Shown: positions 1 to 64,000 of the stretch, piece after piece
How the letters are laid out: every line of letters begins with the position of its first letter
Numbering within the stretch: position 1 is the stretch's first letter
Origin: an uncultured archaeon
GTDB lineage: Archaea > Thermoproteota > Bathyarchaeia > Bathyarchaeales > Bathycorpusculaceae
Direction: 5' to 3'
NCBI GenBank assembly: GCA_963810275.1
Contig: CAWENF010000014.1
Span: 113,578-177,577, forward strand
DNA: 64,000 bases
Notes under the pieces: model-generated
The model's input: only the letters and a program-made list of their open reading frames with translations
Told to the model about the DNA's origin: nothing
Databases searched by the model: none
Made by a program: the position numbers and the translations under genes

Positions 1-410
1 ACAACGCCACCAACCCAACCATAATGGCTTATCTGGCGCAGCCCAGCGTGAAAACAGGCGACATCTGGACCAAACCAGTTAACACAGGCAACACAAGCCT
101 CGGCTTAACAGGCGAAGTAACGCTAAAGTTCATGGGAATTGAGGAAGTAACAGTTCCAGCAGGCACCTACACAGCCATGCTCATAGAAACATCAAGCAAC
201 ATACTACAAATCCACACCGACGGCACATCGCTCTTAACAAGCTTAGACGGCATGACACTACAGATGAACGGCACCTCATATGTTGAGCAAAGCACCTGCC
301 GCCTAATCAAAGCAGACCTCACACAGGTAAGCACCCTCAATTCAGCAGGCGTTGACAGAACTTCAACCATGTACACGGAAAAAACCTTAATAGAACACAC
401 CCAGCCCTAA
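1..410 (+). CDS. hypothetical protein, probably the 3' part of an exported protein starting left of the window
   Basis: ORF 24..410 with Thr/Ser-rich beta-strand pattern and 'EEVTVPAGTY' motif; frame is open to the window edge. Confidence 0.55.
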   Translation, partial: NATNPTIMAYLAQPSVKTGDIWTKPVNTGNTSLGLTGEVTLKFMGIEEVTVPAGTYTAMLIETSSNILQIHTDGTSLLTSLDGMTLQMNGTSYVEQSTCRLIKADLTQVSTLNSAGVDRTSTMYTEKTLIEHTQP

Positions 411-439
411 GCTGCAAAGAGTAGAACCAAGAAACACCT

Positions 440-937
440 ACATTGCCGACTTGCTTCAAGGCGTATGGAGGTTTTCGTCAAGAGGCAAAATTATTGTGGT
501 ATATCCGCCGTTTGATTGGATGGTGTTTGAAACGCCGAAGACGTATCTTTTGTGAACAGGTACATTGATGAGGTCCATGTTTCTGTGTCCCAATCATAAG
601 GTTTGGCAGCCAGTTTCTCAAGCGAGTACAATTCAGCCCAGTCACCCTCAAAATGGGATCGAACGTGGATATTGTAGTATATTGGGTGGCTGCTGTCTCT
701 GGTGCGGCTGGTTTTTTATGGACTTGTATGGTTCTGTTTTGGTATATTGTAGTTGTGGTTTCATCTGTGTATGGGTAGATTTCGCTAATGGAACTTGAGG
801 GGACGTATTTGACTGAAAAACTGGACACCGACGGCTTAGCTATTGACTGAGCATAGACTGCACCTAAGCATCTGAACAGCAACCCCAGTAACCACCAAAG
901 CAACTGCAAAGGTGCGTAGATTTTTCTTAATTGCCAT
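440..937 (-). pseudogene. decayed exported protein (signal peptide + 'AQSIAKPSVSSFSVKYV...YYNIHVRSHFEGDWAELY' type)
   Basis: ATG at 937 overlaps the upstream stop; coding sense switches frame several times; ORF track gives only fragment 478..909; lower coordinate approximate. Confidence 0.5.
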
Positions 938-1704
938 TTACTTTCGCCTCCAGCACTCTAATTCGCCTCAGCAACACAACAACTAAGACAATCATCAACG
1001 CAACCACAAAGCCTAAAGCTGCAGCGAAGCCAATCTAGAGTCAATCCAATGAAGAACCAGCAGCAGGTTGAGTAGAGGTTGTTTGTGTGGGAGACGCTGA
1101 AGGAGAAGAAAAAATAAATGGAGTTGCCGTTGGGGTGGGTGACGGTTTCGGTTGTGGGGTTGTTGAGGGTGAGACGCTGTCGGAGTTGTACACTAGCTCG
1201 TAGTATGCGAAGTGTATGCCCCGCCAAAGCTGCTTTGAATCGTTGAGAAAAGGAAGGTTAATGTGAAATCTGCATGTGTGTTGTCGCTTCCGAGGGTTAC
1301 GCTGCCGGTTTCTAAAGCTTCACGGTGCCCGTTAGCATATACATGGGGAAGGGCTCTAATCCACCTCTTGGCGTTAGAATGTGTAAATCGAAATTCTAGA
1401 AATCGTAGTTTACGGTGCCTCCGAAGTTGTATGTAGCCGTTAAGTGCAGGACAACTATTATTTCGCTGCCCTCGGTTGTTTGGTTGACTTCACTATAATC
1501 CAAAGATACGTTAGGCACAGCGGTAGGTGAAGGTATGGGTGTTGGAGGAGGTGTAGACGTGGAAGTGGAGGTTAGGGTGGCGATAATAACCGGGCTGGAC
1601 AGGGGTTGCACCGCGGCTGCTTGTGCAACTGCAGCGGGGAATAAGGTGACCGCTAACAAAACCAAAAAGAAAACAGCCAAAGTAGCCGTGCCCGTTTTGT
1701 TCAA
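927..1704 (-). pseudogene. decayed exported protein with signal peptide, Pro/Thr linkers and C-terminal TM anchor
   Basis: 1396..1704 gives signal peptide and PT linker; reading continues past TAG at 1396 through frameshifts and further stops to a TM tail 'IGFAAALGFVVALMIVLVVVLLRR'. Confidence 0.6.
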
Positions 1705-1833
1705 ATAAGCATCTGAGACTGTTTTGGCTTTAAATTCTTCTTGTATAGATTTCTTGACTTGGTCAAGGTTTCTGTTTTGCTGCCAGATTCTTATACCTTA
1801 ACCTCGCATATTTAAAGCTGGAGGCTGCCAGTT

Positions 1834-2415
1834 TTGAGCAGGGACAAAGAGCCGGAAATCACCGTTCTAACCTTAGGGTACGGCACTCGCACCATAGAAG
1901 AATTCACTCAGCTGCTGCAAATCCATGGGGTCACAACACTCATCGACGTACGGGCTTTTCCGCGCAGCCGTTTCAGCCCAGAATTCAACAAAGAAGCCCT
2001 CCCTGGCCACTTCAAACACTACGGCGTCAAATACGTCCCCCTCCCCGACATCGGAGGCATGCGGCACCCCAAACCCAACAGCAAAAACCTCGCCTTAGAA
2101 GGACAATTCAGAGGCTACGCCGACTACATGCAAACCAAAGAGTTCACCGAGCAACTCCTCAAAATCGTGGCATTAGCGCGGGACGGCAGGGTAGCGTTGA
2201 TGTGTGCTGAGGCGTTGCCCTACAAGTGCCATCGCATCCTAATCAGCGATGCACTGGCAGCAAGAAACATCCGAGTACTGCACATAATCAGCAAAGAAAA
2301 CGCGGTTGCACACCAAATGCATGAGTTGGCAAAAGTGGATGGCGTGCGAGTTTCGTATCCGCTTTACAGCAAAGATACTCCGCAGAAAACGCTTACCGAC
2401 TTTGAAGCCAAATAG
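1834..2415 (+). CDS. DUF488 family protein
   Basis: 'TLGYGTRTIEEF', 'LIDVRAFPRSR', 'ALMCAEALPYKCHRILI' motifs. Confidence 0.85.
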   Translation: MSRDKEPEITVLTLGYGTRTIEEFTQLLQIHGVTTLIDVRAFPRSRFSPEFNKEALPGHFKHYGVKYVPLPDIGGMRHPKPNSKNLALEGQFRGYADYMQTKEFTEQLLKIVALARDGRVALMCAEALPYKCHRILISDALAARNIRVLHIISKENAVAHQMHELAKVDGVRVSYPLYSKDTPQKTLTDFEAK

Positions 2416-2417
2416 CA

Positions 2418-2633
2418 CTACGCTGTTTTTTGGTTGAGTTCCTTGCCCAGTTGAATAATCAGAAGCAAAACCAGATTCGCTATAGCTACACCCGCCAAAG
2501 CAAACGCTGGGAGTAGGAAGTAGAAGTCGGTGGGCGGCTGCATTATGGTTAAGAGGAAGACCCCCCCGATGATGCCTGTTAAGTTGACTAGTATCATGAG
2601 TAGGTCTTGGTCTTTGAACTGCGTTTTTGTCAG
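2418..2633 (-). CDS. small two-TM membrane protein, not in ORF track (59 aa from ATG 2597 or 71 aa from CTG 2633)
   Basis: Manual translation: (LTKTQFKDQDLL)MILVNLTGIIGGVFLLTIMQPPTDFYFLLPAFALAGVAIANLVLLLIIQLGKELNQKTA*; directly downstream of the RsmB-family gene. Confidence 0.55.
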   Translation of the reverse strand: MTKTQFKDQDLLMILVNLTGIIGGVFLLTIMQPPTDFYFLLPAFALAGVAIANLVLLLIIQLGKELNQKTA

Positions 2634-2666
2634 CTTCCCACGAGAAGGGAATGTGGATAGGGCTTT

Positions 2667-4019
2667 TTAGGGTTCCTGTTTCTGCATTTTAGCTATAAAA
2701 AAGCCGTTGCAATCGTGCAAGTGGGGATAGAGGCGGCGGCACTGCGTGTAACCATCTAACCCAGGCAGGCCGAGTTCAGGCGAAATGTCCACTAACTTGA
2801 ATTCGGGGTGAAACTTGAGGAACTGACCGATTACGCCCTCGTTCTCTTCCAATGTGATGCTGCACGTCGAATAAGCCAAATAGCCGCCTACCTTGACTTT
2901 TTCGGCGCAATTAAATATCATTTTCAGCTGGATCTCAGACATGTTTTGGATTGATTTAGTGCTAAGCCGCCACTTGGCAGAGGGCTGCTTGGCAAACACG
3001 CCACTACTAGTACAGGGAGGGTCCAAAACAACAAGGTCTGCCTCACCAATCAAGGGCACAGATACACAAACATCCGCCACCACTGGCTCCGCAATCGAAG
3101 CACCCATACGAGCAACCTCTGTTTGCCAGGTGCAAATGCGTTTGAAACTGAAATCCAAAGACACGATGCTGCCCTGATCGCCCATAAGCTGCGCAAGAAA
3201 AGTGGTTTTAGCACCCGGAGCTGAACAAACATCAAACACCATATCGTCGGGTTGAGGGTTTGCAGCTTGGGCAGCAAAGCAGCTTGCCTTGTCCTGCACG
3301 TAAAAAAATCCCGCTTTGAGGCTGGCGGAGTTGTTTAGCGTTGTTTTAAATTCAATGACTTTGTAAGTGTACCGTAGAGGTTCGACTTTTTCCGTTTGGA
3401 TGCCTTCGTCTTGGATTTTTTGAAGGATTTCCTTTTCAGGAGATTTGAGGGTGTTTAGTCGAATGTATGTGGGCGGGGGGTTTAGGCTGCCTTTGAGAAA
3501 AGCTTCAGCTTCTCGCCTGCCGAAGAGTTTTATGAGGTACTCGACAAACCATGTTGGGTGGAAGGTTTCCAGAGCCAGCCGTTCGGTTTCAGACGCCGAC
3601 TCCAAAAGCGGCGTCAGTTGCCTGGTCAATAGAAAGCCCAAGTACGGCTCTACTTCACGCATCGACTCCCAACCCAGAATCGAGCGACCCAAACTGGCAA
3701 TTTGCTCCGCCTCTTTAAGGTTGATTTTGCCCCAGTTTTTGGTGATTCTTGTATGGTAAACGTAGAGCCGCAGAAAAGCCTGCAACCCCTGATTCAGTTC
3801 GCCGACTTTTTTGGGTTCCAAAACGGTGTTAATGAGTTTATCAATGAGATTTTTTCTGCGGGTAGCCTCGACAACCAAGGCATAGGCGTAGCGGATAGCC
3901 TGTGGATCGGATATACTGAGCTGCCGTGTTGTACGTAGCAGTGCTGAGCGTTCGTTAAGACGGCGCATCTCCATCCAACTCAAAGTTTCAATGGCAACTG
4001 TCCAGGCATCACGTAGCAT
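2667..4019 (-). CDS. RsmB/NOL1/NOP2/Sun family RNA m5C methyltransferase with N-terminal NusB-like region
   Basis: 'YVQDKAS', 'DVCSAPGAKT', 'LDPPCT', 'YSTCSI..EENE' motifs. Confidence 0.9.
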   Translation of the reverse strand: MLRDAWTVAIETLSWMEMRRLNERSALLRTTRQLSISDPQAIRYAYALVVEATRRKNLIDKLINTVLEPKKVGELNQGLQAFLRLYVYHTRITKNWGKINLKEAEQIASLGRSILGWESMREVEPYLGFLLTRQLTPLLESASETERLALETFHPTWFVEYLIKLFGRREAEAFLKGSLNPPPTYIRLNTLKSPEKEILQKIQDEGIQTEKVEPLRYTYKVIEFKTTLNNSASLKAGFFYVQDKASCFAAQAANPQPDDMVFDVCSAPGAKTTFLAQLMGDQGSIVSLDFSFKRICTWQTEVARMGASIAEPVVADVCVSVPLIGEADLVVLDPPCTSSGVFAKQPSAKWRLSTKSIQNMSEIQLKMIFNCAEKVKVGGYLAYSTCSITLEENEGVIGQFLKFHPEFKLVDISPELGLPGLDGYTQCRRLYPHLHDCNGFFIAKMQKQEP

Positions 4020-4668
4020 TTTTAATCAACATCCCAAACAACCACATCGCCCTAAATAAGCCTACAATTTCAGGTTTTCTGTTGCTTCGTGAAAGTCTCC
4101 GCATAGCTTTATCGTCCTTCAGCAATTCGTGCTAAATAAAATGTTACGACCCCATCTCACTAAGATGAAAAACGCTACTTCCAGGCAACTCGACGAAACA
4201 AGAACCGAGACGAAAAGACAGTAAAAAAGAAAGAGTTGCAGTGGAGGAGGTTTAGTTTATGATTTGTACAACCTGATTAGGGATGAAAACTTGGTCTGAG
4301 CTTATCAGTGGAACGAGGACGATAAGCCCTTTGAGTTTGTAGGTTCTTGTGTTGTCGCTGCTTGTTATGAGTTAGGACGGCCCTGCTTACGGGTGCTTAC
4401 GGGAAGATTTGCAGCTTTGCCGTGGGGAGTTGTTTTAAAGCACTATGTTAACTCGGTTTATTCAGTCACACGACAATCGGTTTTTTGGCTAATATTGGTT
4501 GCCGATTTAGATTACAAGCAAGTTTGAAGCGTTATATAGCAGAAAAATGGAACATGGAACATATAATACAATTTAGAACGTAAACGCAGACAGGTGTGTG
4601 TACATTTGTTTCACACACAACATCATATGCAACCATCAACAATTTTTCCTTGTAGAGGTAAGTTGAAG

Positions 4669-4836
4669 TTGAGTCAAGTAGTCAAGCGTCGAGTAAAACC
4701 TGGAACTCACGCTGGGCAATACATGTGCATGGAGTGCGGCAAAATTTTTGACACCAAAAAAGAAGTCGACACCCACAGACACAAACATCACCCGACAATC
4801 TTGCGCAGCCATTTAAGCGGCTTCTTCACCGAATAA
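4669..4836 (+). CDS. small single C2H2 zinc-finger protein
   Basis: YMCMECGKIFDTKKEVDTHRHKHH matches Y-x-C-x2-C-x3-F-x8-H-x3/4-H; likely TTG start at 4669 inside ORF 4594..4836. Confidence 0.7.
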   Translation: MSQVVKRRVKPGTHAGQYMCMECGKIFDTKKEVDTHRHKHHPTILRSHLSGFFTE

Positions 4837-4866
4837 ACACGCAATTTTGGGTTTTTCGCGTCGATT

Positions 4867-4892
4867 ATAACCCTGTGGATAACAGGGGTTAT
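4867..4892 (+). terminator. hairpin followed by T-tract, possible terminator of the C2H2 gene
   Basis: ATAACCCTGT-ggata-ACAGGGGTTAT inverted repeat with one bulge, followed by TTTGTTTT. Confidence 0.35.
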
Positions 4893-4959
4893 TTTGTTTT
4901 ATAGTCACGAAACGTTTTATTCTCAACGCGCCATATGAAAGGCACAGGTAAAAAGAGGG

Positions 4960-7716
4960 ATGGCGCGCACACTCCTAGACTGGTGCAGCAGCGAACCAGC
5001 TAAACCAACACAAAAAACAAAAACCAAAGCGGAAGCGCCGCCCCAACCGTCTCCGCCGCAGGAATTCAAGGCACCTGAAGAGGCGGTGGTTAAGCCAGAA
5101 AAGCGGGAACGCCAACCTTATCCGCCAATCGCCCCCGACAATCTACCTCCATCGTTCTTTGTTTCGGCATCCTACGATGGACGCCAACGCAAAGCCGTGG
5201 TGAAACTTTACGAACCCAAATCGGGCAACATGTATTTCTGGTACGACAACACCGGCCACCTGCCCTATTGCTTGACAAGCATAGTCAAAGAAGATATGGA
5301 ACGCTTCGAACGCGTCAAGACACACACGGGCTTTGACCACTTCGAGGCTGAACAGCGACTTGATACATTAAACGACTGCCCAGTCGAAGTCACCAAAATC
5401 GTCTGCAAAGACCCGCTTGCAATAGGCGGCAGACCGTCAGGTACCATCCGAGACATCATCCCCGAAGACTACACGAAGGTGTTTGGAGCCAGAATCCAAG
5501 ATGTCGGTGCCAAAATCTGGGAGTCAAAAATCAAGTATTACCAATCATACATTTACGACCGCGGTTTACTGCCGGGTATGGAGTACGAAGTCAAAGACGG
5601 AAACCTCGTGCAAGTAACAAACAACGCGGCTACAGAGAACCTAACAAAAATCCGCAGCTTATTCGCCGAGTGCACCACTGAGGAGCAAGAGTACGCTGAG
5701 ATGTGGGCAGAGCTCTTGGAGTATCCGGCACCCAAATTCAGAAGGGCGGCCATAGACATCGAAGTGTACTCACCGCTGACAAACCGCATCCCCGACGCCC
5801 GTGAAGGCGCATGCCCAGTTATGGCTTGTTCGGTGTACAGTAGCGACGGCGAACGCAAAGTCCTTGTACTCAAACGAGAAGGCATGGAGCAGGGCGACAC
5901 AAAGTTAACCGCTGGTTTGGATGTTGAGTACTGCGACTCCGAATACGACTTAGTCAAAAAGGTCTTTGACATACTCTGGACGTACCCCTTCATTTTGACG
6001 TTTAACGGAGACGACTTTGACCTTCGCTTCCTAGCTCACAGAGCGTACAATTTAGGGTTCACGAGAAAAGACATTCCCATCGACATAGGCAAACGCGTGT
6101 GCCTCTTAAAGTACGGCATTCACATTGATTTGTACAAGTTCTTTTTCAACCGTTCAGTGCAGATTTACGCTTACGGCGGGAAGTACAAGGATGTAAGCCT
6201 CGAGGACGTAGGCACAGCGCTTATCGGCACCCAAAAAATCCACCTTGACAAAGCGTTTGGCGACCTGAACTACAGCGAACTAGCAGCGTACTGTATGCGG
6301 GACAGCGAAATCACGTACAAGTTGACCAGCGCCGGAGACGACTCCGCCATGAAGCTTATGCTGGTTTTGTCACGCATCAGCAGTATGCCCATGGAGGACG
6401 TCAGCCGCCAAGGGGTGAGCCGGTGGATACGCAACTTTATGCACCGTGAGCACCGTAAAAAACACTTTCTTATCCCAAACGCCGAGGATATTCTGACCAA
6501 AAAGGGTAAAACCAGCACTACCGCCGTGATTAAGGGCAAGAAATACAAGGGCGCAATCGTGGTTGAGCCGACACCTGGAGTGCACTTTAATGTAGCGGTT
6601 ATGGACTTTCCAAGCCTGTACCCTTCTATTATTAAGGTTTGGAATTTGGGTTACCAGTCTATCTGCTGCAACCATCCTGGCTGCAGAAGCCATGCTATCC
6701 CTGATACGCAGCATTGGGTGTGCACTGAGCATCGCGCCTTAGAAAGCCTGCTGATCGGTTCTCTGCGGGATTTGCGTGTGAAGTGGTATAAGAGCCGCGC
6801 CAAAGACAAGTCGCTGCCACAAGAACTACGCAGCTGGTATAGCATCGCACAAGGAGCACTTAAAGTCATTTTGAACGCCAGTTACGGCGTTTTCGGAGCA
6901 GACAGCTTTGATCTTTATTGCCCCCCAGTTGCCGAAGCAACCGCAGCCATCGGCAGATACAGTATCACCCAAATCCTTACCCACGCCAGATCTGTGGGCA
7001 TAGTGGTTTTGTACGGCGACACCGACAGCTTATTCCTCAAAAACCCCACTAAAGAGCAAATAGAAGACGTAATACACTACACCGAACACGAGCTCGGTAT
7101 GGGCATCGACATGGAGAAAACCTATCGCTACGCTGTGTTTAGCAGCCGCAAAAAGAACTACCTCGGCGTGCTGGAAAACGGTAACGTAGATGTGAAGGGG
7201 TTGACGGGTAAAAAGAAGCATATACCGATTTTCATAAAGGACGCTTTTAACCAGATGAAGGAGCGGTTGGCGCAGGTTAAGAACCCTGAGGACTTCGAGA
7301 AAGCCCGAAAAGACATCGCCAACATCGTGCGCGAAAGGTACAATGTGCTTAAGCGGCGTGAGTGGAAAGATAACAGTGAATTAGCCTTCCACATGGTGCT
7401 AGGCGATGAACTGTCAAGTTACACGAAAACTACGCCGCAACATGTTAAAGCCGCCAGAATTTTAGAGAAAAACGGCAGAGAAATCCACGCAGGTGACCAG
7501 ATTAGTTTCGTAAAAGTAATCAAGTCGTCTTCACGCAACAGCGCAGCAGAAGAGAATGCTGGCGTTAAACCCGTAGAGTTGGCTTCGAGAAACGAGATTG
7601 ATGTAGACAAGTATGTTGCTTATTTGCAAGCTACGTTTGAGCAGGTGTTGGATGCGTTGAACTTGAGCTTTGAAGAGATTATTGGGTTGACGCGGCTAGC
7701 AAGCTTTTTCGCCTAA
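4960..7716 (+). CDS. polB1: family B DNA polymerase, PolB1 type
   Basis: Exonuclease motifs 'DIEV', 'FNGDDFD', 'YCMRD'; polymerase motifs 'DFPSLYPSII', 'KVILNASYG', 'YGDTDS'; C-terminal PIP-like 'TRLASFF'. Confidence 0.93.
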   Translation: MARTLLDWCSSEPAKPTQKTKTKAEAPPQPSPPQEFKAPEEAVVKPEKRERQPYPPIAPDNLPPSFFVSASYDGRQRKAVVKLYEPKSGNMYFWYDNTGHLPYCLTSIVKEDMERFERVKTHTGFDHFEAEQRLDTLNDCPVEVTKIVCKDPLAIGGRPSGTIRDIIPEDYTKVFGARIQDVGAKIWESKIKYYQSYIYDRGLLPGMEYEVKDGNLVQVTNNAATENLTKIRSLFAECTTEEQEYAEMWAELLEYPAPKFRRAAIDIEVYSPLTNRIPDAREGACPVMACSVYSSDGERKVLVLKREGMEQGDTKLTAGLDVEYCDSEYDLVKKVFDILWTYPFILTFNGDDFDLRFLAHRAYNLGFTRKDIPIDIGKRVCLLKYGIHIDLYKFFFNRSVQIYAYGGKYKDVSLEDVGTALIGTQKIHLDKAFGDLNYSELAAYCMRDSEITYKLTSAGDDSAMKLMLVLSRISSMPMEDVSRQGVSRWIRNFMHREHRKKHFLIPNAEDILTKKGKTSTTAVIKGKKYKGAIVVEPTPGVHFNVAVMDFPSLYPSIIKVWNLGYQSICCNHPGCRSHAIPDTQHWVCTEHRALESLLIGSLRDLRVKWYKSRAKDKSLPQELRSWYSIAQGALKVILNASYGVFGADSFDLYCPPVAEATAAIGRYSITQILTHARSVGIVVLYGDTDSLFLKNPTKEQIEDVIHYTEHELGMGIDMEKTYRYAVFSSRKKNYLGVLENGNVDVKGLTGKKKHIPIFIKDAFNQMKERLAQVKNPEDFEKARKDIANIVRERYNVLKRREWKDNSELAFHMVLGDELSSYTKTTPQHVKAARILEKNGREIHAGDQISFVKVIKSSSRNSAAEENAGVKPVELASRNEIDVDKYVAYLQATFEQVLDALNLSFEEIIGLTRLASFFA

Positions 7717-7898
7717 ACCAAGGCGCCTACTTTGCTATCTAAAAGAGCCCGGCGGTTTTGTTTTTTTAACTATTAGTAGTGGCGGTTAGTTTGCTGTGCA
7801 CTGCTTCTTTCAGCGGGTTATGCTATGCAACCTGTTTTGGCGTCAGCGTCTATTTTTAGAACTGGTGGTGGAGGTATTACAACCAGCAGCGGGCGCAG

Positions 7899-8677
7899 TC
7901 AACGCGAAACGGGTTTATTTCCCTTTTTAATGATGTTCTTAAAACGGCAGTTGCTGATTGGTTGATGGCTCAATATCGTCCCGTCTTTGATAATGCAGAA
8001 GGTGCCGAACGCACAGGGTGACTTCTGAACTGATTCTGCATCAGTGAAATCCAAGGCTTCATACCCATGTCTTTGGCGGTCTGCATAATGGCATACACGT
8101 TTTTAACCGAGTAGGGACATTGCGGCGAACGAATAATAGTTAAACCCTTCTCGTAACCTGTGATTGGAGCGACCTGGAACTTAGGGTTCTCGGTTTCGGG
8201 GCTGAATTTCAGTGCAAGCAACGCAAAATCAGGTTTAGCTGCTTCCACAACGGAAAAGCCTTTTTTGATAAAAATGTCCTTTTTAGCCATAAACGACCCT
8301 TTGCGGGTAACTATTGCGACACCAACCTTGCCTTGATCTTTGGCTTCAGCTATAACCACATCAAGCATGGCAGAGGCGTGCCCCTTACCCTTAAACTCAC
8401 CCTTGAAACCGACAAAGATACAGTGAATAAACATGTAGCCATCCGCTTGCACAGGACGGTAGGCATACTCGCCGGGGATGTACTCGAGCATGCCCTGATA
8501 GCCACCTGATTTGGAGATGAGTGCTTTGATGCGAAGCCCCTTAGGATAGTATTCTTTGAACCAAGTTATTTTGCGCCGCAGTTCCAATTGTTTTTCGAAA
8601 TCTTTGTAGCCACAGACGCCAAAATCAGCGATGGTTTCAGGTGTCAAATCAACTATTGATGTGTCGGGTTGGGGCAA
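7899..8677 (-). CDS. YoaP-domain GNAT acetyltransferase, frameshifted near 8055
   Basis: 'EYIPGEYAYRP', 'FIHCIFV..GKGHAS', 'SPQCPY'; YoaP tail 'AESVQKSPCAFGTFCIIKDG' continues in another frame to the stop at 7899. Confidence 0.8.
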
Positions 8678-8729
8678 AATTAGACCTCAAATGAAGTTAC
8701 AGTTTACGCAGTTTTAAGTTTTTGCAACA

Positions 8730-9593
8730 TTAAGACAGCAACTGGACGATGGCACCAAGCAGAGTAAATATAGCGACTATGGCTGCGATTGTGAAGACGA
8801 CTTGGCGTTCAGTAAGGGGGCGGTGATAGGTTATGGTGGTGACAAGGCTTTTACGGCTGTCTGAGCAAAGGCGTTTGCCGTCAAATGTTACTGCCGCCTT
8901 TTTGTGCACGAAGAACACAGCGAGTAAGATGATGGATGAGTTGAATATGAAAGGCAAAATCGAGATCAGTAGATTGACCTTCAAATCGGAGATAACGGCA
9001 AAGGAAGCCAGTGTCATACCAAACGCGAAGGAACCCGTGTTGCCTACAAAGATTTTTCCAGCCAAGTTAAGGTAGGCGAGTACAAGCCAGAGAATTAAGG
9101 GACCTACCATGAGATAATAGTTCGGAGTGAAAGCCATGAGGCCAGCGATTACTATGGCGGGGCATAGGGACTCTAGCCCGTTTAATCCGCCCAGCTGGTT
9201 AACTGTGTTGGTGACTATCATGACGATTAATGGAATCAAGATGTAGAAGTAGGCAACCCCGAAGTCGATTTGCCCGATAAAAGGAAGAGTGATACTGGTT
9301 CTTGCGCCAGTCACCAGCGCATAGTAAATCAAAGGCAACGCAGCTATGAGCGGCATGAAGGCTTTGTAGCGCCATTTGAGATCTATCCAGTCATCCATCA
9401 TGCCCATGAAGCCGCCGAAAAGCACACATGCTGCCAAGGTGAATGCTGCAGAGACAGGTTGAGGGCTAGCACTTTCTTGCAGGAAATAAACTAAGAAAAG
9501 ATAGACTGTTGCGAAGAGGACATAGAAAACGCCGAAGCCGTTGGGGATTAAGGGTCGACCAACTTTATGCTGGTCGGGAACCTTAGGAAACAC
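8730..9593 (-). CDS. aglH: AglH/Alg7-like UDP-GlcNAc:dolichyl-phosphate GlcNAc-1-P transferase (MraY/WecA superfamily)
   Basis: 'DQHK', 'GMMDDW', 'NTVNQLGGLNGLE', 'KIFVGNTGS'; polytopic; directly downstream of aglB. Confidence 0.8.
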   Translation of the reverse strand: MFPKVPDQHKVGRPLIPNGFGVFYVLFATVYLFLVYFLQESASPQPVSAAFTLAACVLFGGFMGMMDDWIDLKWRYKAFMPLIAALPLIYYALVTGARTSITLPFIGQIDFGVAYFYILIPLIVMIVTNTVNQLGGLNGLESLCPAIVIAGLMAFTPNYYLMVGPLILWLVLAYLNLAGKIFVGNTGSFAFGMTLASFAVISDLKVNLLISILPFIFNSSIILLAVFFVHKKAAVTFDGKRLCSDSRKSLVTTITYHRPLTERQVVFTIAAIVAIFTLLGAIVQLLS

Positions 9594-9606
9594 TTTTCGC
9601 CGCTTC

Positions 9607-11895
9607 CTATGGAGAGGTTATTCCGTGGTCTGCGTTGTATTGGTCCCAGTCGATTTCGTAGATTGCAATGATTGGAATCAACCCGCCGTAGGTAAGTGGT
9701 CCTACGTTTGTTCCTGCGAAGTAGGCTTCTTTAAAGTAGGTTGGCGCTGTAGCAAAGTATGAGGGCGTGAGGGTGTAAGTGCCTTGTGCGGTGATTCTGT
9801 TACAGTAGGTTACTTCAGCGAAACTCATGAGTTCCTCAACCGTGCAGTTTAGGCCGCGTTCGTTCCATTCCCATCGGTTTGTATTAGGATTCGACTCTCC
9901 AAACGAGCTTTCGTTAGTCCACATTTGAGATTCTGATATGAAGCCGTCTCTGACGAAGCGATCCTTATCTTGGCCTGAAATACGAGCCATCCAAACCCAC
10001 TTACCCTCGTCACCGAAACCATACGGGATGGTGATATACGAGTTTTCGCTGTCAGAGGCTTGACCACCAATACCCAACACCAAGAAGACAGCGATGTATT
10101 TAACACGGTCTTCCCCATATGTGGAGAGCATTTTCATTGTTTGATTCTCGTCGCTCATGAACATGAAACCGATATTGGCGATTTGGGTGCCGTTAACGGT
10201 GGTGTTATCCGCTAAGGTGGTTACGTTTCCGAGGTCGCTCAGCCAGTTACCATAGTCCCACCACATCACAGCAACATCCGTGGGTTGGGCGTTATCTTTG
10301 AACCAGTTGACGGCGTCAAGCCAAGCTTCCACTGGAGATTTAAGATTTTCGCCGCCGACTGGCAAGCTTGAGGCGCTAATGGCGGTTGGCGTATATGCAT
10401 TGCTTATCTGCCGGGGGATTCCGCCTGCCTGAGGCGAAAACGCAAAGTTTGAAATCAAGATTATGAACACGACAAGGATCGCTAAACCGCTATATTCCTT
10501 GCTTACGCGTATCATCTTACGTTTTGACTTAGCCATCGTCTTGGAGGATTCTTTGAGTAACTTGAAGAATGGAGTGAGTACACCCATTATGCCGATGCCT
10601 GCAATAATCGCGAATGCCGGTGCAAAGAGCACCAAGAGACGCACCATTGAGGTTGCGAAATATAACGATGTAGCTGCAAAAAGCAGCAGGAAAATGTTTC
10701 TGTTAGTTGGTTTGCGAAGCGTGAAGTACAAGCCGACTAGGAAGAACAGAATGCTTATACCCATTTCAAGGTAGAGGTTGCCCCAAGCGGAGATTCTCTG
10801 TTCAGCTACTGAGTCAACCAACGGTGAAGAAGCCCGGATGAAGGGGTTAAGTACTGTGATGAATTTGCCTGCGAGGGCTTCAAGGCTTCCTGTCGCCCAG
10901 AAAACTGCGAAACCAGCGATGACTACTACGGCTGCAATAACGACCATGGCCAACTTGTTCTTTATGGATATATTGTTTCTAAGTAACTCCGCCAGTATGA
11001 GGACGACAAACACTGCTGCAACAGGAAGAATTGCGCCTGAAGTTAAATATTCTAAACCTATGTAGGGCACTTTGGTGCCTATCATAAGCGCTAATCCAAA
11101 CGTGATGCTGTAGCTGATTAGCATCCGCGGAGTATACCGTTTAAGCAGAACCAAAACGAACACGAATAGAGCTGCTAAGCCAATCACATAGTAGGCAGCT
11201 CCCCAGCCAGCAATGAAGTATGCTAAAGATAAACCCGCGAAAAGCGAATACATCAATGATCCCCTAAGGGAGCGGCCGCCGTCCATTGACCTTAGGAAGA
11301 AGAATATGAACAGAACTAGCCCCAACACACCAGGGATTTCTGTGTCGAAGAAGCCAAGGGAGCTTCTCTGCAGAAAGCTTGGTGCAAGAGCAAGGAATAA
11401 AGCTGCAAGTAAACCGACTGCGCGTCCACCTAAGTCTTTACCTATGAGATATAGGACAAAGCAGGCTACAACTGCGATGGCAGCTGGCAAAAGTGCACAG
11501 AAAGTCATCAAATCCATATGACCAAAAACTGAAGCGATGCTGTACAATACAGCGGCTGTCATGGGGAGGGCCGGCAGCGAATTGGACATATCTAGCCCGT
11601 TGGGGAACCACTTCATGGTGTCAATCCAAGCAGTCGGGTAATAGGGTGAAAGCAGCCCGTTCTGCAGCATATGTTGGGTGATGCTGAACTGGTAGTAGGG
11701 GTCAAACTCGTTTAGGTAGGAGGTTCCAGCTGCGAGATTTTCCCACCGGAGCGGCAAAATTCGAACTGTGAATGCGACAAAGAGAATTAAAACCAAAGCA
11801 GTATAAGCGATGATTGTACCGTGACTTACCTGTATTCCTAGCCTGTCGAAAACAGATGAGCTTTTGCCAAGCCGTTCTTTTAGTGTTTCCCCCAT
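9607..11895 (-). CDS. aglB: oligosaccharyltransferase AglB (STT3 family)
   Basis: 'EFDPYY', 'GFFDTE', 'SVAEQ', 'WWDYG', 'DNTT.N', 'DEGKWVWM' motifs; many TM helices. Confidence 0.95.
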   Translation of the reverse strand: MGETLKERLGKSSSVFDRLGIQVSHGTIIAYTALVLILFVAFTVRILPLRWENLAAGTSYLNEFDPYYQFSITQHMLQNGLLSPYYPTAWIDTMKWFPNGLDMSNSLPALPMTAAVLYSIASVFGHMDLMTFCALLPAAIAVVACFVLYLIGKDLGGRAVGLLAALFLALAPSFLQRSSLGFFDTEIPGVLGLVLFIFFFLRSMDGGRSLRGSLMYSLFAGLSLAYFIAGWGAAYYVIGLAALFVFVLVLLKRYTPRMLISYSITFGLALMIGTKVPYIGLEYLTSGAILPVAAVFVVLILAELLRNNISIKNKLAMVVIAAVVVIAGFAVFWATGSLEALAGKFITVLNPFIRASSPLVDSVAEQRISAWGNLYLEMGISILFFLVGLYFTLRKPTNRNIFLLLFAATSLYFATSMVRLLVLFAPAFAIIAGIGIMGVLTPFFKLLKESSKTMAKSKRKMIRVSKEYSGLAILVVFIILISNFAFSPQAGGIPRQISNAYTPTAISASSLPVGGENLKSPVEAWLDAVNWFKDNAQPTDVAVMWWDYGNWLSDLGNVTTLADNTTVNGTQIANIGFMFMSDENQTMKMLSTYGEDRVKYIAVFLVLGIGGQASDSENSYITIPYGFGDEGKWVWMARISGQDKDRFVRDGFISESQMWTNESSFGESNPNTNRWEWNERGLNCTVEELMSFAEVTYCNRITAQGTYTLTPSYFATAPTYFKEAYFAGTNVGPLTYGGLIPIIAIYEIDWDQYNADHGITSP

Positions 11896-12099
11896 TTCTT
11901 AAGCCATCTCTATGTAATGTGCGAATTGTACTATTTTACACATTGCAGATTTATTTATGGCTTTCCAACCCATCATGGAGATGACTCAACCTTCTTAGAA
12001 GATTAATTAACAGGTTTAAACCACACAAACATCAAATCAGAGATTATACCAGGAAAAAGCAGCTGCCCGCAAATTTAAATTAACCTAAACAAAAAGGAA

Positions 12100-12273
12100 T
12101 TAACGTCGTTTATTCACAGGCTTAACGTCAACATTCAGGGGCAACAAAGACAACTTGCGACCGCACTTGGGACATTTCCCGTTGTGTTGCTGAATAATCT
12201 CGTCAGGCGGTTTAAGCTCAGCCCCTTCATACAAAATATGGCTACACCCATGACAGACTACTTTTTGCGGCAT
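12100..12273 (-). CDS. 57-aa zinc-ribbon protein, not in ORF track
   Basis: Manual translation MPQKVVCHGCSHILYEGAELKPPDEIIQQHNGKCPKCGRKLSLLPLNVDVKPVNKRR*; two CxxC; GGAGGT SD-like motif upstream. Confidence 0.8.
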   Translation of the reverse strand: MPQKVVCHGCSHILYEGAELKPPDEIIQQHNGKCPKCGRKLSLLPLNVDVKPVNKRR

Positions 12274-12406
12274 ACCCCATTACCTCCCTACATAGGAAGA
12301 TATGGAATATTTAATGGTTGCTAAAACAGGCAGCGAAACCAACGGGTTTTGGCGCTAAAACCTTTTTAATTTCCCAAACCCCTGAGTGTGGCTGTGGAGC
12401 AAACCG

Positions 12407-14480
12407 TTGAGCAAATATACTTTATTAATCACCGAAAAACCCGACGCAGCCGCCCGAATCGCTGCAGCACTTGACCAAAAAGGCAAACCGGAACGGAATC
12501 AGAAAAACGGTGTCCCTTACTTCCGAGTCTGGCGAAACGGCGAAATCGTGGTTGTTCCAGCAATTGGACACCTCTACACGATCAAAAGCATCAAAAAATC
12601 CAGCAGCTTCCCAGTTTTCGATTACAAATGGGTACCTAGATGGCAGGCAGAAAAGAAGGCAAGCAGAATCCGCACGTGGCTAAAAGTTATCTCGGATTTG
12701 GCAATGGATGCGGAGAGGTTTGTGGACGGCTGCGACTTCGACACAGAAGGCAGCATCATAGGCTACACCATACTCAAGTATGCCTGCAGCGAAAAACAAA
12801 CCGTGGCTAAGCGTATGAAGTACTCCACTCTCACCACGGAGGAACTGCAGCAAGCCTACGCCAACCTTATGCCGCACCTGGACTTCGCAATTATTCAATC
12901 GGGTCTGACACGGCACGAAATCGACTGGCTTTACGGGATAAACCTGTCGCGGGCGCTTACGCAGGCGGCTAAGAAAGCCAGCGGCAGCTACTCTACACTC
13001 AGCACGGGCAGGGTGCAGGGTCCCACATTACGGTTTTTGGAGGAACGCGAAAAAGAAATCTGCACATTCGTACCAGCGCCCTACTGGAAGCTAAAAGCCA
13101 AAATCACGTTGGGCGACAGAGATTTCGACGCAGAGCACACTGGGACACTGCAGATTAAAGCTGAAGCCGAAGAGTTCAAACGGCAGTGCAAGATTAAAAC
13201 GGGTAAAATCCAAATTGTAAAGGTCTCGGAAACGGACGTGTTGCCGCCTGTACCGTTTGATTTAGGGGCGCTGCAAAGCGAAGCATACAAACTCTTCCGG
13301 ATTAACCCTGTGAAAACCAGCAGTATCCTTCAGCGCCTCTACATCAACGCAGTTATCTCTTATCCCCGTACAAGCAGTCAGAAGCTGCCAGCAAGCATCG
13401 GATACAAACAGATTCTAAAAAAACTCACCTCAGACCTATCCTACAACAGAAACGCAACTGAATTACTTGCAAAACGCGATTTAAAACCAAACGAGGGCAA
13501 AAAATTCGACCCGGCCCACCCAGCCATCTACCCCACAGGTAACTTGCCGCAGAAACCCCTAGATGAATTGAGTAAAAAAGTATTTGATCTTGTTGTCAAA
13601 CGTTTCATGGCTGTATTCGCTGACCCAGCGGTGAGGCAAAACATTGAAGTCATAGTGGATCGTGAACGGTGTGCCTTTCCGTTTCGGGTTAGCGCGCACT
13701 CTCAGGGAGGGCTGGTACAGGTTTTATCAGCCGTACGTGCAGGTTAAAGACGACAAACTTCCCACCTTAATCGAAGGCACCACTGTGGATGTGAAGCGGG
13801 TGACTCTTAAGGAGCATTTTACGCAGCCTCCGCCCCGCTATAACCCTCGCAGTCTTCTTCAGAAAATGGAGAAAGAAGAAATCGGAACAAAAGCTACACG
13901 CGCCGCCATAATCCAGACGCTTCATGATCGCAAGTATCTCACTGGAAGCGACAGTTTCTGTGTAAGCGGATTGGGGCTTGAAGTCACTGAGGTTTTAGAG
14001 AAAATTTGTCTTGAAGTGATTAGTTCAGATATGACGCGGGAACTGGAGCAAAAGATGGATGCCATACAGTCGGGAAGCGAAACTAAAGACGCCGTGCTTA
14101 AGAATGCTGTAGAGACGTTGCAGCACGTTCTGGCTGAGCTTAAGGACAAAGAAGATGTGGTTGGAGCCCAGTTGTCCGAGGCGGTTGTACGGGCGAGGCA
14201 AATGGAGCGCTCGGTCGGCAAATGCCCCACATGTAAAGACGGAGAGCTAATGCTTATTCATTCTAAAAAGACCGGGAAACGTTTTGTTGGATGCAACAAC
14301 TACTTCAACAGTAAATGCAGCACCGCGTATCCGTTGCCACAGACAGGTACAATCAAGCCTTTGGCGGCCCAATGTAAAAGCTGCGGCGCTCCCGTGGTTT
14401 CGGTTTATTATGCAGCTCGAAAGCCATGGCGCCTGTGTTTAAACCCGAAGTGTCCAACCAAGGAGACAAACAAGCCTTGA
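12407..14480 (+). CDS. topA: type IA DNA topoisomerase with C-terminal Zn ribbons, frameshifted near 13660
   Basis: TOPRIM 'ITEKP', 'DFDTEG', 'STGRVQGPTL', catalytic 'ISYPRT'; second ORF 13662..14480 has 'IGTKATRA' and C4 zinc ribbons. Confidence 0.92.
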
Positions 14481-14704
14481 AGTGCAAAGTCTGCCAAAGA
14501 GGCGCACAAGAAAAAGATTACTGCGAGCTGCATCTTAGAGCTTAGGAGTCTATATTGGATAGGTTTAAAGTTTGGCAACGGGCAATTGGGTTGCCATGGA
14601 TGCAGTATATAGAGGAGATTCAGAAAAATTCATTAACTGGAGAATGGGCTAAAGAAGTAGCAAAGCAACTAATTAGAGAAGAGAGCAAAGATGTCCAAAG
14701 TTAG
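14477..14704 (+). CDS. small C-x2-C-x9-C-x2-H protein with an in-frame TAG at 14543, not in ORF track
   Basis: MKCKVCQRGAQEKDYCELHLRA*ESILDRFKVWQRAIGLPWMQYIEEIQKNSLTGEWAKEVAKQLIREESKDVQS*; start overlaps topA stop and end overlaps next start. Confidence 0.65.
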
Positions 14705-15113
14705 AAAAACCTCTGAGAACGTTTCGTTTTCTCTTAGTCGATGGTTCCGCAAAATGTACAGCAATGCTCCGACAACGTTCATAGTTACTACAGTGGGAAT
14801 TTGCTACGCGATTTTTCTCTTCGGTGGCGGATTGTACGCTCTTATTACCCAGCCTGCTCCAGCGTTGTCTTTGCAGAGCGGACGTATCCTGTTTCTTTAT
14901 CCAGACATAAGCAGCCAACTGGGAGGAGACACATTTGTTTCAATAATCCTGTATTCACTTGGCTTCTTTGGAGTCTTATCAATTTACCAAAGCACAAAAA
15001 GCGCAGCTAAACCCAAACAGGCATATATGCTGCTTATTGCAGGTATTGCGTTGCTGGCACTTTCATACATTTTCCTTGAAAGTGCGGTTTACTTTAAGCT
15101 CAACCCGAGCTAA
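14691..15113 (+). CDS. OST3/OST6-family (OSTC/DC2-like) three-TM membrane protein
   Basis: 'FLFGGGLYALITQP', 'FLYPDISSQLGGDTFVSIILYSLGFFG', 'LLIAGIALLALSY..KL' mirror the DC2/OSTC and OST3/6 C-terminal pattern (by eye). Confidence 0.7.
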   Translation: MSKVRKTSENVSFSLSRWFRKMYSNAPTTFIVTTVGICYAIFLFGGGLYALITQPAPALSLQSGRILFLYPDISSQLGGDTFVSIILYSLGFFGVLSIYQSTKSAAKPKQAYMLLIAGIALLALSYIFLESAVYFKLNPS

Positions 15114-15218
15114 ACCAATTTCTTTCTTTCGTACAGATATTTTGAGTTTTTATATAAAGCCACAAATGTAGTTTTAAAGTAAATTTTAAAGTAAACAGAA
15201 TAAAGAAGAAAATTTTGA

Positions 15219-15737
15219 TTACCACGGGTGTTTCTTTAACTTCAACTTGTACGCGAAGTAATTAGTCAATAAATGAATAGGTGGCGTAAGCATTAGCACC
15301 GTCACAATCACAGGCCAAGTTAAACCAACCCAGTTAATCAAAGCAAGCGGCAACGCAAACACCACTGCACCTACCACAAAGTCAATTTGGTCCACTACAG
15401 GCAGCAAACCACCTGGTGCGATGCTGAGCCGCCGTTTAATGAACGCGCCCGTCAAATCACCTAATAACGCACCCAGCGGGATAAGCACAGCAAACATAAC
15501 AGGGTAGCTGTCGAAACCGAACACGAAGCCTTCCAGCAACCCCACAAAAAGGCCAACCGCCCAACCGAAAAAAAAGCCCCGCCAAGTCTTGTTATTGCCA
15601 AAAATCCGTTTGCCGTCTATGAAGTTTCTGCCAAAATCCATTTTTTCGCCGCCACCTACCAAAACGGGAGTACCGTTGGCACAGTACGCAGGGAAAATGA
15701 ATTTTAGAGCTTCAACCAGTAAGAGGACGATATCCAT
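15219..15737 (-). CDS. carS: CDP-archaeol synthase
   Basis: 'PAYCANGTPV', 'DGKRIFGNNKTWRG', 'GDLTGAFIKRR', 'DQIDF', 'LKLKKHPW'. Confidence 0.93.
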   Translation of the reverse strand: MDIVLLLVEALKFIFPAYCANGTPVLVGGGEKMDFGRNFIDGKRIFGNNKTWRGFFFGWAVGLFVGLLEGFVFGFDSYPVMFAVLIPLGALLGDLTGAFIKRRLSIAPGGLLPVVDQIDFVVGAVVFALPLALINWVGLTWPVIVTVLMLTPPIHLLTNYFAYKLKLKKHPW

Positions 15738-15755
15738 TGCTTTTTCAACCGTAAT

Positions 15756-16445
15756 TTAGCGGCTTTGTGTATCTCTTATTCCGCCTACCCCTATTTGTAT
15801 GTAGCACAATGCTGGAATTGTATTTTGGGGAGCTTTCTCTATTATGGCTGTGATAGTCTGGGGTTGGTATGCGGGTTTGAGGAAGAGGATTGTGTCCGCC
15901 CAGAATTTTAGCACTCGGGTGGCTACGGGGCGCACGCTTTCCGTTGGTTCTGTTATGACGCTTCTGACTTGGCTTGTCATTAGTAGGGGGATTTTTTTTG
16001 TTTTCACTACCTGCGCCAAAATCGCCAAATGCCTGTTAAGCTCGCGATTGATGCTAAACGCTTTGGGGAATTCAGCTGCTTTGGCGCTATAGAGTGAGGT
16101 GAAGGTGTCTACGACTATTAGGCCGACGTTTACGGCGTAGTCGCCTATTTGCTCGATTAGGGCTGTTTGCTCACGGAAGTCTTTGGGTTTCACCAAAACG
16201 ATGCGTTCTGCCACTTCATCGAAATATTCACCTGCTAATTGTGAAAGCCGTTTGGTTGAGAAGGTGTTGTCACAGTCCACGTAGAGCACTTTTTGTTTCA
16301 GCATGGCGCAGGCGACCGCGCATTGGAGGGCAAAGGTGGATTTGCCTGTTTCGGGCTCACCGTAGACGAGCATGATTGTTTCTGGGTTTATGCCTCCGCC
16401 GATGGCTTCGTCGATGCATTTACAGCAAGTGGAGATTTGTGGCAT
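15756..16445 (-). CDS. radB: RadB-like RecA-family ATPase
   Basis: Short RecA core, Walker A 'GEPETGKS', Walker B 'IVVD', 'TSQVRS'. Confidence 0.75.
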   Translation of the reverse strand: MPQISTCCKCIDEAIGGGINPETIMLVYGEPETGKSTFALQCAVACAMLKQKVLYVDCDNTFSTKRLSQLAGEYFDEVAERIVLVKPKDFREQTALIEQIGDYAVNVGLIVVDTFTSLYSAKAAEFPKAFSINRELNRHLAILAQVVKTKKIPLLMTSQVRSVITEPTESVRPVATRVLKFWADTILFLKPAYQPQTITAIIEKAPQNTIPALCYIQIGVGGIRDTQSR

Positions 16446-16520
16446 ATAATCACTTAAGCATTATATTAGGGTAGATAGATAATTTGTTTTGCACTTAAAC
16501 CTGATCCTTAAGGGTGATTT

Positions 16521-17186
16521 ATGAAGGAAAATGTCGCTGTTGCTACGATACAGGGAAAGGCTTACTTTTTGTTAGTTAGCGCCCTCAAAGATGAAGGCAT
16601 CAGCTTTATCAGCCTAATTCCCGGCGAAGCCATCCCCGCCAGAGTAAAAGTCGTCTTAACCACCCCCGAGGAGAAAGCCAAAGTTGACTATAATAAAATC
16701 CTGGTTTTAGAATGTGATCAAGAGGTAGATTCACTTGTTGTTGAAGTGAAAAAGGTGCTTTTAGACAAAGAAGCTTGCGAACGCATAGTTGTCGGCATCG
16801 ACCCTGGTCAAGCCATAGGGTTAGCGGTTATTGCAGACGGCAAAGTCATCGAGGAAGCAACCTGTCGAAGCAGTAGAGAAGTCACAAACACCATTCTTAA
16901 AGTGCTTAAAACCGTAGATTTTTCAGCTACCAATGTATCAGTCAAGGTGGGAAATGGTGTTCCAGTTTACCGAGAGTTAACTCGGGACCTCGACGACGCC
17001 ATGCCCCCAGAAGTGTATCTCGAAGTAGTTGGAGAAGCAGGAACCAACCGCCCACAAAAGGTGCACAGCCGAAAAGTTAGGCATATATCTTCCGCAATAC
17101 GTATAGCTGGAAGAACCGGACAAATAGTGAAACGGAGAGGGAAAAATGCAGCAGAAAGTACAGATGAACAGGACTATGCTTATTGA
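16521..17186 (+). CDS. hypothetical protein with RNase H-like (YqgF/RuvC-like) C-terminal domain
   Basis: 'IVVGIDPGQAIGLAVI', 'VGNG', 'VVGEAGT', 'HISSAIRIA'. Confidence 0.65.
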   Translation: MKENVAVATIQGKAYFLLVSALKDEGISFISLIPGEAIPARVKVVLTTPEEKAKVDYNKILVLECDQEVDSLVVEVKKVLLDKEACERIVVGIDPGQAIGLAVIADGKVIEEATCRSSREVTNTILKVLKTVDFSATNVSVKVGNGVPVYRELTRDLDDAMPPEVYLEVVGEAGTNRPQKVHSRKVRHISSAIRIAGRTGQIVKRRGKNAAESTDEQDYAY

Positions 17187-18240
17187 TGGTCCAGCTTCGG
17201 TGGAGCTTGTTAGTGGTAAAGCCGAAGTTTTCGCGTCCCCCCTCCAACGAGCCGAACGTGTTCTGGTTCGAGATGGCAAACGTATGCCCTTCTATGTATC
17301 TGAAAACGCAGAGTTCAACGTTTTTCTAGGAGCAAACGCAGCCATAGCCGAAGTCGAAGGAAATAGCGTACCCGAGTCTTGGTGCAAACCAGTGCAAACC
17401 GCCCTTGAACTGCAAAAGAAACCCGTCGTCATCATAGTTTTGGGCGCGGTGGATTCGGGAAAAAGCAGCTTCATCACTTACCTGCTAAACAGGTTTGTAG
17501 CCCATCAGCGCAGAGTGGCAGTGTTAGATGGTGACTTGGGACAATCCGACATTGGACCCGCAGCCAGCGTCGGCTTAGGCTTAGCCACAAAACCCGTCTC
17601 CGACATCCGCAACCTGAAAATGCGAAACGGTTTCTTCGTCGGCGTCACCTCCCCCTCGCTGGCCGCTAAAAAAGCGGTGAAAGGTTTAGCCTCCATGAAA
17701 AACGAAGCGGAAAACCGCGAATCAGACTATATACTAGTCAACACTGACGGGTACGTAGCAGGAGCTGACGCAGTCAGCTACAAGCTGGAAATAATCAAGG
17801 AACTTAAGCCCGACATCGTTGTCGCCGTGCAAGTTCAAACTGAGTTGGAGCCCATCTTGAGTTGTTTGGGAGGCGGAGGCGTTATGACCGTGGAGCCCTC
17901 ACCAGCAGCATGCATAAGGTCGCCTGAGAAACGCAGAACCATCCGAGAAAGAAACTACGCTAAACATATCAAAAACGGCAAACTCCACTGCATCCCCATC
18001 AGCCAAGTAACCCTTGAACCTCGCAACGGGGTCCCCAAAACCATGGCAGCCCAAAAAGGCATCTTAATGGGGTTATACGGGGCAGGTAACAAGTTTTTAG
18101 GTATAGGCGTCCTTCGCGCAGTAAACGTGACCAGACGTACCCTAAAAATTCAAACCTCAGTCGGCACCAAACCGATGCGGCTGGTATTTGGCAAGGTGCT
18201 GCTTAACACAAAACTTCAAGAAGTCGAAGCACAGACTTGA
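17146..18240 (+). CDS. Clp1/Grc3/Nol9-family polynucleotide 5'-hydroxyl kinase
   Basis: 'GAVDSGKS', 'DGDLGQSDIGP', 'VNTDGY', lid 'RSPEKRRTIRE'. Confidence 0.88.
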   Translation: MQQKVQMNRTMLIDGPASVELVSGKAEVFASPLQRAERVLVRDGKRMPFYVSENAEFNVFLGANAAIAEVEGNSVPESWCKPVQTALELQKKPVVIIVLGAVDSGKSSFITYLLNRFVAHQRRVAVLDGDLGQSDIGPAASVGLGLATKPVSDIRNLKMRNGFFVGVTSPSLAAKKAVKGLASMKNEAENRESDYILVNTDGYVAGADAVSYKLEIIKELKPDIVVAVQVQTELEPILSCLGGGGVMTVEPSPAACIRSPEKRRTIRERNYAKHIKNGKLHCIPISQVTLEPRNGVPKTMAAQKGILMGLYGAGNKFLGIGVLRAVNVTRRTLKIQTSVGTKPMRLVFGKVLLNTKLQEVEAQT

Positions 18241-20162
18241 GTGGAGAAAAACTCCGCCACATCTTTTGCCAGAAAACCCGGCTTGTCGGGGATGCAACGC
18301 ATGCCTTTTGTCACCCAAGACGGGATGAAGTTTTTTAGATAATTGCTTCCGAAGCGGTAGTCAAGGAAGAGTATAGCGCCGTAGTCTTCGAGTGTTCGGA
18401 TGGGGCGTCCTGCGGCTTGGCAGGCTTTCTTCATCGCGGGCAAGATATAGCCGTACTCTCTGCCTCTGCCGGGAAAGCGTTCCTCGTAGTATTCTATTTG
18501 GGCTTTAACTCGAGGCGTCGGCTCAGCATACGGCACACCTACAACCATAACCGAGTTCATTTGGTTTCCAGGGAAATCCACTCCCTCCGAGGTTCTACCG
18601 CCCTGCACACCCATAAACACGGCACCTCCCTTGTCTCCGCAGGCTTTGAAGTCCTGCACGAGTTTCTCGTTATCTTTGCTGCTCATTCCACTCTTCTCGT
18701 AGTACAGCGGTTTTAGCAGTGACTGCTCTAAACCCTCTTGTAGTAGGCCGTTGAGGACTTGGAAGCTGGCTGTGAATATACCTGTGTTGGTTGGGGTGCT
18801 GTTGACGACTTCGTTTATACGTTCAATCATGGTCTGGTACATTTTGGGGGTGCGCTGCTCCATCGATGTAGACACGCCAGAGACGACGGCAGAGAAAACG
18901 TGTTCTTTGGGGAAAGGGGAAGGCGCCAAAAACTGCACGGTGCTTGCAGGGAGCTTGGTTATACGGGCGTATGCTTCCAGCGGTTGCAATGTACCCGACA
19001 TGATGACGTTAGCGTAGGTTGCGGAGAAGACGGGTTCAGTGATTTTGGCTGGGTCCAACGCTACGATTTCGAGTTTAGCCGACTTGCTGCCGTCCTTACT
19101 AAAGTACTTGCTCGCCACGTTGATGTAGGACATGTCGTTGACTGTGTCCAGCCAGCGGTTAAGGAAGTCGGCGGTGGCGTTGACGTAGCTTCGGGGGTTC
19201 TTGCCCTCTGCAAGTAGCGCCTTTTTAATTGCCACACCCGCTTCATGCATGTGGATAAAGAAGTCCCTTGGGCGAGGGATGTTGCCCTGTTTCTCTATGA
19301 TTTCCACGATGCGGCTTGCTGAAATAATCTCTTCTTTGCGGATTTTATCTGTTAATGTGTCGACTTCTTGGCGGAAGAAGTGGATGAATTCTTCGATGTC
19401 TTTGTAGCCGAACCGCTCTGCCTCCATCTCCGCCAGCCGCAGAATGAAGAGTGTTAGTTGGCTGCTTGAGATGTCTACGGCGGTTTCGGGAAGGTTGTGG
19501 GCTTCGTCTACGACAAGTATGATTTTGGAGAGGTCGGCTTCAATGTTTTTGAGGAATGGCGTACGGATTTGCTGGTCAAAAACATACAGGTAGCTCAACG
19601 CTATGACTCTCGCGTCGTGAACTGCGCCCTTAACAAGTTCGTAGGGGCAAATCTCGGTTCGTTTGCAGGTTTTGAGGATTTCGGATCCCATGTAGGGTTT
19701 TGTGCAGAGTTGCTGCTGCATCCGAAGGTACTCGTATGTGCGGTTCTCAACGTTACGGTAGTAAGGGCAGCGTCCTTTGGATTTTAGCAGCTCGCAGACT
19801 TCCATGAGCGATTTGGAGTCGAATGCACCCTTGGAGGCGAACGCGTTTATGCACATCTCGTTACGGCCCCGAATTGACACACCCGTGACTGGCCGCCGTT
19901 TGTAGACCTGTCGGAGTTCGTCAATGACGCGGTCATGCTGGCGATGCGTTCGGGCGACGTAGAGGATTTTGAGGTTCTTCTTCATCGCTATAGGCAGCAC
20001 GGCGGAGAGTGAACTGATGGTTTTTCCTAAACCGTTGGCGCCTTCGATTAAAACGGATTTGCGATCGTTGACGGCTTGGTTAACTGTTGTAATGAATTCG
20101 TCTTGGTGGGGGCGGGCGTCGCTGTAGGGGAAGTACTCGATGACTTCGGTTGGCAGCTTCAT
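18216..20162 (-). CDS. xpd: XPD/Rad3 Fe-S DNA helicase
   Basis: Q motif 'RPHQ', 'GANGLGKT', Fe-S cysteines, 'DEAHN', 'SGTL', 'SEGVDF', 'QAAGRPIR'. Confidence 0.92.
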   Translation of the reverse strand: MKLPTEVIEYFPYSDARPHQDEFITTVNQAVNDRKSVLIEGANGLGKTISSLSAVLPIAMKKNLKILYVARTHRQHDRVIDELRQVYKRRPVTGVSIRGRNEMCINAFASKGAFDSKSLMEVCELLKSKGRCPYYRNVENRTYEYLRMQQQLCTKPYMGSEILKTCKRTEICPYELVKGAVHDARVIALSYLYVFDQQIRTPFLKNIEADLSKIILVVDEAHNLPETAVDISSSQLTLFILRLAEMEAERFGYKDIEEFIHFFRQEVDTLTDKIRKEEIISASRIVEIIEKQGNIPRPRDFFIHMHEAGVAIKKALLAEGKNPRSYVNATADFLNRWLDTVNDMSYINVASKYFSKDGSKSAKLEIVALDPAKITEPVFSATYANVIMSGTLQPLEAYARITKLPASTVQFLAPSPFPKEHVFSAVVSGVSTSMEQRTPKMYQTMIERINEVVNSTPTNTGIFTASFQVLNGLLQEGLEQSLLKPLYYEKSGMSSKDNEKLVQDFKACGDKGGAVFMGVQGGRTSEGVDFPGNQMNSVMVVGVPYAEPTPRVKAQIEYYEERFPGRGREYGYILPAMKKACQAAGRPIRTLEDYGAILFLDYRFGSNYLKNFIPSWVTKGMRCIPDKPGFLAKDVAEFFSTQVCASTS

Positions 20163-20830
20163 CTGTGGCGTCCTCCCGTTAGAGGGCAGTACTGGTTAAC
20201 TGGGCAGGTGGAGCAGAGGGGATTGTGTGCTTTGCAGTATTTCCGTCCAAGTCCGATAAGGAGCAGGTGCACAGCGAGGTAATCTTCGGGTTTGAAATAT
20301 GCTTGTAAGCTTAAGCGGACAGCATTGTAGCCGCCCAATAGAGGAGCAAGCCCAAGCCGCCTCGACACACGGTTAACATGAGTATCCACAGGTATGGTGG
20401 GTTTACTTGCACTGAAAAGCAGTACTACATCAGCGGTTTTTGGTCCGACTCCCTGCATCGACATGAACACCTTGCGCGCTTCCTCCAGGGGCATTTCAAG
20501 TATTGTGTCGAGTGAGCCGCCGTAGCAATCAAGAATGACTTGGGAGGCTGCTTTGATGGCTTCCGCCTTGGCCTGCCACAACCCAGCCACCTTGATGCAA
20601 TCTTCAATCTGGCTTACGGGGGCAGCTGCAAGCGCTTTAGGAGTTAACTTAAGGTTTTCTTCGAGCTTTCTGTATGCTCGCTCGGTGTTGGTGTCGGCGG
20701 TGTTCTGAGAAATAATCGTGGCAACCAGCGTCTCAAACGCGTCGGGACCGGCTTTGACTGGTCGCGGCATCTTCAGCGTCTCCTTTAAGGTGGATAGAAT
20801 TGCTGCTGAATTTTGTTGATTTGCCGTCAC
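20159..20830 (-). CDS. nth: endonuclease III (HhH-GPD DNA glycosylase)
   Basis: 'LVATIISQNT', 'GVGPKTA', 'PVDTHV', C-x6-C-x2-C-x5-C. Confidence 0.92.
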   Translation of the reverse strand: MTANQQNSAAILSTLKETLKMPRPVKAGPDAFETLVATIISQNTADTNTERAYRKLEENLKLTPKALAAAPVSQIEDCIKVAGLWQAKAEAIKAASQVILDCYGGSLDTILEMPLEEARKVFMSMQGVGPKTADVVLLFSASKPTIPVDTHVNRVSRRLGLAPLLGGYNAVRLSLQAYFKPEDYLAVHLLLIGLGRKYCKAHNPLCSTCPVNQYCPLTGGRHR

Positions 20831-21107
20831 GTCCGCCCTCGCTTAATGTTTACTGCGAATAGTGCTTGTTCTGGCTATAAATACCATCTTAACAGGAAAA
20901 ACGAAAAGCCAATAGAAAAAGCACTAAAGGAATTCTTTTCGATCGTTAAGTAATTAGGCAAGAACAACCAGCCAGCAAACATTGAAGCTTCAAAATCTCG
21001 CATTGTCCGTGTCCAAAGCCGCTTCGTCCCATATTGCAAATCATGTCACCTATGAGGAAAGTCAGAATCTGTGCTAAAGTGACCAGACCACTTAGCCAGT
21101 ACTGCTG

Positions 21108-21980
21108 CTATAGTCGTGTTAGTTGAACCAGCTTATCCCACAATTTATTTCCCAATTCCTCGTCATTCATGGCTCTATCGGGTCTTCCAACTCGCTTATC
21201 CAACTTAAACAAAGCGCCATTAAGTTCGGCACGGTTTTGATAGGAAAAGAATAGATTCGCAATAGGTTCACCCGCAACCATAGGCGTCTTCGCAAAGAGT
21301 GATGATAATACTTGCCAGAAGAACCCCATAAACCCAGTGGGCCACCTTTTTTTCAGCTCTGGGTCCGATTTATCGATGATGAACGTAGGATTAAATGCTA
21401 CAGAGGTTATCTCTCCAGCGTACCGTCTAGCAATTTCACCAGCGATTGCTCGGTTGCATGTCTTGGTTTTGTTGTATGCAGAGGTTGTTTTGTGTTTTTT
21501 GATGCTTTCAAGGTCATTCCAGTCGAGTTCTTCATTGAAGGGTGCAATCACGTGAAGAACCAATCCGCCTGATTGCTGCAGGCGCTCTAACATCAACTGG
21601 GTGAACAGAAAAGGTCCCATAACGTTTGTGGCAAACATCACTTCGTGACCGCTAGGCAGAATGTTTGGGCCGTTTTGGATTAGCGTAACAGAAGATAAAA
21701 CCAGACCGTTTATGGTTGGAAATCTTTGCAGAGCCTCTGCGGCTGCCTGCCTTACAGAGTCCATGTCTGAGAAGTCAACAACCAATTCGGCAATATCCGA
21801 TTCTTGGCTTTCAATATTGGCTTCTGATAAAGCCACACGGATATAATCTGTCTCAGCATCTAAAGTTTCTAGCTTGCGCCCCAGCAATACAACGTTAGCT
21901 CCACGTTTGGCCAACGCTAATGCAGCACCTTTTCCAACATTTCCTGTTGCACCAGCAATCAAAATTGTCTGCTTATCCAT
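21108..21980 (-). CDS. short-chain dehydrogenase/reductase
   Basis: 'AGATGNVGKG', 'FATNVMGPF', 'YNKTK'. Confidence 0.85.
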   Translation of the reverse strand: MDKQTILIAGATGNVGKGAALALAKRGANVVLLGRKLETLDAETDYIRVALSEANIESQESDIAELVVDFSDMDSVRQAAAEALQRFPTINGLVLSSVTLIQNGPNILPSGHEVMFATNVMGPFLFTQLMLERLQQSGGLVLHVIAPFNEELDWNDLESIKKHKTTSAYNKTKTCNRAIAGEIARRYAGEITSVAFNPTFIIDKSDPELKKRWPTGFMGFFWQVLSSLFAKTPMVAGEPIANLFFSYQNRAELNGALFKLDKRVGRPDRAMNDEELGNKLWDKLVQLTRL

Positions 21981-22535
21981 TTCAATAACCTAATTTTTTC
22001 ATCTATTAAAAGAGCATTAAAAGTAGTTTAAGTATTATGAACAAAAATCGCCATGGCTTTCAAGTTCTTTTCGCGCCTTGTTGGCATCAAGCTTTTTCCG
22101 GTTTTTTCTTTGTGCTATACATTGTCCACACCCACGCGGGTTTTCTCAACATGGATGTATGTTGGGTGTCACGGAAAGTCCTTTGCCACATGGCGTCAAA
22201 AAAAGAACTACAAGCATTCCCAAAAAGCAATTGCAGACACAGCATATATTTTTGTGCCATAAAAGCCACCACACCCACATATAGAGACAAAGCAATCAAC
22301 AAAGCTGCAAAAGGTAATTCTGCATTTAAAATGCTTAGCACAGCCAAACAGCAACCAAACCCACAAACAGACACTAAAACAGGTGCAATTACATCGCCTG
22401 ACAGGAAGAAGAAGTACATTAGGTCAATACGCCACATCTTATAGTCCAAAAAACAAAAACATGAAACTAAACAAACCCATCCAAAAGGTAAATATTTTAA
22501 ACCCAACATCCCAGCATAAACATAGGGCTTCAGGC

Positions 22536-22884
22536 ATGTCCATTTCAGACAACATCAAAAACATTAACCGAGCCCAAATCTCAGCACTCGGATTCTTCGT
22601 AGTCGCAGGCATCCTGCTATTAGCCATGTGCCCCTGTCCAGTTACCCGCCGCACCTGGGTTTTTTGGGTATAGTTAGCCTCATAACCGCCTACAGCATCC
22701 TCACTAAGCGTCCATGGGCAAACTGGCTAATCTTCATCCTCGTTATAATCAACACGGTTTTCGGATTATACACTCTCTCAGCGGTTGGCTTAAGCAACAT
22801 CATAGTTGCAGCTGCATCATTAGCCTACACAGCGTTAACATTGGCAATAGCGGCAGTTTTCTGGTATTCAAACGAAAAGACTAA
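22536..22884 (+). CDS. small four-TM membrane protein, two apparent frameshifts
   Basis: MSISDNIKNINRAQISALGFFVVAGILLLA joins ORF 22628 'PLSSYPPHLGFLGIVSLITAY...'; natural end 'LVFKRKD*' at 22884. Confidence 0.55.
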
Positions 22885-24107
22885 GCCTTGCCGGCTAAAC
22901 CACGATAAAGCAGAACCGCCACCTCTTGGTCAACCTCGACGTACTGCTCGTTTTCGCCAAGCTGCACAAACCCATCAGCCTCAGCCAACCCAGAAACAGC
23001 GCCAGCCGACGATATGGGCTGAGCGATTAAGCGGCACTGCTCATCAAACTCTAAAGTTACAAGCTGGAAACTGCGGCTGCCCTTGGCGCCAAACATTTTA
23101 GCACCTGCAGACGCATGCACCGCCTTCAAACCCGCAGGCGGCCTACCAGCCAAACGCTGTACCACTGTTCGTGCAAACAACTGATACATCAGCAGGCATG
23201 CTGAAGGGTTACTGGGTAAACAGAACACAGGCTTACCAGCCACAAATGCTGCAGCGAAAGTTTTGCCCGGTTTCACTGCGATTCCGTTTACGACAACAGC
23301 GTCCTTGCTTAGGGTTTCAGCTGCTTCGGCTACGAAGGATTCTGAACCGCATGCGATAACCACGTCGCAGGAAGCCAAAGCCGCCTTCAAAACATCAACC
23401 AACCTTTTCCCACCAGCGACCGCACCCATATACACGGGTTTAGCACCACATTCCATAACCGCTGTACATATGCAGTAAGCATTCAAATCATACATTTTGC
23501 CCAAAGCCAAAGGCTTACCAAGCTCGTTAACATCGGAACCCACCGAAAACACAGCAACCATAGGGATTTTCTGCACCTTCACCTGTGTATAGCCTAAAGC
23601 GGATAGGACACCGATTTCCGAGGAACCCAAAACCTGCCCCTTCTGGAGGACAACTGTGCCTTTTTTGATGTCGGAGCCCTTGCCCAGCAGGTTTTCGCAA
23701 GCATTTGCCACGGAATAGATTTGCAGTTCATTGTCCACGCGATTGGTATCTTCGACGGCAACAACTACATCTACGCCCTCAGGCAAAACTGCCCCCGCCA
23801 TAACCTCAACTGCTTCGCCCGCTTTGATAGGGACGGCTGGGATATCATCTGCGCCAATACAGCCCACAACCTTGAGGGCAACTGGGTTTTCCTCCGACGC
23901 ATCAGCAGTGTCTGTAACTTTTAGGGCATAACCGTTGACTTTAGCGGTAGAATACGCTGGAATATCGATTAGGGATACAATGTCTAAGGCTAATACGCGG
24001 TTGGCAGCTTCCAGCAGCACAGCCTCTTCCTCACCCAAAAAAGCAACTTTAAAGTGGGATTCTACCGCACGTTTGGCCTCCTCGTAAGTCAACAGTTTCC
24101 GAATCAT
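22881..24107 (-). CDS. moeA: molybdopterin molybdenumtransferase MoeA family (divergent)
   Basis: 'RVLALDIVS', 'NGYAL', 'GAVLPEG', 'VKPGK', 'LPSNP', 'EADGF'. Confidence 0.85.
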   Translation of the reverse strand: MIRKLLTYEEAKRAVESHFKVAFLGEEEAVLLEAANRVLALDIVSLIDIPAYSTAKVNGYALKVTDTADASEENPVALKVVGCIGADDIPAVPIKAGEAVEVMAGAVLPEGVDVVVAVEDTNRVDNELQIYSVANACENLLGKGSDIKKGTVVLQKGQVLGSSEIGVLSALGYTQVKVQKIPMVAVFSVGSDVNELGKPLALGKMYDLNAYCICTAVMECGAKPVYMGAVAGGKRLVDVLKAALASCDVVIACGSESFVAEAAETLSKDAVVVNGIAVKPGKTFAAAFVAGKPVFCLPSNPSACLLMYQLFARTVVQRLAGRPPAGLKAVHASAGAKMFGAKGSRSFQLVTLEFDEQCRLIAQPISSAGAVSGLAEADGFVQLGENEQYVEVDQEVAVLLYRGLAGKA

Positions 24108-24172
24108 GCTTTTTGCACTTCACTAAGGGAGTCATCAGGTTAACGTAAAAACATATCGAAGCCACTTGGAGA

Positions 24173-24676
24173 TTAGTTGACTACTTCGATGTTAAGCACA
24201 CAAAAGTTCCCAGTGAACACGTAGCCGCCCCACTCGTTCTGCATCCACAACTCAAAAACCACCGAATGCGCCCCAACCGTGTTCTCCGACACCAACATTT
24301 GAGTCTGCATTGTTTGCCCGTCTGGCACAGCCAAATCCACAGTGCTGATTGGATCAACAGGGACACCGTTAGGGATACTTACGGGCAGGTACTCTGCGAT
24401 TTTAACCTGTACCTGATAGTTTTTGTCCATGTTTTGGTGGTTGCTAACCTGCACGTAGACACTAAAACTGCTGTTTTGGTTTGCGACTAAAACCGTGGGG
24501 TAATTGATGGCTTGCTGCTCTGTATCCAGCAGGCTTATGCTACTATACGGTTCAGGTTTAGGCCCAAACCAAACGTAGTAAACAGCCACCGTTGCGGCGA
24601 CAACGATTAAGGCGATGAAAACTGCCGCTAAAACGCCGCGGTCATCGCTTAAACCGATTCGCCTTCCAATGCGCAT
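24173..24676 (-). CDS. DUF1616-like membrane-anchored protein
   Basis: N-terminal TM, 'EPYSSISLL....AINYP', 'VVFELW'. Confidence 0.65.
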   Translation of the reverse strand: MRIGRRIGLSDDRGVLAAVFIALIVVAATVAVYYVWFGPKPEPYSSISLLDTEQQAINYPTVLVANQNSSFSVYVQVSNHQNMDKNYQVQVKIAEYLPVSIPNGVPVDPISTVDLAVPDGQTMQTQMLVSENTVGAHSVVFELWMQNEWGGYVFTGNFCVLNIEVVN

Positions 24677-25379
24677 AGCAAACCCTGAATGTCTTTGCAT
24701 CCAAAAACCCCTTAAAGATAGTGCTAAAAATCCTAATTCCCGACTGCAGAGGCCTCAGCTTAGTTTCACCATAAGTTCTGGGCTTATAGGTTGTGGGAAT
24801 CTCCGCCATGTTATAGCCTTCCCTTGCGAACTGAATCAACATCTCTGTGGCAAACGGCATGTCAGTTTCCTTGAAGTTCACGCTGTCATACTTGTCACGG
24901 TCGATAGCGCGGAAACCCGACTGGGTGTCGCTTAGGAATTGGCTGTAGAAGAAGTCATATGTGAAGGTGATGGCTTTGTTGCCAAGGAAATTGAAGAAAC
25001 CCATAGCTTTTTTGGGGTCATACATTCGGGTAGCTAAAACCAAGTCAGCGTCTTTCTCAACTAAGCGGCTGACTAAGCGGTCAATGTGCTTAAATTCGTA
25101 GGTTCCGTCTGCATCAACCATGATTAGAATGTTGCCTTTAGCGTTTTTCAAGCCAGTCCGAAGCGCCAAGCCGTAGCCACGTCTGGGTTCAATGATGAGA
25201 CGGCATTTGCCCGTCTGCTTAACTAAGTCAATTGTACCGTCGGTAGAGTTGCCGTCAACTATTATAATTTCTTTGGGGTAAGTAGTGTACTTGTCGATTG
25301 TGTTGATGGCGTCAAGTATTGTTCCTGCTTCGTTAAGTGTTGGGAGGACCACCGAGACTAGTTCAACTTTGGAAGTCAT
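24642..25379 (-). CDS. GT2 glycosyltransferase (DPM synthase-like)
   Basis: 'VVLPTLNE', 'VDGNSTDGT', 'GYGLA', 'DADGTY', 'DTQSGFR'. Confidence 0.9.
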   Translation of the reverse strand: MTSKVELVSVVLPTLNEAGTILDAINTIDKYTTYPKEIIIVDGNSTDGTIDLVKQTGKCRLIIEPRRGYGLALRTGLKNAKGNILIMVDADGTYEFKHIDRLVSRLVEKDADLVLATRMYDPKKAMGFFNFLGNKAITFTYDFFYSQFLSDTQSGFRAIDRDKYDSVNFKETDMPFATEMLIQFAREGYNMAEIPTTYKPRTYGETKLRPLQSGIRIFSTIFKGFLDAKTFRVCYAHWKANRFKR

Positions 25380-25424
25380 CAGGTAACATCCGTTCTGTGA
25401 GGTTATATTGTTTCCGTCTTGATG

Positions 25425-26591
25425 TTAAATAAGCTCTTCGTATAATTCCGTTAGCCTTAAAACGTTTGCGTCCCAGCTGAACCGTTCCTCGACTAACGAG
25501 TGGATTTCAGAGCGCTGTAAAGTGAAGTCTCTGGCTGCAAGTTCCAGTATTGCGTCGGCTAACATCTCAGGGTTGCTGGGAGGAACCATTTTGCCGTACT
25601 CTTTGGGCAGGATTTCTTTTATGCCGCCCACGTCTGTTGCCACAACAGGCAACCCACACGCCATCGCCTCATTAGCAACCAGCGGCAGCCCCTCCCCAGA
25701 TTTGGAGGGCAACACAAACAAATCCGCTAAATTGTAGTACGAAGGCAAATCAAAGTCACTTACAAAGCCCGTAAGGCGGAAGTTGCTGGATAATCCAAGT
25801 TGCGCCACCTGGGCTCGGACGCTTTCCAAGTCGGGGCCCTTCCCAACGGCAACAAATACAATTTTGGGTTTTTTTGCTACGACAAGTTTGGCGCAGTCGA
25901 GCAGAGTGTCGACTCCGTTCTTGTAAACTAGTCTGCGGACAGTTAAAGCTACCACAGCATCAATAGGGATGCCGAGTTTGCGCCGCATTTCATCACGCCT
26001 ACCCTTGATGATGTTGAAGCGTTTTGTGTCGACGCCGTTGTAGATCACTGTTATTTTCTTTGGCTTAGCGCCCAATCGTAGCACATAGTTTTTGGTTGCA
26101 CCACTGATGGCTACTATTTTGTCTGCTGCGCTGAGGTTTTGTTTCCCTACAGAGAGGTCATTAATTAATTCAATTTGGTCGAAGATATTGTTGTATTCTA
26201 TGAACGTGTTGTGTTGTGTTAAGATGAAGGGTTTACCATAAAACTTTGCTAGTTTCCCAGCAAGAAGCGAAGTGAGATAAGGGTGTCCGTGGGCGTGCAC
26301 TATGTTTGTGGCTTTGACGTTTTTTGTAAAGACGAGAAAGCTGGGGATTGTTGGTATCGAGTAGGGAATTCCGAGGCGGAAGCCGGTGTTTATTGATTCG
26401 TAGCATTCAACAGGAACGCCATCCACTACATACCTCGTGGGCGTGTCGATGCGGTTAGTAACCACTTTGGGCAAATAGTTCAGGTGCAGCAGCCGTTTGC
26501 TCTGCTCGTTTGTGACTATTTCTATACCGCCAACATGAGGCAGAAAAGTATGTGTAATTATGCAAACGCAATTTTTAGCCATAGATGCCAA
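25425..26591 (-). CDS. GT4 glycosyltransferase
   Basis: 'GGIE', 'IYNGVD', 'EGLPLVANEAMACGLPVV'. Confidence 0.9.
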   Translation of the reverse strand: MASMAKNCVCIITHTFLPHVGGIEIVTNEQSKRLLHLNYLPKVVTNRIDTPTRYVVDGVPVECYESINTGFRLGIPYSIPTIPSFLVFTKNVKATNIVHAHGHPYLTSLLAGKLAKFYGKPFILTQHNTFIEYNNIFDQIELINDLSVGKQNLSAADKIVAISGATKNYVLRLGAKPKKITVIYNGVDTKRFNIIKGRRDEMRRKLGIPIDAVVALTVRRLVYKNGVDTLLDCAKLVVAKKPKIVFVAVGKGPDLESVRAQVAQLGLSSNFRLTGFVSDFDLPSYYNLADLFVLPSKSGEGLPLVANEAMACGLPVVATDVGGIKEILPKEYGKMVPPSNPEMLADAILELAARDFTLQRSEIHSLVEERFSWDANVLRLTELYEELI

Positions 26592-26639
26592 CAGCTAACC
26601 CAGAACGGAGCGCTGTATTAAAATTTACGGAAAAAGTGA

Positions 26640-27125
26640 CTAAGCTTTTACGCCGCCAGCCGCCTTAAGCGCCTTCGTATACACGTTGCTTGATGCACCC
26701 GCAACCAAAGCGCCAATAGCATCGTTGGTTAACGGGGGCAACTCGCTCAGGATGCCGGGTTTGGCTTGGTCAAATCTGACAAACTCAAACATACCCCTTG
26801 AACCCCCGATGTAAGTAGCAATAGCGATGCCGATAAGTTCATCCGCAACCAACCCAGGCTTGCCCATGAAGCGCTCCACGGACAAACCTGGAATCCTGCC
26901 ATTCTGAGCTTCTTCCTGCGCATGAAACGCGGCAACGATGAGTGTGGAAACGTTGACATCTTCGAGTATGTCGAGAAACTCTTCAGTTAGAAGTGCCGTG
27001 GCTTTTTCAAATGTCTCTATGCCTGGGTGAGGCACATACATTTCAAGAGCACTGTCGATTAGGCTTTTAAGTGAGATTCCCTTGCCTTCGAGGTATGTTA
27101 AGAGCGGCGGGTTGGGTTTGGTCAT
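26640..27125 (-). CDS. cobZ: alpha-ribazole-phosphate phosphatase CobZ (archaeal PgpA-like)
   Basis: 'LVADELIGIAIATYIGG..GMFEFVRFDQAKPGIL..LPP..NDAIGALVAG'; divergent from cob operon. Confidence 0.85.
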   Translation of the reverse strand: MTKPNPPLLTYLEGKGISLKSLIDSALEMYVPHPGIETFEKATALLTEEFLDILEDVNVSTLIVAAFHAQEEAQNGRIPGLSVERFMGKPGLVADELIGIAIATYIGGSRGMFEFVRFDQAKPGILSELPPLTNDAIGALVAGASSNVYTKALKAAGGVKA

Positions 27126-27370
27126 GGTTTTTCGCCGCTTTTTTAGTGGGTGATGTTTGTTTTAAGTGTTGTGAGACGGTATTGCGTAAGCCTTATATGA
27201 AAAGGGTGGATAAACCAACCAACACGGTTGCAGGAAATAGCTAAACATAAAGCAAACCAAGCTGAATCCAGCCAAAAAATCAGGTTTCAGCGATCACATT
27301 TAATGTTTGACAAGTAAAACCTATATTTTCCTGTTTAACCGTTCCTAGTAAATCAGGAGTAAAACCAGCT

Positions 27371-28039
27371 ATGAAAGTTGTTGCTTCATGGAGCGGCGGC
27401 AAAGATAGCGCCTACGCATACGTCCTTGCCAAACAGCAAGGCCACCAAGTCCTATCACTCTTAACAATGATGATGAGCGAGGAGAAATCCAATTTCCACA
27501 TGATACCCACAGGCATACTTGACGCTCAAGCTAACGCCATCAGGTTGCCTCTGCTTAAGAAAACAACCTCAGCCGAAACCTATGAAGCCGACTTCAAAGG
27601 CGTCCTAACCGATTTCAAAAATCAAGGTGCAGAGGGCCTGGTGACAGGCGACATCTACGAGGTTGCTGGACATGAAGAAGGATGGTTAGCGCGCATCCTG
27701 AAAGAAGTTGGTTTAGTAGCCGTTAAGCCGCTTTGGATGGGGGACACAAAGCAGATTTACCTTGACTACCTCAAGTCGGGTTTGAAAGCCACCGTTGTCC
27801 GCACCAACCGCGAACTAAGCTTAGATTGGCTGGGACGAGTTTTGGACCACCAATTCTACGATGACATCCTAAAACTGTCAGGCGTGGATCCCTGCGGTGA
27901 AGGCGGCGAATACCACACCGTCATAACCGACGGCCCAGACTTTATTCAAAAGGTCGAGATTCTGGAAGGGGAAAAGAAACGCTTAGATAACGGGTTTGGC
28001 TACATGGAAATAAAGAAGTGGAAAGTAACCTCCAAGTAA
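27371..28039 (+). CDS. Dph6-like PP-loop ATP pyrophosphatase
   Basis: 'SWSGGKDS', 'GDI', 'PLW', 'DPCGEGGEYHT'. Confidence 0.85.
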   Translation: MKVVASWSGGKDSAYAYVLAKQQGHQVLSLLTMMMSEEKSNFHMIPTGILDAQANAIRLPLLKKTTSAETYEADFKGVLTDFKNQGAEGLVTGDIYEVAGHEEGWLARILKEVGLVAVKPLWMGDTKQIYLDYLKSGLKATVVRTNRELSLDWLGRVLDHQFYDDILKLSGVDPCGEGGEYHTVITDGPDFIQKVEILEGEKKRLDNGFGYMEIKKWKVTSK

Positions 28040-28047
28040 GGTTGACC

Positions 28048-29139
28048 ATGATGGATGTTCTTGTTGCGAATAATGAGTTGAAAGCAAAAGCTTTCCTTGA
28101 AGAAATCGAAGCCAAAAACCCCCTGTTTATAGCGACCATTGCCACGACTGAGACGGGTAAGATACCCGGGTTGTCGGCGGCTGGCGCAAATCCTGACTTC
28201 ACCGATTTTACGCCTCCTGCGGATGCGGAGCTGCTGCTTCTCGGCAAATGCCGCTCAATTCAGGGCGTCCCAATCACTCCAGATGGCATACCAACACCAG
28301 CACTCATAACAACTTCTGCGTTGCACATAGCAGACATTCCAGTGCTTGTCGTTAACGGAGGCGTAAAAGTCAAGCCCCAAATCCCCTACATTGACGTAAA
28401 CGGCAACCCTGGACGCGACATCCGAACAGGCAACAGCGTTGACAACGTCGAAGAAGTCATCGAACGCTCATCAGTCGTAGGCGAGCAACTTGCCAAATCG
28501 GCAGGTTACCTTGTTATCGGCGAATCCATCCCAGGAGGCACCACCACTGCGTTGGGCGTCTTGACAGCTATGGGCATTAACGCTCATGGGAAAGTCAGCA
28601 GCACCCTGCCAGAGAACCCCCACAATCTAAAAACCCAAGTTGTCGAAAGCGGACTAAAAGCAGCTGGAGAGAAGTTCGGCAACTTCAGAGGCGATCCAAT
28701 AAAGTCGGTTTCTGCAATTGGTGACCCCATGATGGCGGCTGTTGCAGGCTTAGTGATTGGTGGCAGCAGGCAGGGTCCAGTATTGATGGCTGGCGGAACC
28801 CAAATGACCGCCGTCTTAGCAGTGATAAACGTTCTCAAGCCCGAAGCTCTGTGTAACATTGCAGTCGGAACCACCAGATGGGTAACAAAAGACAAGTCCA
28901 GCGACATTGTAGGCATAATTAAACAGTTCTGCGATGTACCAGTCCTTGCAGCAGACCTCGATTTCGGTCCTTCCCAGTATCCGGGACTGCAAATCTACGA
29001 AACAGGTCTAGTCAAAGAAGGCGTAGGCGCAGGTGGCTCATCAATTGCCGCCATGGCGAAAACTGGCGGCGCAGTTACTAAGCAAATTCTTCTTAAGGAG
29101 ATAGAGCGTAACTATGCCTCACTGAAGCAATCAAAGTGA
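28048..29139 (+). CDS. cobT: archaeal-type NaMN:DMB phosphoribosyltransferase CobT
   Basis: 'TPPADAELL', 'PTPALIT', 'GESIPGGTTTA', 'GDPM', 'AGGTQM', 'KEGVGAGG'. Confidence 0.9.
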   Translation: MMDVLVANNELKAKAFLEEIEAKNPLFIATIATTETGKIPGLSAAGANPDFTDFTPPADAELLLLGKCRSIQGVPITPDGIPTPALITTSALHIADIPVLVVNGGVKVKPQIPYIDVNGNPGRDIRTGNSVDNVEEVIERSSVVGEQLAKSAGYLVIGESIPGGTTTALGVLTAMGINAHGKVSSTLPENPHNLKTQVVESGLKAAGEKFGNFRGDPIKSVSAIGDPMMAAVAGLVIGGSRQGPVLMAGGTQMTAVLAVINVLKPEALCNIAVGTTRWVTKDKSSDIVGIIKQFCDVPVLAADLDFGPSQYPGLQIYETGLVKEGVGAGGSSIAAMAKTGGAVTKQILLKEIERNYASLKQSK

Positions 29140-29146
29140 GACACGC

Positions 29147-29935
29147 TTGGTAGTTAGGCAACTCAAAAACCTCCTCTCTTTTCTAACCGTTTTCCCAGTT
29201 CAAATGGACATGAATATGTTCACGGATTGCGCCAGAAACATGTGGGCTTTCCCGCTCATCGGTGGGTTTATGGGCTTAATTGTGGGCGTAATCAGCTTAT
29301 TCGCGTTAGCTGTTTTGCCCAGCATTGTCGTTGGAGCAATTGCATTTGGGCTGATTTTGTGGTTAACGGGCTTGCACCACACCGACGGCTTGCTGGATTT
29401 CGGCGACGCAGTCATGGTTCACGGAACATTCCAGCGCAGAATCGAAGTTATGCATGACCAACTTACAGGTTCAGGAGCAATCGGATTAGCCATAGTGACG
29501 TATTTGGTTACGGCAGCTGCGTTTACCAGTTTAGCATTGGGATCAGCCCAATTCTTTGGAATCATTTTGATACCAGCAATTGTGTTCGGCTTAATCCTGA
29601 TTGAGCTCTGTGGCAAGCTGTCGATGGTTGTTATGGCTTTTAGAGGCAAAGCAGTACATGAAGGAATGAACACCTCTTTCCTTATGCATATGCATGGGAG
29701 AGGCGGCGACCTGCGGTTGGCGGCTGCTTTGGGAATCTCGCTGGCGTTAGCGTTTGTGCTTTTCCAGTTCGATGGTCTCTTAGTAGTTTTGGTAGCTGTC
29801 GTCACATCCCTAGTCATGGTTGAGGTGGCACATAGAAAATTCGGCGGCGTCACAGGGGACGTCTTTGGAGCAACAAACGAAATCACACGTATGATATGCG
29901 CAGTGACATTAGTAGCGGTGATTACATGGGTATAG
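29147..29935 (+). CDS. cobS: cobalamin synthase CobS, copy 1 (canonical motifs)
   Basis: 'LTGLHHTDGLLDFGD', 'MHD..TGSG', 'FGGVTGDVFGATNE'. Confidence 0.92.
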   Translation: MVVRQLKNLLSFLTVFPVQMDMNMFTDCARNMWAFPLIGGFMGLIVGVISLFALAVLPSIVVGAIAFGLILWLTGLHHTDGLLDFGDAVMVHGTFQRRIEVMHDQLTGSGAIGLAIVTYLVTAAAFTSLALGSAQFFGIILIPAIVFGLILIELCGKLSMVVMAFRGKAVHEGMNTSFLMHMHGRGGDLRLAAALGISLALAFVLFQFDGLLVVLVAVVTSLVMVEVAHRKFGGVTGDVFGATNEITRMICAVTLVAVITWV

Positions 29936-30546
29936 CGGCGTTAGTTATGGCTGGCGGGAAGGGCACCCGCATGAAACTAAACATGGAAAAGCCTCTGATT
30001 GAAGTCGGCGGCAAACCAGTTATAGAGTACGTTTTGACAGCGCTAAAAAGAGCTCGAAAAATTGACCGGGTCATAGTCGCTACTTCGCCTGCGACGCCAA
30101 AAACCACGGCTTTAATGACGCAGCTTGGAGTCGAAGTAATAAGAACCCCAGGTAAAGATTACGTGTCGGACATGGGCTATACTGTGCAAACGCTTAAGTT
30201 AGGTGTGTTTTTAGCTATCGCAGCCGATTTGCCCCTGATTAAACCCGAAATGATAGACGCAATCGTTACCCGCTACGAGGAGTGCGGGAAGCCAGCGTTG
30301 ACGGTCGCGGTTCCGCTTTCGGTTAAAGATCGGCTGGGCATGTGCATCGACTACTCATTTAAGGAAGGCGAACAAGACTTGGTTCCGGTTGGCATAAACG
30401 TGATTGACGGCAGCAAACGTTATGGCGACGAATGGCTGGACCAAGACATTTTTGTACTTGACTGCGAAGAGTTGGCTGTTAACATTAACACCGTGGCAGA
30501 GTTGAAGTTGGCTGAAGAGACGTTGGCGGCGCTGCTAAAAAGGTAA
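29926..30546 (+). CDS. cobY: adenosylcobinamide-phosphate guanylyltransferase CobY, copy 1
   Basis: 'MAGGKGTRM...EKPL', 'TPGKDYVSD', 'ADLP', 'NINT'; follows cobS. Confidence 0.88.
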   Translation: MGIAALVMAGGKGTRMKLNMEKPLIEVGGKPVIEYVLTALKRARKIDRVIVATSPATPKTTALMTQLGVEVIRTPGKDYVSDMGYTVQTLKLGVFLAIAADLPLIKPEMIDAIVTRYEECGKPALTVAVPLSVKDRLGMCIDYSFKEGEQDLVPVGINVIDGSKRYGDEWLDQDIFVLDCEELAVNINTVAELKLAEETLAALLKR

Positions 30547-31023
30547 GGTTGCTACGTTATTTTTTTCTAAGTTCATTTTGAAAGTTTTTTACAAGGGTAT
30601 TGCAAATCTTATGGTGTCACACAACCACAACTGAGCTGCGTTGCTTTTTGCCCACATTCACCTTCAACTGGATAGTTAGTAAGACGTTTTTGTTCCACAT
30701 GATCCACGTCTCGTAGAGTACGGCAAAAGTTGTTTTTGTTGGCTTTAAGAACTTTAATCAACAGGGACACCCCGCAGTTCTGGGTATGTCTACAGTGTTT
30801 TTTCTTGGCGCTCCTCCACGAGCGTGTTTTTGGCGAAGCAAAGCCCTTCATATTCGGGGTACTTATTCCAGCTAACTATCGTATTGCTCCTAAGACAACC
30901 ATGGGTTAATCAGCAGCAGAAATGTCTATTGATTTGGAATTTTAGAGATTTAAAGTGTTATGTTAGCCTTCAAACTACCTTTTTCTAAGAAAAGGGTATT
31001 TAATGCCAAATTCCAGAAAATAC

Positions 31024-31896
31024 TCAACCCATACGTCTGCTTGCTGCAACTTGACCTAAAATTTCCTTCATCTTTAGCGCATCCACATCAAGCATCGACG
31101 TTTCGCAAATTACTGTCGGATGCATCCCAAAATCCAAAATAACCTCAGCTAAATGGTTAAATTCTGGCCCAAACGCAGCCTCGTCAATCGGGAGGTGACG
31201 TCTCTCGCCTACAGCACCGAACTCGATTTTGGAGAAATGGCAGTGCATACCTCGAAGCACCGCATTGCCAAGCTCCCTCTCAATTTTCTCGGCTACTTTG
31301 CGCATGTCTTCTGGAGTTTTAAAGGTACCCTGATGAAGCGCATGCAGATGCCCCCAATCTAAGACAAGCTGGGTGTTTTCGATTTCACGGTTTAATGTGA
31401 TGATTTCGTCTATGCTGCCCACTTGGCTTTTCCTACCCATGGTTTCGGGTCCCAACTTTACCCTCAGCCCCCGTGCCTTCATCTCGCCGCTGACTTCCTT
31501 TAGTGCATCTATACAGGTTTTCAAAGCGTAATCCTTCTCGAATTTGCCGTAGAAGCCTGTATGGAAAACCATAACGTAGGCATCCATCCAGTCAGCGGCT
31601 GTGGCGCATGCGAGAAGTCTCTGCTTGCTGGCTTCAACAATTTCGCGTTTACCTGAGAGGTTGATGAAGTAGCTGCCATGTATGCTTAACCGCACGTCGT
31701 TTTGTTTTGCTTCGTCTCCGAGGCGTCGGGCGTCAGCTTCTTTTATTTGCGGCGTCCCGCCCCAACGCACAGCAGGATACTCAAAAGCGTCTAAACCCTC
31801 TTCGTGTAGAAGCCTTGGCGTGTCAACTGTGCGGCCGCCCATCAAACGGAACATTGGCGGGGTACCTGCGGGACCAAAACGCGTACGTTCAGACAT
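31024..31896 (-). CDS. nfo: archaeal endonuclease IV (AP endonuclease family 2)
   Basis: 'FGPAG', 'SIHGSYFINL', 'FHTG', 'ETMGR', 'DWGH', 'HCHFS', 'GERRH'. Confidence 0.88.
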   Translation of the reverse strand: MSERTRFGPAGTPPMFRLMGGRTVDTPRLLHEEGLDAFEYPAVRWGGTPQIKEADARRLGDEAKQNDVRLSIHGSYFINLSGKREIVEASKQRLLACATAADWMDAYVMVFHTGFYGKFEKDYALKTCIDALKEVSGEMKARGLRVKLGPETMGRKSQVGSIDEIITLNREIENTQLVLDWGHLHALHQGTFKTPEDMRKVAEKIERELGNAVLRGMHCHFSKIEFGAVGERRHLPIDEAAFGPEFNHLAEVILDFGMHPTVICETSMLDVDALKMKEILGQVAASRRMG

Positions 31897-31944
31897 GAAG
31901 TTGCCTCTTTGGCTATTGATTGTTAATTGTGTTTTAAAAATGTG

Positions 31945-32727
31945 TTAGAATAAACTGACAATTGTGGGGATGGACACTAAGATATAGATGTAAACTGCCA
32001 CAACTATAATCAAAGCAGTAATTGCCAGCAACACCACGTCACCTCTATGCAACTTAAGCGCGTAGAGGTTAGTGCGACGTTTGCATGCACCCCAAGCACG
32101 GGACTCCATCGCCTCAGCCAACTCCAAGCTCCTGCGAATAGCACTCACGATTAGAGGGATGAGAACGGGGATGTAGTTTCGGATGCGTTTTAGGATGTTG
32201 CCTTTTTCTAATTCTAAGCCTCTTGCTTTCTGTGCATCCATGATGGTCTGTGCCTCTTCTGCCAAGACGGGCACAAACCTCACTGCCGTCGTAAACGCAA
32301 ACGCGAATTCAAAGGGCACCCGCGACTCCTCTAGTGCCAGGCCTAGATGGTCAGGGGAAGTGGTTAAGAAGAACACAGAGAAGGATTCGACTAACACAAT
32401 GAACCGCATGGTCATAGCGGCTGCTTCCTCCACTTTGAATATGGGTATGGTGTAATTGGTGGTGAAGTAGGTAGTTATGATGTTAATGGCGAAAATGAAC
32501 AGCGCTAGAAAAGCAGCGCCCCTAAGGGAACGTAGCCACTGACGCTTCACCCTTGCCAAGAACACAAACGGCAACTGCATCACAAACAGCGCCACCAAAG
32601 GGATTAGTTGGGAAAAAAGGATGGCGGCTATGAATATGGCGATGACGTAGATGAATTTCACGCGTGGGTCAAGGTTGTGGATAGGCGAGTTGACTTTGCG
32701 GAATTTTAACCCATCGAAAACACTCAT
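31945..32727 (-). CDS. ecfT: ECF transporter transmembrane component T
   Basis: 'LDPRVK', 'RFVPVL', 'AQKARG', 'AMESR'. Confidence 0.92.
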   Translation of the reverse strand: MSVFDGLKFRKVNSPIHNLDPRVKFIYVIAIFIAAILFSQLIPLVALFVMQLPFVFLARVKRQWLRSLRGAAFLALFIFAINIITTYFTTNYTIPIFKVEEAAAMTMRFIVLVESFSVFFLTTSPDHLGLALEESRVPFEFAFAFTTAVRFVPVLAEEAQTIMDAQKARGLELEKGNILKRIRNYIPVLIPLIVSAIRRSLELAEAMESRAWGACKRRTNLYALKLHRGDVVLLAITALIIVVAVYIYILVSIPTIVSLF

Positions 32728-33548
32728 CGCCGTGCCTCCTGTGCCTTTTTGAGCAACAAAGCTTTAGCTTCGTAGATGTCGATCACGTCTTTAGGTAGCC
32801 CCAAGCCTTCCAATTTTATGAAAACTTGAGCGATTTGCGGCAACACAATACTAGACAACTCTAGCATGGAAGGGTCGGTTAAGATTTCTTTGCCCACACC
32901 ATCCGCGACTATTTTGCCCTCCTTCATGAGCACTACTCGGGGGTTGCATTCCGCCACAAACTCTACGTCATGGGTGACAGCGACCACTGTTTTCTTCTGC
33001 GACTGCAACTGAATGATGAACTGGCGAAGGTTTTCTTTCTGCTCATGATCCTGCCCGATGGTGGGTTCATCCAAAATCAACGTTTGCGGATCCCAAGCTA
33101 AAACAGAAGCCAATGCAACCCGTTTGCGTTCCCCACCGCTGAGCAGAAAGGGAGATGTTTTTCGATACTGACTTAGCGAGAGCAAATTCAGTGCCCAAGT
33201 GACGCGTTCCTTGACGACTTCAGGCTTGAAACCAAAGTTTTTGAGAGCAAAACCAATTTCGTCCTCCACGGTTTCGCTGAACAACTGGTTGTCGGGATTT
33301 TGAAACACAAAGCCCACATTGCGTGCCAATTTGGCAACACTGGACTTGGTGGTTTCTACCCCATCGATTTTGACAGAGCCAGAGCTGGGTTTTAGTAGCC
33401 CATTAAAGTGCTTCACAAACGTGGATTTGCCTGCGCCGTTCTGCCCCATGATAGCGACGAATTCACCGTCTTTTACCGTGAGAGATACGCCTTTTAGAGC
33501 TTCAACTTTGTTGGCGTAGCTGAAACGCACGTTCTGGGCTTCAATCAT
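32724..33548 (-). CDS. ecfA2: ECF transporter ATPase (second)
   Basis: 'GQNGAGKS', 'FQNPDNQ', 'LSGGE', 'LDEPT'. Confidence 0.9.
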   Translation of the reverse strand: MIEAQNVRFSYANKVEALKGVSLTVKDGEFVAIMGQNGAGKSTFVKHFNGLLKPSSGSVKIDGVETTKSSVAKLARNVGFVFQNPDNQLFSETVEDEIGFALKNFGFKPEVVKERVTWALNLLSLSQYRKTSPFLLSGGERKRVALASVLAWDPQTLILDEPTIGQDHEQKENLRQFIIQLQSQKKTVVAVTHDVEFVAECNPRVVLMKEGKIVADGVGKEILTDPSMLELSSIVLPQIAQVFIKLEGLGLPKDVIDIYEAKALLLKKAQEARR

Positions 33549-34390
33549 TTTAGTGCCTCCAGCAGTTGCTCTGCCAGCTCCTCGGAGGAAAGTGGGGTTT
33601 TGTCACCCAGTGGGAAGCCTTCTTTTTTGAGTTGCTGATAGAGCAACGTCGCCTTGGGGATGCCGACTCCGATGAGGCGGGTTTCCTCGTTACTCAAAAT
33701 ATCTCGTGGGTTGCCGTCTAAACGCACTATACCTCTGTCCATGACAACGAGGTGATCTGCGTACTTTGCAGTCAAGTCCAGCCGGTGCTCAACTAAGACA
33801 ACGGTAATGCCTTGCTCTTTGTTTAATCGGTAGATTACCTCAAAAATCTTCTCTGCACTGAGGGGATCAAGAAAAGACGTCGGTTCATCAAGGACAATGA
33901 TTTCCGGCTCCATCGCCAAAACCGATGCAATTGCCACCCGTTGCTGCTGGCCACCACTAATCTCGTGGGGGCTGCGTTCGCGAATGTCGTAGATGCCAGT
34001 TTGGTTTAGCGCCCAATCCACTTTCTGGCGCATCTCCGAACGTGGGACAGACACGTTTTCTAAACCAAACGCCACGTCCTTCTCGATTGAGAGCGCAAAA
34101 AGCTGGTTTTCGGGGTTCTGAAATACCATCCCCACATACTTTGCCATATCACAGGTGTGACTTTCCAATGCGTTGACGCCTGCGACGGTGACTTCGCCTG
34201 TAACTTCACCCTGATAAAAGTGGGGGACTAAACCGTTAAAGCATCTGCACAATGTGGTTTTGCCACAGCCACTTGGACCCGTAATCAAAACAAACTCGCC
34301 CTTCTCCACCGTCAAAGACACGTCTTTGATTGACGGTCTCTCTCCTCCCGGATAGGTGTATGTGAGGTTTTTGATTTCGATTACAGCCAA
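33545..34390 (-). CDS. ecfA1: ECF transporter ATPase (first)
   Basis: 'GPSGCGKT', 'FQNPENQ', 'ISGGQQQR', 'LDEPT'. Confidence 0.9.
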   Translation of the reverse strand: MAVIEIKNLTYTYPGGERPSIKDVSLTVEKGEFVLITGPSGCGKTTLCRCFNGLVPHFYQGEVTGEVTVAGVNALESHTCDMAKYVGMVFQNPENQLFALSIEKDVAFGLENVSVPRSEMRQKVDWALNQTGIYDIRERSPHEISGGQQQRVAIASVLAMEPEIIVLDEPTSFLDPLSAEKIFEVIYRLNKEQGITVVLVEHRLDLTAKYADHLVVMDRGIVRLDGNPRDILSNEETRLIGVGIPKATLLYQQLKKEGFPLGDKTPLSSEELAEQLLEALK

Positions 34391-34556
34391 TACTGTTTGC
34401 TCACCTTAAGCGTAAAGATTAGCTCATTTAAGCGTAACTACTCAGATTTGGGTTTTTTTCAGTTAAAACCTGCCTTGGCTAATTAAGAATTTCCGTTAAA
34501 CAATTTAAACAAAACATAACAGTACAAACAGGATCGATCAGCGCTTTCGAAGCGGG

Positions 34557-35546
34557 CTATTCGGTTTTAATTATTTTTGCCTTTAAAAGCTTGAGGCATT
34601 GTTTGAGGGCATCTTGGATTTCGCCTTTACCGCTCACACCCGACGCCATAGCGTGTCCGCCACCAACGCCTTGAAGATACTCACCCAACGGCGCAGCAAT
34701 ATCAGTGCCAAGGTGAACTCCGGTGCCTTCGTTAAATTGGCGCACGCTTCGCAGGCTGATTTCGACTTTGTCCTCTTTCTTGCCAGCTACAGCCGACATA
34801 TGCGCTCCCAAATCAACAAGCGCCTTCGCTGCAGGAGCCTGATACGCGCTGACATGGGATAAGGCGATTATCCAACCTTCTATTTTGAGGACTTTCGCTC
34901 GTTTGCATGCTTTGAGCTTTGCCATCCGCTCGGAAGGGTCAATGGGTAGGGCATACTGAGCCAGCGTCTGCTGAACGTCGAAGCCTGCCGCAACCAGATT
35001 CGCTAGTATTCCAAAGGTCGGAGAGTTCGCCAGCGCAAAATGTCGTGTATCAAAAGCTATGCCGACAAACAGCGCTTTGGCTTCGTTTAGGTTGGGGTCA
35101 ATTTGAGCTTCCTCGTAGAGGCGGTAGACGAGTTCACAGTTTGCTGCTGCTTTGTCGTCAATTAAACAGAGTTTGCAGAGCTTCATGGTTTCTTGGCTGG
35201 GGGCATGGTGGTCAATTACGATTTTTGGAGCAGACGACTTTTTTACTGCGTCGGCTGCTTGGTCAAGCTGCTCGACGGTGTTCATGTCCAAAAGGACGAA
35301 GGCCTCCGCGGATTCAATGTTGGGTTTCTGGTTAACCGTTATAGGCATGTTTTCCAGAAGCGTTTTGGAGGGTTTGTTTATGCCTGCCGGGCAGCCGATT
35401 TCCACCACCACATCAGGCAGAAAACGCTTAAGTAAGCCCTGCAAGGCGTAGGCGCTGCATATGGCGTCTGCGTCTGCGCTGCGGTGGCAAAGTAGCAACA
35501 CAAAAGACTTCTTTTTTAGCAGTTTGATTAGTTGTTTGAAGCTCAT
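34557..35546 (-). CDS. DHH family phosphoesterase
   Basis: 'HRSADAD', 'IDHH', 'GIAFDT', 'GGGH'. Confidence 0.9.
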   Translation of the reverse strand: MSFKQLIKLLKKKSFVLLLCHRSADADAICSAYALQGLLKRFLPDVVVEIGCPAGINKPSKTLLENMPITVNQKPNIESAEAFVLLDMNTVEQLDQAADAVKKSSAPKIVIDHHAPSQETMKLCKLCLIDDKAAANCELVYRLYEEAQIDPNLNEAKALFVGIAFDTRHFALANSPTFGILANLVAAGFDVQQTLAQYALPIDPSERMAKLKACKRAKVLKIEGWIIALSHVSAYQAPAAKALVDLGAHMSAVAGKKEDKVEISLRSVRQFNEGTGVHLGTDIAAPLGEYLQGVGGGHAMASGVSGKGEIQDALKQCLKLLKAKIIKTE

Positions 35547-35833
35547 TTTATCTTTCTCAGAAACATTTCAGTTGTTTTGTGCGCTTCGGCTATGGCTTCC
35601 TTGACAAGTTCCTCTGCGCCTGCACCTTTTAAGTCCTTACTCAGAAGCAGATTAATTTCGACGGTAACGTTAACGGGTTTATTACCTTCAACCTCAACCG
35701 CTATTTCTAACCGGTCAACGTCTTTGCTTGACACTTTGCCAAGAATGTACTTTCGGGCTGCATCCTCAGTTGTTTGACATAAAAGTTCAATCTGCTCGGT
35801 GGATAGCTCTGGAAAGCCGAGCGTATCCATCAA
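35543..35833 (-). CDS. DUF3194 family protein
   Basis: 'GFPELSTEQIE.L...E.AARKYI'; usual position between pfdB and the DHH gene. Confidence 0.75.
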   Translation of the reverse strand: MMDTLGFPELSTEQIELLCQTTEDAARKYILGKVSSKDVDRLEIAVEVEGNKPVNVTVEINLLLSKDLKGAGAEELVKEAIAEAHKTTEMFLRKIK

Positions 35834-35850
35834 GCATCAACTCTCCTCGT

Positions 35851-36225
35851 TTAGGAAAGGGATTGACCTGAGACTGGGCTTAGGTCTTCTTGGAGTTTAG
35901 TTTGTGCTTCTTTGACTTGTGCTTTTATGCGTTCTTCCTGACGGGCGATGACTGTGCTGCGTGTTTCAAGTAGGCTTTTGCGTTCGTTGAGGTCTTCGGA
36001 GACTTTGGCTTTCTCTGATTTAACAAGTAGAGAACCGATTGCTTTGTAGATAGTTGCGTCATCTGCTGTTTTTGTTAGTTCAGCTAGGGTTTGGTCGACT
36101 TCGTTTTTCTCCATGTCCACTTGCTGCTTCTGTGCCATGATGGATTGGAGTGTCTGCTGGAGTTGTTGGAGTCTTAGGAGGCGTTCTTGTACGTTAGGAG
36201 GTAACTTAGATAATTCGTCACTCAA
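35851..36225 (-). CDS. pfdB: prefoldin beta subunit
   Basis: 'LPPNVQ..L..LQQLQQ.LQ', 'IYKAIGSLLVK' hairpin between coiled coils. Confidence 0.93.
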   Translation of the reverse strand: MSDELSKLPPNVQERLLRLQQLQQTLQSIMAQKQQVDMEKNEVDQTLAELTKTADDATIYKAIGSLLVKSEKAKVSEDLNERKSLLETRSTVIARQEERIKAQVKEAQTKLQEDLSPVSGQSLS

Positions 36226-36606
36226 TGTTTATTCCTTCCAGCACACAAAAAAGGGGAGCTATTAATTAAGCATTTCCAACTTTCAAGCTTAAACTTGGAT
36301 GCCGTGGCGAATTCTATTTTACTTTCTGATTTGAGTTTTCGATATTCGTCTTCAGTCCACTAACAACAATCACTATGTAAAAGACAAGCGCCAACCCTAA
36401 ATGCAAAAAACTCTATGCAGGGGCTTCAAAACATGGTGACCACCACGCCTGAATGATAAACCGCTGAAACTTGCAGCACTCGCTGTGTACAAAGCACTTT
36501 CCCGTCCCTAATTCAGGGTAAAAACTCTATGGCGACTCAACTGAACAGCAAAATGCAACGAAATAAGCAGAAAGCAAAAAAGATTCAAAAAAAATGTGAG
36601 CTTTTG

Positions 36607-36836
36607 TCAAAGAAGCTCTTTTTTGAGGATAGCGCCGTTTAGAAAAGCTATCAAGGGCACGCTGATGGCGGGGTATAGCGTTCCCGAAATTGCTGTGTAA
36701 TGTATGGCTCTAAGCGTATCTACAAGGTAGGCGAAACTAAAACCAGCGATTATAGTCGGGCATACATTAAAACGATAGTTAGTACGAGAATCGCGACTAA
36801 AAGCCAGAGCTACCCTCTGTTATTTCTTGAACCCAA
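36607..36836 (-). pseudogene. possible degraded small membrane protein
   Basis: MGSRNNRG*LWLLVAILVLTIVLMYA then frameshift to PTIIAGFSFAYLVDTLR...AFLNGAILKKELL*. Confidence 0.3.
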
Positions 36837-36915
36837 CGTATCATCATTTTATTTCAAAGCTAAATACAGATTTGATATCTAATGGCAATCAAGAGCTTAT
36901 AAAGGCGCCTATTTT

Positions 36916-38193
36916 TTAAATGTCATTTTGGTTCCACCAGTAAACTTTTGGATAACTGGCATTCGCCACTGGATACGCGGGGTCTTCATAGATTATGTCT
37001 AAAGTCGTGCCATATCGTTCGAGAAGATTATATGTGGCTAACGCTACCTGGGTGGTACGGTTATCAGTCAACCAGAAACCCCAAATAGTATCTGTTGGGT
37101 TACGCATGCCCCACCCGAAGTTCATAGGTAAAACTAGAGCCGCCTTCGTTGAATCTTGGCGTTGCAGTTGCCCGGACCTGACTTCCTCCCAGAACTTATG
37201 TATTGCATCGAAGTGGGCTTGGCTTAAAACGGCAAAGGGGGTTTCGCCTTCGTATGGGTAATTGAAGATAGCAATGTATTTTGCACCCGCCTCATAAGAG
37301 GTGACCATTTGGCTGTAGATGCTATCGGCTGAGTCAATGTAGGGCTGCTGATTATAACGCCACGTAATCATGGCGCCCCACGTCTTGTTCTGCATGTTAG
37401 AAGCGCCTTTAACGAGGTCTATTTGCTCCGGTACACTGCAGTTCCAACCCAACTCAGCAAAGAGAGTATCGTAGCCGCCCTGATAGTCCCACCAGAACAA
37501 CCCATAATCCGATGTAAAAGTCGGGATACCTGCCTGCTTAAGTTTTTGGAGCCCCTCATCATCAATTAGGATGCGGTTGACGTAGAAGTCGCGTTCTTTC
37601 TGGTAATCTACGGATTTAGTGCCGTTTTCGAGGTATCCCAGCATTTCTTGGCGGATTTTATCCAGATCCTGTAAGGCGGGGTGGTCTATGTCGCCTAAGC
37701 TGTCCCCTGCCCGCTCAAAGAACTTTCGCCACGATCCATCAAGCTGGATGCCTCCCGGTTCATCGTTGTAATACATACCCAAAAATTTGCTTCCCCACCG
37801 TTGAGTCCACTCTGCCTTGACGCCGTAAAGGGTAGACTGATCCCAGAACCATGAGTTGGAGGTTTTGGCTCCTGCGACACCTACATTGACGATTATATTC
37901 AAGCCATTTTGGACGGCATAGTCACAGACTTCCGTCAGTTTCTGGGGATCGGCACTTATAGGGTTTCTTCCCACAGCTAACACGAACAGATTAGTGTAGT
38001 CTTTAACTTCGTCAATTAAGACTTTGGCCTGCTGGGTAGTGTTTCCCGCAAAGGCTACGCCAACATACACATCTGCGTCAGCTTCGGAGGACTCGTTTGA
38101 AGGCGTCTGAGTCAATGTGAAGACAGAGATAAATAGAAACACCACAAGCACTACTGCGACCAGAAACATGCGGACTCTAATCTTATTACTCAT
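36916..38193 (-). CDS. membrane-anchored/exported hypothetical protein, possible TIM-barrel glycoside-hydrolase-like fold
   Basis: N-terminal TM; 'FLGMYYNDEPGG', 'FTSDYGLFWWDY', 'AELGWN', 'FGWGMR'. Confidence 0.7.
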   Translation of the reverse strand: MSNKIRVRMFLVAVVLVVFLFISVFTLTQTPSNESSEADADVYVGVAFAGNTTQQAKVLIDEVKDYTNLFVLAVGRNPISADPQKLTEVCDYAVQNGLNIIVNVGVAGAKTSNSWFWDQSTLYGVKAEWTQRWGSKFLGMYYNDEPGGIQLDGSWRKFFERAGDSLGDIDHPALQDLDKIRQEMLGYLENGTKSVDYQKERDFYVNRILIDDEGLQKLKQAGIPTFTSDYGLFWWDYQGGYDTLFAELGWNCSVPEQIDLVKGASNMQNKTWGAMITWRYNQQPYIDSADSIYSQMVTSYEAGAKYIAIFNYPYEGETPFAVLSQAHFDAIHKFWEEVRSGQLQRQDSTKAALVLPMNFGWGMRNPTDTIWGFWLTDNRTTQVALATYNLLERYGTTLDIIYEDPAYPVANASYPKVYWWNQNDI

Positions 38194-38329
38194 ATTTCAG
38201 CCCAAAAAAGACAACTAAAAATAGCCACATAAAGTTTTGTCAAAAGCCGCCCAAACCACCAAACTCAAATAAGAGCATGTGCAAGCGTTTTTAAGTTTTC
38301 CCGCCTACCAAACATTGAGAGGAAGGAAT

Positions 38330-38713
38330 TTGGATATTAAAGATTTTAACCGCGCCAACGTCATCAAAGAAGAAATTGACCACCAAGAAACAAGGTTTCT
38401 CGCACTGTATGTGGAAGCAAAAAACAGCATCATGGTTATGCTAAGCGAAAAAGAAGATAAACTCGGTACACTAGCGATTGCTGTTCCTAAACCTCAAGTT
38501 GGCGCCGTCACCTCTTCAGTTATGCTCGGCGACAAACATGTGATATCCGCACGGATGTTCGCTGAGTATGTGGCAGGCAAGAAAGGCAAAATCGCTGTCG
38601 TCTCAGTCTATTTAGAGCAGATGACAGAGATTCAGGCGCAGGAATTCTTCATGCACTTAATCGACAAGGTCATGAAAACTGAGTACGGCAAAAAAGAGCC
38701 AGAAGCCATCTAA
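38330..38713 (+). CDS. proteasome assembly chaperone 4 (PAC4/PSMG4)-like protein
   Basis: 'KLGTLAIAVP', 'SSVMLGD', 'AEYVAGKKGKIAVVSVYL' parallel the PAC4 pattern; likely TTG start at 38330. Confidence 0.65.
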   Translation: MDIKDFNRANVIKEEIDHQETRFLALYVEAKNSIMVMLSEKEDKLGTLAIAVPKPQVGAVTSSVMLGDKHVISARMFAEYVAGKKGKIAVVSVYLEQMTEIQAQEFFMHLIDKVMKTEYGKKEPEAI

Positions 38714-38724
38714 CAGCGAACTAC

Positions 38725-39216
38725 ATGATTCACAAACTCGTCGAAACTGACTTCGAAACCATTTTCCATATTATTAACGACGCAGCAATGCTGTACACGG
38801 GCAAAATCCCAACGGATTGCAACAAAACCCCCTACATGCCAAAAGAAGAGTTAACAGAGGAAATCAAGGCAGGCGTAAAGTTCTATGGCTACATAGAAGA
38901 CGGGACAATAGTCGCTGTTATGGGCATCCAGTCAATGTCAGATGTCACACTTATCCGCCACGCCTACACTTTAACAAGCCACCAACGCAGGGGAATAGGC
39001 AAAAAACTTATCAAATACCTGATGTCTCTTGCAGAGACAGACTTGATTTTAGTAGGCACATGGGAAGATGCGGACTGGGCAATCCACTTCTACCAAAAAA
39101 ACGGTTTTAAACTTCTGTCAAGGGAAGAAACAAATAAGCTTCTCAGTACATACTGGAATATTCCACAGCGACAAATAGAAACCTCCGTTGTGCTAAAACA
39201 AAGGCGTCAGAAATGA
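38725..39216 (+). CDS. GNAT N-acetyltransferase
   Basis: 'HQRRGIGKKL', 'AIHFYQKNGF'. Confidence 0.88.
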   Translation: MIHKLVETDFETIFHIINDAAMLYTGKIPTDCNKTPYMPKEELTEEIKAGVKFYGYIEDGTIVAVMGIQSMSDVTLIRHAYTLTSHQRRGIGKKLIKYLMSLAETDLILVGTWEDADWAIHFYQKNGFKLLSREETNKLLSTYWNIPQRQIETSVVLKQRRQK

Positions 39217-40275
39217 AAACTATCCTCTTAAAAATTAACCCACAGAACCCTGATTTGGAAGTGATTAAGCGAGCAGCAGACATTATCCGCAGTGGAGGCT
39301 TGGTTGCGTTTCCGACTGAGACTGTTTACGGACTTGGCACTGACGCTTTTAACGGCGATGCTGTGCACAGATTGTTTGAGGCTAAGAAGCGGCCGCTAGA
39401 TAATCCGCCCATCGTGCACGTTGCGGTTGCCTCGGACGTTTCAACTTTAGCCGCAGAAGTGCCCCCTAAGGCGGAGATTCTTATAAGGAGGTTCTGGCCC
39501 GGTCCACTGACGCTGGTTTTCAAACGCTCGCCTCAAGTGCCCAAGGAGTCCACTGCTGGCCTAGATACCATAGCTGTTCGTATGCCCAACCACAAAGTCG
39601 CCCAAGCCTTAATCCTACAAGCTGAACGCCCGCTAGCAGCACCCAGTGCAAACCTCTCAGGCAAACCCAGCCCCACAACAGCCCAGCACGTCCTAGAGGA
39701 CCTTGACGGAAGAATAGACGCAATCATAGACGGCGGAGCCGCAGACATAGGCGTGGAATCAACTGTGGTTGACTTAAGCCAAACTCCTCCGATTCTGCTG
39801 CGTCCAGGCGGAACACCCTACGAGGCACTAAAAGCTTTGGTGCCAGAATTGGTGTTGCATCCATTTGTGAAGTCCAAAGTCCAGCTATCCATGGATAAAG
39901 CGCATTCGCCGGGCATGAAGCACAAACATTACGCTCCCCGTGCTGAGGTGATTTTGGTTGAGGGTTCAGTTCAGTGTATAATTGAGAAAATCAGGACGTT
40001 GAACGAAGAGTACAAGGCAGAAGGTACTAAGGTTGCGATTTTATGCACCGACGAAACCCGTTCAGCCTACACAGCAGACAGCGTGGAGTCTATGGGTAGC
40101 CGCCGTAACCTCGCCTTAGTGGCTCAAAACCTATTCAGGCTTCTGCGCGAAGTGGACGCACAAGGCGTTGATGTAATCCTTGCCGAGGCAGTGCCCGAAG
40201 AAGGGGTAGGATTAGCCATCATGAACAGACTAACGCAAAGCCAGCGGATACCACATCATGAGAGCCGACGCTTAG
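39213..40275 (+). CDS. sua5: threonylcarbamoyl-AMP synthase Sua5 (frameshift in last codons)
   Basis: 'FPTETVYGL', 'KKRPLDNP', 'PSANLSG', 'SPGMKHKHYAP'; natural end 'RLRKASGY..' reads in a shifted frame to TAG 40273-40275. Confidence 0.93.
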
Positions 40276-41171
40276 TTATGAAGGGTTGAGAGCAGTTTTT
40301 CAATTTCGATTTTCGCCACTCCAATAACGCTATCTGCCGCTCCATAGTAAACGAAAAGTTGCTTACCGATAACTACGTTACCGCAGCTGAAAACCACATT
40401 AGGAACTTTACCGAAACGTTCATAGTCCCGCTTGGGCGACAACACAGGCCTCCTTGAACGGTACAGCACACGCTCAGGGTTCTCAATATCCAAGAAAACG
40501 ATACCCAAAGAGTAAAGCCGATCTACATTGACGCCGTGGTAAATCACCATCCAGTAATCATTCATCTTTATGGGTGTACCTGCAACCCCGATTTTCGAGT
40601 TATCCCAACCCGTAACTCGAGGAGCCATTACTGAGCGGATGTCACACCAATGCTCCAAGTCATCCGAAAACGCAATGCAAAGATCAGGTTCAATACGGTG
40701 CAGCATCGCATATCTGCCTCCAATTTTTTCGGGAAAAAGCACAGCATCCTTGTTTCGAATACCAGGAAATGGTAAATTACTTTGACTCCAACGCCATCGC
40801 CTAGCCAAGAAATCCGTGACTTTTATGGTTGTTAGAGCAATTTGGTAAACCTGCACGTGACTATACTCGCGAAGCGCCGTATAACCCATAACGAGTTCAT
40901 CACCAATTTGCGTGATGCGGGGATCTTCGCATCCATCTAGTTCATGGCGGCCTCTAGGTTCATAGATTGGTTCAGGAAGACGCTCGTCAATATGGATGCC
41001 ATCGGTGGAAGTTGCATAGCCAATTCTTGAAATACTGTCATCGCCCATGGCGCGGTACAGTAGATGCACTTTGCCCTCTAAGTAAATAGCTGCAGGGTTG
41101 AATACTTCTCTTGACTCCCAAGGATGCGCCATTACTGGACGCATTATGGGGTTGCCTACGTAGCGTTCCAT
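40272..41171 (-). CDS. GH130 beta-mannoside phosphorylase-like protein (copy A)
   Basis: 'VFNPAA', 'YRA', 'GCEDPRI', 'RNKD', 'LHRI', 'SKIG', 'YHGV', 'VPNVVFSCG', 'YYGAAD'. Confidence 0.88.
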   Translation of the reverse strand: MERYVGNPIMRPVMAHPWESREVFNPAAIYLEGKVHLLYRAMGDDSISRIGYATSTDGIHIDERLPEPIYEPRGRHELDGCEDPRITQIGDELVMGYTALREYSHVQVYQIALTTIKVTDFLARRWRWSQSNLPFPGIRNKDAVLFPEKIGGRYAMLHRIEPDLCIAFSDDLEHWCDIRSVMAPRVTGWDNSKIGVAGTPIKMNDYWMVIYHGVNVDRLYSLGIVFLDIENPERVLYRSRRPVLSPKRDYERFGKVPNVVFSCGNVVIGKQLFVYYGAADSVIGVAKIEIEKLLSTLHN

Positions 41172-41180
41172 TGTTAATCC

Positions 41181-41594
41181 CTAGGTTGCACTTGCAGTAG
41201 GTGTTTTGATGCCTAAAATTTCGTCAAAAAAGCCGCGTATTGAAAATAAGCCGATTAATTTGCCTGTTTCGTCAGTTACTGGCAGGTGTCGGACGTTGTG
41301 GCTGAGTATGAGACGTTTAGCTTCGTCGTAGGAGGATTCCAGCGAGATTGTTACAACATGGCGACTCATACAGCTGCCTAAAGATTTAGCCATATCGAAG
41401 TCATTAGACACCAATCGTATAGCGTCACGTTCAGTGAATATGCCTATTACTTTACACTCGTCATCCACAATTATAATTGACCCCACATGGCGTTCGTCTA
41501 AGAGCTTCACAGCATCTTTAACGGACAGGTTCTCTTTAGATGTGATTATCTTTTTGCACATGATGTTTTTCATTTTAAGCATAGGTTCACACAA
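41181..41594 (-). CDS. stand-alone tandem CBS-domain protein
   Basis: 'VGSIIIVD....IGIFTERD', 'VRHLPVTD..GKLIGL'. Confidence 0.88.
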   Translation of the reverse strand: MCEPMLKMKNIMCKKIITSKENLSVKDAVKLLDERHVGSIIIVDDECKVIGIFTERDAIRLVSNDFDMAKSLGSCMSRHVVTISLESSYDEAKRLILSHNVRHLPVTDETGKLIGLFSIRGFFDEILGIKTPTASAT

Positions 41595-41648
41595 AAAACT
41601 AACCCTCCAAAAAATAATATACTATAAATTATTATTGTGAATCGATGT

Positions 41649-42714
41649 TTAAATTCTCTTCTGACCCAACTTCCCGTGACGAGCCTCCTCCAAGCGCAAC
41701 CGCGCTAGCAGGTAACACACCGTCGACTCCGCACCCTGATTAAGGTTAACTTTTTCTTCGGATAACCCATCGTGGCAGCCTGCAGTATTGGAGTTATATA
41801 TTTCCAGTCTGGGATTGTTTTTTGCCAAGATACCAGCCGAAAATGTCCTCGGCAGCTTGTATGTAACGTTCGTCCCGAGTTGCAGTGTAGCTTCTATGAG
41901 GCATCCACCATAGCGGAGGCTTCGATGGGCTGCTGATCAAACAAAGTCCGTTCACCATCGCGTCGGAACCAGCCTGCGTTGCCTATGGGTGCAAAAACAC
42001 CGTTAATCATCTGGGTTTCAAGCAGAAAAGCCATCGAGTCCTGTGCAGTTGCCAAAAACGCGGGTTTCCCCGTCAAGATATAAGCGGCGAAGAGCCCCTG
42101 TGGCAGGCGAGCGTTATCATAGGTTAAGTAGGGCTCAGACCATCGCCACCCCTGCTTAAATTCATCACTTGAAATGATCTACCAAAACGTCCCCAAGTTT
42201 AGAAGCGTCATCGCGCAGTTCCGCCTGAGGTATCGCAGTGCAGTATTCTTTTATCCCTGAGAGGGCGGCGGCAATCATGCGGAGGTGTGCGGTGTTAAAA
42301 ACTTTGGGTAATCCCTTTAGGAAGATGTCCTGTGGCGACTAATCGCAGTTCCATGGGTAAATCCGAATTCACTGTGCAGCCGCACCCCCAAAGTGTCCGT
42401 CCCGCTGCGTCTTCGGAGCCGTCAACATCTAGGAACTGCCGTTGGTATAGCCTAGATAGTTGTGGAAGTTTCCGTCGGGTTTCTGCATGTAATTAAGAAA
42501 AGCAAGATAAGTTTGCGCAAGTTTCTCAGATTCGGCGTCGTGTTTTAGTCGGTGATGTTTGGCTACGGTGATAAGTGCGCGGGCGTTGTCGTCAGATGTG
42601 TAGCCTTCACCACGTTTAGGTATGCAGTGTGTAGCGTGTTGGAACAAGTCTGTGTCATCAGTTAAACGTTTGAGATGATCAAGTTTTATTGGAGGAAGTT
42701 GGATGGCATAGTCA
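41649..42714 (-). pseudogene. GT4-associated (alpha/alpha)6-type domain protein, multiply frameshifted (possibly assembly errors)
   Basis: 'LPPIKLDHLKRLTDD..LFQHA', 'GYTSDDNARAL', 'LTYDNARLPQ', 'PIGNAGW', 'FDQQPIEA', 'CHDGL', 'NLNQGAEST' spread over several frames. Confidence 0.8.
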
Positions 42715-43911
42715 TCTCCGATTGCTTATTACGTCATCAAACAGCGCAAGGTACTTTCTGGCGGTATTGGGCCAAGTGAAACCGCGGCTATACTGGTAGG
42801 CGTTGCGTTCCACTATGCGCCTCAAACTGCGCTTCTCAATAAGCTCACCTACTTTTTCAGCAATGGACTCAGAGTCATTAAAGCGAATAAATACTCCTCT
42901 GCCTTCAGCCAAAGCTTCCTTCGCATGTAAGTAAGGCGTAGAAACCACGGCTTTGCCAGCTGCCAACGCATATGACAACGTGCCACTACTAACCTGGTTA
43001 GGTGACAGGTAAGGCGTGATGTAAACGTCAGTGGCTTGCAAGTAATTATATAACTCGGGTTTGGAGAGGAACCGATTAAGAAAACGAACATGTCTCTGTA
43101 GCCTTAAATCTTTCACCATTCCATGAAGCATGTTTCTGTATTCTTCGCTGTCACTACGTTTAACCTGCGGATGTGTTACCCCTAACACGTAGTAGACGAG
43201 TCGGGGTTCACGCTGGACAAGCTCAGGCAAAGCTGCAATTACGTTCTCGATTCCTTTACCGCGGCTCAGCAACCCGAAAGTCGAGAGCACAACCTTGCCG
43301 TCTAAACCCAATTGTGACTTTGCCGAGTCGCTATCGACAAGCGGCAGATCAGGACAGCCATGCGGAATAACCCGTACCTTCCAAGACGGCAAATTGTAAT
43401 TGTTCAATAAGAGTTCACGAGCAGAATGGTTAAGCACCACTAAAGCTGTGCTTTTCTCTGTGACGCGGTGGAAAACCTCCTTGGTTTTACCTTCAAAGTT
43501 CGGTAGCACTGTATGCATTGTTGTTACGACGGGCTTGTTAAGCCTTTCAAGAAAACTACATATGTATTCACCTGATTCGCCTCCGAAAATGCCGAATTCA
43601 TGCTGTACGTTAACTACTTCTACTTGGGTACGATTTAAAAAATCAGCCATCAATACATAGTCCTCTTCATAGTCACGTCCGATTTTATGTTCGAAGCCTT
43701 TGTGTGGAGGGCGAAAAAGGCGGCGTCCATCTACGGATATCACGGTTTGGCTTTGAAGCTGGTTAAGCTGGGCGACTGCTCCTACTAGGTCGGCAGTGAA
43801 AGTCGCTATACCGCATTTTCGTGGCGGAAAAGTGCTCACATAAGCAACCTCTTTAGTAATAGCTAATGTAAAAGGGTGCGTAACAGTGTTTGCCAACGAT
43901 AATTCACGCAT
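42712..43911 (-). CDS. GT4 glycosyltransferase ('PPRxCGIATF' subfamily)
   Basis: 'STFPPRKCGIATFT', 'QHEFGIFGG', 'IPHG', 'TFGLLSRGKGIE', 'THP', 'SSGTLSYA'. Confidence 0.9.
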   Translation of the reverse strand: MRELSLANTVTHPFTLAITKEVAYVSTFPPRKCGIATFTADLVGAVAQLNQLQSQTVISVDGRRLFRPPHKGFEHKIGRDYEEDYVLMADFLNRTQVEVVNVQHEFGIFGGESGEYICSFLERLNKPVVTTMHTVLPNFEGKTKEVFHRVTEKSTALVVLNHSARELLLNNYNLPSWKVRVIPHGCPDLPLVDSDSAKSQLGLDGKVVLSTFGLLSRGKGIENVIAALPELVQREPRLVYYVLGVTHPQVKRSDSEEYRNMLHGMVKDLRLQRHVRFLNRFLSKPELYNYLQATDVYITPYLSPNQVSSGTLSYALAAGKAVVSTPYLHAKEALAEGRGVFIRFNDSESIAEKVGELIEKRSLRRIVERNAYQYSRGFTWPNTARKYLALFDDVISNRR

Positions 43912-44045
43912 ACATTTGAGGTTTTAATGTGTTTAAGCCCATGTGATTGTGCAGCAGCAACAACACAGGTATTTTGCATCGGTAACTCGCCACATTGTTT
44001 ATATTTAGCCTCGAAGAAGTGCCTCGGAGGAAGAGGGAAGGGAAA

Positions 44046-44939
44046 ATGAAGAGATTCAAACAGAATCCCATACTGGAACCTTTAAAAGAAAACAATTGGG
44101 AATCCAAATGTGTTTTCAACGCAGCAGCCATATCAACCAATGGCATGATACACATAGTTTACCGCGCCATGGGAGATGACAATGTATCACGATTGGGCTA
44201 CGCCACTTCAGCTGACGGATTTACCATAAAAGAACGATTCGACACGCCCATCTTTAGCCCAGTTAACCATGCTGAGCTAAGCGGATGTGAAGACCCACGA
44301 CTAACATTAGTCGATGATCAACTGCTTATGGCATACACAGCATACCGAAACCACGACTTCCCAGTTATATATCAAATCTCCTTAACAGCCATAAACCTAG
44401 AAGACTTTAACAATCGAAAATGGAACTGGAAAGAACGCACTCTACCGTTCCCAAATGTCCGCAATAAAGATGCTGTAATCCTACCTAGTAAAGTAAACGG
44501 AAAATATTTGATGTTCCATCGTGTAGAACCCAGCATCTGCATTTCCTACTCGGATGATCTAAAACGTTGGTATGATTTCAAATCCATCATGGAACCAAGG
44601 GGCAATATGTGGGATAGCCAAAAAATCGGTGCCGCAGGTACCCCAATTGAACTCAATGAAGGTTACCTCTTTATCTACCATGGCGTAGACGAACGCAAAC
44701 ATTATTCGCTTGGAGCGGCATTATTGGACAAGAGCAACCCAGAGAAGGTTTTATATCGAAGCGAGAAGCCGATCTTGACACCAAGCGAACAGTATGAATG
44801 TGTAGGCGACGTACCTAACGTGGTTTTCAGCTGCGGTAACGTTCAACTAGATGACCAAGTCATCGTCTACTATGGCGGAGCAGATAAAGTTCTCTGCGGA
44901 GCAAGCTTTGAACTAAATGAACTTCTGCCCAAGAAGTAA
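44046..44939 (+). CDS. GH130 beta-mannoside phosphorylase-like protein (copy B)
   Basis: 'VFNAAA', 'GCEDPRL', 'RNKD', 'FHRV', 'QKIG', 'YHGV', 'VPNVVFSCG'; likely ATG at 44046. Confidence 0.88.
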   Translation: MKRFKQNPILEPLKENNWESKCVFNAAAISTNGMIHIVYRAMGDDNVSRLGYATSADGFTIKERFDTPIFSPVNHAELSGCEDPRLTLVDDQLLMAYTAYRNHDFPVIYQISLTAINLEDFNNRKWNWKERTLPFPNVRNKDAVILPSKVNGKYLMFHRVEPSICISYSDDLKRWYDFKSIMEPRGNMWDSQKIGAAGTPIELNEGYLFIYHGVDERKHYSLGAALLDKSNPEKVLYRSEKPILTPSEQYECVGDVPNVVFSCGNVQLDDQVIVYYGGADKVLCGASFELNELLPKK

Positions 44940-45133
44940 CCTCACAAGAGGTTTAAGCGCTTTCTTATTTTTTCCTCATTTAATGTAGGCACTTTTTTGT
45001 AGTCACATATTCTTAAATCGCCGTAAAATAGAATTTAGGTGGTAGCGCCGTCAAAAATTTATGTTGACAAAAATGCAGTCAGGATAACACTATTTTTGGT
45101 TTAACAGTTGTCTGCTGATAGGAAAGTGAAGTT

Positions 45134-45652
45134 ATGGCTAAAACTGATAGAGACCAAGCCAGACCCAGACATTCTAAACTGGACTTCACAGAAGACTTAA
45201 TACCCAAATTGAAGCAAATCACAAAGCAACAGACAGAAACGGATGAAAAGGAACCTTCTCAGCTTGCAGGAAGAATATCAGGAACAATGGAGGATTTAGA
45301 GAGACTTCAAAGCACTGAGATGGCGGCAACTGATGAAGTTAAAGCATGTATAAAGGATTCGCTTGAGTGCTTCCAAAATTGCACAAAAACCTCCCGCCAA
45401 TGCATCTCAAGAGGAGGGAAATATGTCGAGACAAAAACCATTAAGTTGCTTATGGATTGTGCAAAAATTTGCAACGTCAACGCAGACTTCATGCTTCGCG
45501 ATTCAACCTACTACCCGCAAATCTGCGGTTTAGCAGCGGACATATGTGATGAATGTTCAGATAACTGCGACCGATTTGATGAACCGTTCATGCGGGAATG
45601 TGCCGGGATTTGTAGACGTTGTTCAGAGTCATGCCGGGAAATGGCAAGATAG
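45134..45652 (+). CDS. Cys-rich four-helix-bundle copper-storage protein (DUF326/Csp3/YhjQ-like) with N-terminal extension
   Basis: 14 Cys in CxxxC/CxxC helices, e.g. 'DCAKIC', 'ICDECSDNC', 'ECAGICRRCSESC'; no signal peptide. Confidence 0.85.
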   Translation: MAKTDRDQARPRHSKLDFTEDLIPKLKQITKQQTETDEKEPSQLAGRISGTMEDLERLQSTEMAATDEVKACIKDSLECFQNCTKTSRQCISRGGKYVETKTIKLLMDCAKICNVNADFMLRDSTYYPQICGLAADICDECSDNCDRFDEPFMRECAGICRRCSESCREMAR

Positions 45653-45805
45653 GTCTTGCCTTTCGTTTACGGTCATAACGATTGTTGATTGCATACATTG
45701 AGACGGTTAATTAATAGCTTTGGAATTAAGAAAAACTTATATTTCAAGCTTTAATTGTTGAATTCCAGCTTATACTTTAAAGCAACTCTAAGATTGGTGA
45801 AAATT

Positions 45806-47488
45806 ATGTCACAAGGTGGAGCAGGAAACATCCCCATTCTAGTATTAAAAGAAGGCACAGGAAGAAGCACTGGCCGTGAAGCTCAAAGAAACAACATTAT
45901 GGCGGCAAAAATTGTTGCTGAATCAGTTAAAACCACGCTGGGTCCATGCGGTATGGATAAGATGCTGGTTAACAGCATGGGAGACGTCGCCATAACGAAC
46001 GACGGAGCAACCATTATGAAGGAACTTGACGTTCAGCACCCCGCAGCGAAAATGCTGGTGGAAGTCGCCAAAGCACAGGACAACGAAGTCGGCGACGGAA
46101 CCACAACCGCAGTCATACTCGCCGGCGAACTTCTCGCAAAAGCAGAAGCACTGCTGGACAAAAACGTCCACCCAACAGTCATAATCGAAGGCTACAAGAA
46201 AGCAAGCGAGAAAGCACAGGAAATCCTACAAGCCATCTCTTTGCCGGTCGCATTTGACAACGAGAAAACCCTCAAGGAAGTCGCAGTTACATCCATCTCA
46301 AGCAAAAGCATTAACGTAGCTGAAGATCACTTCGCTAAAATCATCGTTGACTCTGTTAAGCAGGTGTCTGAGAAAGTTGAAGGCAAATACATAGCAGACA
46401 TCGATTTAATCAAAATCGTCAAGAAACACGGCAAGAGCCTCGATGAAACCGAACTAGTCAAAGGTATGGTACTAGACAAAGAAATCGCCAGCAGCGGCAT
46501 GCCAAAGCTGGTTGACGACGCAAAAATCGCACTACTCAACGCAAAAATTGAAATCGAAAAAACCGAATTCGACGCAAAAATCAACATCGAAAGCCCAGAG
46601 CAGATGAAGATGTTCCTTGACGAAGAAGAGCGCATGCTAAAGGAAATGGTTACATCCATTACCAAATCCGGCGCAAACGTCATCTTCTGCGAAAAAGGCA
46701 TCGACGACATGGCACTTCACTTCTTGGGCAAAGCAGGCATTATCGCAGTCAAAAGCGTCAGCACATCTGACATGGAGAAACTCTCCAAAGCCACAGGCGC
46801 CATGATAGTTGCCTCAGTCAAAGAATTAACCCCAGAAGCATTGGGCAAAGCTAAAAGGGTTGAAGAGGTTAAAATCGGCGACGACAAACTTCTCTACATC
46901 CGCGACTGCAAAAATCCCAAAGCAGTAACCATTGTCATCCGCGGCGCATCTGGCCACGTCATCGACGAAGCGGAACGCAGTCTCCACGACGGACTCTGCG
47001 TCGTACGCAATGTCATCGAAGACGGTAAAATAGTTGCAGGCGGCGGCGCACCCGAAGCAGAACTCGCAAAGGGATTGAAAGCTTTCGCCGTTAAAGTTGG
47101 CGGGCGCGAACAGTTGGCAGTAGAAGCGTTTGCTGAAGCAGTTGAAGAAATCCCATTGACCTTGGCAGAGAACGCAGGCTTAGACCCCATAGACGTAATG
47201 GTTGCACTACGCTCTCAACACGAGAAGGCGGACAGCAAAACATTTGGCATCGACGTCACAACAGGCAAAATCATTGATATGTGCCCACTAATGATTGTAG
47301 AGCCACTGCGCGTGAAACAGCAAGTCATCAAGTCAGCCACCGAAGCAACCAATATGATACTGAAAATCGACGATCTAATCAGCATTAAAGGCGGCAAAGG
47401 TCCAGCTATGCCCCCAGGAGGAATGGGCGGCATGGGTGGAATGGGTGGTATGCCCGGCATGGGCGGTATGGGCGGAATGCCTTACTAA
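45806..47488 (+). CDS. ths: thermosome (group II chaperonin) subunit
   Basis: '[10 protein letters not shown]', 'TNDGATI', 'GDGTTT', 'GGGAPE'; GGTGA SD before ATG 45806. Confidence 0.96.
47417..47479 (+). repeat. coding GGM tandem repeat of the chaperonin C-terminal tail
   Basis: Degenerate 9-bp repeat encoding [21 protein letters not shown]. Confidence 0.85.
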
Positions 47489-47494
47489 CCCAAA

Positions 47495-47510
47495 ATTTTT
47501 TCCCTTTTTT
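47495..47510 (+). terminator. oligo-T terminator after thermosome
   Basis: TTTTTTTCCCTTTTTT immediately after the stop codon. Confidence 0.5.
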
Positions 47511-47700
47511 AATTTCTGCAGTTAAACGTTGTTGTCGGCTCTTCCAGTTTAATCAAAACCCTCAGCATTTTCCTATTTGGATTTAAGCCTATTCACGTTT
47601 TTTCGACTTGCCCAATATTATAACTCAATTGACATACGGTTGGTTTACCAAAATGGTATTAAAGCAAAACCACCAACTAACAATGTCCCGGAGAATAATC

Positions 47701-48426
47701 GTGAAGCACCTCAAAATATCTGCGTTTGACCTCCCAGATGCGTGGTTCAAAACCCTAAACGCCATCTGGCGCGAGGGCGATACGTTTAATGTGGGGTTTG
47801 GCTCAGAGGAAACTGAAACCAAAAAACTCAACTTAACCATCGAAATAGACCACCCCGAGAACCGCCCCTTAGTAAGCGACAAAGCACCTTGCGACTTCAA
47901 ATACGTGCAGGGCTACGCCTTAGAGTACTTATGGTCTGGAGACTGCGCAGAAACTGAAGTTTACACTTACGGAAGCCGAATTAACAAGCCATTAAACCAA
48001 ATTGACGAAGCTATAAAACGGTATGTGGCGGAGCAACAGGACCGCCAAGTCACCATGGTCATCCGCCGCCCCGAAGACATAGAAAAATATGATAAACAGG
48101 GCAATAAAAGCGAGCCGCCCTGCCTCAGCCTAATTGACACCGAAATCCTCGATAAGCAAATGCACCTAACCTGCTACTTCCGCAGCTGGGACGCATTCGG
48201 CGGCTTACCAGCCAACATCGCTGGCCTGCAACTTTTTAACGAAGCGTTTGTCTCAGAAATCAACGAAAAAGGCAAACTGAACCTTAAAACAGGGAAATTA
48301 ATTTTTCACAGCAAAAACTGCCACATCTACCAGCGCCAATACCCGCTTGTGCAGGAATTGTTGGAGCCTAAAGATAAAGCTACACGGTTAGCTAAAACAC
48401 TTAAGGCAGCGGAGTCTCAGCCGTAG
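47701..48426 (+). CDS. thyA: archaeal thymidylate synthase (ThyA-type); start uncertain
   Basis: 'YTYGSRI', 'PPCL', 'YFRSWDAFGGLPAN', 'HIY'. Confidence 0.85.
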   Translation: MKHLKISAFDLPDAWFKTLNAIWREGDTFNVGFGSEETETKKLNLTIEIDHPENRPLVSDKAPCDFKYVQGYALEYLWSGDCAETEVYTYGSRINKPLNQIDEAIKRYVAEQQDRQVTMVIRRPEDIEKYDKQGNKSEPPCLSLIDTEILDKQMHLTCYFRSWDAFGGLPANIAGLQLFNEAFVSEINEKGKLNLKTGKLIFHSKNCHIYQRQYPLVQELLEPKDKATRLAKTLKAAESQP

Positions 48427-49792
48427 CCGTTTTATCCGTTGGGTACCCAAGTTTTGTCCAAGCAGTCATACCCCCCAAGACGTTAAAGATGTCCTTACAA
48501 CCAGCATTCTCAAGTATGCTTAGAGCGACGCTGCTTCTGTTACCTACAGAGCAAGTTACAGCTAACGGTTTTTCTTTCGGAACCGAAATGGCTTTCTCCG
48601 GCATTTCCATGAAGGGAACCCGAAGTGCTTCTGGGATATAGCCGTCCTCCGTCCATTCGTGCGGCTCTCTCACGTCAATTAAAGTCACTTCGTTTCTGCC
48701 ATACTTTTCCTTCAACTCAGGAACCGACATAATTCCGAAACTACGCAGGGGTTTGCCGGCTTCCTGCCAAGCGTTCATTCCACCGCACAGGTAGCCGTAG
48801 AGATTGTCAAAGCCCAACCTGCAAAGATACGCCTTGAGGATTTGGAGGTCGCCGGGACGTTCCAAAACGCAAAGACAACTCTGAGAGGGCTCCAAAATCC
48901 AGCCCGGGTAGACGCTTGCGCCGTCCAGCCACATACTTAGGGTGTTTGGGATGTGGGCGGCTGCAAAAGCATTGGGAAGTCGGGTGTCAAGAACCGCGAT
49001 GTTTTGCATCTGCATTTGCTCGTCGAACTTGTTAGGGATTAGGGCTTTTGGTTCCACAGCATCCTTTAGCAGCGGAGAACCATTCAGGTTGTACTGTTCC
49101 ATTGTCTTGAAGTACCTGGGCACTACAAGCAGCGTGTTTAGAGATTTCGCTATAAAGCCTTCTTTGTCAAGTTTGAGATAAGGATTGGTTTGTTTCTCAT
49201 AGCCCACGGTGGTGGGTTCTTGCCCCGATATTCCACCTCCGCAAACACTGCCCGAGCCATGTGCAGGATAAACTAGCACGCCGTCGCCTAGCGGTAGCAC
49301 CTTCTCGTGGAGGCTACTGTACAGCTTCTCCGCTTGCTTTCTGTGAGCGTTGGCGCCGTAGAGGTCAGTTCTACCCACGGAGCCCGCGAATAAGGCGTCG
49401 CCTGTGAAAACCATTTGCGCTTCGCCGCCCAAGAATACGGCGTAGCATACGGATTCATTAGTGTGTCCAGGCGTGTAGAGCACCGTGATTTTTGCTGTAC
49501 CGACATTTAGGGTGTCGCCGTCGCAGAAGTTTAGGTCGCCGTACCTGAAGCGCAAGGCGTTGCTGTGTCCGATTTGGGCGCCAGTGAGGCTTTGGAGTTC
49601 AGTTGAGCCTACGACGTAGTCTTCGTTTCGGTGTGTTTCTAAGATGTATTTGATTTTGGCGCAGTCATTCTCCGCTTTCTGGCTGAAGATTTTGATGTCT
49701 CGCCGGGGGTCAATAACTACAGCTTCTCCACCGTCAACTAAGTAGTAGCTGTTGTGGGCTAAACCTTCAGATTTGATTATTTCGACGCGCAT
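48401..49792 (-). CDS. MBL-fold hydrolase (persulfide dioxygenase-like) with two rhodanese domains
   Basis: 'ETHRNEDY', 'TPGHT', 'FTGDALF...GRTDL', 'PAHG'; C-terminal rhodanese 'CSVGNRS'. Confidence 0.88.
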   Translation of the reverse strand: MRVEIIKSEGLAHNSYYLVDGGEAVVIDPRRDIKIFSQKAENDCAKIKYILETHRNEDYVVGSTELQSLTGAQIGHSNALRFRYGDLNFCDGDTLNVGTAKITVLYTPGHTNESVCYAVFLGGEAQMVFTGDALFAGSVGRTDLYGANAHRKQAEKLYSSLHEKVLPLGDGVLVYPAHGSGSVCGGGISGQEPTTVGYEKQTNPYLKLDKEGFIAKSLNTLLVVPRYFKTMEQYNLNGSPLLKDAVEPKALIPNKFDEQMQMQNIAVLDTRLPNAFAAAHIPNTLSMWLDGASVYPGWILEPSQSCLCVLERPGDLQILKAYLCRLGFDNLYGYLCGGMNAWQEAGKPLRSFGIMSVPELKEKYGRNEVTLIDVREPHEWTEDGYIPEALRVPFMEMPEKAISVPKEKPLAVTCSVGNRSSVALSILENAGCKDIFNVLGGMTAWTKLGYPTDKTATAETPLP

Positions 49793-50233
49793 CTATACCA
49801 CCATTAGTCGGTCTAAGTCCAGCAGACGCCGCTCACCCTTAAGCCCCTGAATCTCCATCACATCCTGCACGACCTCCACCGCCCCCAAGTACATACCATC
49901 GCCGTCTCTGAGTGCAAAAAATCGGATGTAAATCATGTGTCCATGAGAATTAATCCAGAATTTAACCACATTTTTCTTGGCGGATTTGAAGGACTGTATG
50001 ATTTTGTTCACGGCATCAAGGCTTTTGGCTGGGTGGCAATTCTGGACTTTAATGCTTATGACGCCTTTGGTGCGTATGAAAATCATTTTCAGCGGATTAT
50101 TGAAGTATTGGACGGTGTCGTTTTCGTCTATAAAAGTGATTTCTCCGGGTATGGTGTTTAGCATGGGGTTTAGGATGGCTTCGGTTAGGGAACCGAAATC
50201 TAACTGAACACTATCTGGTTGCGACAAAAACAT
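49793..50233 (-). CDS. stand-alone PAS_10-type domain (DUF438 C-terminus-like)
   Basis: 'EITFIDENDTVQYFN', 'VQNCHP.KS...V', 'YLGAVEVVQD', 'GERRLL'. Confidence 0.8.
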   Translation of the reverse strand: MFLSQPDSVQLDFGSLTEAILNPMLNTIPGEITFIDENDTVQYFNNPLKMIFIRTKGVISIKVQNCHPAKSLDAVNKIIQSFKSAKKNVVKFWINSHGHMIYIRFFALRDGDGMYLGAVEVVQDVMEIQGLKGERRLLDLDRLMVV

Positions 50234-50344
50234 TCCTCAACACTGTAGGTACAGTTTTTTGGGGATTTAATCCTTTCCAAAACCCGAGAGGGCATGAGTA
50301 ATGCTATAAACTGCAATAGACAAAGAAGTTAATGAGGCACTGTT

Positions 50345-50861
50345 ATGGCTCGTAGCTTAACTGCTTGGAAACTTCTCGAAGACATGATCCTTGAACTCAA
50401 AGTGGCAGGCGTGGAAGTGCCTGCTAAAACCGTTGAAGACCTCCGAACAGCCAAATCCATGCTCAAATTGGGCTGTATGCCTCAGGGTGGAGATGCTGTG
50501 CAGAAAGCCGAGGAGCTGCTGGCAAACGTTGAGGCTTACGTGGCTACTGAGGGGCAGCGTCGTGTTTGGTGAAGCGAAGGTTGATGAGTGGCTGCGTAAG
50601 TTGGAGGAAGCCAACTTGGAGGTCTGCGCTGAACCCCACATCGCCGAAGAAGGCAAATATGTAACAGGAGTACTCCGCGATCAGAAATGGGTTAGAATAG
50701 AACCCATCGACGATTTACCTGCGAATCGGATAAATGCTCTTGCTGCTGAAGAGAAATTGGAAATCAAAACACAAAAAGACGGCAAAATCTTAGTCCAAGG
50801 CGCTGCTGAAAACATTAAAAACCTCATTAAAAAAATGACATTGGAAACATCTAAAGAATAA
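50345..50861 (+). CDS. DUF2096-like archaeal protein, frameshifted near 50560
   Basis: 'WKLLEDMILEL', 'DLRTAKSML' in ORF 50345 joins 'DEWLRKLEEA...KWVRI' in ORF 50391. Confidence 0.7.
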
Positions 50862-50995
50862 TCTAATTCTATTTCTTTTTATTATTTTATTTGCAGCAAC
50901 GTCAAGCATACAACAAGTCTTTTCTATGTTGTTTATGTTTGTGCTCAGGTGAAATGGTAAACGTAAAACAACATTAGCAGGGTTTCATCGTAGAA

Positions 50996-52291
50996 GTGAG
51001 GGGTAATAATCTTTTGAACCGCAAAACTGGTTCAACTACTGAATATTCTAGATCAACTTGGGTAAATGCGGTTCTACCGTTTAACATTGCATTAGGACCT
51101 GTGGCAACTCTTGTTCAGCTGTTGATTCTTCAGTTTAACGGGACTGTTATAGAGGTTGGGTTGGCGCTAACCCTGTTTAACGCGGTAAGCATCCCAGCGG
51201 CATTATTCTGGGGTTTTGTTACTGACCGATTCCAGCAACGGCGTCCGCTGATTTTAGCTAGCTTCGCTGTTACACCTTTAATTTTAGCGTTATTCCTGTT
51301 TGCTAACAATGGATACTGGGTTTCTTTCCTCTATGCATTGTTTTCGTTCGGAACGACGGCTTCCACTACACCGCTTAACCTGTTGGTTATGGAAACTGAG
51401 AATAAGTCGAAGTGGGCTTCTGCATTCGCCAAGTTTTCTCTTATTACAAGTGTAGGACAAACGATTGGTTTACTGTTAGGGATGATTCTGTCTTTGTATT
51501 TTCCAATAACGTATGTTGTTATTCCTTTGGCTATTTCTTCTCTGGTTGCAGCAGGATTAGCTCTTGTTTTAATTAAAGAGCCCGCCATCGTGTTTGAACG
51601 CCAAATCATGGTTATGCAGAAACCCAGCTTTTTTGTAAGACTCCGCTATTTGCCCTACCTTTTCTTGAAGTCGCCATCCTTCACTGACTTTAAACGAATA
51701 TTTAGGAATCTACCTCATGAACTTATCAGGAATACACCGCTTCTTTACTTGTCCACCTTCGCGTTTTTCCTTTCCGCCGGAATCTTCAACACATCTCTGG
51801 TTCCAGCTTTAGACGCCAAGGGGTTGTCAAGCTTGATAATTTTCGCAGTAATAATGCTGGGGATGATTATACAGATAATCGCTTTCAGGTATGCTGGATC
51901 CTACACCGAGCACAAATCACCGCTTAAAAGTGCAACCAGCGGGTTACTGCTAAGAGCCGTTTCATACGGAATGCTCGGAGTTTCCGCCTACTTTTTGACT
52001 GATGCGTGGTTTCTGTTGTTTATCCTGATTTTTTATCCACTAGCAGCTGGAATTGCCTACTCGATTTACTACACTGCCTCAAACACGCTGGTTTTTAACT
52101 CGCTTAGCCCCAAGCGTAACGGTTCGCATCTAGGCGTCTACAGTGCGTTGGCTGGTGGGGCAACAATGATTGGCTCATTCCTTTCAGGATTTTTGTCTTT
52201 CTACGGTGGCTTCTATGTGACGTTTATAATCGCCGCTGTATGCTTGATGGCTTCTGCTTGGTTGCTTACCCTAAATAAAGTAAATAAGTAA
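50996..52291 (+). CDS. MFS transporter
   Basis: About 12 TM helices, motif A-like 'WGFVTDRFQQRR'. Confidence 0.88.
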   Translation: MRGNNLLNRKTGSTTEYSRSTWVNAVLPFNIALGPVATLVQLLILQFNGTVIEVGLALTLFNAVSIPAALFWGFVTDRFQQRRPLILASFAVTPLILALFLFANNGYWVSFLYALFSFGTTASTTPLNLLVMETENKSKWASAFAKFSLITSVGQTIGLLLGMILSLYFPITYVVIPLAISSLVAAGLALVLIKEPAIVFERQIMVMQKPSFFVRLRYLPYLFLKSPSFTDFKRIFRNLPHELIRNTPLLYLSTFAFFLSAGIFNTSLVPALDAKGLSSLIIFAVIMLGMIIQIIAFRYAGSYTEHKSPLKSATSGLLLRAVSYGMLGVSAYFLTDAWFLLFILIFYPLAAGIAYSIYYTASNTLVFNSLSPKRNGSHLGVYSALAGGATMIGSFLSGFLSFYGGFYVTFIIAAVCLMASAWLLTLNKVNK

Positions 52292-52364
52292 ACACAATTA
52301 GAGTGGGAACTGAAAATATGTTGATACATCAAATGAAAAAAAAGCGTAGTGAAGAATGTGCAGT

Positions 52365-53849
52365 TTATGCTTTCTTTTTCTTAGCTCCGTTTTGCTTAGC
52401 TATGTAGGCTTTCTCTATTTCGACACGGTGCACGTTGTTGTAGGCGCAGAACGGAATAATCTTCTTGTCCGGCGTGATGTAGTGGACGACGCAACGACGG
52501 ACACGGTTTACGTCAAAATTGTAGCTGTCCATAAACGCCATGCATCCCAAAAGGAATATTCGACGTCGTATTTTCCCCAGCGCCTGATACGAGGGGTTCA
52601 TGTGCATTTGTAGAATGCTCTTAATCAACGTAAAAGTACCCACTTCCTTAGTAACCAGCAGCATATCCATCGAAATCATTGAACCCATAAACAGTGAGGA
52701 CAGAAGCGAGAATTTCCCTTTGGATTCGGCTGACTCCGCCGTTTTCCTGATAGTATTGAAGAAGCGGTCAAAATTCACAAACCGGTTAATGGGAAACATT
52801 TTGCCTGTTCGGGACGACACATAAACCCAGTTCACGATTCCACACTGCGGACTACAGCTAAACAAGGGCCAAGGTTTCTGCATGAATTTGCGCATGATTT
52901 TAATGGGCGAAGTCATAACAGACATGGGAAACAAGTCGGTGGTTTTTACTTCGCCGTTGGTCTGCGTCTCCACGTCCTCGGCGAAAGACCATTCGCGGAA
53001 GTTTTCTCGGAACGGGTTCTCGGTTGCTCTGCCGGTGAAAGCGATGGGTTGGAAGATTAAGCCTCGGATGATATCGGTGTTTTTAGCTGCGAACCGTATC
53101 ATGTCGCCGACTTCCGCGTCGTTTAAGCTTTTCATTAATGTATTGACGAGGATGACTTCCATGTCGTATTTGCGACATACATTAATGGCTTTGAGTTTGA
53201 TGTCCACCAAGGGTAGACCACGGACTTTCTTGTTGAATTCTTCATGGAAACTGTCAAAGGACAGGTAGACGATGTTTAAGCCGCTGTCTTTTAGGCGTTG
53301 GGCTAAGCCTGGGTCGGTAACTAGGTGGGTGCCGTTGGTCGCCAAGATCGTCATGAACTTCAGTTTGTGTGCGGCGGCTATGATTTCGGGCATGTCTTCG
53401 CGCTCAAGTGGTTCCCCTCCGCTAAACAGAATTGCTGGTGGTTTGGGGTTGGCTTTGGCAGCGAATTCAAGCATGTCAATGAGGTTTTCTTTGGTGGGTT
53501 CGTAGTCGTCGCCTTGGTCGGGGAAAGTACTGAAACACACTGCACAGTGGAAGTTGCAGCGTTTGGTGACGTCGATGACTCCTATGACTGTACCTGAAGC
53601 GTGATTTTGACAGGTTTCGCAGATGTAAGGGCAACCATCGGGGTTTTTAGGTGCATTGAGGTCGCCCAGATACTGGAATTGGTCATACTTTTTCATGTGG
53701 TCCCAGATTGGTGGGCTTTGCCAATGGGTTGCTTGGAATTCGCCATGTTCGGGGCATTGTTTGGTAATTTGGATTTTGCCGTTTACGTTAGAGAGTTGGG
53801 CGTCAATCTTTTTTTGGCATTCGGGACAGATGCTTTTGGTTTCACTCAC
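52365..53849 (-). CDS. tes: tetraether lipid synthase Tes (GDGT-MAS)-type radical SAM enzyme
   Basis: N-terminal 'CPEC..CPEHG', 'GCPYICETCQNH', rSAM 'CNFHCAVC', 'CSPQCG', C-terminal 'MAFMDSYNFD..RVRRCVVHY..PD..IIPFCAYN'; next to DGGGP synthase. Confidence 0.85.
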   Translation of the reverse strand: MSETKSICPECQKKIDAQLSNVNGKIQITKQCPEHGEFQATHWQSPPIWDHMKKYDQFQYLGDLNAPKNPDGCPYICETCQNHASGTVIGVIDVTKRCNFHCAVCFSTFPDQGDDYEPTKENLIDMLEFAAKANPKPPAILFSGGEPLEREDMPEIIAAAHKLKFMTILATNGTHLVTDPGLAQRLKDSGLNIVYLSFDSFHEEFNKKVRGLPLVDIKLKAINVCRKYDMEVILVNTLMKSLNDAEVGDMIRFAAKNTDIIRGLIFQPIAFTGRATENPFRENFREWSFAEDVETQTNGEVKTTDLFPMSVMTSPIKIMRKFMQKPWPLFSCSPQCGIVNWVYVSSRTGKMFPINRFVNFDRFFNTIRKTAESAESKGKFSLLSSLFMGSMISMDMLLVTKEVGTFTLIKSILQMHMNPSYQALGKIRRRIFLLGCMAFMDSYNFDVNRVRRCVVHYITPDKKIIPFCAYNNVHRVEIEKAYIAKQNGAKKKKA

Positions 53850-54751
53850 TATAGTAGCACTCCAGCGATTCCTTCAACTATCAATGCTAAGGGTAGCAGC
53901 ATCATGGACATGGTGACTATGCGCTCATATTTGCGTATGCTTGCAACAGTAGAAGCGGACGTGAAGAGGCGCAGAGCTGAATAAATTAACAATACACTCC
54001 AAATTAGAATAAGCGGCAAATAATACAAAGAGAACGCGCCAATCAACGTTGGCAGTGGGGCGAGTATGCCTGTTAGGAAGAAAAAGACTCCACCGACTTT
54101 TGCTGCACTAATGTTGCCGATTTTCTGCGGCAAAGTGGGGTAGCCGACTTTTGCGTCGCCCTCCACGCTGAAAATGTCGCGTAACACATTGCCGCCGATG
54201 GTGCCAAACGCGATGGGATAGAGACTTAACGAAGCTAAGGTTATGGTTCCGGTTACAGTTGCTTGACCGTAAATGAAGGCAGTGCCCGTCAACACACCCA
54301 TCAACAAGTTTGCTGCGAAGCCTGATTTCCTTTTAATCAAGTAAGAATAAATGAGTAACAGAACAGAGTCTAAGACTATAATGGCAAAGGCAAGCCAGTT
54401 AATGAGAAATGAGATTACTAGCCCTAGGGCAAAAAATAAGGCAGCGATAGTTATTGCTTGCTTGTAGGAAAGAGCGCCCGAAGGGATTGGTCGTTTGGGT
54501 TTTATGACGGCGTCGCTTACGCGGTCGTAGTAGTCGTTTATTGCAAACCCGCCTGAAGCAATGAAGGATAGCGAAAAGAAAGTTAGCAATGCCACGACTG
54601 CCACGTTCATTGGACCTAAAAACGTTTGGACGCCAGCAAAGTTGCCGTTTAGGATGGCGAACGCTGTTAGAACTGCCAAGCCGCCAGTCATTAGCCAGTA
54701 GGGTAGGCGTATAAGCGCTATTAGTCCTCGTGCAGGCGAGGAAGAGGTCAT
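53849..54751 (-). CDS. digeranylgeranylglyceryl phosphate synthase (UbiA family)
   Basis: 'INDYYD..SD..KP.RPIPSG', 'RDIFSVEGD..GYPTLP'. Confidence 0.85.
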   Translation of the reverse strand: MTSSSPARGLIALIRLPYWLMTGGLAVLTAFAILNGNFAGVQTFLGPMNVAVVALLTFFSLSFIASGGFAINDYYDRVSDAVIKPKRPIPSGALSYKQAITIAALFFALGLVISFLINWLAFAIIVLDSVLLLIYSYLIKRKSGFAANLLMGVLTGTAFIYGQATVTGTITLASLSLYPIAFGTIGGNVLRDIFSVEGDAKVGYPTLPQKIGNISAAKVGGVFFFLTGILAPLPTLIGAFSLYYLPLILIWSVLLIYSALRLFTSASTVASIRKYERIVTMSMMLLPLALIVEGIAGVLL

Positions 54752-55674
54752 ATCTTAATTTTCCTGTCAGCGATGACTTCTTTTATGCTGTCCTCAAGGG
54801 TGACTTGAGGGGTCCAGCCAAGTTCGTTTTGGGCTTTTGTTATGTCGAACCAGATTTTGGTTACGTCCCCCTGCCATGATACACCTGTGGTGCTGACTTT
54901 GGTTCTGTTTTGGAGTTTAAGGATTGAAAGTATAAGGTCTGCGAGCTCGAGAATTGAAGTTGTTTTCCCTAAGCCCAAGTTGTAGACTTCACCATTGACG
55001 TCTTTATTATCGCCAAGAAGCACCAGCGCTTCCACCACGTCGGATACATGCACGAAGTCGCGGCATTGCTTGCCAGTGCCTATGATTTCGAGTTTATCGG
55101 GATTTTTGGCGAGTTTTTCTAGAAAGTCATGGATGACACCGTGGCAGCGCAGCCCGTAGACGTTTGCGAAGCGTGTGATAACTATGTCTAAGCCATATTG
55201 TTCACGGTACATTTGGCAATACTCTTCACCCACCACTTTACTCAAGCCGTAGCACGAGAAGGGGTGAAAACCATAAGATTCGGGTGTGGGAAACACTGTT
55301 GGGTTGCCGTAGACGGCTGCAGAGGAAGCGAAAACGACTTTGGCGTCGTCTTTGCGGGCTTTTTCCAGAACGTAGAGAGTGCCTTTGGCGTTGGTTTCAA
55401 AATCCGCCAGAGGGTTTTCCATTGAGTAGCCGACCACCACCTGTGCGGCTAAATGATAAATTAAGTCCTGTTTAGGCTGGTTTAGGAGGGTTTTAAGGTC
55501 TAAAATGTCACCTTGCACGAATTTTGCCCCGGGAATATCTTTGATATTCTGCATTGTCCCGCTAGAAAGGTTATCGTAAATGGTCAAGTTGTCTGTTAAG
55601 CCAGAAAGTCTCTTGCAAAGGTGGTACCCTATGAATCCAGCGCCACCTGTTACTAGGATTTTTTTCTCTTCCAC
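54748..55674 (-). CDS. NAD-dependent nucleotide-sugar epimerase (GalE-like)
   Basis: 'TGGAGFIG', 'HLAA', 'SSAAVYG', 'YGLSK', 'RDFVHV'. Confidence 0.9.
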   Translation of the reverse strand: MEEKKILVTGGAGFIGYHLCKRLSGLTDNLTIYDNLSSGTMQNIKDIPGAKFVQGDILDLKTLLNQPKQDLIYHLAAQVVVGYSMENPLADFETNAKGTLYVLEKARKDDAKVVFASSAAVYGNPTVFPTPESYGFHPFSCYGLSKVVGEEYCQMYREQYGLDIVITRFANVYGLRCHGVIHDFLEKLAKNPDKLEIIGTGKQCRDFVHVSDVVEALVLLGDNKDVNGEVYNLGLGKTTSILELADLILSILKLQNRTKVSTTGVSWQGDVTKIWFDITKAQNELGWTPQVTLEDSIKEVIADRKIKI

Positions 55675-55730
55675 GTTGTTCCCCCGAAGACGATAAAGTC
55701 TATATTCTCTTTAGGCGAGTTGGTAGGTAT

Positions 55731-56579
55731 ATGTCGGCGATGAAAGCTATAAAAGTTTTCAAGGATTTGCTGTCTTTCCTCACAATCATCCCAATGGGTG
55801 GAAAAGAGGATTTTATCTTCACGACCGCGGAGAACATGTGGCTTTTCCCAATTGTCGGCGGCTTCATAGGCTTACTGGGCGGAGCGTATTTTCTGCTTTC
55901 CAGCGTAATCATCGGTTTCGCACTCAACTTTATCACAGGATATATAGCTTTTCCGACAGCATTGCTAGCCACAGCCATCCCTGCAGCCATGACAATTGCC
56001 TTCCTGCTGGTAATCACTGGCCTGCAGCATTTTGACGGTTTAATAGATTTAGGCAACGCAGTTGGAATACGCAATGTACACGACCGCAAAATGAAAGCCC
56101 ACGCTTGGACAGTCACCTACGCGGGAGCCGTCCTAGCAATTGTGGTAGAATTCCTCGCGTTCCTCGGCTTGTTTTTACTTTACCCATCTAATCCGCTGAT
56201 GATTTTTGGCGCCATCATTATAGCCGAGGTATCGGCCAAACTTGCCATGGTCACCATCGTTTGGGCAGGCAAACCATCTCATAAAGGGTTAGGCTCAATT
56301 TTCTTGGCAAAAGCCAAAAAACCGCTTAACGCCGTTGCCTATGTGATCTCCGCCATGATAGTTTTCTCAGTGTTTTTCTTTGTCGGCGGCATATTCTGGG
56401 CATTGACTGCGACTGGGCTACTGTTTGTAAGTGTTCCCGTGGCGTTTCTGATGAACAAGGTCTCCAATAATGTGTTTGGAGGCGTTTCAGGCGACATGAT
56501 AGGTGCAACCAATGAAACCGCACGTGCGGTGGCTTTTGCTGCATTGGCATTAGTATTTTGGCTGGTGATGGCTGCATGA
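55731..56579 (+). CDS. cobS: CobS-like membrane phosphotransferase, copy 2 (divergent)
   Basis: 'SFLTIIP', 'ITGLQHFDGLIDLGNA', 'FGGVSGDMIGATNE'. Confidence 0.8.
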   Translation: MSAMKAIKVFKDLLSFLTIIPMGGKEDFIFTTAENMWLFPIVGGFIGLLGGAYFLLSSVIIGFALNFITGYIAFPTALLATAIPAAMTIAFLLVITGLQHFDGLIDLGNAVGIRNVHDRKMKAHAWTVTYAGAVLAIVVEFLAFLGLFLLYPSNPLMIFGAIIIAEVSAKLAMVTIVWAGKPSHKGLGSIFLAKAKKPLNAVAYVISAMIVFSVFFFVGGIFWALTATGLLFVSVPVAFLMNKVSNNVFGGVSGDMIGATNETARAVAFAALALVFWLVMAA

Positions 56580-57199
56580 AGGTGCCTGCTTTAATCATGG
56601 CTGGGGGGAAAGGCAGCCGCATGGGATTGCCCACTGAGAAGCCGATGCTACCGTTCATGGGCAAACCTTTGCTGGACTGGGTAGTTGCTGCGGTCTTAGA
56701 GGCAAAAAAGGTTTCGGATTTCTGTGTAATTACAAGTAACAATACGCCTAAAGCTGAACATCACTGCAAGGAGCGGGGCTGGAGGTTCATTCACACCGAT
56801 GCAAATGGATACCACAACGACTTGAAACAGGCAGTCCGCAGTTTGGGGTGGACAGGACCAGTACTTACTATGCCGTCGGATGTGCCAGCTATCACTGGAC
56901 CCATACTTGATAGAGTTGTCTCAGGGTTTGAGAGCTGCGGCAAAGACTACCTCGCCGTATTCGTCCCAATAGAGTGCCGTCAAGCCTTGGGATTGTCGAT
57001 TTCATCAACCGATGAATACGAGGGCGTCTGGTATGCAGTATCAGGAGTCAACATCATTAACGGCGCCAAAACGCTTGGGCAAAGCAAAATCGAAACCGCT
57101 GCCATCATCACCCAAGAAGTTGAAGTGGTTCTAAATGTGAATACGACCAAGGATTTTGAAGTTGCAGAGCAGATAATGAGGAAAAAAAGAAGATCTTGA
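56576..57199 (+). CDS. cobY: CobY-like nucleotidyltransferase, copy 2
   Basis: 'MAGGKGSRM...EKPM', 'GYHNDL', 'SDVP', 'NVNT'; ATGA overlap with cobS2. Confidence 0.8.
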   Translation: MKVPALIMAGGKGSRMGLPTEKPMLPFMGKPLLDWVVAAVLEAKKVSDFCVITSNNTPKAEHHCKERGWRFIHTDANGYHNDLKQAVRSLGWTGPVLTMPSDVPAITGPILDRVVSGFESCGKDYLAVFVPIECRQALGLSISSTDEYEGVWYAVSGVNIINGAKTLGQSKIETAAIITQEVEVVLNVNTTKDFEVAEQIMRKKRRS

Positions 57200-58318
57200 T
57201 TAATTTGTTTCGTTAAGAACCCGCTTGATTGTTTCCACGAGTTTTTGGTTGTCTTTTGCGCTTCTGATGGTGACTCGGAAGTAAGTGTCGTCCATGCCCA
57301 TGAACGTACAGCAGTCGCGAATTAGGATATGCTCCTGTGCCAATGCTTCTTTGAGTTTGGTAGATGTGAATTTTCCGTTTAGTATTTTCACCAAGAGGAA
57401 GTTGGTGGTTGATGGATGCACCTTAAAGTCTCCGAGGGCTTCAAGGTCTGCTGCAAGTTTAGCCCGGTTCTCTGTGATTGTTTTCTTTGTTGTCTTAATG
57501 AATTCGAAGTCGCTAAAAGCGCCCAATGTGGCAACTCGTGCTAAGCCGTTTATACTCCAGGGCTGCCGCGCAGTTTCCAGCTTGTTGATTAGACTTGGCG
57601 CCGCAACTGCATAGCCAAAACGCAGACCCGCTAAACCGTAGAATTTAGTGACACTACGAATCACAAACAGGTTGGGGTATTCTTCTACCATGTCCACCAC
57701 TGTGTTCGGGTCACCTTCGGCTGCGAATTCGATATAGTTTTCATCAATGCTAAAGATGATGTCACGATGTTTGCAGAATGAAACGAGGTCCATGATTTCC
57801 TCTTTGGTGTAGAGTCTGCCGCTTGGGCTGTGGGGGTTGCATATGCATAGGATTTTTGTGTCGGGGGTTACTGCCGCTTTAATTTTCTCTAACTCCATTC
57901 CGAAGTCGGGTGGAAGCTGGACAAAGACTGGTTCGCCATCTACCCTCAGCGCCGCCTTCTCGTATTCGGAAAACGACGGGATGGGAATGAGGGCTTTGAA
58001 GCCTTTGGGAAGGATTTCGGTTATCATGTAGATGAGTTCGATTGAGCCATTGCCCAGCAAGATGTTTTCTGCTTTAACGCCATGACCAACGTTTTCTGCG
58101 ATTTGTTGTTTAAACTCAACGGGGTTTGGGTCAGGGTAGAATTTGATTAGTCGAGCGTTTTCTATTACGGCTTGGACTGCTTTGGGAGGCGGCCCCATGA
58201 AGTTGATTGGACCACTAAACTCTAAGACTTCGTCTAGGGGAATGTTGTGTTTTCTGCTGAAACCCCAGATGTCGCCACCATGGCTAACGAAACGACGTTC
58301 CTTGCAAGCACCCGTCAT
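57200..58318 (-). CDS. cobD: L-threonine-O-3-phosphate decarboxylase CobD (PLP fold I)
   Basis: 'HGGD', 'YPDP', 'GNGSIELI', 'CNPHSPSG', 'RSVTKFYGLAGLRFGY', 'ILIRDC'; real start probably ATG 58318. Confidence 0.85.
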   Translation of the reverse strand: MTGACKERRFVSHGGDIWGFSRKHNIPLDEVLEFSGPINFMGPPPKAVQAVIENARLIKFYPDPNPVEFKQQIAENVGHGVKAENILLGNGSIELIYMITEILPKGFKALIPIPSFSEYEKAALRVDGEPVFVQLPPDFGMELEKIKAAVTPDTKILCICNPHSPSGRLYTKEEIMDLVSFCKHRDIIFSIDENYIEFAAEGDPNTVVDMVEEYPNLFVIRSVTKFYGLAGLRFGYAVAAPSLINKLETARQPWSINGLARVATLGAFSDFEFIKTTKKTITENRAKLAADLEALGDFKVHPSTTNFLLVKILNGKFTSTKLKEALAQEHILIRDCCTFMGMDDTYFRVTIRSAKDNQKLVETIKRVLNETN

Positions 58319-58858
58319 TTTACTTGTTCCTCCATCAGCCGAGCGAGCTCTTTCTCCACTACGACGGTCTGCCTTGTAGTGAGCGTTATACAAGTTAACG
58401 AGTTTGTAGAGCCAATACACTGCACCGGCACCCAACGTGACAATTGTAATCAAAACATATGATGTTAACGGTATAGTCTGCGTCATAAAGACCCTCTCGG
58501 GCAAGGCAGCGGCGAGAAACTGGTCTTCTCGTTGCTCGTGGACTTGGATGTCTTTGCTTAGTTTGTAGATGAGGATGAATGCAGGGATAATTAGGATTAT
58601 GCTTGCAGCCCATAGCTTAGCGTTGCGCTCCTTAATCGGAGCCGCTGGTGGAGGCGGCGCTTTGCCTTTACTCTGCAGGTAAGCTGCGACTTGGCGTTCA
58701 ATCTCAGCTTGCTTTTTCAGATGCAGGTTTCTGCCCTCAACGAGGCGGTGGAACATGGGGAAAAATGCAACGCCGAAAGTAACCAAAGCCCCTAAAAACC
58801 ACATCGAAAACCAGACTTTACGGTCGCTTAAGCCTTTCGTATATGTGGAGGACTGCAT
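58315..58858 (-). CDS. small membrane protein (DUF4234-like), joined to cobD in the ORF track by an apparent frameshift
   Basis: Repeated TM motif 'GALVTFGVAF'/'ITIVTLGAGAVYWLYK'; alternative frame ends 'EKELARLMEEQVK*' with ATGA overlap on the cobD start. Confidence 0.6.
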
Positions 58859-58941
58859 TTTGCCCAGACTTTCCCGTCGATTCCTGTCAAGGTTGGGGTA
58901 GCCAAACTTTATAAGGTCTTCCATTGACGGTTTAGATTAAA

Positions 58942-59640
58942 ATGGTTAAATGTCAAATCCCGCTTTCCATTATAATCCCCGTTTACAACGAGGAGTTAAC
59001 GGTAGGCAACATAATTGACCGTACGGAAGCGGCGGCGCGGAAGCTGGGTTTGCCTTTTGAAATCATAGTTATCAACGACTTCTCCTATGACCGCTCTCTG
59101 CAGGAGGCGCTAAAACGTAAGGTGAGGGTATACACGCTTAAGGAGCACAGCGGCAAAGGCTATGCATTGCGAGCGGGTTTTAGCCAGGCACGAGGGGATG
59201 TGATTGTAACGATTGATTCGGATGGTTCGCATTGGCCTGAGGAGCTGCATGAAGTGCTGGCACCAGTCTTGGCTAACCGAGCGGACATGGTTATCGGTTC
59301 ACGTTTCATGAACCACAAGCACGTAGCGGCACGTAAGCTCAACAAGTTTGGCGTCAGCATATTCAACCAATTAATACAGATGTTCACGGGTGTAGGCATA
59401 ACCGACAGTCAATCAGGATATAGGGCGATGAAAAGAGAAGTGCTGGCTGGGCAAAAACTAAAGTCAGGTGAATACGAAATAGAATCTGAAATGCTTGTAA
59501 AAACCGCTAAAGCTGGCTTTCGAGTCGCCGAGGTCCCCATAACCTTTGAGCAGCGCACCTACGGCAGGTCGGGTGTGGATCCCATGGTCGACGGCAGTAA
59601 AATCATGCTTTCAATCGTTATGGCATATTTGAGGGGGTAA
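58942..59640 (+). CDS. GT2 glycosyltransferase (DPM synthase-like)
   Basis: 'IIIPVYNEE', 'GKGYA', 'DSDGSH', 'DSQSGYR'. Confidence 0.9.
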   Translation: MVKCQIPLSIIIPVYNEELTVGNIIDRTEAAARKLGLPFEIIVINDFSYDRSLQEALKRKVRVYTLKEHSGKGYALRAGFSQARGDVIVTIDSDGSHWPEELHEVLAPVLANRADMVIGSRFMNHKHVAARKLNKFGVSIFNQLIQMFTGVGITDSQSGYRAMKREVLAGQKLKSGEYEIESEMLVKTAKAGFRVAEVPITFEQRTYGRSGVDPMVDGSKIMLSIVMAYLRG

Positions 59641-59642
59641 AA

Positions 59643-60632
59643 AAGGCGGCTGCGGAATACCCCAAAGTTTCAATCATCGTTGCATCCTACAACAACCAAG
59701 ACACCATCGCAGAATGTTTGGAGGCGCTATTGGCACTTGATTACCCCAAAGGCCACTTTGAAGTCATAGTGATGGATGGCGTCAGCAAAGACGACACGGT
59801 TAAAATTGCAGAGCAGTATCCGGTTAAGGTGGTTTCTATTAGGCTAAACTGTCCCGCAGCCTACAACTACGTTTTCAACATTGCTTCGTATCCCATTTTT
59901 GGGTTTGTTGACTCAGACGCCAAAGTGGAGCAGAGTTGGCTTAGAAAACTCGTTCCACACCTGTCTGAGCCACAGGTGGCCGGGGTAAGCGGGAGCATTG
60001 AAACCTGGAATCAGGATAATCCATGGGCGAGGAGCATCGGGTATGAGCTAAAAGCCCGCTACAGCCGCATAGGTCAATACACGGGCAGAATCGCCACCAT
60101 GAACCTGCTGCTCAAAAAAGAGGTCATAGCTGAGGTGGGAGGCTGGGATGAGGGGTTCCCAAGCCAATATGACACGGACTTCGGCTTCCGAATGTCCAAA
60201 CTAGGCTACAAAATCGCGTACGAACCCGCCGCAGTTTGTTACCACTACAACCGTCCCACGCTCAAAGCGTTTTATCGTCAGCAGCGCCAGTACGGGAAAA
60301 ACACGTTACGACTCTACTTCAAGCATGGGAACTTGGTGAAGGGCGACGAAATCACCGATTTAGGCATGAACATCCAGCCTATCCTGCTGCTTGCCGCTGT
60401 TGGGTTGTTTGTGTTCGGAATAATTCCGCCTCTGAGACTGTTATGGCTTGGTTCTGGGCTGATTCTTCTAGGGATGCTTGTTTACTTTGTCTACTCGGCC
60501 ACTAAAGTCTCCAGCAAGTTTGGGGACTGGTCGGCGATGCGACTTGTCGTGCTTTTCTATGTGCGTTTGGCAGCGTGGTTTGTCGGCGCAGTAGCGGCAT
60601 CCATAAAGTACATTTCAGCGAGGAACCGCTAA
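59643..60632 (+). CDS. GT2 glycosyltransferase with C-terminal TM helices; start codon not evident
   Basis: Frame extends upstream of 59718 to 'EYPKVSIIVASYN'; 'MDGVSKD', 'FVDSDA', 'QQRQY'. Confidence 0.85.
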   Translation, partial: KAAAEYPKVSIIVASYNNQDTIAECLEALLALDYPKGHFEVIVMDGVSKDDTVKIAEQYPVKVVSIRLNCPAAYNYVFNIASYPIFGFVDSDAKVEQSWLRKLVPHLSEPQVAGVSGSIETWNQDNPWARSIGYELKARYSRIGQYTGRIATMNLLLKKEVIAEVGGWDEGFPSQYDTDFGFRMSKLGYKIAYEPAAVCYHYNRPTLKAFYRQQRQYGKNTLRLYFKHGNLVKGDEITDLGMNIQPILLLAAVGLFVFGIIPPLRLLWLGSGLILLGMLVYFVYSATKVSSKFGDWSAMRLVVLFYVRLAAWFVGAVAASIKYISARNR

Positions 60633-61830
60633 ATGCCAGCCTAAAGTCTGCTTCATCAGCCCCGAGTATTGGCCTCTCACAGGCGGCACAGGCAGCTATG
60701 TCTACTATCTCAGCAGTCAACTGCTCAAAAACGGCCACTCCATCTATGTGGTGACGGGCGCAAACCAGCATAAAGACGTTCATGTAAACCCTCAGCTTGA
60801 CGTGTCGTTCCTCAAAATCCCCAAAATGCCCATTGTAAAGTCTTTTATGTTGGCACAGGCAAGCAGCCGCAAACTCCAAAGCGTAAAAGCCACAGCCGAC
60901 ATTGACATTGTGGCTCCCCAAATGCCCCTAACCCCAAACTTCGCGGTACCCCCCAACTTTGGAAAAACACTTGTCTGCACTGTGCACTCCACCTGGAAAG
61001 GCGAAGCTGAAGCTATCCGAGCAGAACCCTACCTCCGCTTAAACGCTAACGAAAAGTTCCTCGTCAGCTTCAACGGATTTTTGCGGTTCTTCGAGGAAGG
61101 CATGATTCATCGAGCCCGAAAAATCATTGCTGTAAGCCACTTCACCAAGTGGGAACTCACCAACTACTACAAGATTCCAGCGCACAAAATCAGGGTAATC
61201 CATAATGGGGTTGATATCAACAAGTTCCAGCCCACTGAGGACAAAGCCAAAGTTAAGGCCCAGTTTGGGCTAAAACCTGACCACCTCGCCATAGTCTCCG
61301 TTGGGAGGCTGTATGCGCGAAAAGGCTTATTCACGCTTATCGAGAGCATGCCCGCCGTCGTCAAACGGTTCCCTAAAGCCAAATTTATTATTTCAGGCAA
61401 GGGACAAAGCGATGAAATGCAAAAACTCATCGCACACGCCACCCGCCTCGGAGTCATCGACAACATCGTCTTCACAGGCTACACACCCGACGAAGAGTTG
61501 CCTAAGCTGTATCAGGCGGCGGACGTGTTTGCATTTAGCACCTTCTATGAACATCACCCGTTTGCGGTTTTGGAGGCGCTGTCCACTGGGTTGCCCGTGG
61601 TGACAACAACTGTTGGGGGAATCCCAGAAACAATAGAAAGTGGCAAAAACGGCATGCTGGTGGCACCATTCAGCTCAACGCAGTTTTCAGACGCCATACT
61701 CCACCTGCTTGAACACCCAAAAGAAGCAGCGGAGATGGGCAAAAAAGCCCGTGGAACAGTCGTGAAGGAACTGGACTGGCGCATAGTTGTCAAAGATGCC
61801 ATGGAAGTCTATGAAGAAGCCCTAAAGTGA
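60633..61830 (+). CDS. GT4 glycosyltransferase (frameshift just after ATG 60633)
   Basis: Upstream frame reads 'PKVCFISPEYWPLTGGTGSY'; 'IHNGVD', 'VGRLYARKG', 'LEALSTGLPVV'. Confidence 0.88.
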
Positions 61831-61939
61831 TTGTCATAACGGAAGGGGAGACAAATAATCCACGACTACTTTGTTGACCGCGCTTAATGAAAAACCTTAA
61901 AACCCTATGCACTAAACAAGTCACTGGTGTATCATACCT

Positions 61940-62440
61940 ATGAAGAACATAAACATTTTTTGGTGCACTGACTTTCTAGGAATTAGTTATTTACGTAAAC
62001 AAAACGAATGGATGGTAATTCCAGTCTTTACTAGCCGCTCAAACGCTGAAAAACTGTGGGACGAACAAATACAATCCATAGATGAAAAAACCCTGAAAAT
62101 GCGATTCATCGAACAGAGCAGTAACTACAAGTTTATACTATACTCACTCCCTTTATCAAAAGAAAAGCTAAATATTGGTTTTTATAGAAGCATCAGCTCA
62201 TTTAAAACGTATAATTTCTTTAAAGCTAACTTTTCAGGTGATGTCTACTTCACTCTTGGCATACTTGGAGATGGGGCGCACCCTGAATATTTAACTGAAT
62301 CCAAGTTAGTTACCGATGTGAAATTCCTTAAGGATACAGAAGTAGAGAAAAATTCAGTTGAGTGGCTTGCTGAGGAAACGCAAAGGCAAGCGAGGAATAT
62401 CGACAACAAAGCAGTTAATGGAAAACAGTATTCTAGTTAA
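61940..62440 (+). CDS. hypothetical protein (AT-rich)
   Basis: 166-aa ORF with no recognisable motif. Confidence 0.5.
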   Translation: MKNINIFWCTDFLGISYLRKQNEWMVIPVFTSRSNAEKLWDEQIQSIDEKTLKMRFIEQSSNYKFILYSLPLSKEKLNIGFYRSISSFKTYNFFKANFSGDVYFTLGILGDGAHPEYLTESKLVTDVKFLKDTEVEKNSVEWLAEETQRQARNIDNKAVNGKQYSS

Positions 62441-62461
62441 CCTATTTTGCGTATTTGCATA

Positions 62462-62487
62462 GGTGCAGGGAGTAGGATTCGAACCCC
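62462..62487 (-). mobile_element. tRNA 3'-end fragment (probably tRNA-Leu), att site of an integrated element
   Basis: Minus strand GGGGTTCGAATCCTACTCCCTGCACC is a T-loop plus 3' acceptor strand with no 5' tRNA half. Confidence 0.7.
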
Positions 62488-62605
62488 ATCAGCCGAGGAG
62501 AGGCCACCCGCATTTCCCCTTTTTATCATAAAATTGATAAGCGGTATAATTCTATTATTAGTGTTAGCTGCAACTGATTGCTGCCGCTTTTATGAGTGAG
62601 ATTGA

Positions 62606-62953
62606 TTGTCTAATCCAGTTGAGGTCTACATAGTAAAACAAGAATCACCTCAGAAGGAAATTCTGCAAGAGCTTCGAGTGATTTTTAGGGAAACCCTCCA
62701 ATAACCCGAAGAGGAAATGAGATGGGGCATAATAACATATGCATGTGGGAAATTTTATATCGCAGCCATGAAACCCGTGTGCATGTTGGTTTTGCAATTA
62801 CTGGCTTAAGTAGTGATGAGCTTGCACTTTTTTTATGAAAAAGGCAAAACAATGAGGCACATAAGGATTGATGCGCTGGAACGAATAAACAAGATTAACC
62901 TTGCAAAGCTGATAAAAATAGTCGACCAAAAAGCAACATGTAAACCCTGTTGA
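62606..62953 (+). pseudogene. DUF1801 (YdhG-like) pseudogene
   Basis: 'VEVYIVKQESPQKEILQELR..*PEEEMRWG..Y..HVGFAI..GKTMRHI' with an internal stop and a frameshift. Confidence 0.65.
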
Positions 62954-63379
62954 TGTCACAGAAGTGGACCAGGGGGTTTTGAACCGTATTGGGTTCAAAG
63001 ACTATTTAGAGTTGATAGAGATAGGAAGACAAAACGGATAAGGGCGAAAGACAACATGTTAGTGTAGGAGAGTAAATCAAAATAAAAAACAAGGCAAAAA
63101 ACAAAGCAAAAAATCAAACTAAAAAAGAGAACCAGACAAAAAATAAAGGAAAAAAGGATTGGAAGCAGAGATAAAAAAAACTAAAAAGGAACAGCGCCAC
63201 CCCAAAACGCGTCGTTTAATTCTTAACTTTCCTCTGTTAGTATATTTCTTTAAAAATCAATTCAGTTTGGTCCACTTAGTCAGCACAATTCCTCTGTTAC
63301 AAGTCAATGCTGCTAAGCTGGTTCAGCATTAAATTACAGTTAAAGGAAGGTAGCCCGGATTTGACGAGGGTAAAGACTC

Positions 63380-63937
63380 TTACAGCCTCATGTTTTTGAG
63401 ATTCACATGATGCGGAGAAATACGGCAAATAGAATGGGACTACGTAGACTTGAAGGCAAAGTTGTAAACATAACAGCTGAAAAAACAGCAATCCAAGAGT
63501 CGTACACCTAAGCAATAAACTCCTTGGAATGCTTACGCAGATACCTAAAATATACGGTGAAAGAATATTCTTTTCCCATGCACCATGCCAGTTGACCACT
63601 TCGGACCTTATTTAGCATGCAACGAAAACGATTAGTACGTAAACTCAGAAACCCAAGACTGCTAAAAATCCACTTCCACACCTTCCTACACTAGAAAGGA
63701 ACCATGCTCTATCACAAGACCAAAGACATGTAATATGTTATGCTACGTCTAGGAAACAAGCAAATCAAAAACACAATACTATACGTGCAACTCGAAGAAG
63801 CACTATTCCAAGGAGAAACCAACTATATCTCAAAAGTCGCAAAGACAGAGAAGGAAATCAGCAGTTTAATTGAAGCCGGCTTTGAATACGTCACCGAGTT
63901 TCAAGATACTAAAATCTTTAGAAAACGCAAACTTTAG
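63380..63937 (+). pseudogene. tyrosine recombinase/integrase remnant
   Basis: 'EKNSNPR', 'KLRNPRLLKIHFHTFLH*KGT..YHKTKD.*.VM..LGNKQIKNTILY', tail 'LIEAGFEYV...KIFRKRK'; stops and decayed catalytic residues. Confidence 0.8.
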
Positions 63938-64000
63938 CAATAAAATAAGAAAGAAATTGAAGGTATCTCCGGCGTGACTCCCTACAGTTTCATATATAAT

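Follow-up and report, generated by a model that had tools for sequence, protein, structure and literature searches.

Our data indicate that a soil archaeon carries, within the 64,000-nucleotide stretch of DNA analysed here (the window), an altered copy of the B12-finishing enzyme CobS that is inherited alongside spare membrane-lipid and sugar-transfer genes. Among the families sampled, this second copy (CobS2) is confined to two families of Bathyarchaeia (f1 and f5). We propose, with moderate confidence, that CobS2 uses a non-standard partner to make, or to remodel, a second product of the cobamide type and that CobY2, CobD2 and CbiB2 are ordinary enzymes. A preliminary description of this DNA had listed synthesis of a different cobamide among its alternatives, and this alternative fits our data best.

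Gene content of the island and of the canonical set

The preliminary description placed a canonical cobT-cobS-cobY set in one part of the window and a second cobS-cobY pair with a cobD-like open reading frame (ORF) in another, between epimerase-DGGGPS-tes genes and three glycosyltransferase genes. We confirmed both arrangements, and every ORF was found where it had been placed. The canonical set (set 1, 26640..30546) comprises CobZ (reverse strand) followed on the forward strand by a DUF71/Dph6-like protein, CobT (28018-29139), CobS1 (29147-29935, TIGR00317 155 bits) and CobY1 (29896-30546). This gene order recurs in single-CobS families elsewhere in Bathyarchaeia. An AP-endonuclease-2 protein gene adjoins CobY1. 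Genes for a DUF1616 protein and for GT2a' and GT4' paralogues (24173..26591, reverse strand) form a block that lies between CobZ and Tes2 in most relatives.

We regard the region at 52.4-61.8 kb of the window as an accessory gene island, not a housekeeping lipid cluster. Tes2 (52365..53849, reverse strand), a tetraether synthase paralogue of the radical SAM type with an HMPTM-type zinc ribbon, scores 459 bits against NF045702 (cut-off 450), and UbiA2 (53849..54751, reverse strand), a DGGGPS-like UbiA prenyltransferase (PF01040), scores 162.6 and 152.6 bits against NF009523 and NF009521 (cut-offs 269 and 296, neither reached). The tes and DGGGPS genes described beside cobS2 are present, but as divergent second copies. 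The housekeeping genes lie on other contigs, namely Tes1 (C19:140893-142383, NF045702 668 bits, 37% identical to Tes2) and UbiA1 (C20:20304-21173, NF009523 237 and NF009521 178 bits, 31% identical to UbiA2). The island UbiA copies of family f5 are 45-47% identical to UbiA2 versus 28-29% to UbiA1. An NAD-dependent, sugar-nucleotide SDR epimerase/dehydratase (54748..55674, reverse strand; PF01370, PF16363; GalE 173 bits, below the cut-off of 262) comes next, and a 56-bp divergent spacer (55675..55730) separates it from CobS2 (55731-56579, forward strand). The spacer contains one conserved TATA-like core, AAAGYCTATATT, approximately 25 nt from each of the two start codons. The f1 loci in which both flanking ORFs were called keep this core, and their spacers are mostly 35-59 bp long. 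We infer a promoter role for it.

The CobS2 gene overlaps that of CobY2 (56558-57199, forward strand) by 22 nt, and the two are translationally coupled. CobY2 is a paralogue of adenosylcobinamide-phosphate guanylyltransferase (TIGR00454 128 bits) with 34% identity to CobY1; its clade is split off with a support of 100, it is closest among solved structures to M. jannaschii CobY (2mzb/3rsb, E 8e-17), and it retains MAGGKGSRMG. The cobD of the cluster is present as cobD2, but the 574-aa CobD-like ORF (57200-58924, reverse strand) is an MP gene fused to it. DNA alignment and reading frames indicate that one extra base near 58365 joins the two in the window, and in 24 of the 26 related loci having both parts MP has an ORF of its own. 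CobD2 (57200..58324, reverse strand), an L-threonine-O-3-phosphate decarboxylase paralogue whose catalytic part starts at Met201 of the fused ORF, scores 282.4 bits against TIGR01140 (cut-off 290.55; CobD1 scores 284.4 bits), is 35% identical to CobD1 and has Salmonella CobD (1lc5, E 1.4e-48) as its best solved relative. CobY2 and CobD2 have retained the signatures of the solved proteins to which they are closest: the nucleotide-binding signature, the PLP lysine and the phosphate-binding arginines all align. MP (58321..58924, reverse strand) is a conserved membrane protein of about 180-205 aa with three predicted TM helices, 22 invariant alignment columns and weak DUF4234/DUF6693 matches. Divergent from MP-cobD2 is GT2a (58942..59640, forward strand), which is polyprenyl-phosphate hexose-transferase-like (PF00535; AglJ-like TIGR04182 150 bits, below the cut-off of 325). 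It is followed on the same strand by GT2b (59718..60632), a membrane GT2 with C-terminal TM helices, and GT4 (60748..61830), a GT-B protein with glycolipid synthase families among its matches. Family scans of the island genes detected no B12-binding enzyme.

The absence of cbiB from the window, as first described, extends to the whole of its contig, while the genome does have two copies. A whole-genome search with PF03186 gave matches on C11 and C27 only. CobD1 and CbiB1 are together on C11; CbiB2, broken into two ORFs, is on C27 and is surrounded by four B12-binding radical-SAM genes. CbiZ is also found on C27. We found a single CobT and saw no second lower-ligand-activating enzyme, so nothing points to an alternative nucleotide acceptor, which counts against the reading that we prefer.

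Distribution of the second set among relatives

Our family sample comprised 111 genomes, all of them relatives, with CobS2 in 32 and no CobS of any kind in 73. A CobS1-type gene and a CobY2-type gene are present in all 32 CobS2 genomes, eight of which are missing the CobY1-type. Tes2-type genes occur in 31 of the 32 and CbiB2-type genes in 29 (and in none of five CobS1-only genomes, a sixth, G381, having fragments). CobD2-type genes are present in 26 and CobD1-type genes in 17, while GT2b orthologues (at least 47% identity) were found in 26 of the 32 versus 1 of the 79 other genomes. CobS2, Tes2, CobY2-type and CbiB2-type genes and GT2b orthologues are all absent from the 73 genomes without CobS. 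The linkage of cobS2 to tes and glycosyltransferase genes, which the preliminary description had proposed as a test, is conserved, being kept in both families at approximately 40% protein identity. This near-perfect co-inheritance with Tes2, UbiA2 and the glycosyltransferase block, together with the spacer of 35-59 bp shared with the lipid operon, would also fit a lipid or glycan role. Furthermore, the co-occurrence may reflect a few gains or losses of one physically linked block.

Copy 1 of CobY, CobD and CbiB is inherited vertically, and each copy-2 type shares only 34-47% identity with it. In five of five related genomes examined (G389, G322, G387, G090 and G199), all of which keep a canonical CobS1, the sole CobY and the sole CobD are copy-2 types, and CobT is retained in four of the five genomes searched for it (G090, G199, G386, G322 and G387). 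The CobY types are swapped in G102 and G094, where a CobY1-type gene follows CobS2 and a CobY2-type gene and CbiB2 come after CobT-CobS1. Given their sole-copy status in related genomes, CobY2, CobD2 and CbiB2 look like working, ordinary cobamide enzymes.

It is unlikely that the second set is a spare module that sits by unrelated lipid genes, with CobS2 doing the job of CobS1. Paralogous cobamide genes do occur elsewhere, since Haloferax volcanii has cobD1 and cobD2 according to the accessible part of one report (PMC8305020), and the relatedness of all genomes in our sample also favors hitch-hiking. So does the position of set 1, which is only about 3 kb from Tes2 in most relatives, making the whole region one super-locus. 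However, CobY1, CobD1 and CbiB1 have frequently been lost but CobS1 never has, sub-blocks have been shuffled and inverted between f1 and f5 yet stay within approximately 15 kb, and the active-site loop of CobS2 has been rebuilt and fixed. We conclude that CobS2 is non-redundant with CobS1.

Altered motifs of CobS2

CobS2 is 31% identical to CobS1. Our family scan matched it to PF02654 only (93.6 bits), and its TIGR00317 score of 99.5 bits is below the cut-off of 110. The motifs of CobS2 are HFDGLIDLGN and KMKAHAWTVTYAG; those of CobS1 are HTDGLLDFGD and VMHDQLTGSGAIG. Reading both copies bore out the earlier observation that CobS2 has HxDGxxDxxN and is without the MxD..G motif. All 120 best CobS2 homologues have HxDGxxDxxN and GxxGDxxG. 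We compared 50%-cluster representatives of full-length CobS (at least 230 aa) and found Asn at the third motif position in five of five from the CobS2 clade, while those outside it (n = 120) have Asp in 113 cases, Thr in 1, Glu in 1 and no motif match in 5. The preliminary description had asked whether copy 2 is a separate CobS clade, and the tree shows that it is (34 rows, SH-aLRT 99, stem 0.38). Median within-family identity is 53.8% for CobS2 versus 54.8% for CobS1, so the two have diverged to a similar extent. Judged by its sequences, CobS2 is a real, constrained subfamily. We found no earlier account of an altered CobS2 in the literature.

In Salmonella CobS, the substitutions D82A, D86A, D89A and D229A each abolish function, as given in the available part of the study (PMC8092220). 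CobS2 retains equivalents of H80, D82, D86 and D229 and has Asn at the equivalent of D89. It is also without the MxD Asp, which is 96% conserved in canonical CobS, and without a Gly that is 100% conserved, and it carries an insertion of 13-35 residues between the first two TM helices. By analogy, since Ala in place of D89 inactivates the Salmonella enzyme, the change to Asn might indicate a loss of catalysis. CobS2 would then be dead or regulatory, either partnering CobS1 or holding CobY, MP-CobD2 and CbiB2 together at the membrane as a scaffold, and both its TIGR00317 score and the constant presence of CobS1 would suit such a role. We consider this quite unlikely, given that the remaining essential residues (equivalents of D82, D86 and D229, with E166, K170, E262 and R265) are invariant and that Asn would still be able to bind metal. 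Furthermore, the new, clade-specific residues Q99, N109, G112 and W126 are 96-100% conserved, so the active site looks changed rather than decayed.

Possible products and known systems

We propose that CobD2 would make aminopropanol-phosphate, that CbiB2 would attach it to cobyric acid and that CobY2 would activate the resulting product with GMP. CobS2, the only component that is at no point redundant, would accept the GDP-activated corrinoid from whichever CobY adjoins it. The rebuilding of its cytoplasmic loop 2, in which Asn replaces the third Asp, the MxD Asp is missing and an extra insertion is present, suggests that CobS2 most likely couples or exchanges the corrinoid at the membrane with a partner that differs from alpha-ribazole-phosphate, the partner in the CobS1 reaction. 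The lipid and sugar genes inherited with CobS2 might share its regulation or provide this partner.

The preliminary description instead envisaged a Kennedy-like route by which the trio would add an amino-alcohol-phosphate to lipids or glycans. In a self-contained form of this route, CobD2 would make aminopropanol- or ethanolamine-phosphate, CobY2 would activate this free phospho-amino-alcohol with GTP and CobS2 would pass it on to a lipid or glycan that Tes2, UbiA2 and the glycosyltransferases produce. The co-inheritance of CobS2 with Tes2, CobY2 and GT2b, its neighborhood retained in f5, the TATA-bearing spacer common to CobS2 and the lipid operon, and the glycolipid synthase families among the GT4 matches all speak for such a route, and the acceptor of canonical CobS is itself a sugar hydroxyl. 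However, this proposal was not supported and appears improbable. CobY2 and CobD2 are sole copies where CobS1, and mostly CobT, is kept; a vertical CobY1-type gene adjoins CobS2 in the two swapped genomes; CbiB2 travels with set 2; and the island is never found without CobS1 (0 of 73). Since CobY2, CobD2 and CbiB2 look ordinary, the Kennedy-like route is weakened. To our knowledge, nothing shows CobY acting on free aminopropanol-phosphate.

We assign little probability to a lipid- or glycolipid-anchored corrinoid, for which CobS2 would move cobinamide-phosphate from AdoCbi-GDP to a hydroxyl on an archaeal lipid or glycolipid that the island would build, giving a membrane-tethered, base-off product. 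The same co-inheritance and shared putative promoter support it, ordinary CobY, CobD and CbiB partners are compatible with it, and B12-binding radical-SAM genes surround CbiB2. Bathyarchaeota B12-dependent radical-SAM enzymes act on membrane tetraethers, according to the accessible part of a preprint (bioRxiv 10.1101/2025.10.20.683597). However, the island's own genes include no B12-binding enzyme, and the linkage is possibly historical. A compound of this kind has no precedent known to us, nor did our literature search find one.

A second cobamide-type product, the reading we prefer, can be set against known systems. CobS2 resembles Salmonella enterica CobS (PF02654, TIGR00317) in being a polytopic membrane protein with a full-length Pfam CobS domain, in the loop 2 residues H, D and D, in the GxxGDxxG of loop 6 and in E166, K170, E262 and R265, and its gene, like that of canonical CobS, is directly upstream of an overlapping CobY gene. 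Unlike canonical CobS, every CobS2 member has Asn third, the MxD Asp and next invariant Gly are lost, the insertion is present, the TIGR00317 score is below cut-off, a canonical CobS is always alongside, and the neighbors are lipid genes rather than CobT. The copy-2 CobY and CobD are closest among solved proteins to M. jannaschii CobY (3RSB/2MZB) and Salmonella CobD (1LC5), but cobD2, unlike known CobD, is coupled to the gene of MP, the conserved protein with three TM helices, and is fused to it in the window. Tes2, which barely passes the NCBIfam Tes cut-off, and UbiA2 have the same domain architectures as Tes/GDGT-MAS and DGGGPS; unlike the housekeeping enzymes, to which they are 37 and 31% identical, they are confined to genomes having CobS2. 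Cobamide remodelling (CbiZ, CbiR and Vibrio cholerae CobS) offers a precedent for CobS in lower-ligand exchange, the Vibrio enzyme being listed among remodelling enzymes in the available part of the source (PMC7733943) and likened here to CobS2 on the basis of its described activity. The Kennedy pathway (cytidylyltransferase and CDP-alcohol phosphotransferase) is a formal analogy, in that a nucleotide-activated phospho-alcohol is passed to a hydroxyl by a membrane enzyme; there is no homology, and the partners of CobS2 behave as cobamide enzymes.

Gene content of the island and its order in relatives

Open reading frame (ORF) calls and family matches bore out the gene map of the preliminary description for 52365..61830, and the motifs it quoted for the two CobS copies are exact. 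Three minus-strand genes, for a Tes-like radical SAM protein (52365-53849), a UbiA prenyltransferase (53849-54751), and an SDR epimerase/dehydratase (54748-55674), each supported by an ORF and a family match, are divergent across a 56-bp spacer from cobS2 (55731-56579) and cobY2 (56558-57199), which overlap by 22 nt. A CobD-like ORF (57200-58924, minus strand) is convergent to cobS2-cobY2 and divergent from three glycosyltransferase genes, GT2a, GT2b, and GT4 (58942-61830). The canonical set, encoding CobZ, a DUF71/Dph6-like protein, CobT, CobS1, and CobY1 (26640-30546), lies 22 kb upstream of the island; CobS2 and CobS1 are 31% identical, and CobY2 and CobY1 are 34% identical.

The tetraether synthase (tes) and DGGGPS lipid genes of the preliminary description are present, but they are not the housekeeping copies, since higher-scoring Tes and UbiA proteins are encoded on two other contigs of the genome. 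Island Tes2 scores 459 bits against the NCBIfam Tes model NF045702 (cut-off 450) while Tes1 on contig C19 scores 668, and the two are 37% identical. UbiA2 falls below the cut-offs of both NCBIfam DGGGPS equivalogs (152.6 against 296 bits and 111.5 against 353 bits), is outscored by the DGGGPS-like UbiA1 on contig C20 (178 versus 152.6 bits), and shares 31% identity with it. 'Tes' and 'DGGGPS' genes serving as lipid markers can thus be accessory paralogues.

The cobD gene noted earlier also exists, but its 574-amino-acid ORF comprises two genes. Among the 26 related loci carrying both parts, 24 have a conserved membrane protein (MP) of approximately 180-205 amino acids with three transmembrane (TM) helices directly before a cobD2 of approximately 372 codons. 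In the window, an additional base near 58365 puts the last approximately 17 MP codons out of frame and deletes the MP stop, fusing MP (58321-58924, minus strand) to cobD2; in the other frame, MP would stop at a TGA overlapping the cobD2 ATG. Either the assembly is in error here or the fusion is specific to the strain. An alignment of MP (A2) contains invariant His, Asp, and Asn residues at the membrane edges, and MP gave only weak DUF4234/DUF6693 matches in the ESM Atlas and Pfam.

Tes2-UbiA2-epimerase lies back to back with CobS2-CobY in 26 of 27 close-relative loci (the remaining one, L042, starts within CobS2) and in 12 more loci from other genera of the window's family, f1. Four of these 12 (L089-L092) do not contain the epimerase, so that UbiA2 directly faces CobS2. 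The spacer between the epimerase and CobS2 is mostly 35-59 bp in f1 loci with both flanking ORFs called, and it contains a single conserved TATA-like core, which in the window is approximately 25 nt from either start codon; as judged from the spacer sequence, the two genes would share a promoter. In f1 relatives, a GT4-GT2b-GT2a<>MP-cobD2 block (<>, divergent) is found within approximately 10 kb in either orientation, often with an adjoining radical-SAM/SPASM gene. In f5, a second family of the same order (8 loci, approximately 40% identity), CobS2-CobY2-cobD2<>GT2a-GT2b-GT4 follows the order of the window, and epimerase-UbiA2-Tes2 is 2-5 kb away; two f5 genomes, G090 and G199, also contain Tes1 elsewhere.

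Several other features surround these genes. The DUF71/Dph6-like PP-loop ATPase gene (27371-28039, plus strand) keeps its position between CobZ and CobT in other Bathyarchaeia families, and the DUF71-B12 subgroup has a predicted role in B12 salvage (PMC3541065). Directly downstream of CobY1 is the gene for an AP-endonuclease-2/xylose-isomerase-like TIM-barrel protein (31024-31896, minus strand), which adjoins an ECF-type CbiQ gene and two ABC ATPase genes (31945-34390). According to PMC7733943, CbiR, a cobamide-remodelling phosphodiesterase of Akkermansia, belongs to the AP-endonuclease-2/xylose-isomerase-like superfamily and is usually encoded beside cobamide genes; the 31024-31896 product may be an archaeal CbiR-like enzyme. 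Three minus-strand genes upstream of CobZ (24173-26591) encode a DUF1616 membrane protein, a GT2a paralogue, and a GT4 paralogue. In most relatives this trio lies between CobZ and Tes2, and a single locus of 20-25 kb takes in the lipid genes and both cobamide sets; in the window, unrelated genes fill the approximately 21 kb (30.6-51 kb) between cobamide set 1 and the lipid and set 2 genes. At 40272-44939, two GH130 (mannoside phosphorylase-like) genes enclose genes for a GT4 and a CBS-domain protein. The final 1.5 kb to the contig end (62441-64000) contains no ORF above 100 amino acids, its sole feature being a short A-rich tandem repeat (63084-63126), and no Rfam family reached its gathering score across 24000-64000. 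Five short contigs of one salt-marsh metatranscriptome match the island: four, at least 99% identical, map to Tes2, the epimerase, and GT2b, and the fifth, with 17 differences, to Tes2; none of the five covers CobS2, CobY2, or CobD2.

CobS2 as a distinct and conserved CobS

Judged by its sequence, CobS2 is a natural, strongly conserved CobS variant whose substrate loop has been rebuilt. It matches Pfam PF02654 at 93.6 bits (gathering score 23.2) over residues 14-268 and scores 99.5 bits against the NCBIfam equivalog TIGR00317, under the cut-off of 110, compared to 155 bits for CobS1. Its loop-2 motif, HFDGLIDLGN, departs from HxDxxxDxxD by an Asn at the third Asp. We found this Asn in 120 of 120 close CobS2 homologues and in all five full-length representatives of the clade, whereas Asp occupies the position in 113 of the 120 full-length non-clade representatives. 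The clade also does not contain the Asp of the canonical MxD motif (96% conserved elsewhere) or a Gly that is invariant elsewhere, and it carries an insertion of 13-35 residues between the first two TM helices. We rejected as unsupported the idea that this insertion flips the topology, given its variable length and its position between two TM helices. Loop-6 (GVSGDMIG) fits GxxGDxxG with the essential Asp, a motif present in 120 of 120 homologues, and the clade retains H100, D102, D106, E166, K170, GxxGDxxG, E262, and R265.

A search of 1.84 billion representatives with CobS2 returned just 16 proteins at an E value of 1e-30 or below, the next being ordinary CobS proteins of at most 38% identity. 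A tree of 178 rows groups the CobS2 sequences with five representatives in a 34-row clade (SH-aLRT 99, stem 0.38) that nests among archaeal CobS; CobS1 of the Bathyarchaeia forms a separate clade of 22 rows (support 97). The canonical-type CobS of f5 (L105-L107) is merely 31-38% identical to f1 CobS1, is solitary with no adjoining CobT or CobY, and joins other representatives in the tree rather than the Bathyarchaeia CobS1 clade. Median within-family identity is 53.8% for CobS2 and 54.8% for CobS1; since CobS2 has diverged as much as CobS1, our data indicate that the gene is under constraint.

Inheritance of the second cobamide set

CobS2-type genes were found in 78 of 401 sampled Bathyarchaeia genomes, the window's included (about a fifth), and only in f1 and f5. 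The remaining sampled families contain a single canonical CobS, with the gene orders CobD1-CbiB1-CobZ and DUF71-CobT-CobS1-CobY1, which makes set 1 the vertical set. Among 111 f1 genomes, 32 contain CobS2 (all 32 with CobS1), 6 contain CobS1 only, and 73 contain neither. The 32 CobS2 genomes contain Tes2-type (31), CobY2-type (32), CbiB2-type (29), CobD2-type (26), and GT2b (26) genes, counts that overstate independence because all compared genomes are related. Misses among the 32 fall mostly in incomplete genomes or at contig ends, and outside the 32 only one f1 genome (G381, 87% complete) contains set 2, Tes2, or GT2b genes, as fragments at contig ends. Housekeeping Tes1 is almost universal in the f1 sample, and some Tes occurs in 101 of the 111 genomes.

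The absence of cbiB reported earlier holds for the window but not for the genome, which has CbiB1 on contig C11 and CbiB2 on contig C27; its second set of loop enzymes is complete. CobD1 and CbiB1 are adjacent on C11. Two overlapping ORFs make up CbiB2 (G000:C27:67000-86999, L014) in this assembly, whereas relatives have it intact; the genes around it encode four B12-binding radical-SAM proteins and a SAM methyltransferase, and CbiZ is also located on C27. A radical-SAM/SPASM gene near the C27 end matches the GT-block neighbour of relatives, which suggests that the ends of C27 and the window's contig may adjoin. With TIGR00313 we found no cobyric acid synthase in the genome (best 52.6 bits), which in an assembly 92.6% complete does not establish absence.

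The copy-2 partners CobY2, CobD2, and CbiB2 look like ordinary cobamide enzymes. CobY2 scores 128 bits against TIGR00454 (cut-off 174.7), and CobY1 is also under at 155; the best PDB match of CobY2 is Methanocaldococcus jannaschii CobY (E 8e-17). CobD2 scores 282.4 bits against TIGR01140 (cut-off 290.55), with CobD1 likewise under at 284.4. Each protein can be aligned with its solved counterpart, CobY2 with M. jannaschii CobY and CobD2 with Salmonella CobD, and retains its signatures. The Lys of SVTKFYG and the Arg of ILIRDC and YFRVTIR in CobD2 align with Salmonella CobD and are, we take it, the PLP lysine and phosphate-binding arginines. A norcobamide-type CobD was rejected, as CobD2 matches Salmonella CobD at 169 bits and the 6oux enzyme, presumably the one linked to norcobamide, at 93 bits.

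Furthermore, the copy-2 genes adjoining CobS2 encode the sole CobY (above 120 bits) and the sole CobD (above 270 bits) in G389, G322, G387, G090, and G199, all five of which retain CobS1. CobT was found in four of five genomes searched (G090, G199, G386, G322, and G387), G387 being the exception, and in genus g9 the single CbiB adjoins cobD2. CobY1-type is absent from 8 of the 32 CobS2 genomes, where CobY2 is the only type, and CobY2-type from none; CobD1-type and CbiB1-type are also often absent. In G102 and G094 (L110-L113) the CobY types are swapped, giving CobS2-CobY1type and CobT-CobS1-CobY2type-CbiB2, and the CobY tree indicates that positions moved, not sequences. These data indirectly suggest that CobY2 serves cobamide synthesis.

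Possible roles of CobS2

Given ordinary cobamide partners, CobS2 would take what a CobY makes, AdoCbi-GDP being the simplest donor. We consider it an even bet that the module is cobamide-directed and that CobS2 exchanges lower ligands or couples the activated corrinoid with a partner other than the standard one. Against this reading are the presence of only one CobT and the striking co-inheritance of CobS2 with Tes2, UbiA2, and the glycosyltransferases.

That co-inheritance is accommodated by a more speculative and rather unlikely proposal, in which CobS2 would not complete a soluble vitamin. With the GDP-activated donor that CobY supplies, it would attach a corrinoid, or the aminopropanol-phosphate arm of one, through a phosphate to a lipid or glycolipid of the membrane that Tes2, UbiA2, the epimerase, and the glycosyltransferases build. 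The outcome in Bathyarchaeia would be a corrinoid anchored in the membrane or else a novel polar head group.

Plain redundancy of CobS2, with hitch-hiking, we consider improbable. Every island comes with a complete set 2, whereas the persistent members of set 1 are CobS1, CobT, and CobZ alone, and this one-sided loss indicates that CobS2 and CobS1 are not interchangeable. About as improbable is a scaffold or pseudoenzyme role. For Salmonella CobS, Ala at any of the three loop-2 Asp or the loop-6 Asp abolishes function in vivo, with D89A null (PMC8092220), and CobS2 has lost one such Asp to Asn; the loop-6 Asp and the other retained residues are in keeping with activity.

Taken simply as lipid- or glycolipid-directed transfer, the function is unlikely with a corrinoid as the moiety and equally so with an amino-alcohol phosphate. 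CobY is not known to use free aminopropanol-phosphate, and a Pfam scan of CobS2 gave PF02654 only, with no homology to the Kennedy-type CDP-alcohol phosphatidyltransferase family.

No paper describing a second CobS, or linking CobS to lipids, turned up in our literature search. Passages of a Bathy-6 genome study report B12 synthesis and CbiZ/BtuFCD salvage genes and not this CobS duplication (PMC11697101). Why the last steps of B12 synthesis are located at the membrane is described as an open question in PMC8092220, and a CobS2 kept beside the normal enzyme, travelling with spare lipid-building and sugar-transfer genes, bears on it. Identifying the CobS2 product might bring to light another cobamide, or a remodelling route, in abundant, mostly uncultured archaea that depend on corrinoid enzymes, or, alternatively, a corrinoid-membrane lipid link. 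Corrinoids and lipids already share one mundane connection: B12-dependent radical-SAM chemistry is used by several enzymes that tailor archaeal lipids, a bathyarchaeotal one included (10.1101/2025.10.20.683597).
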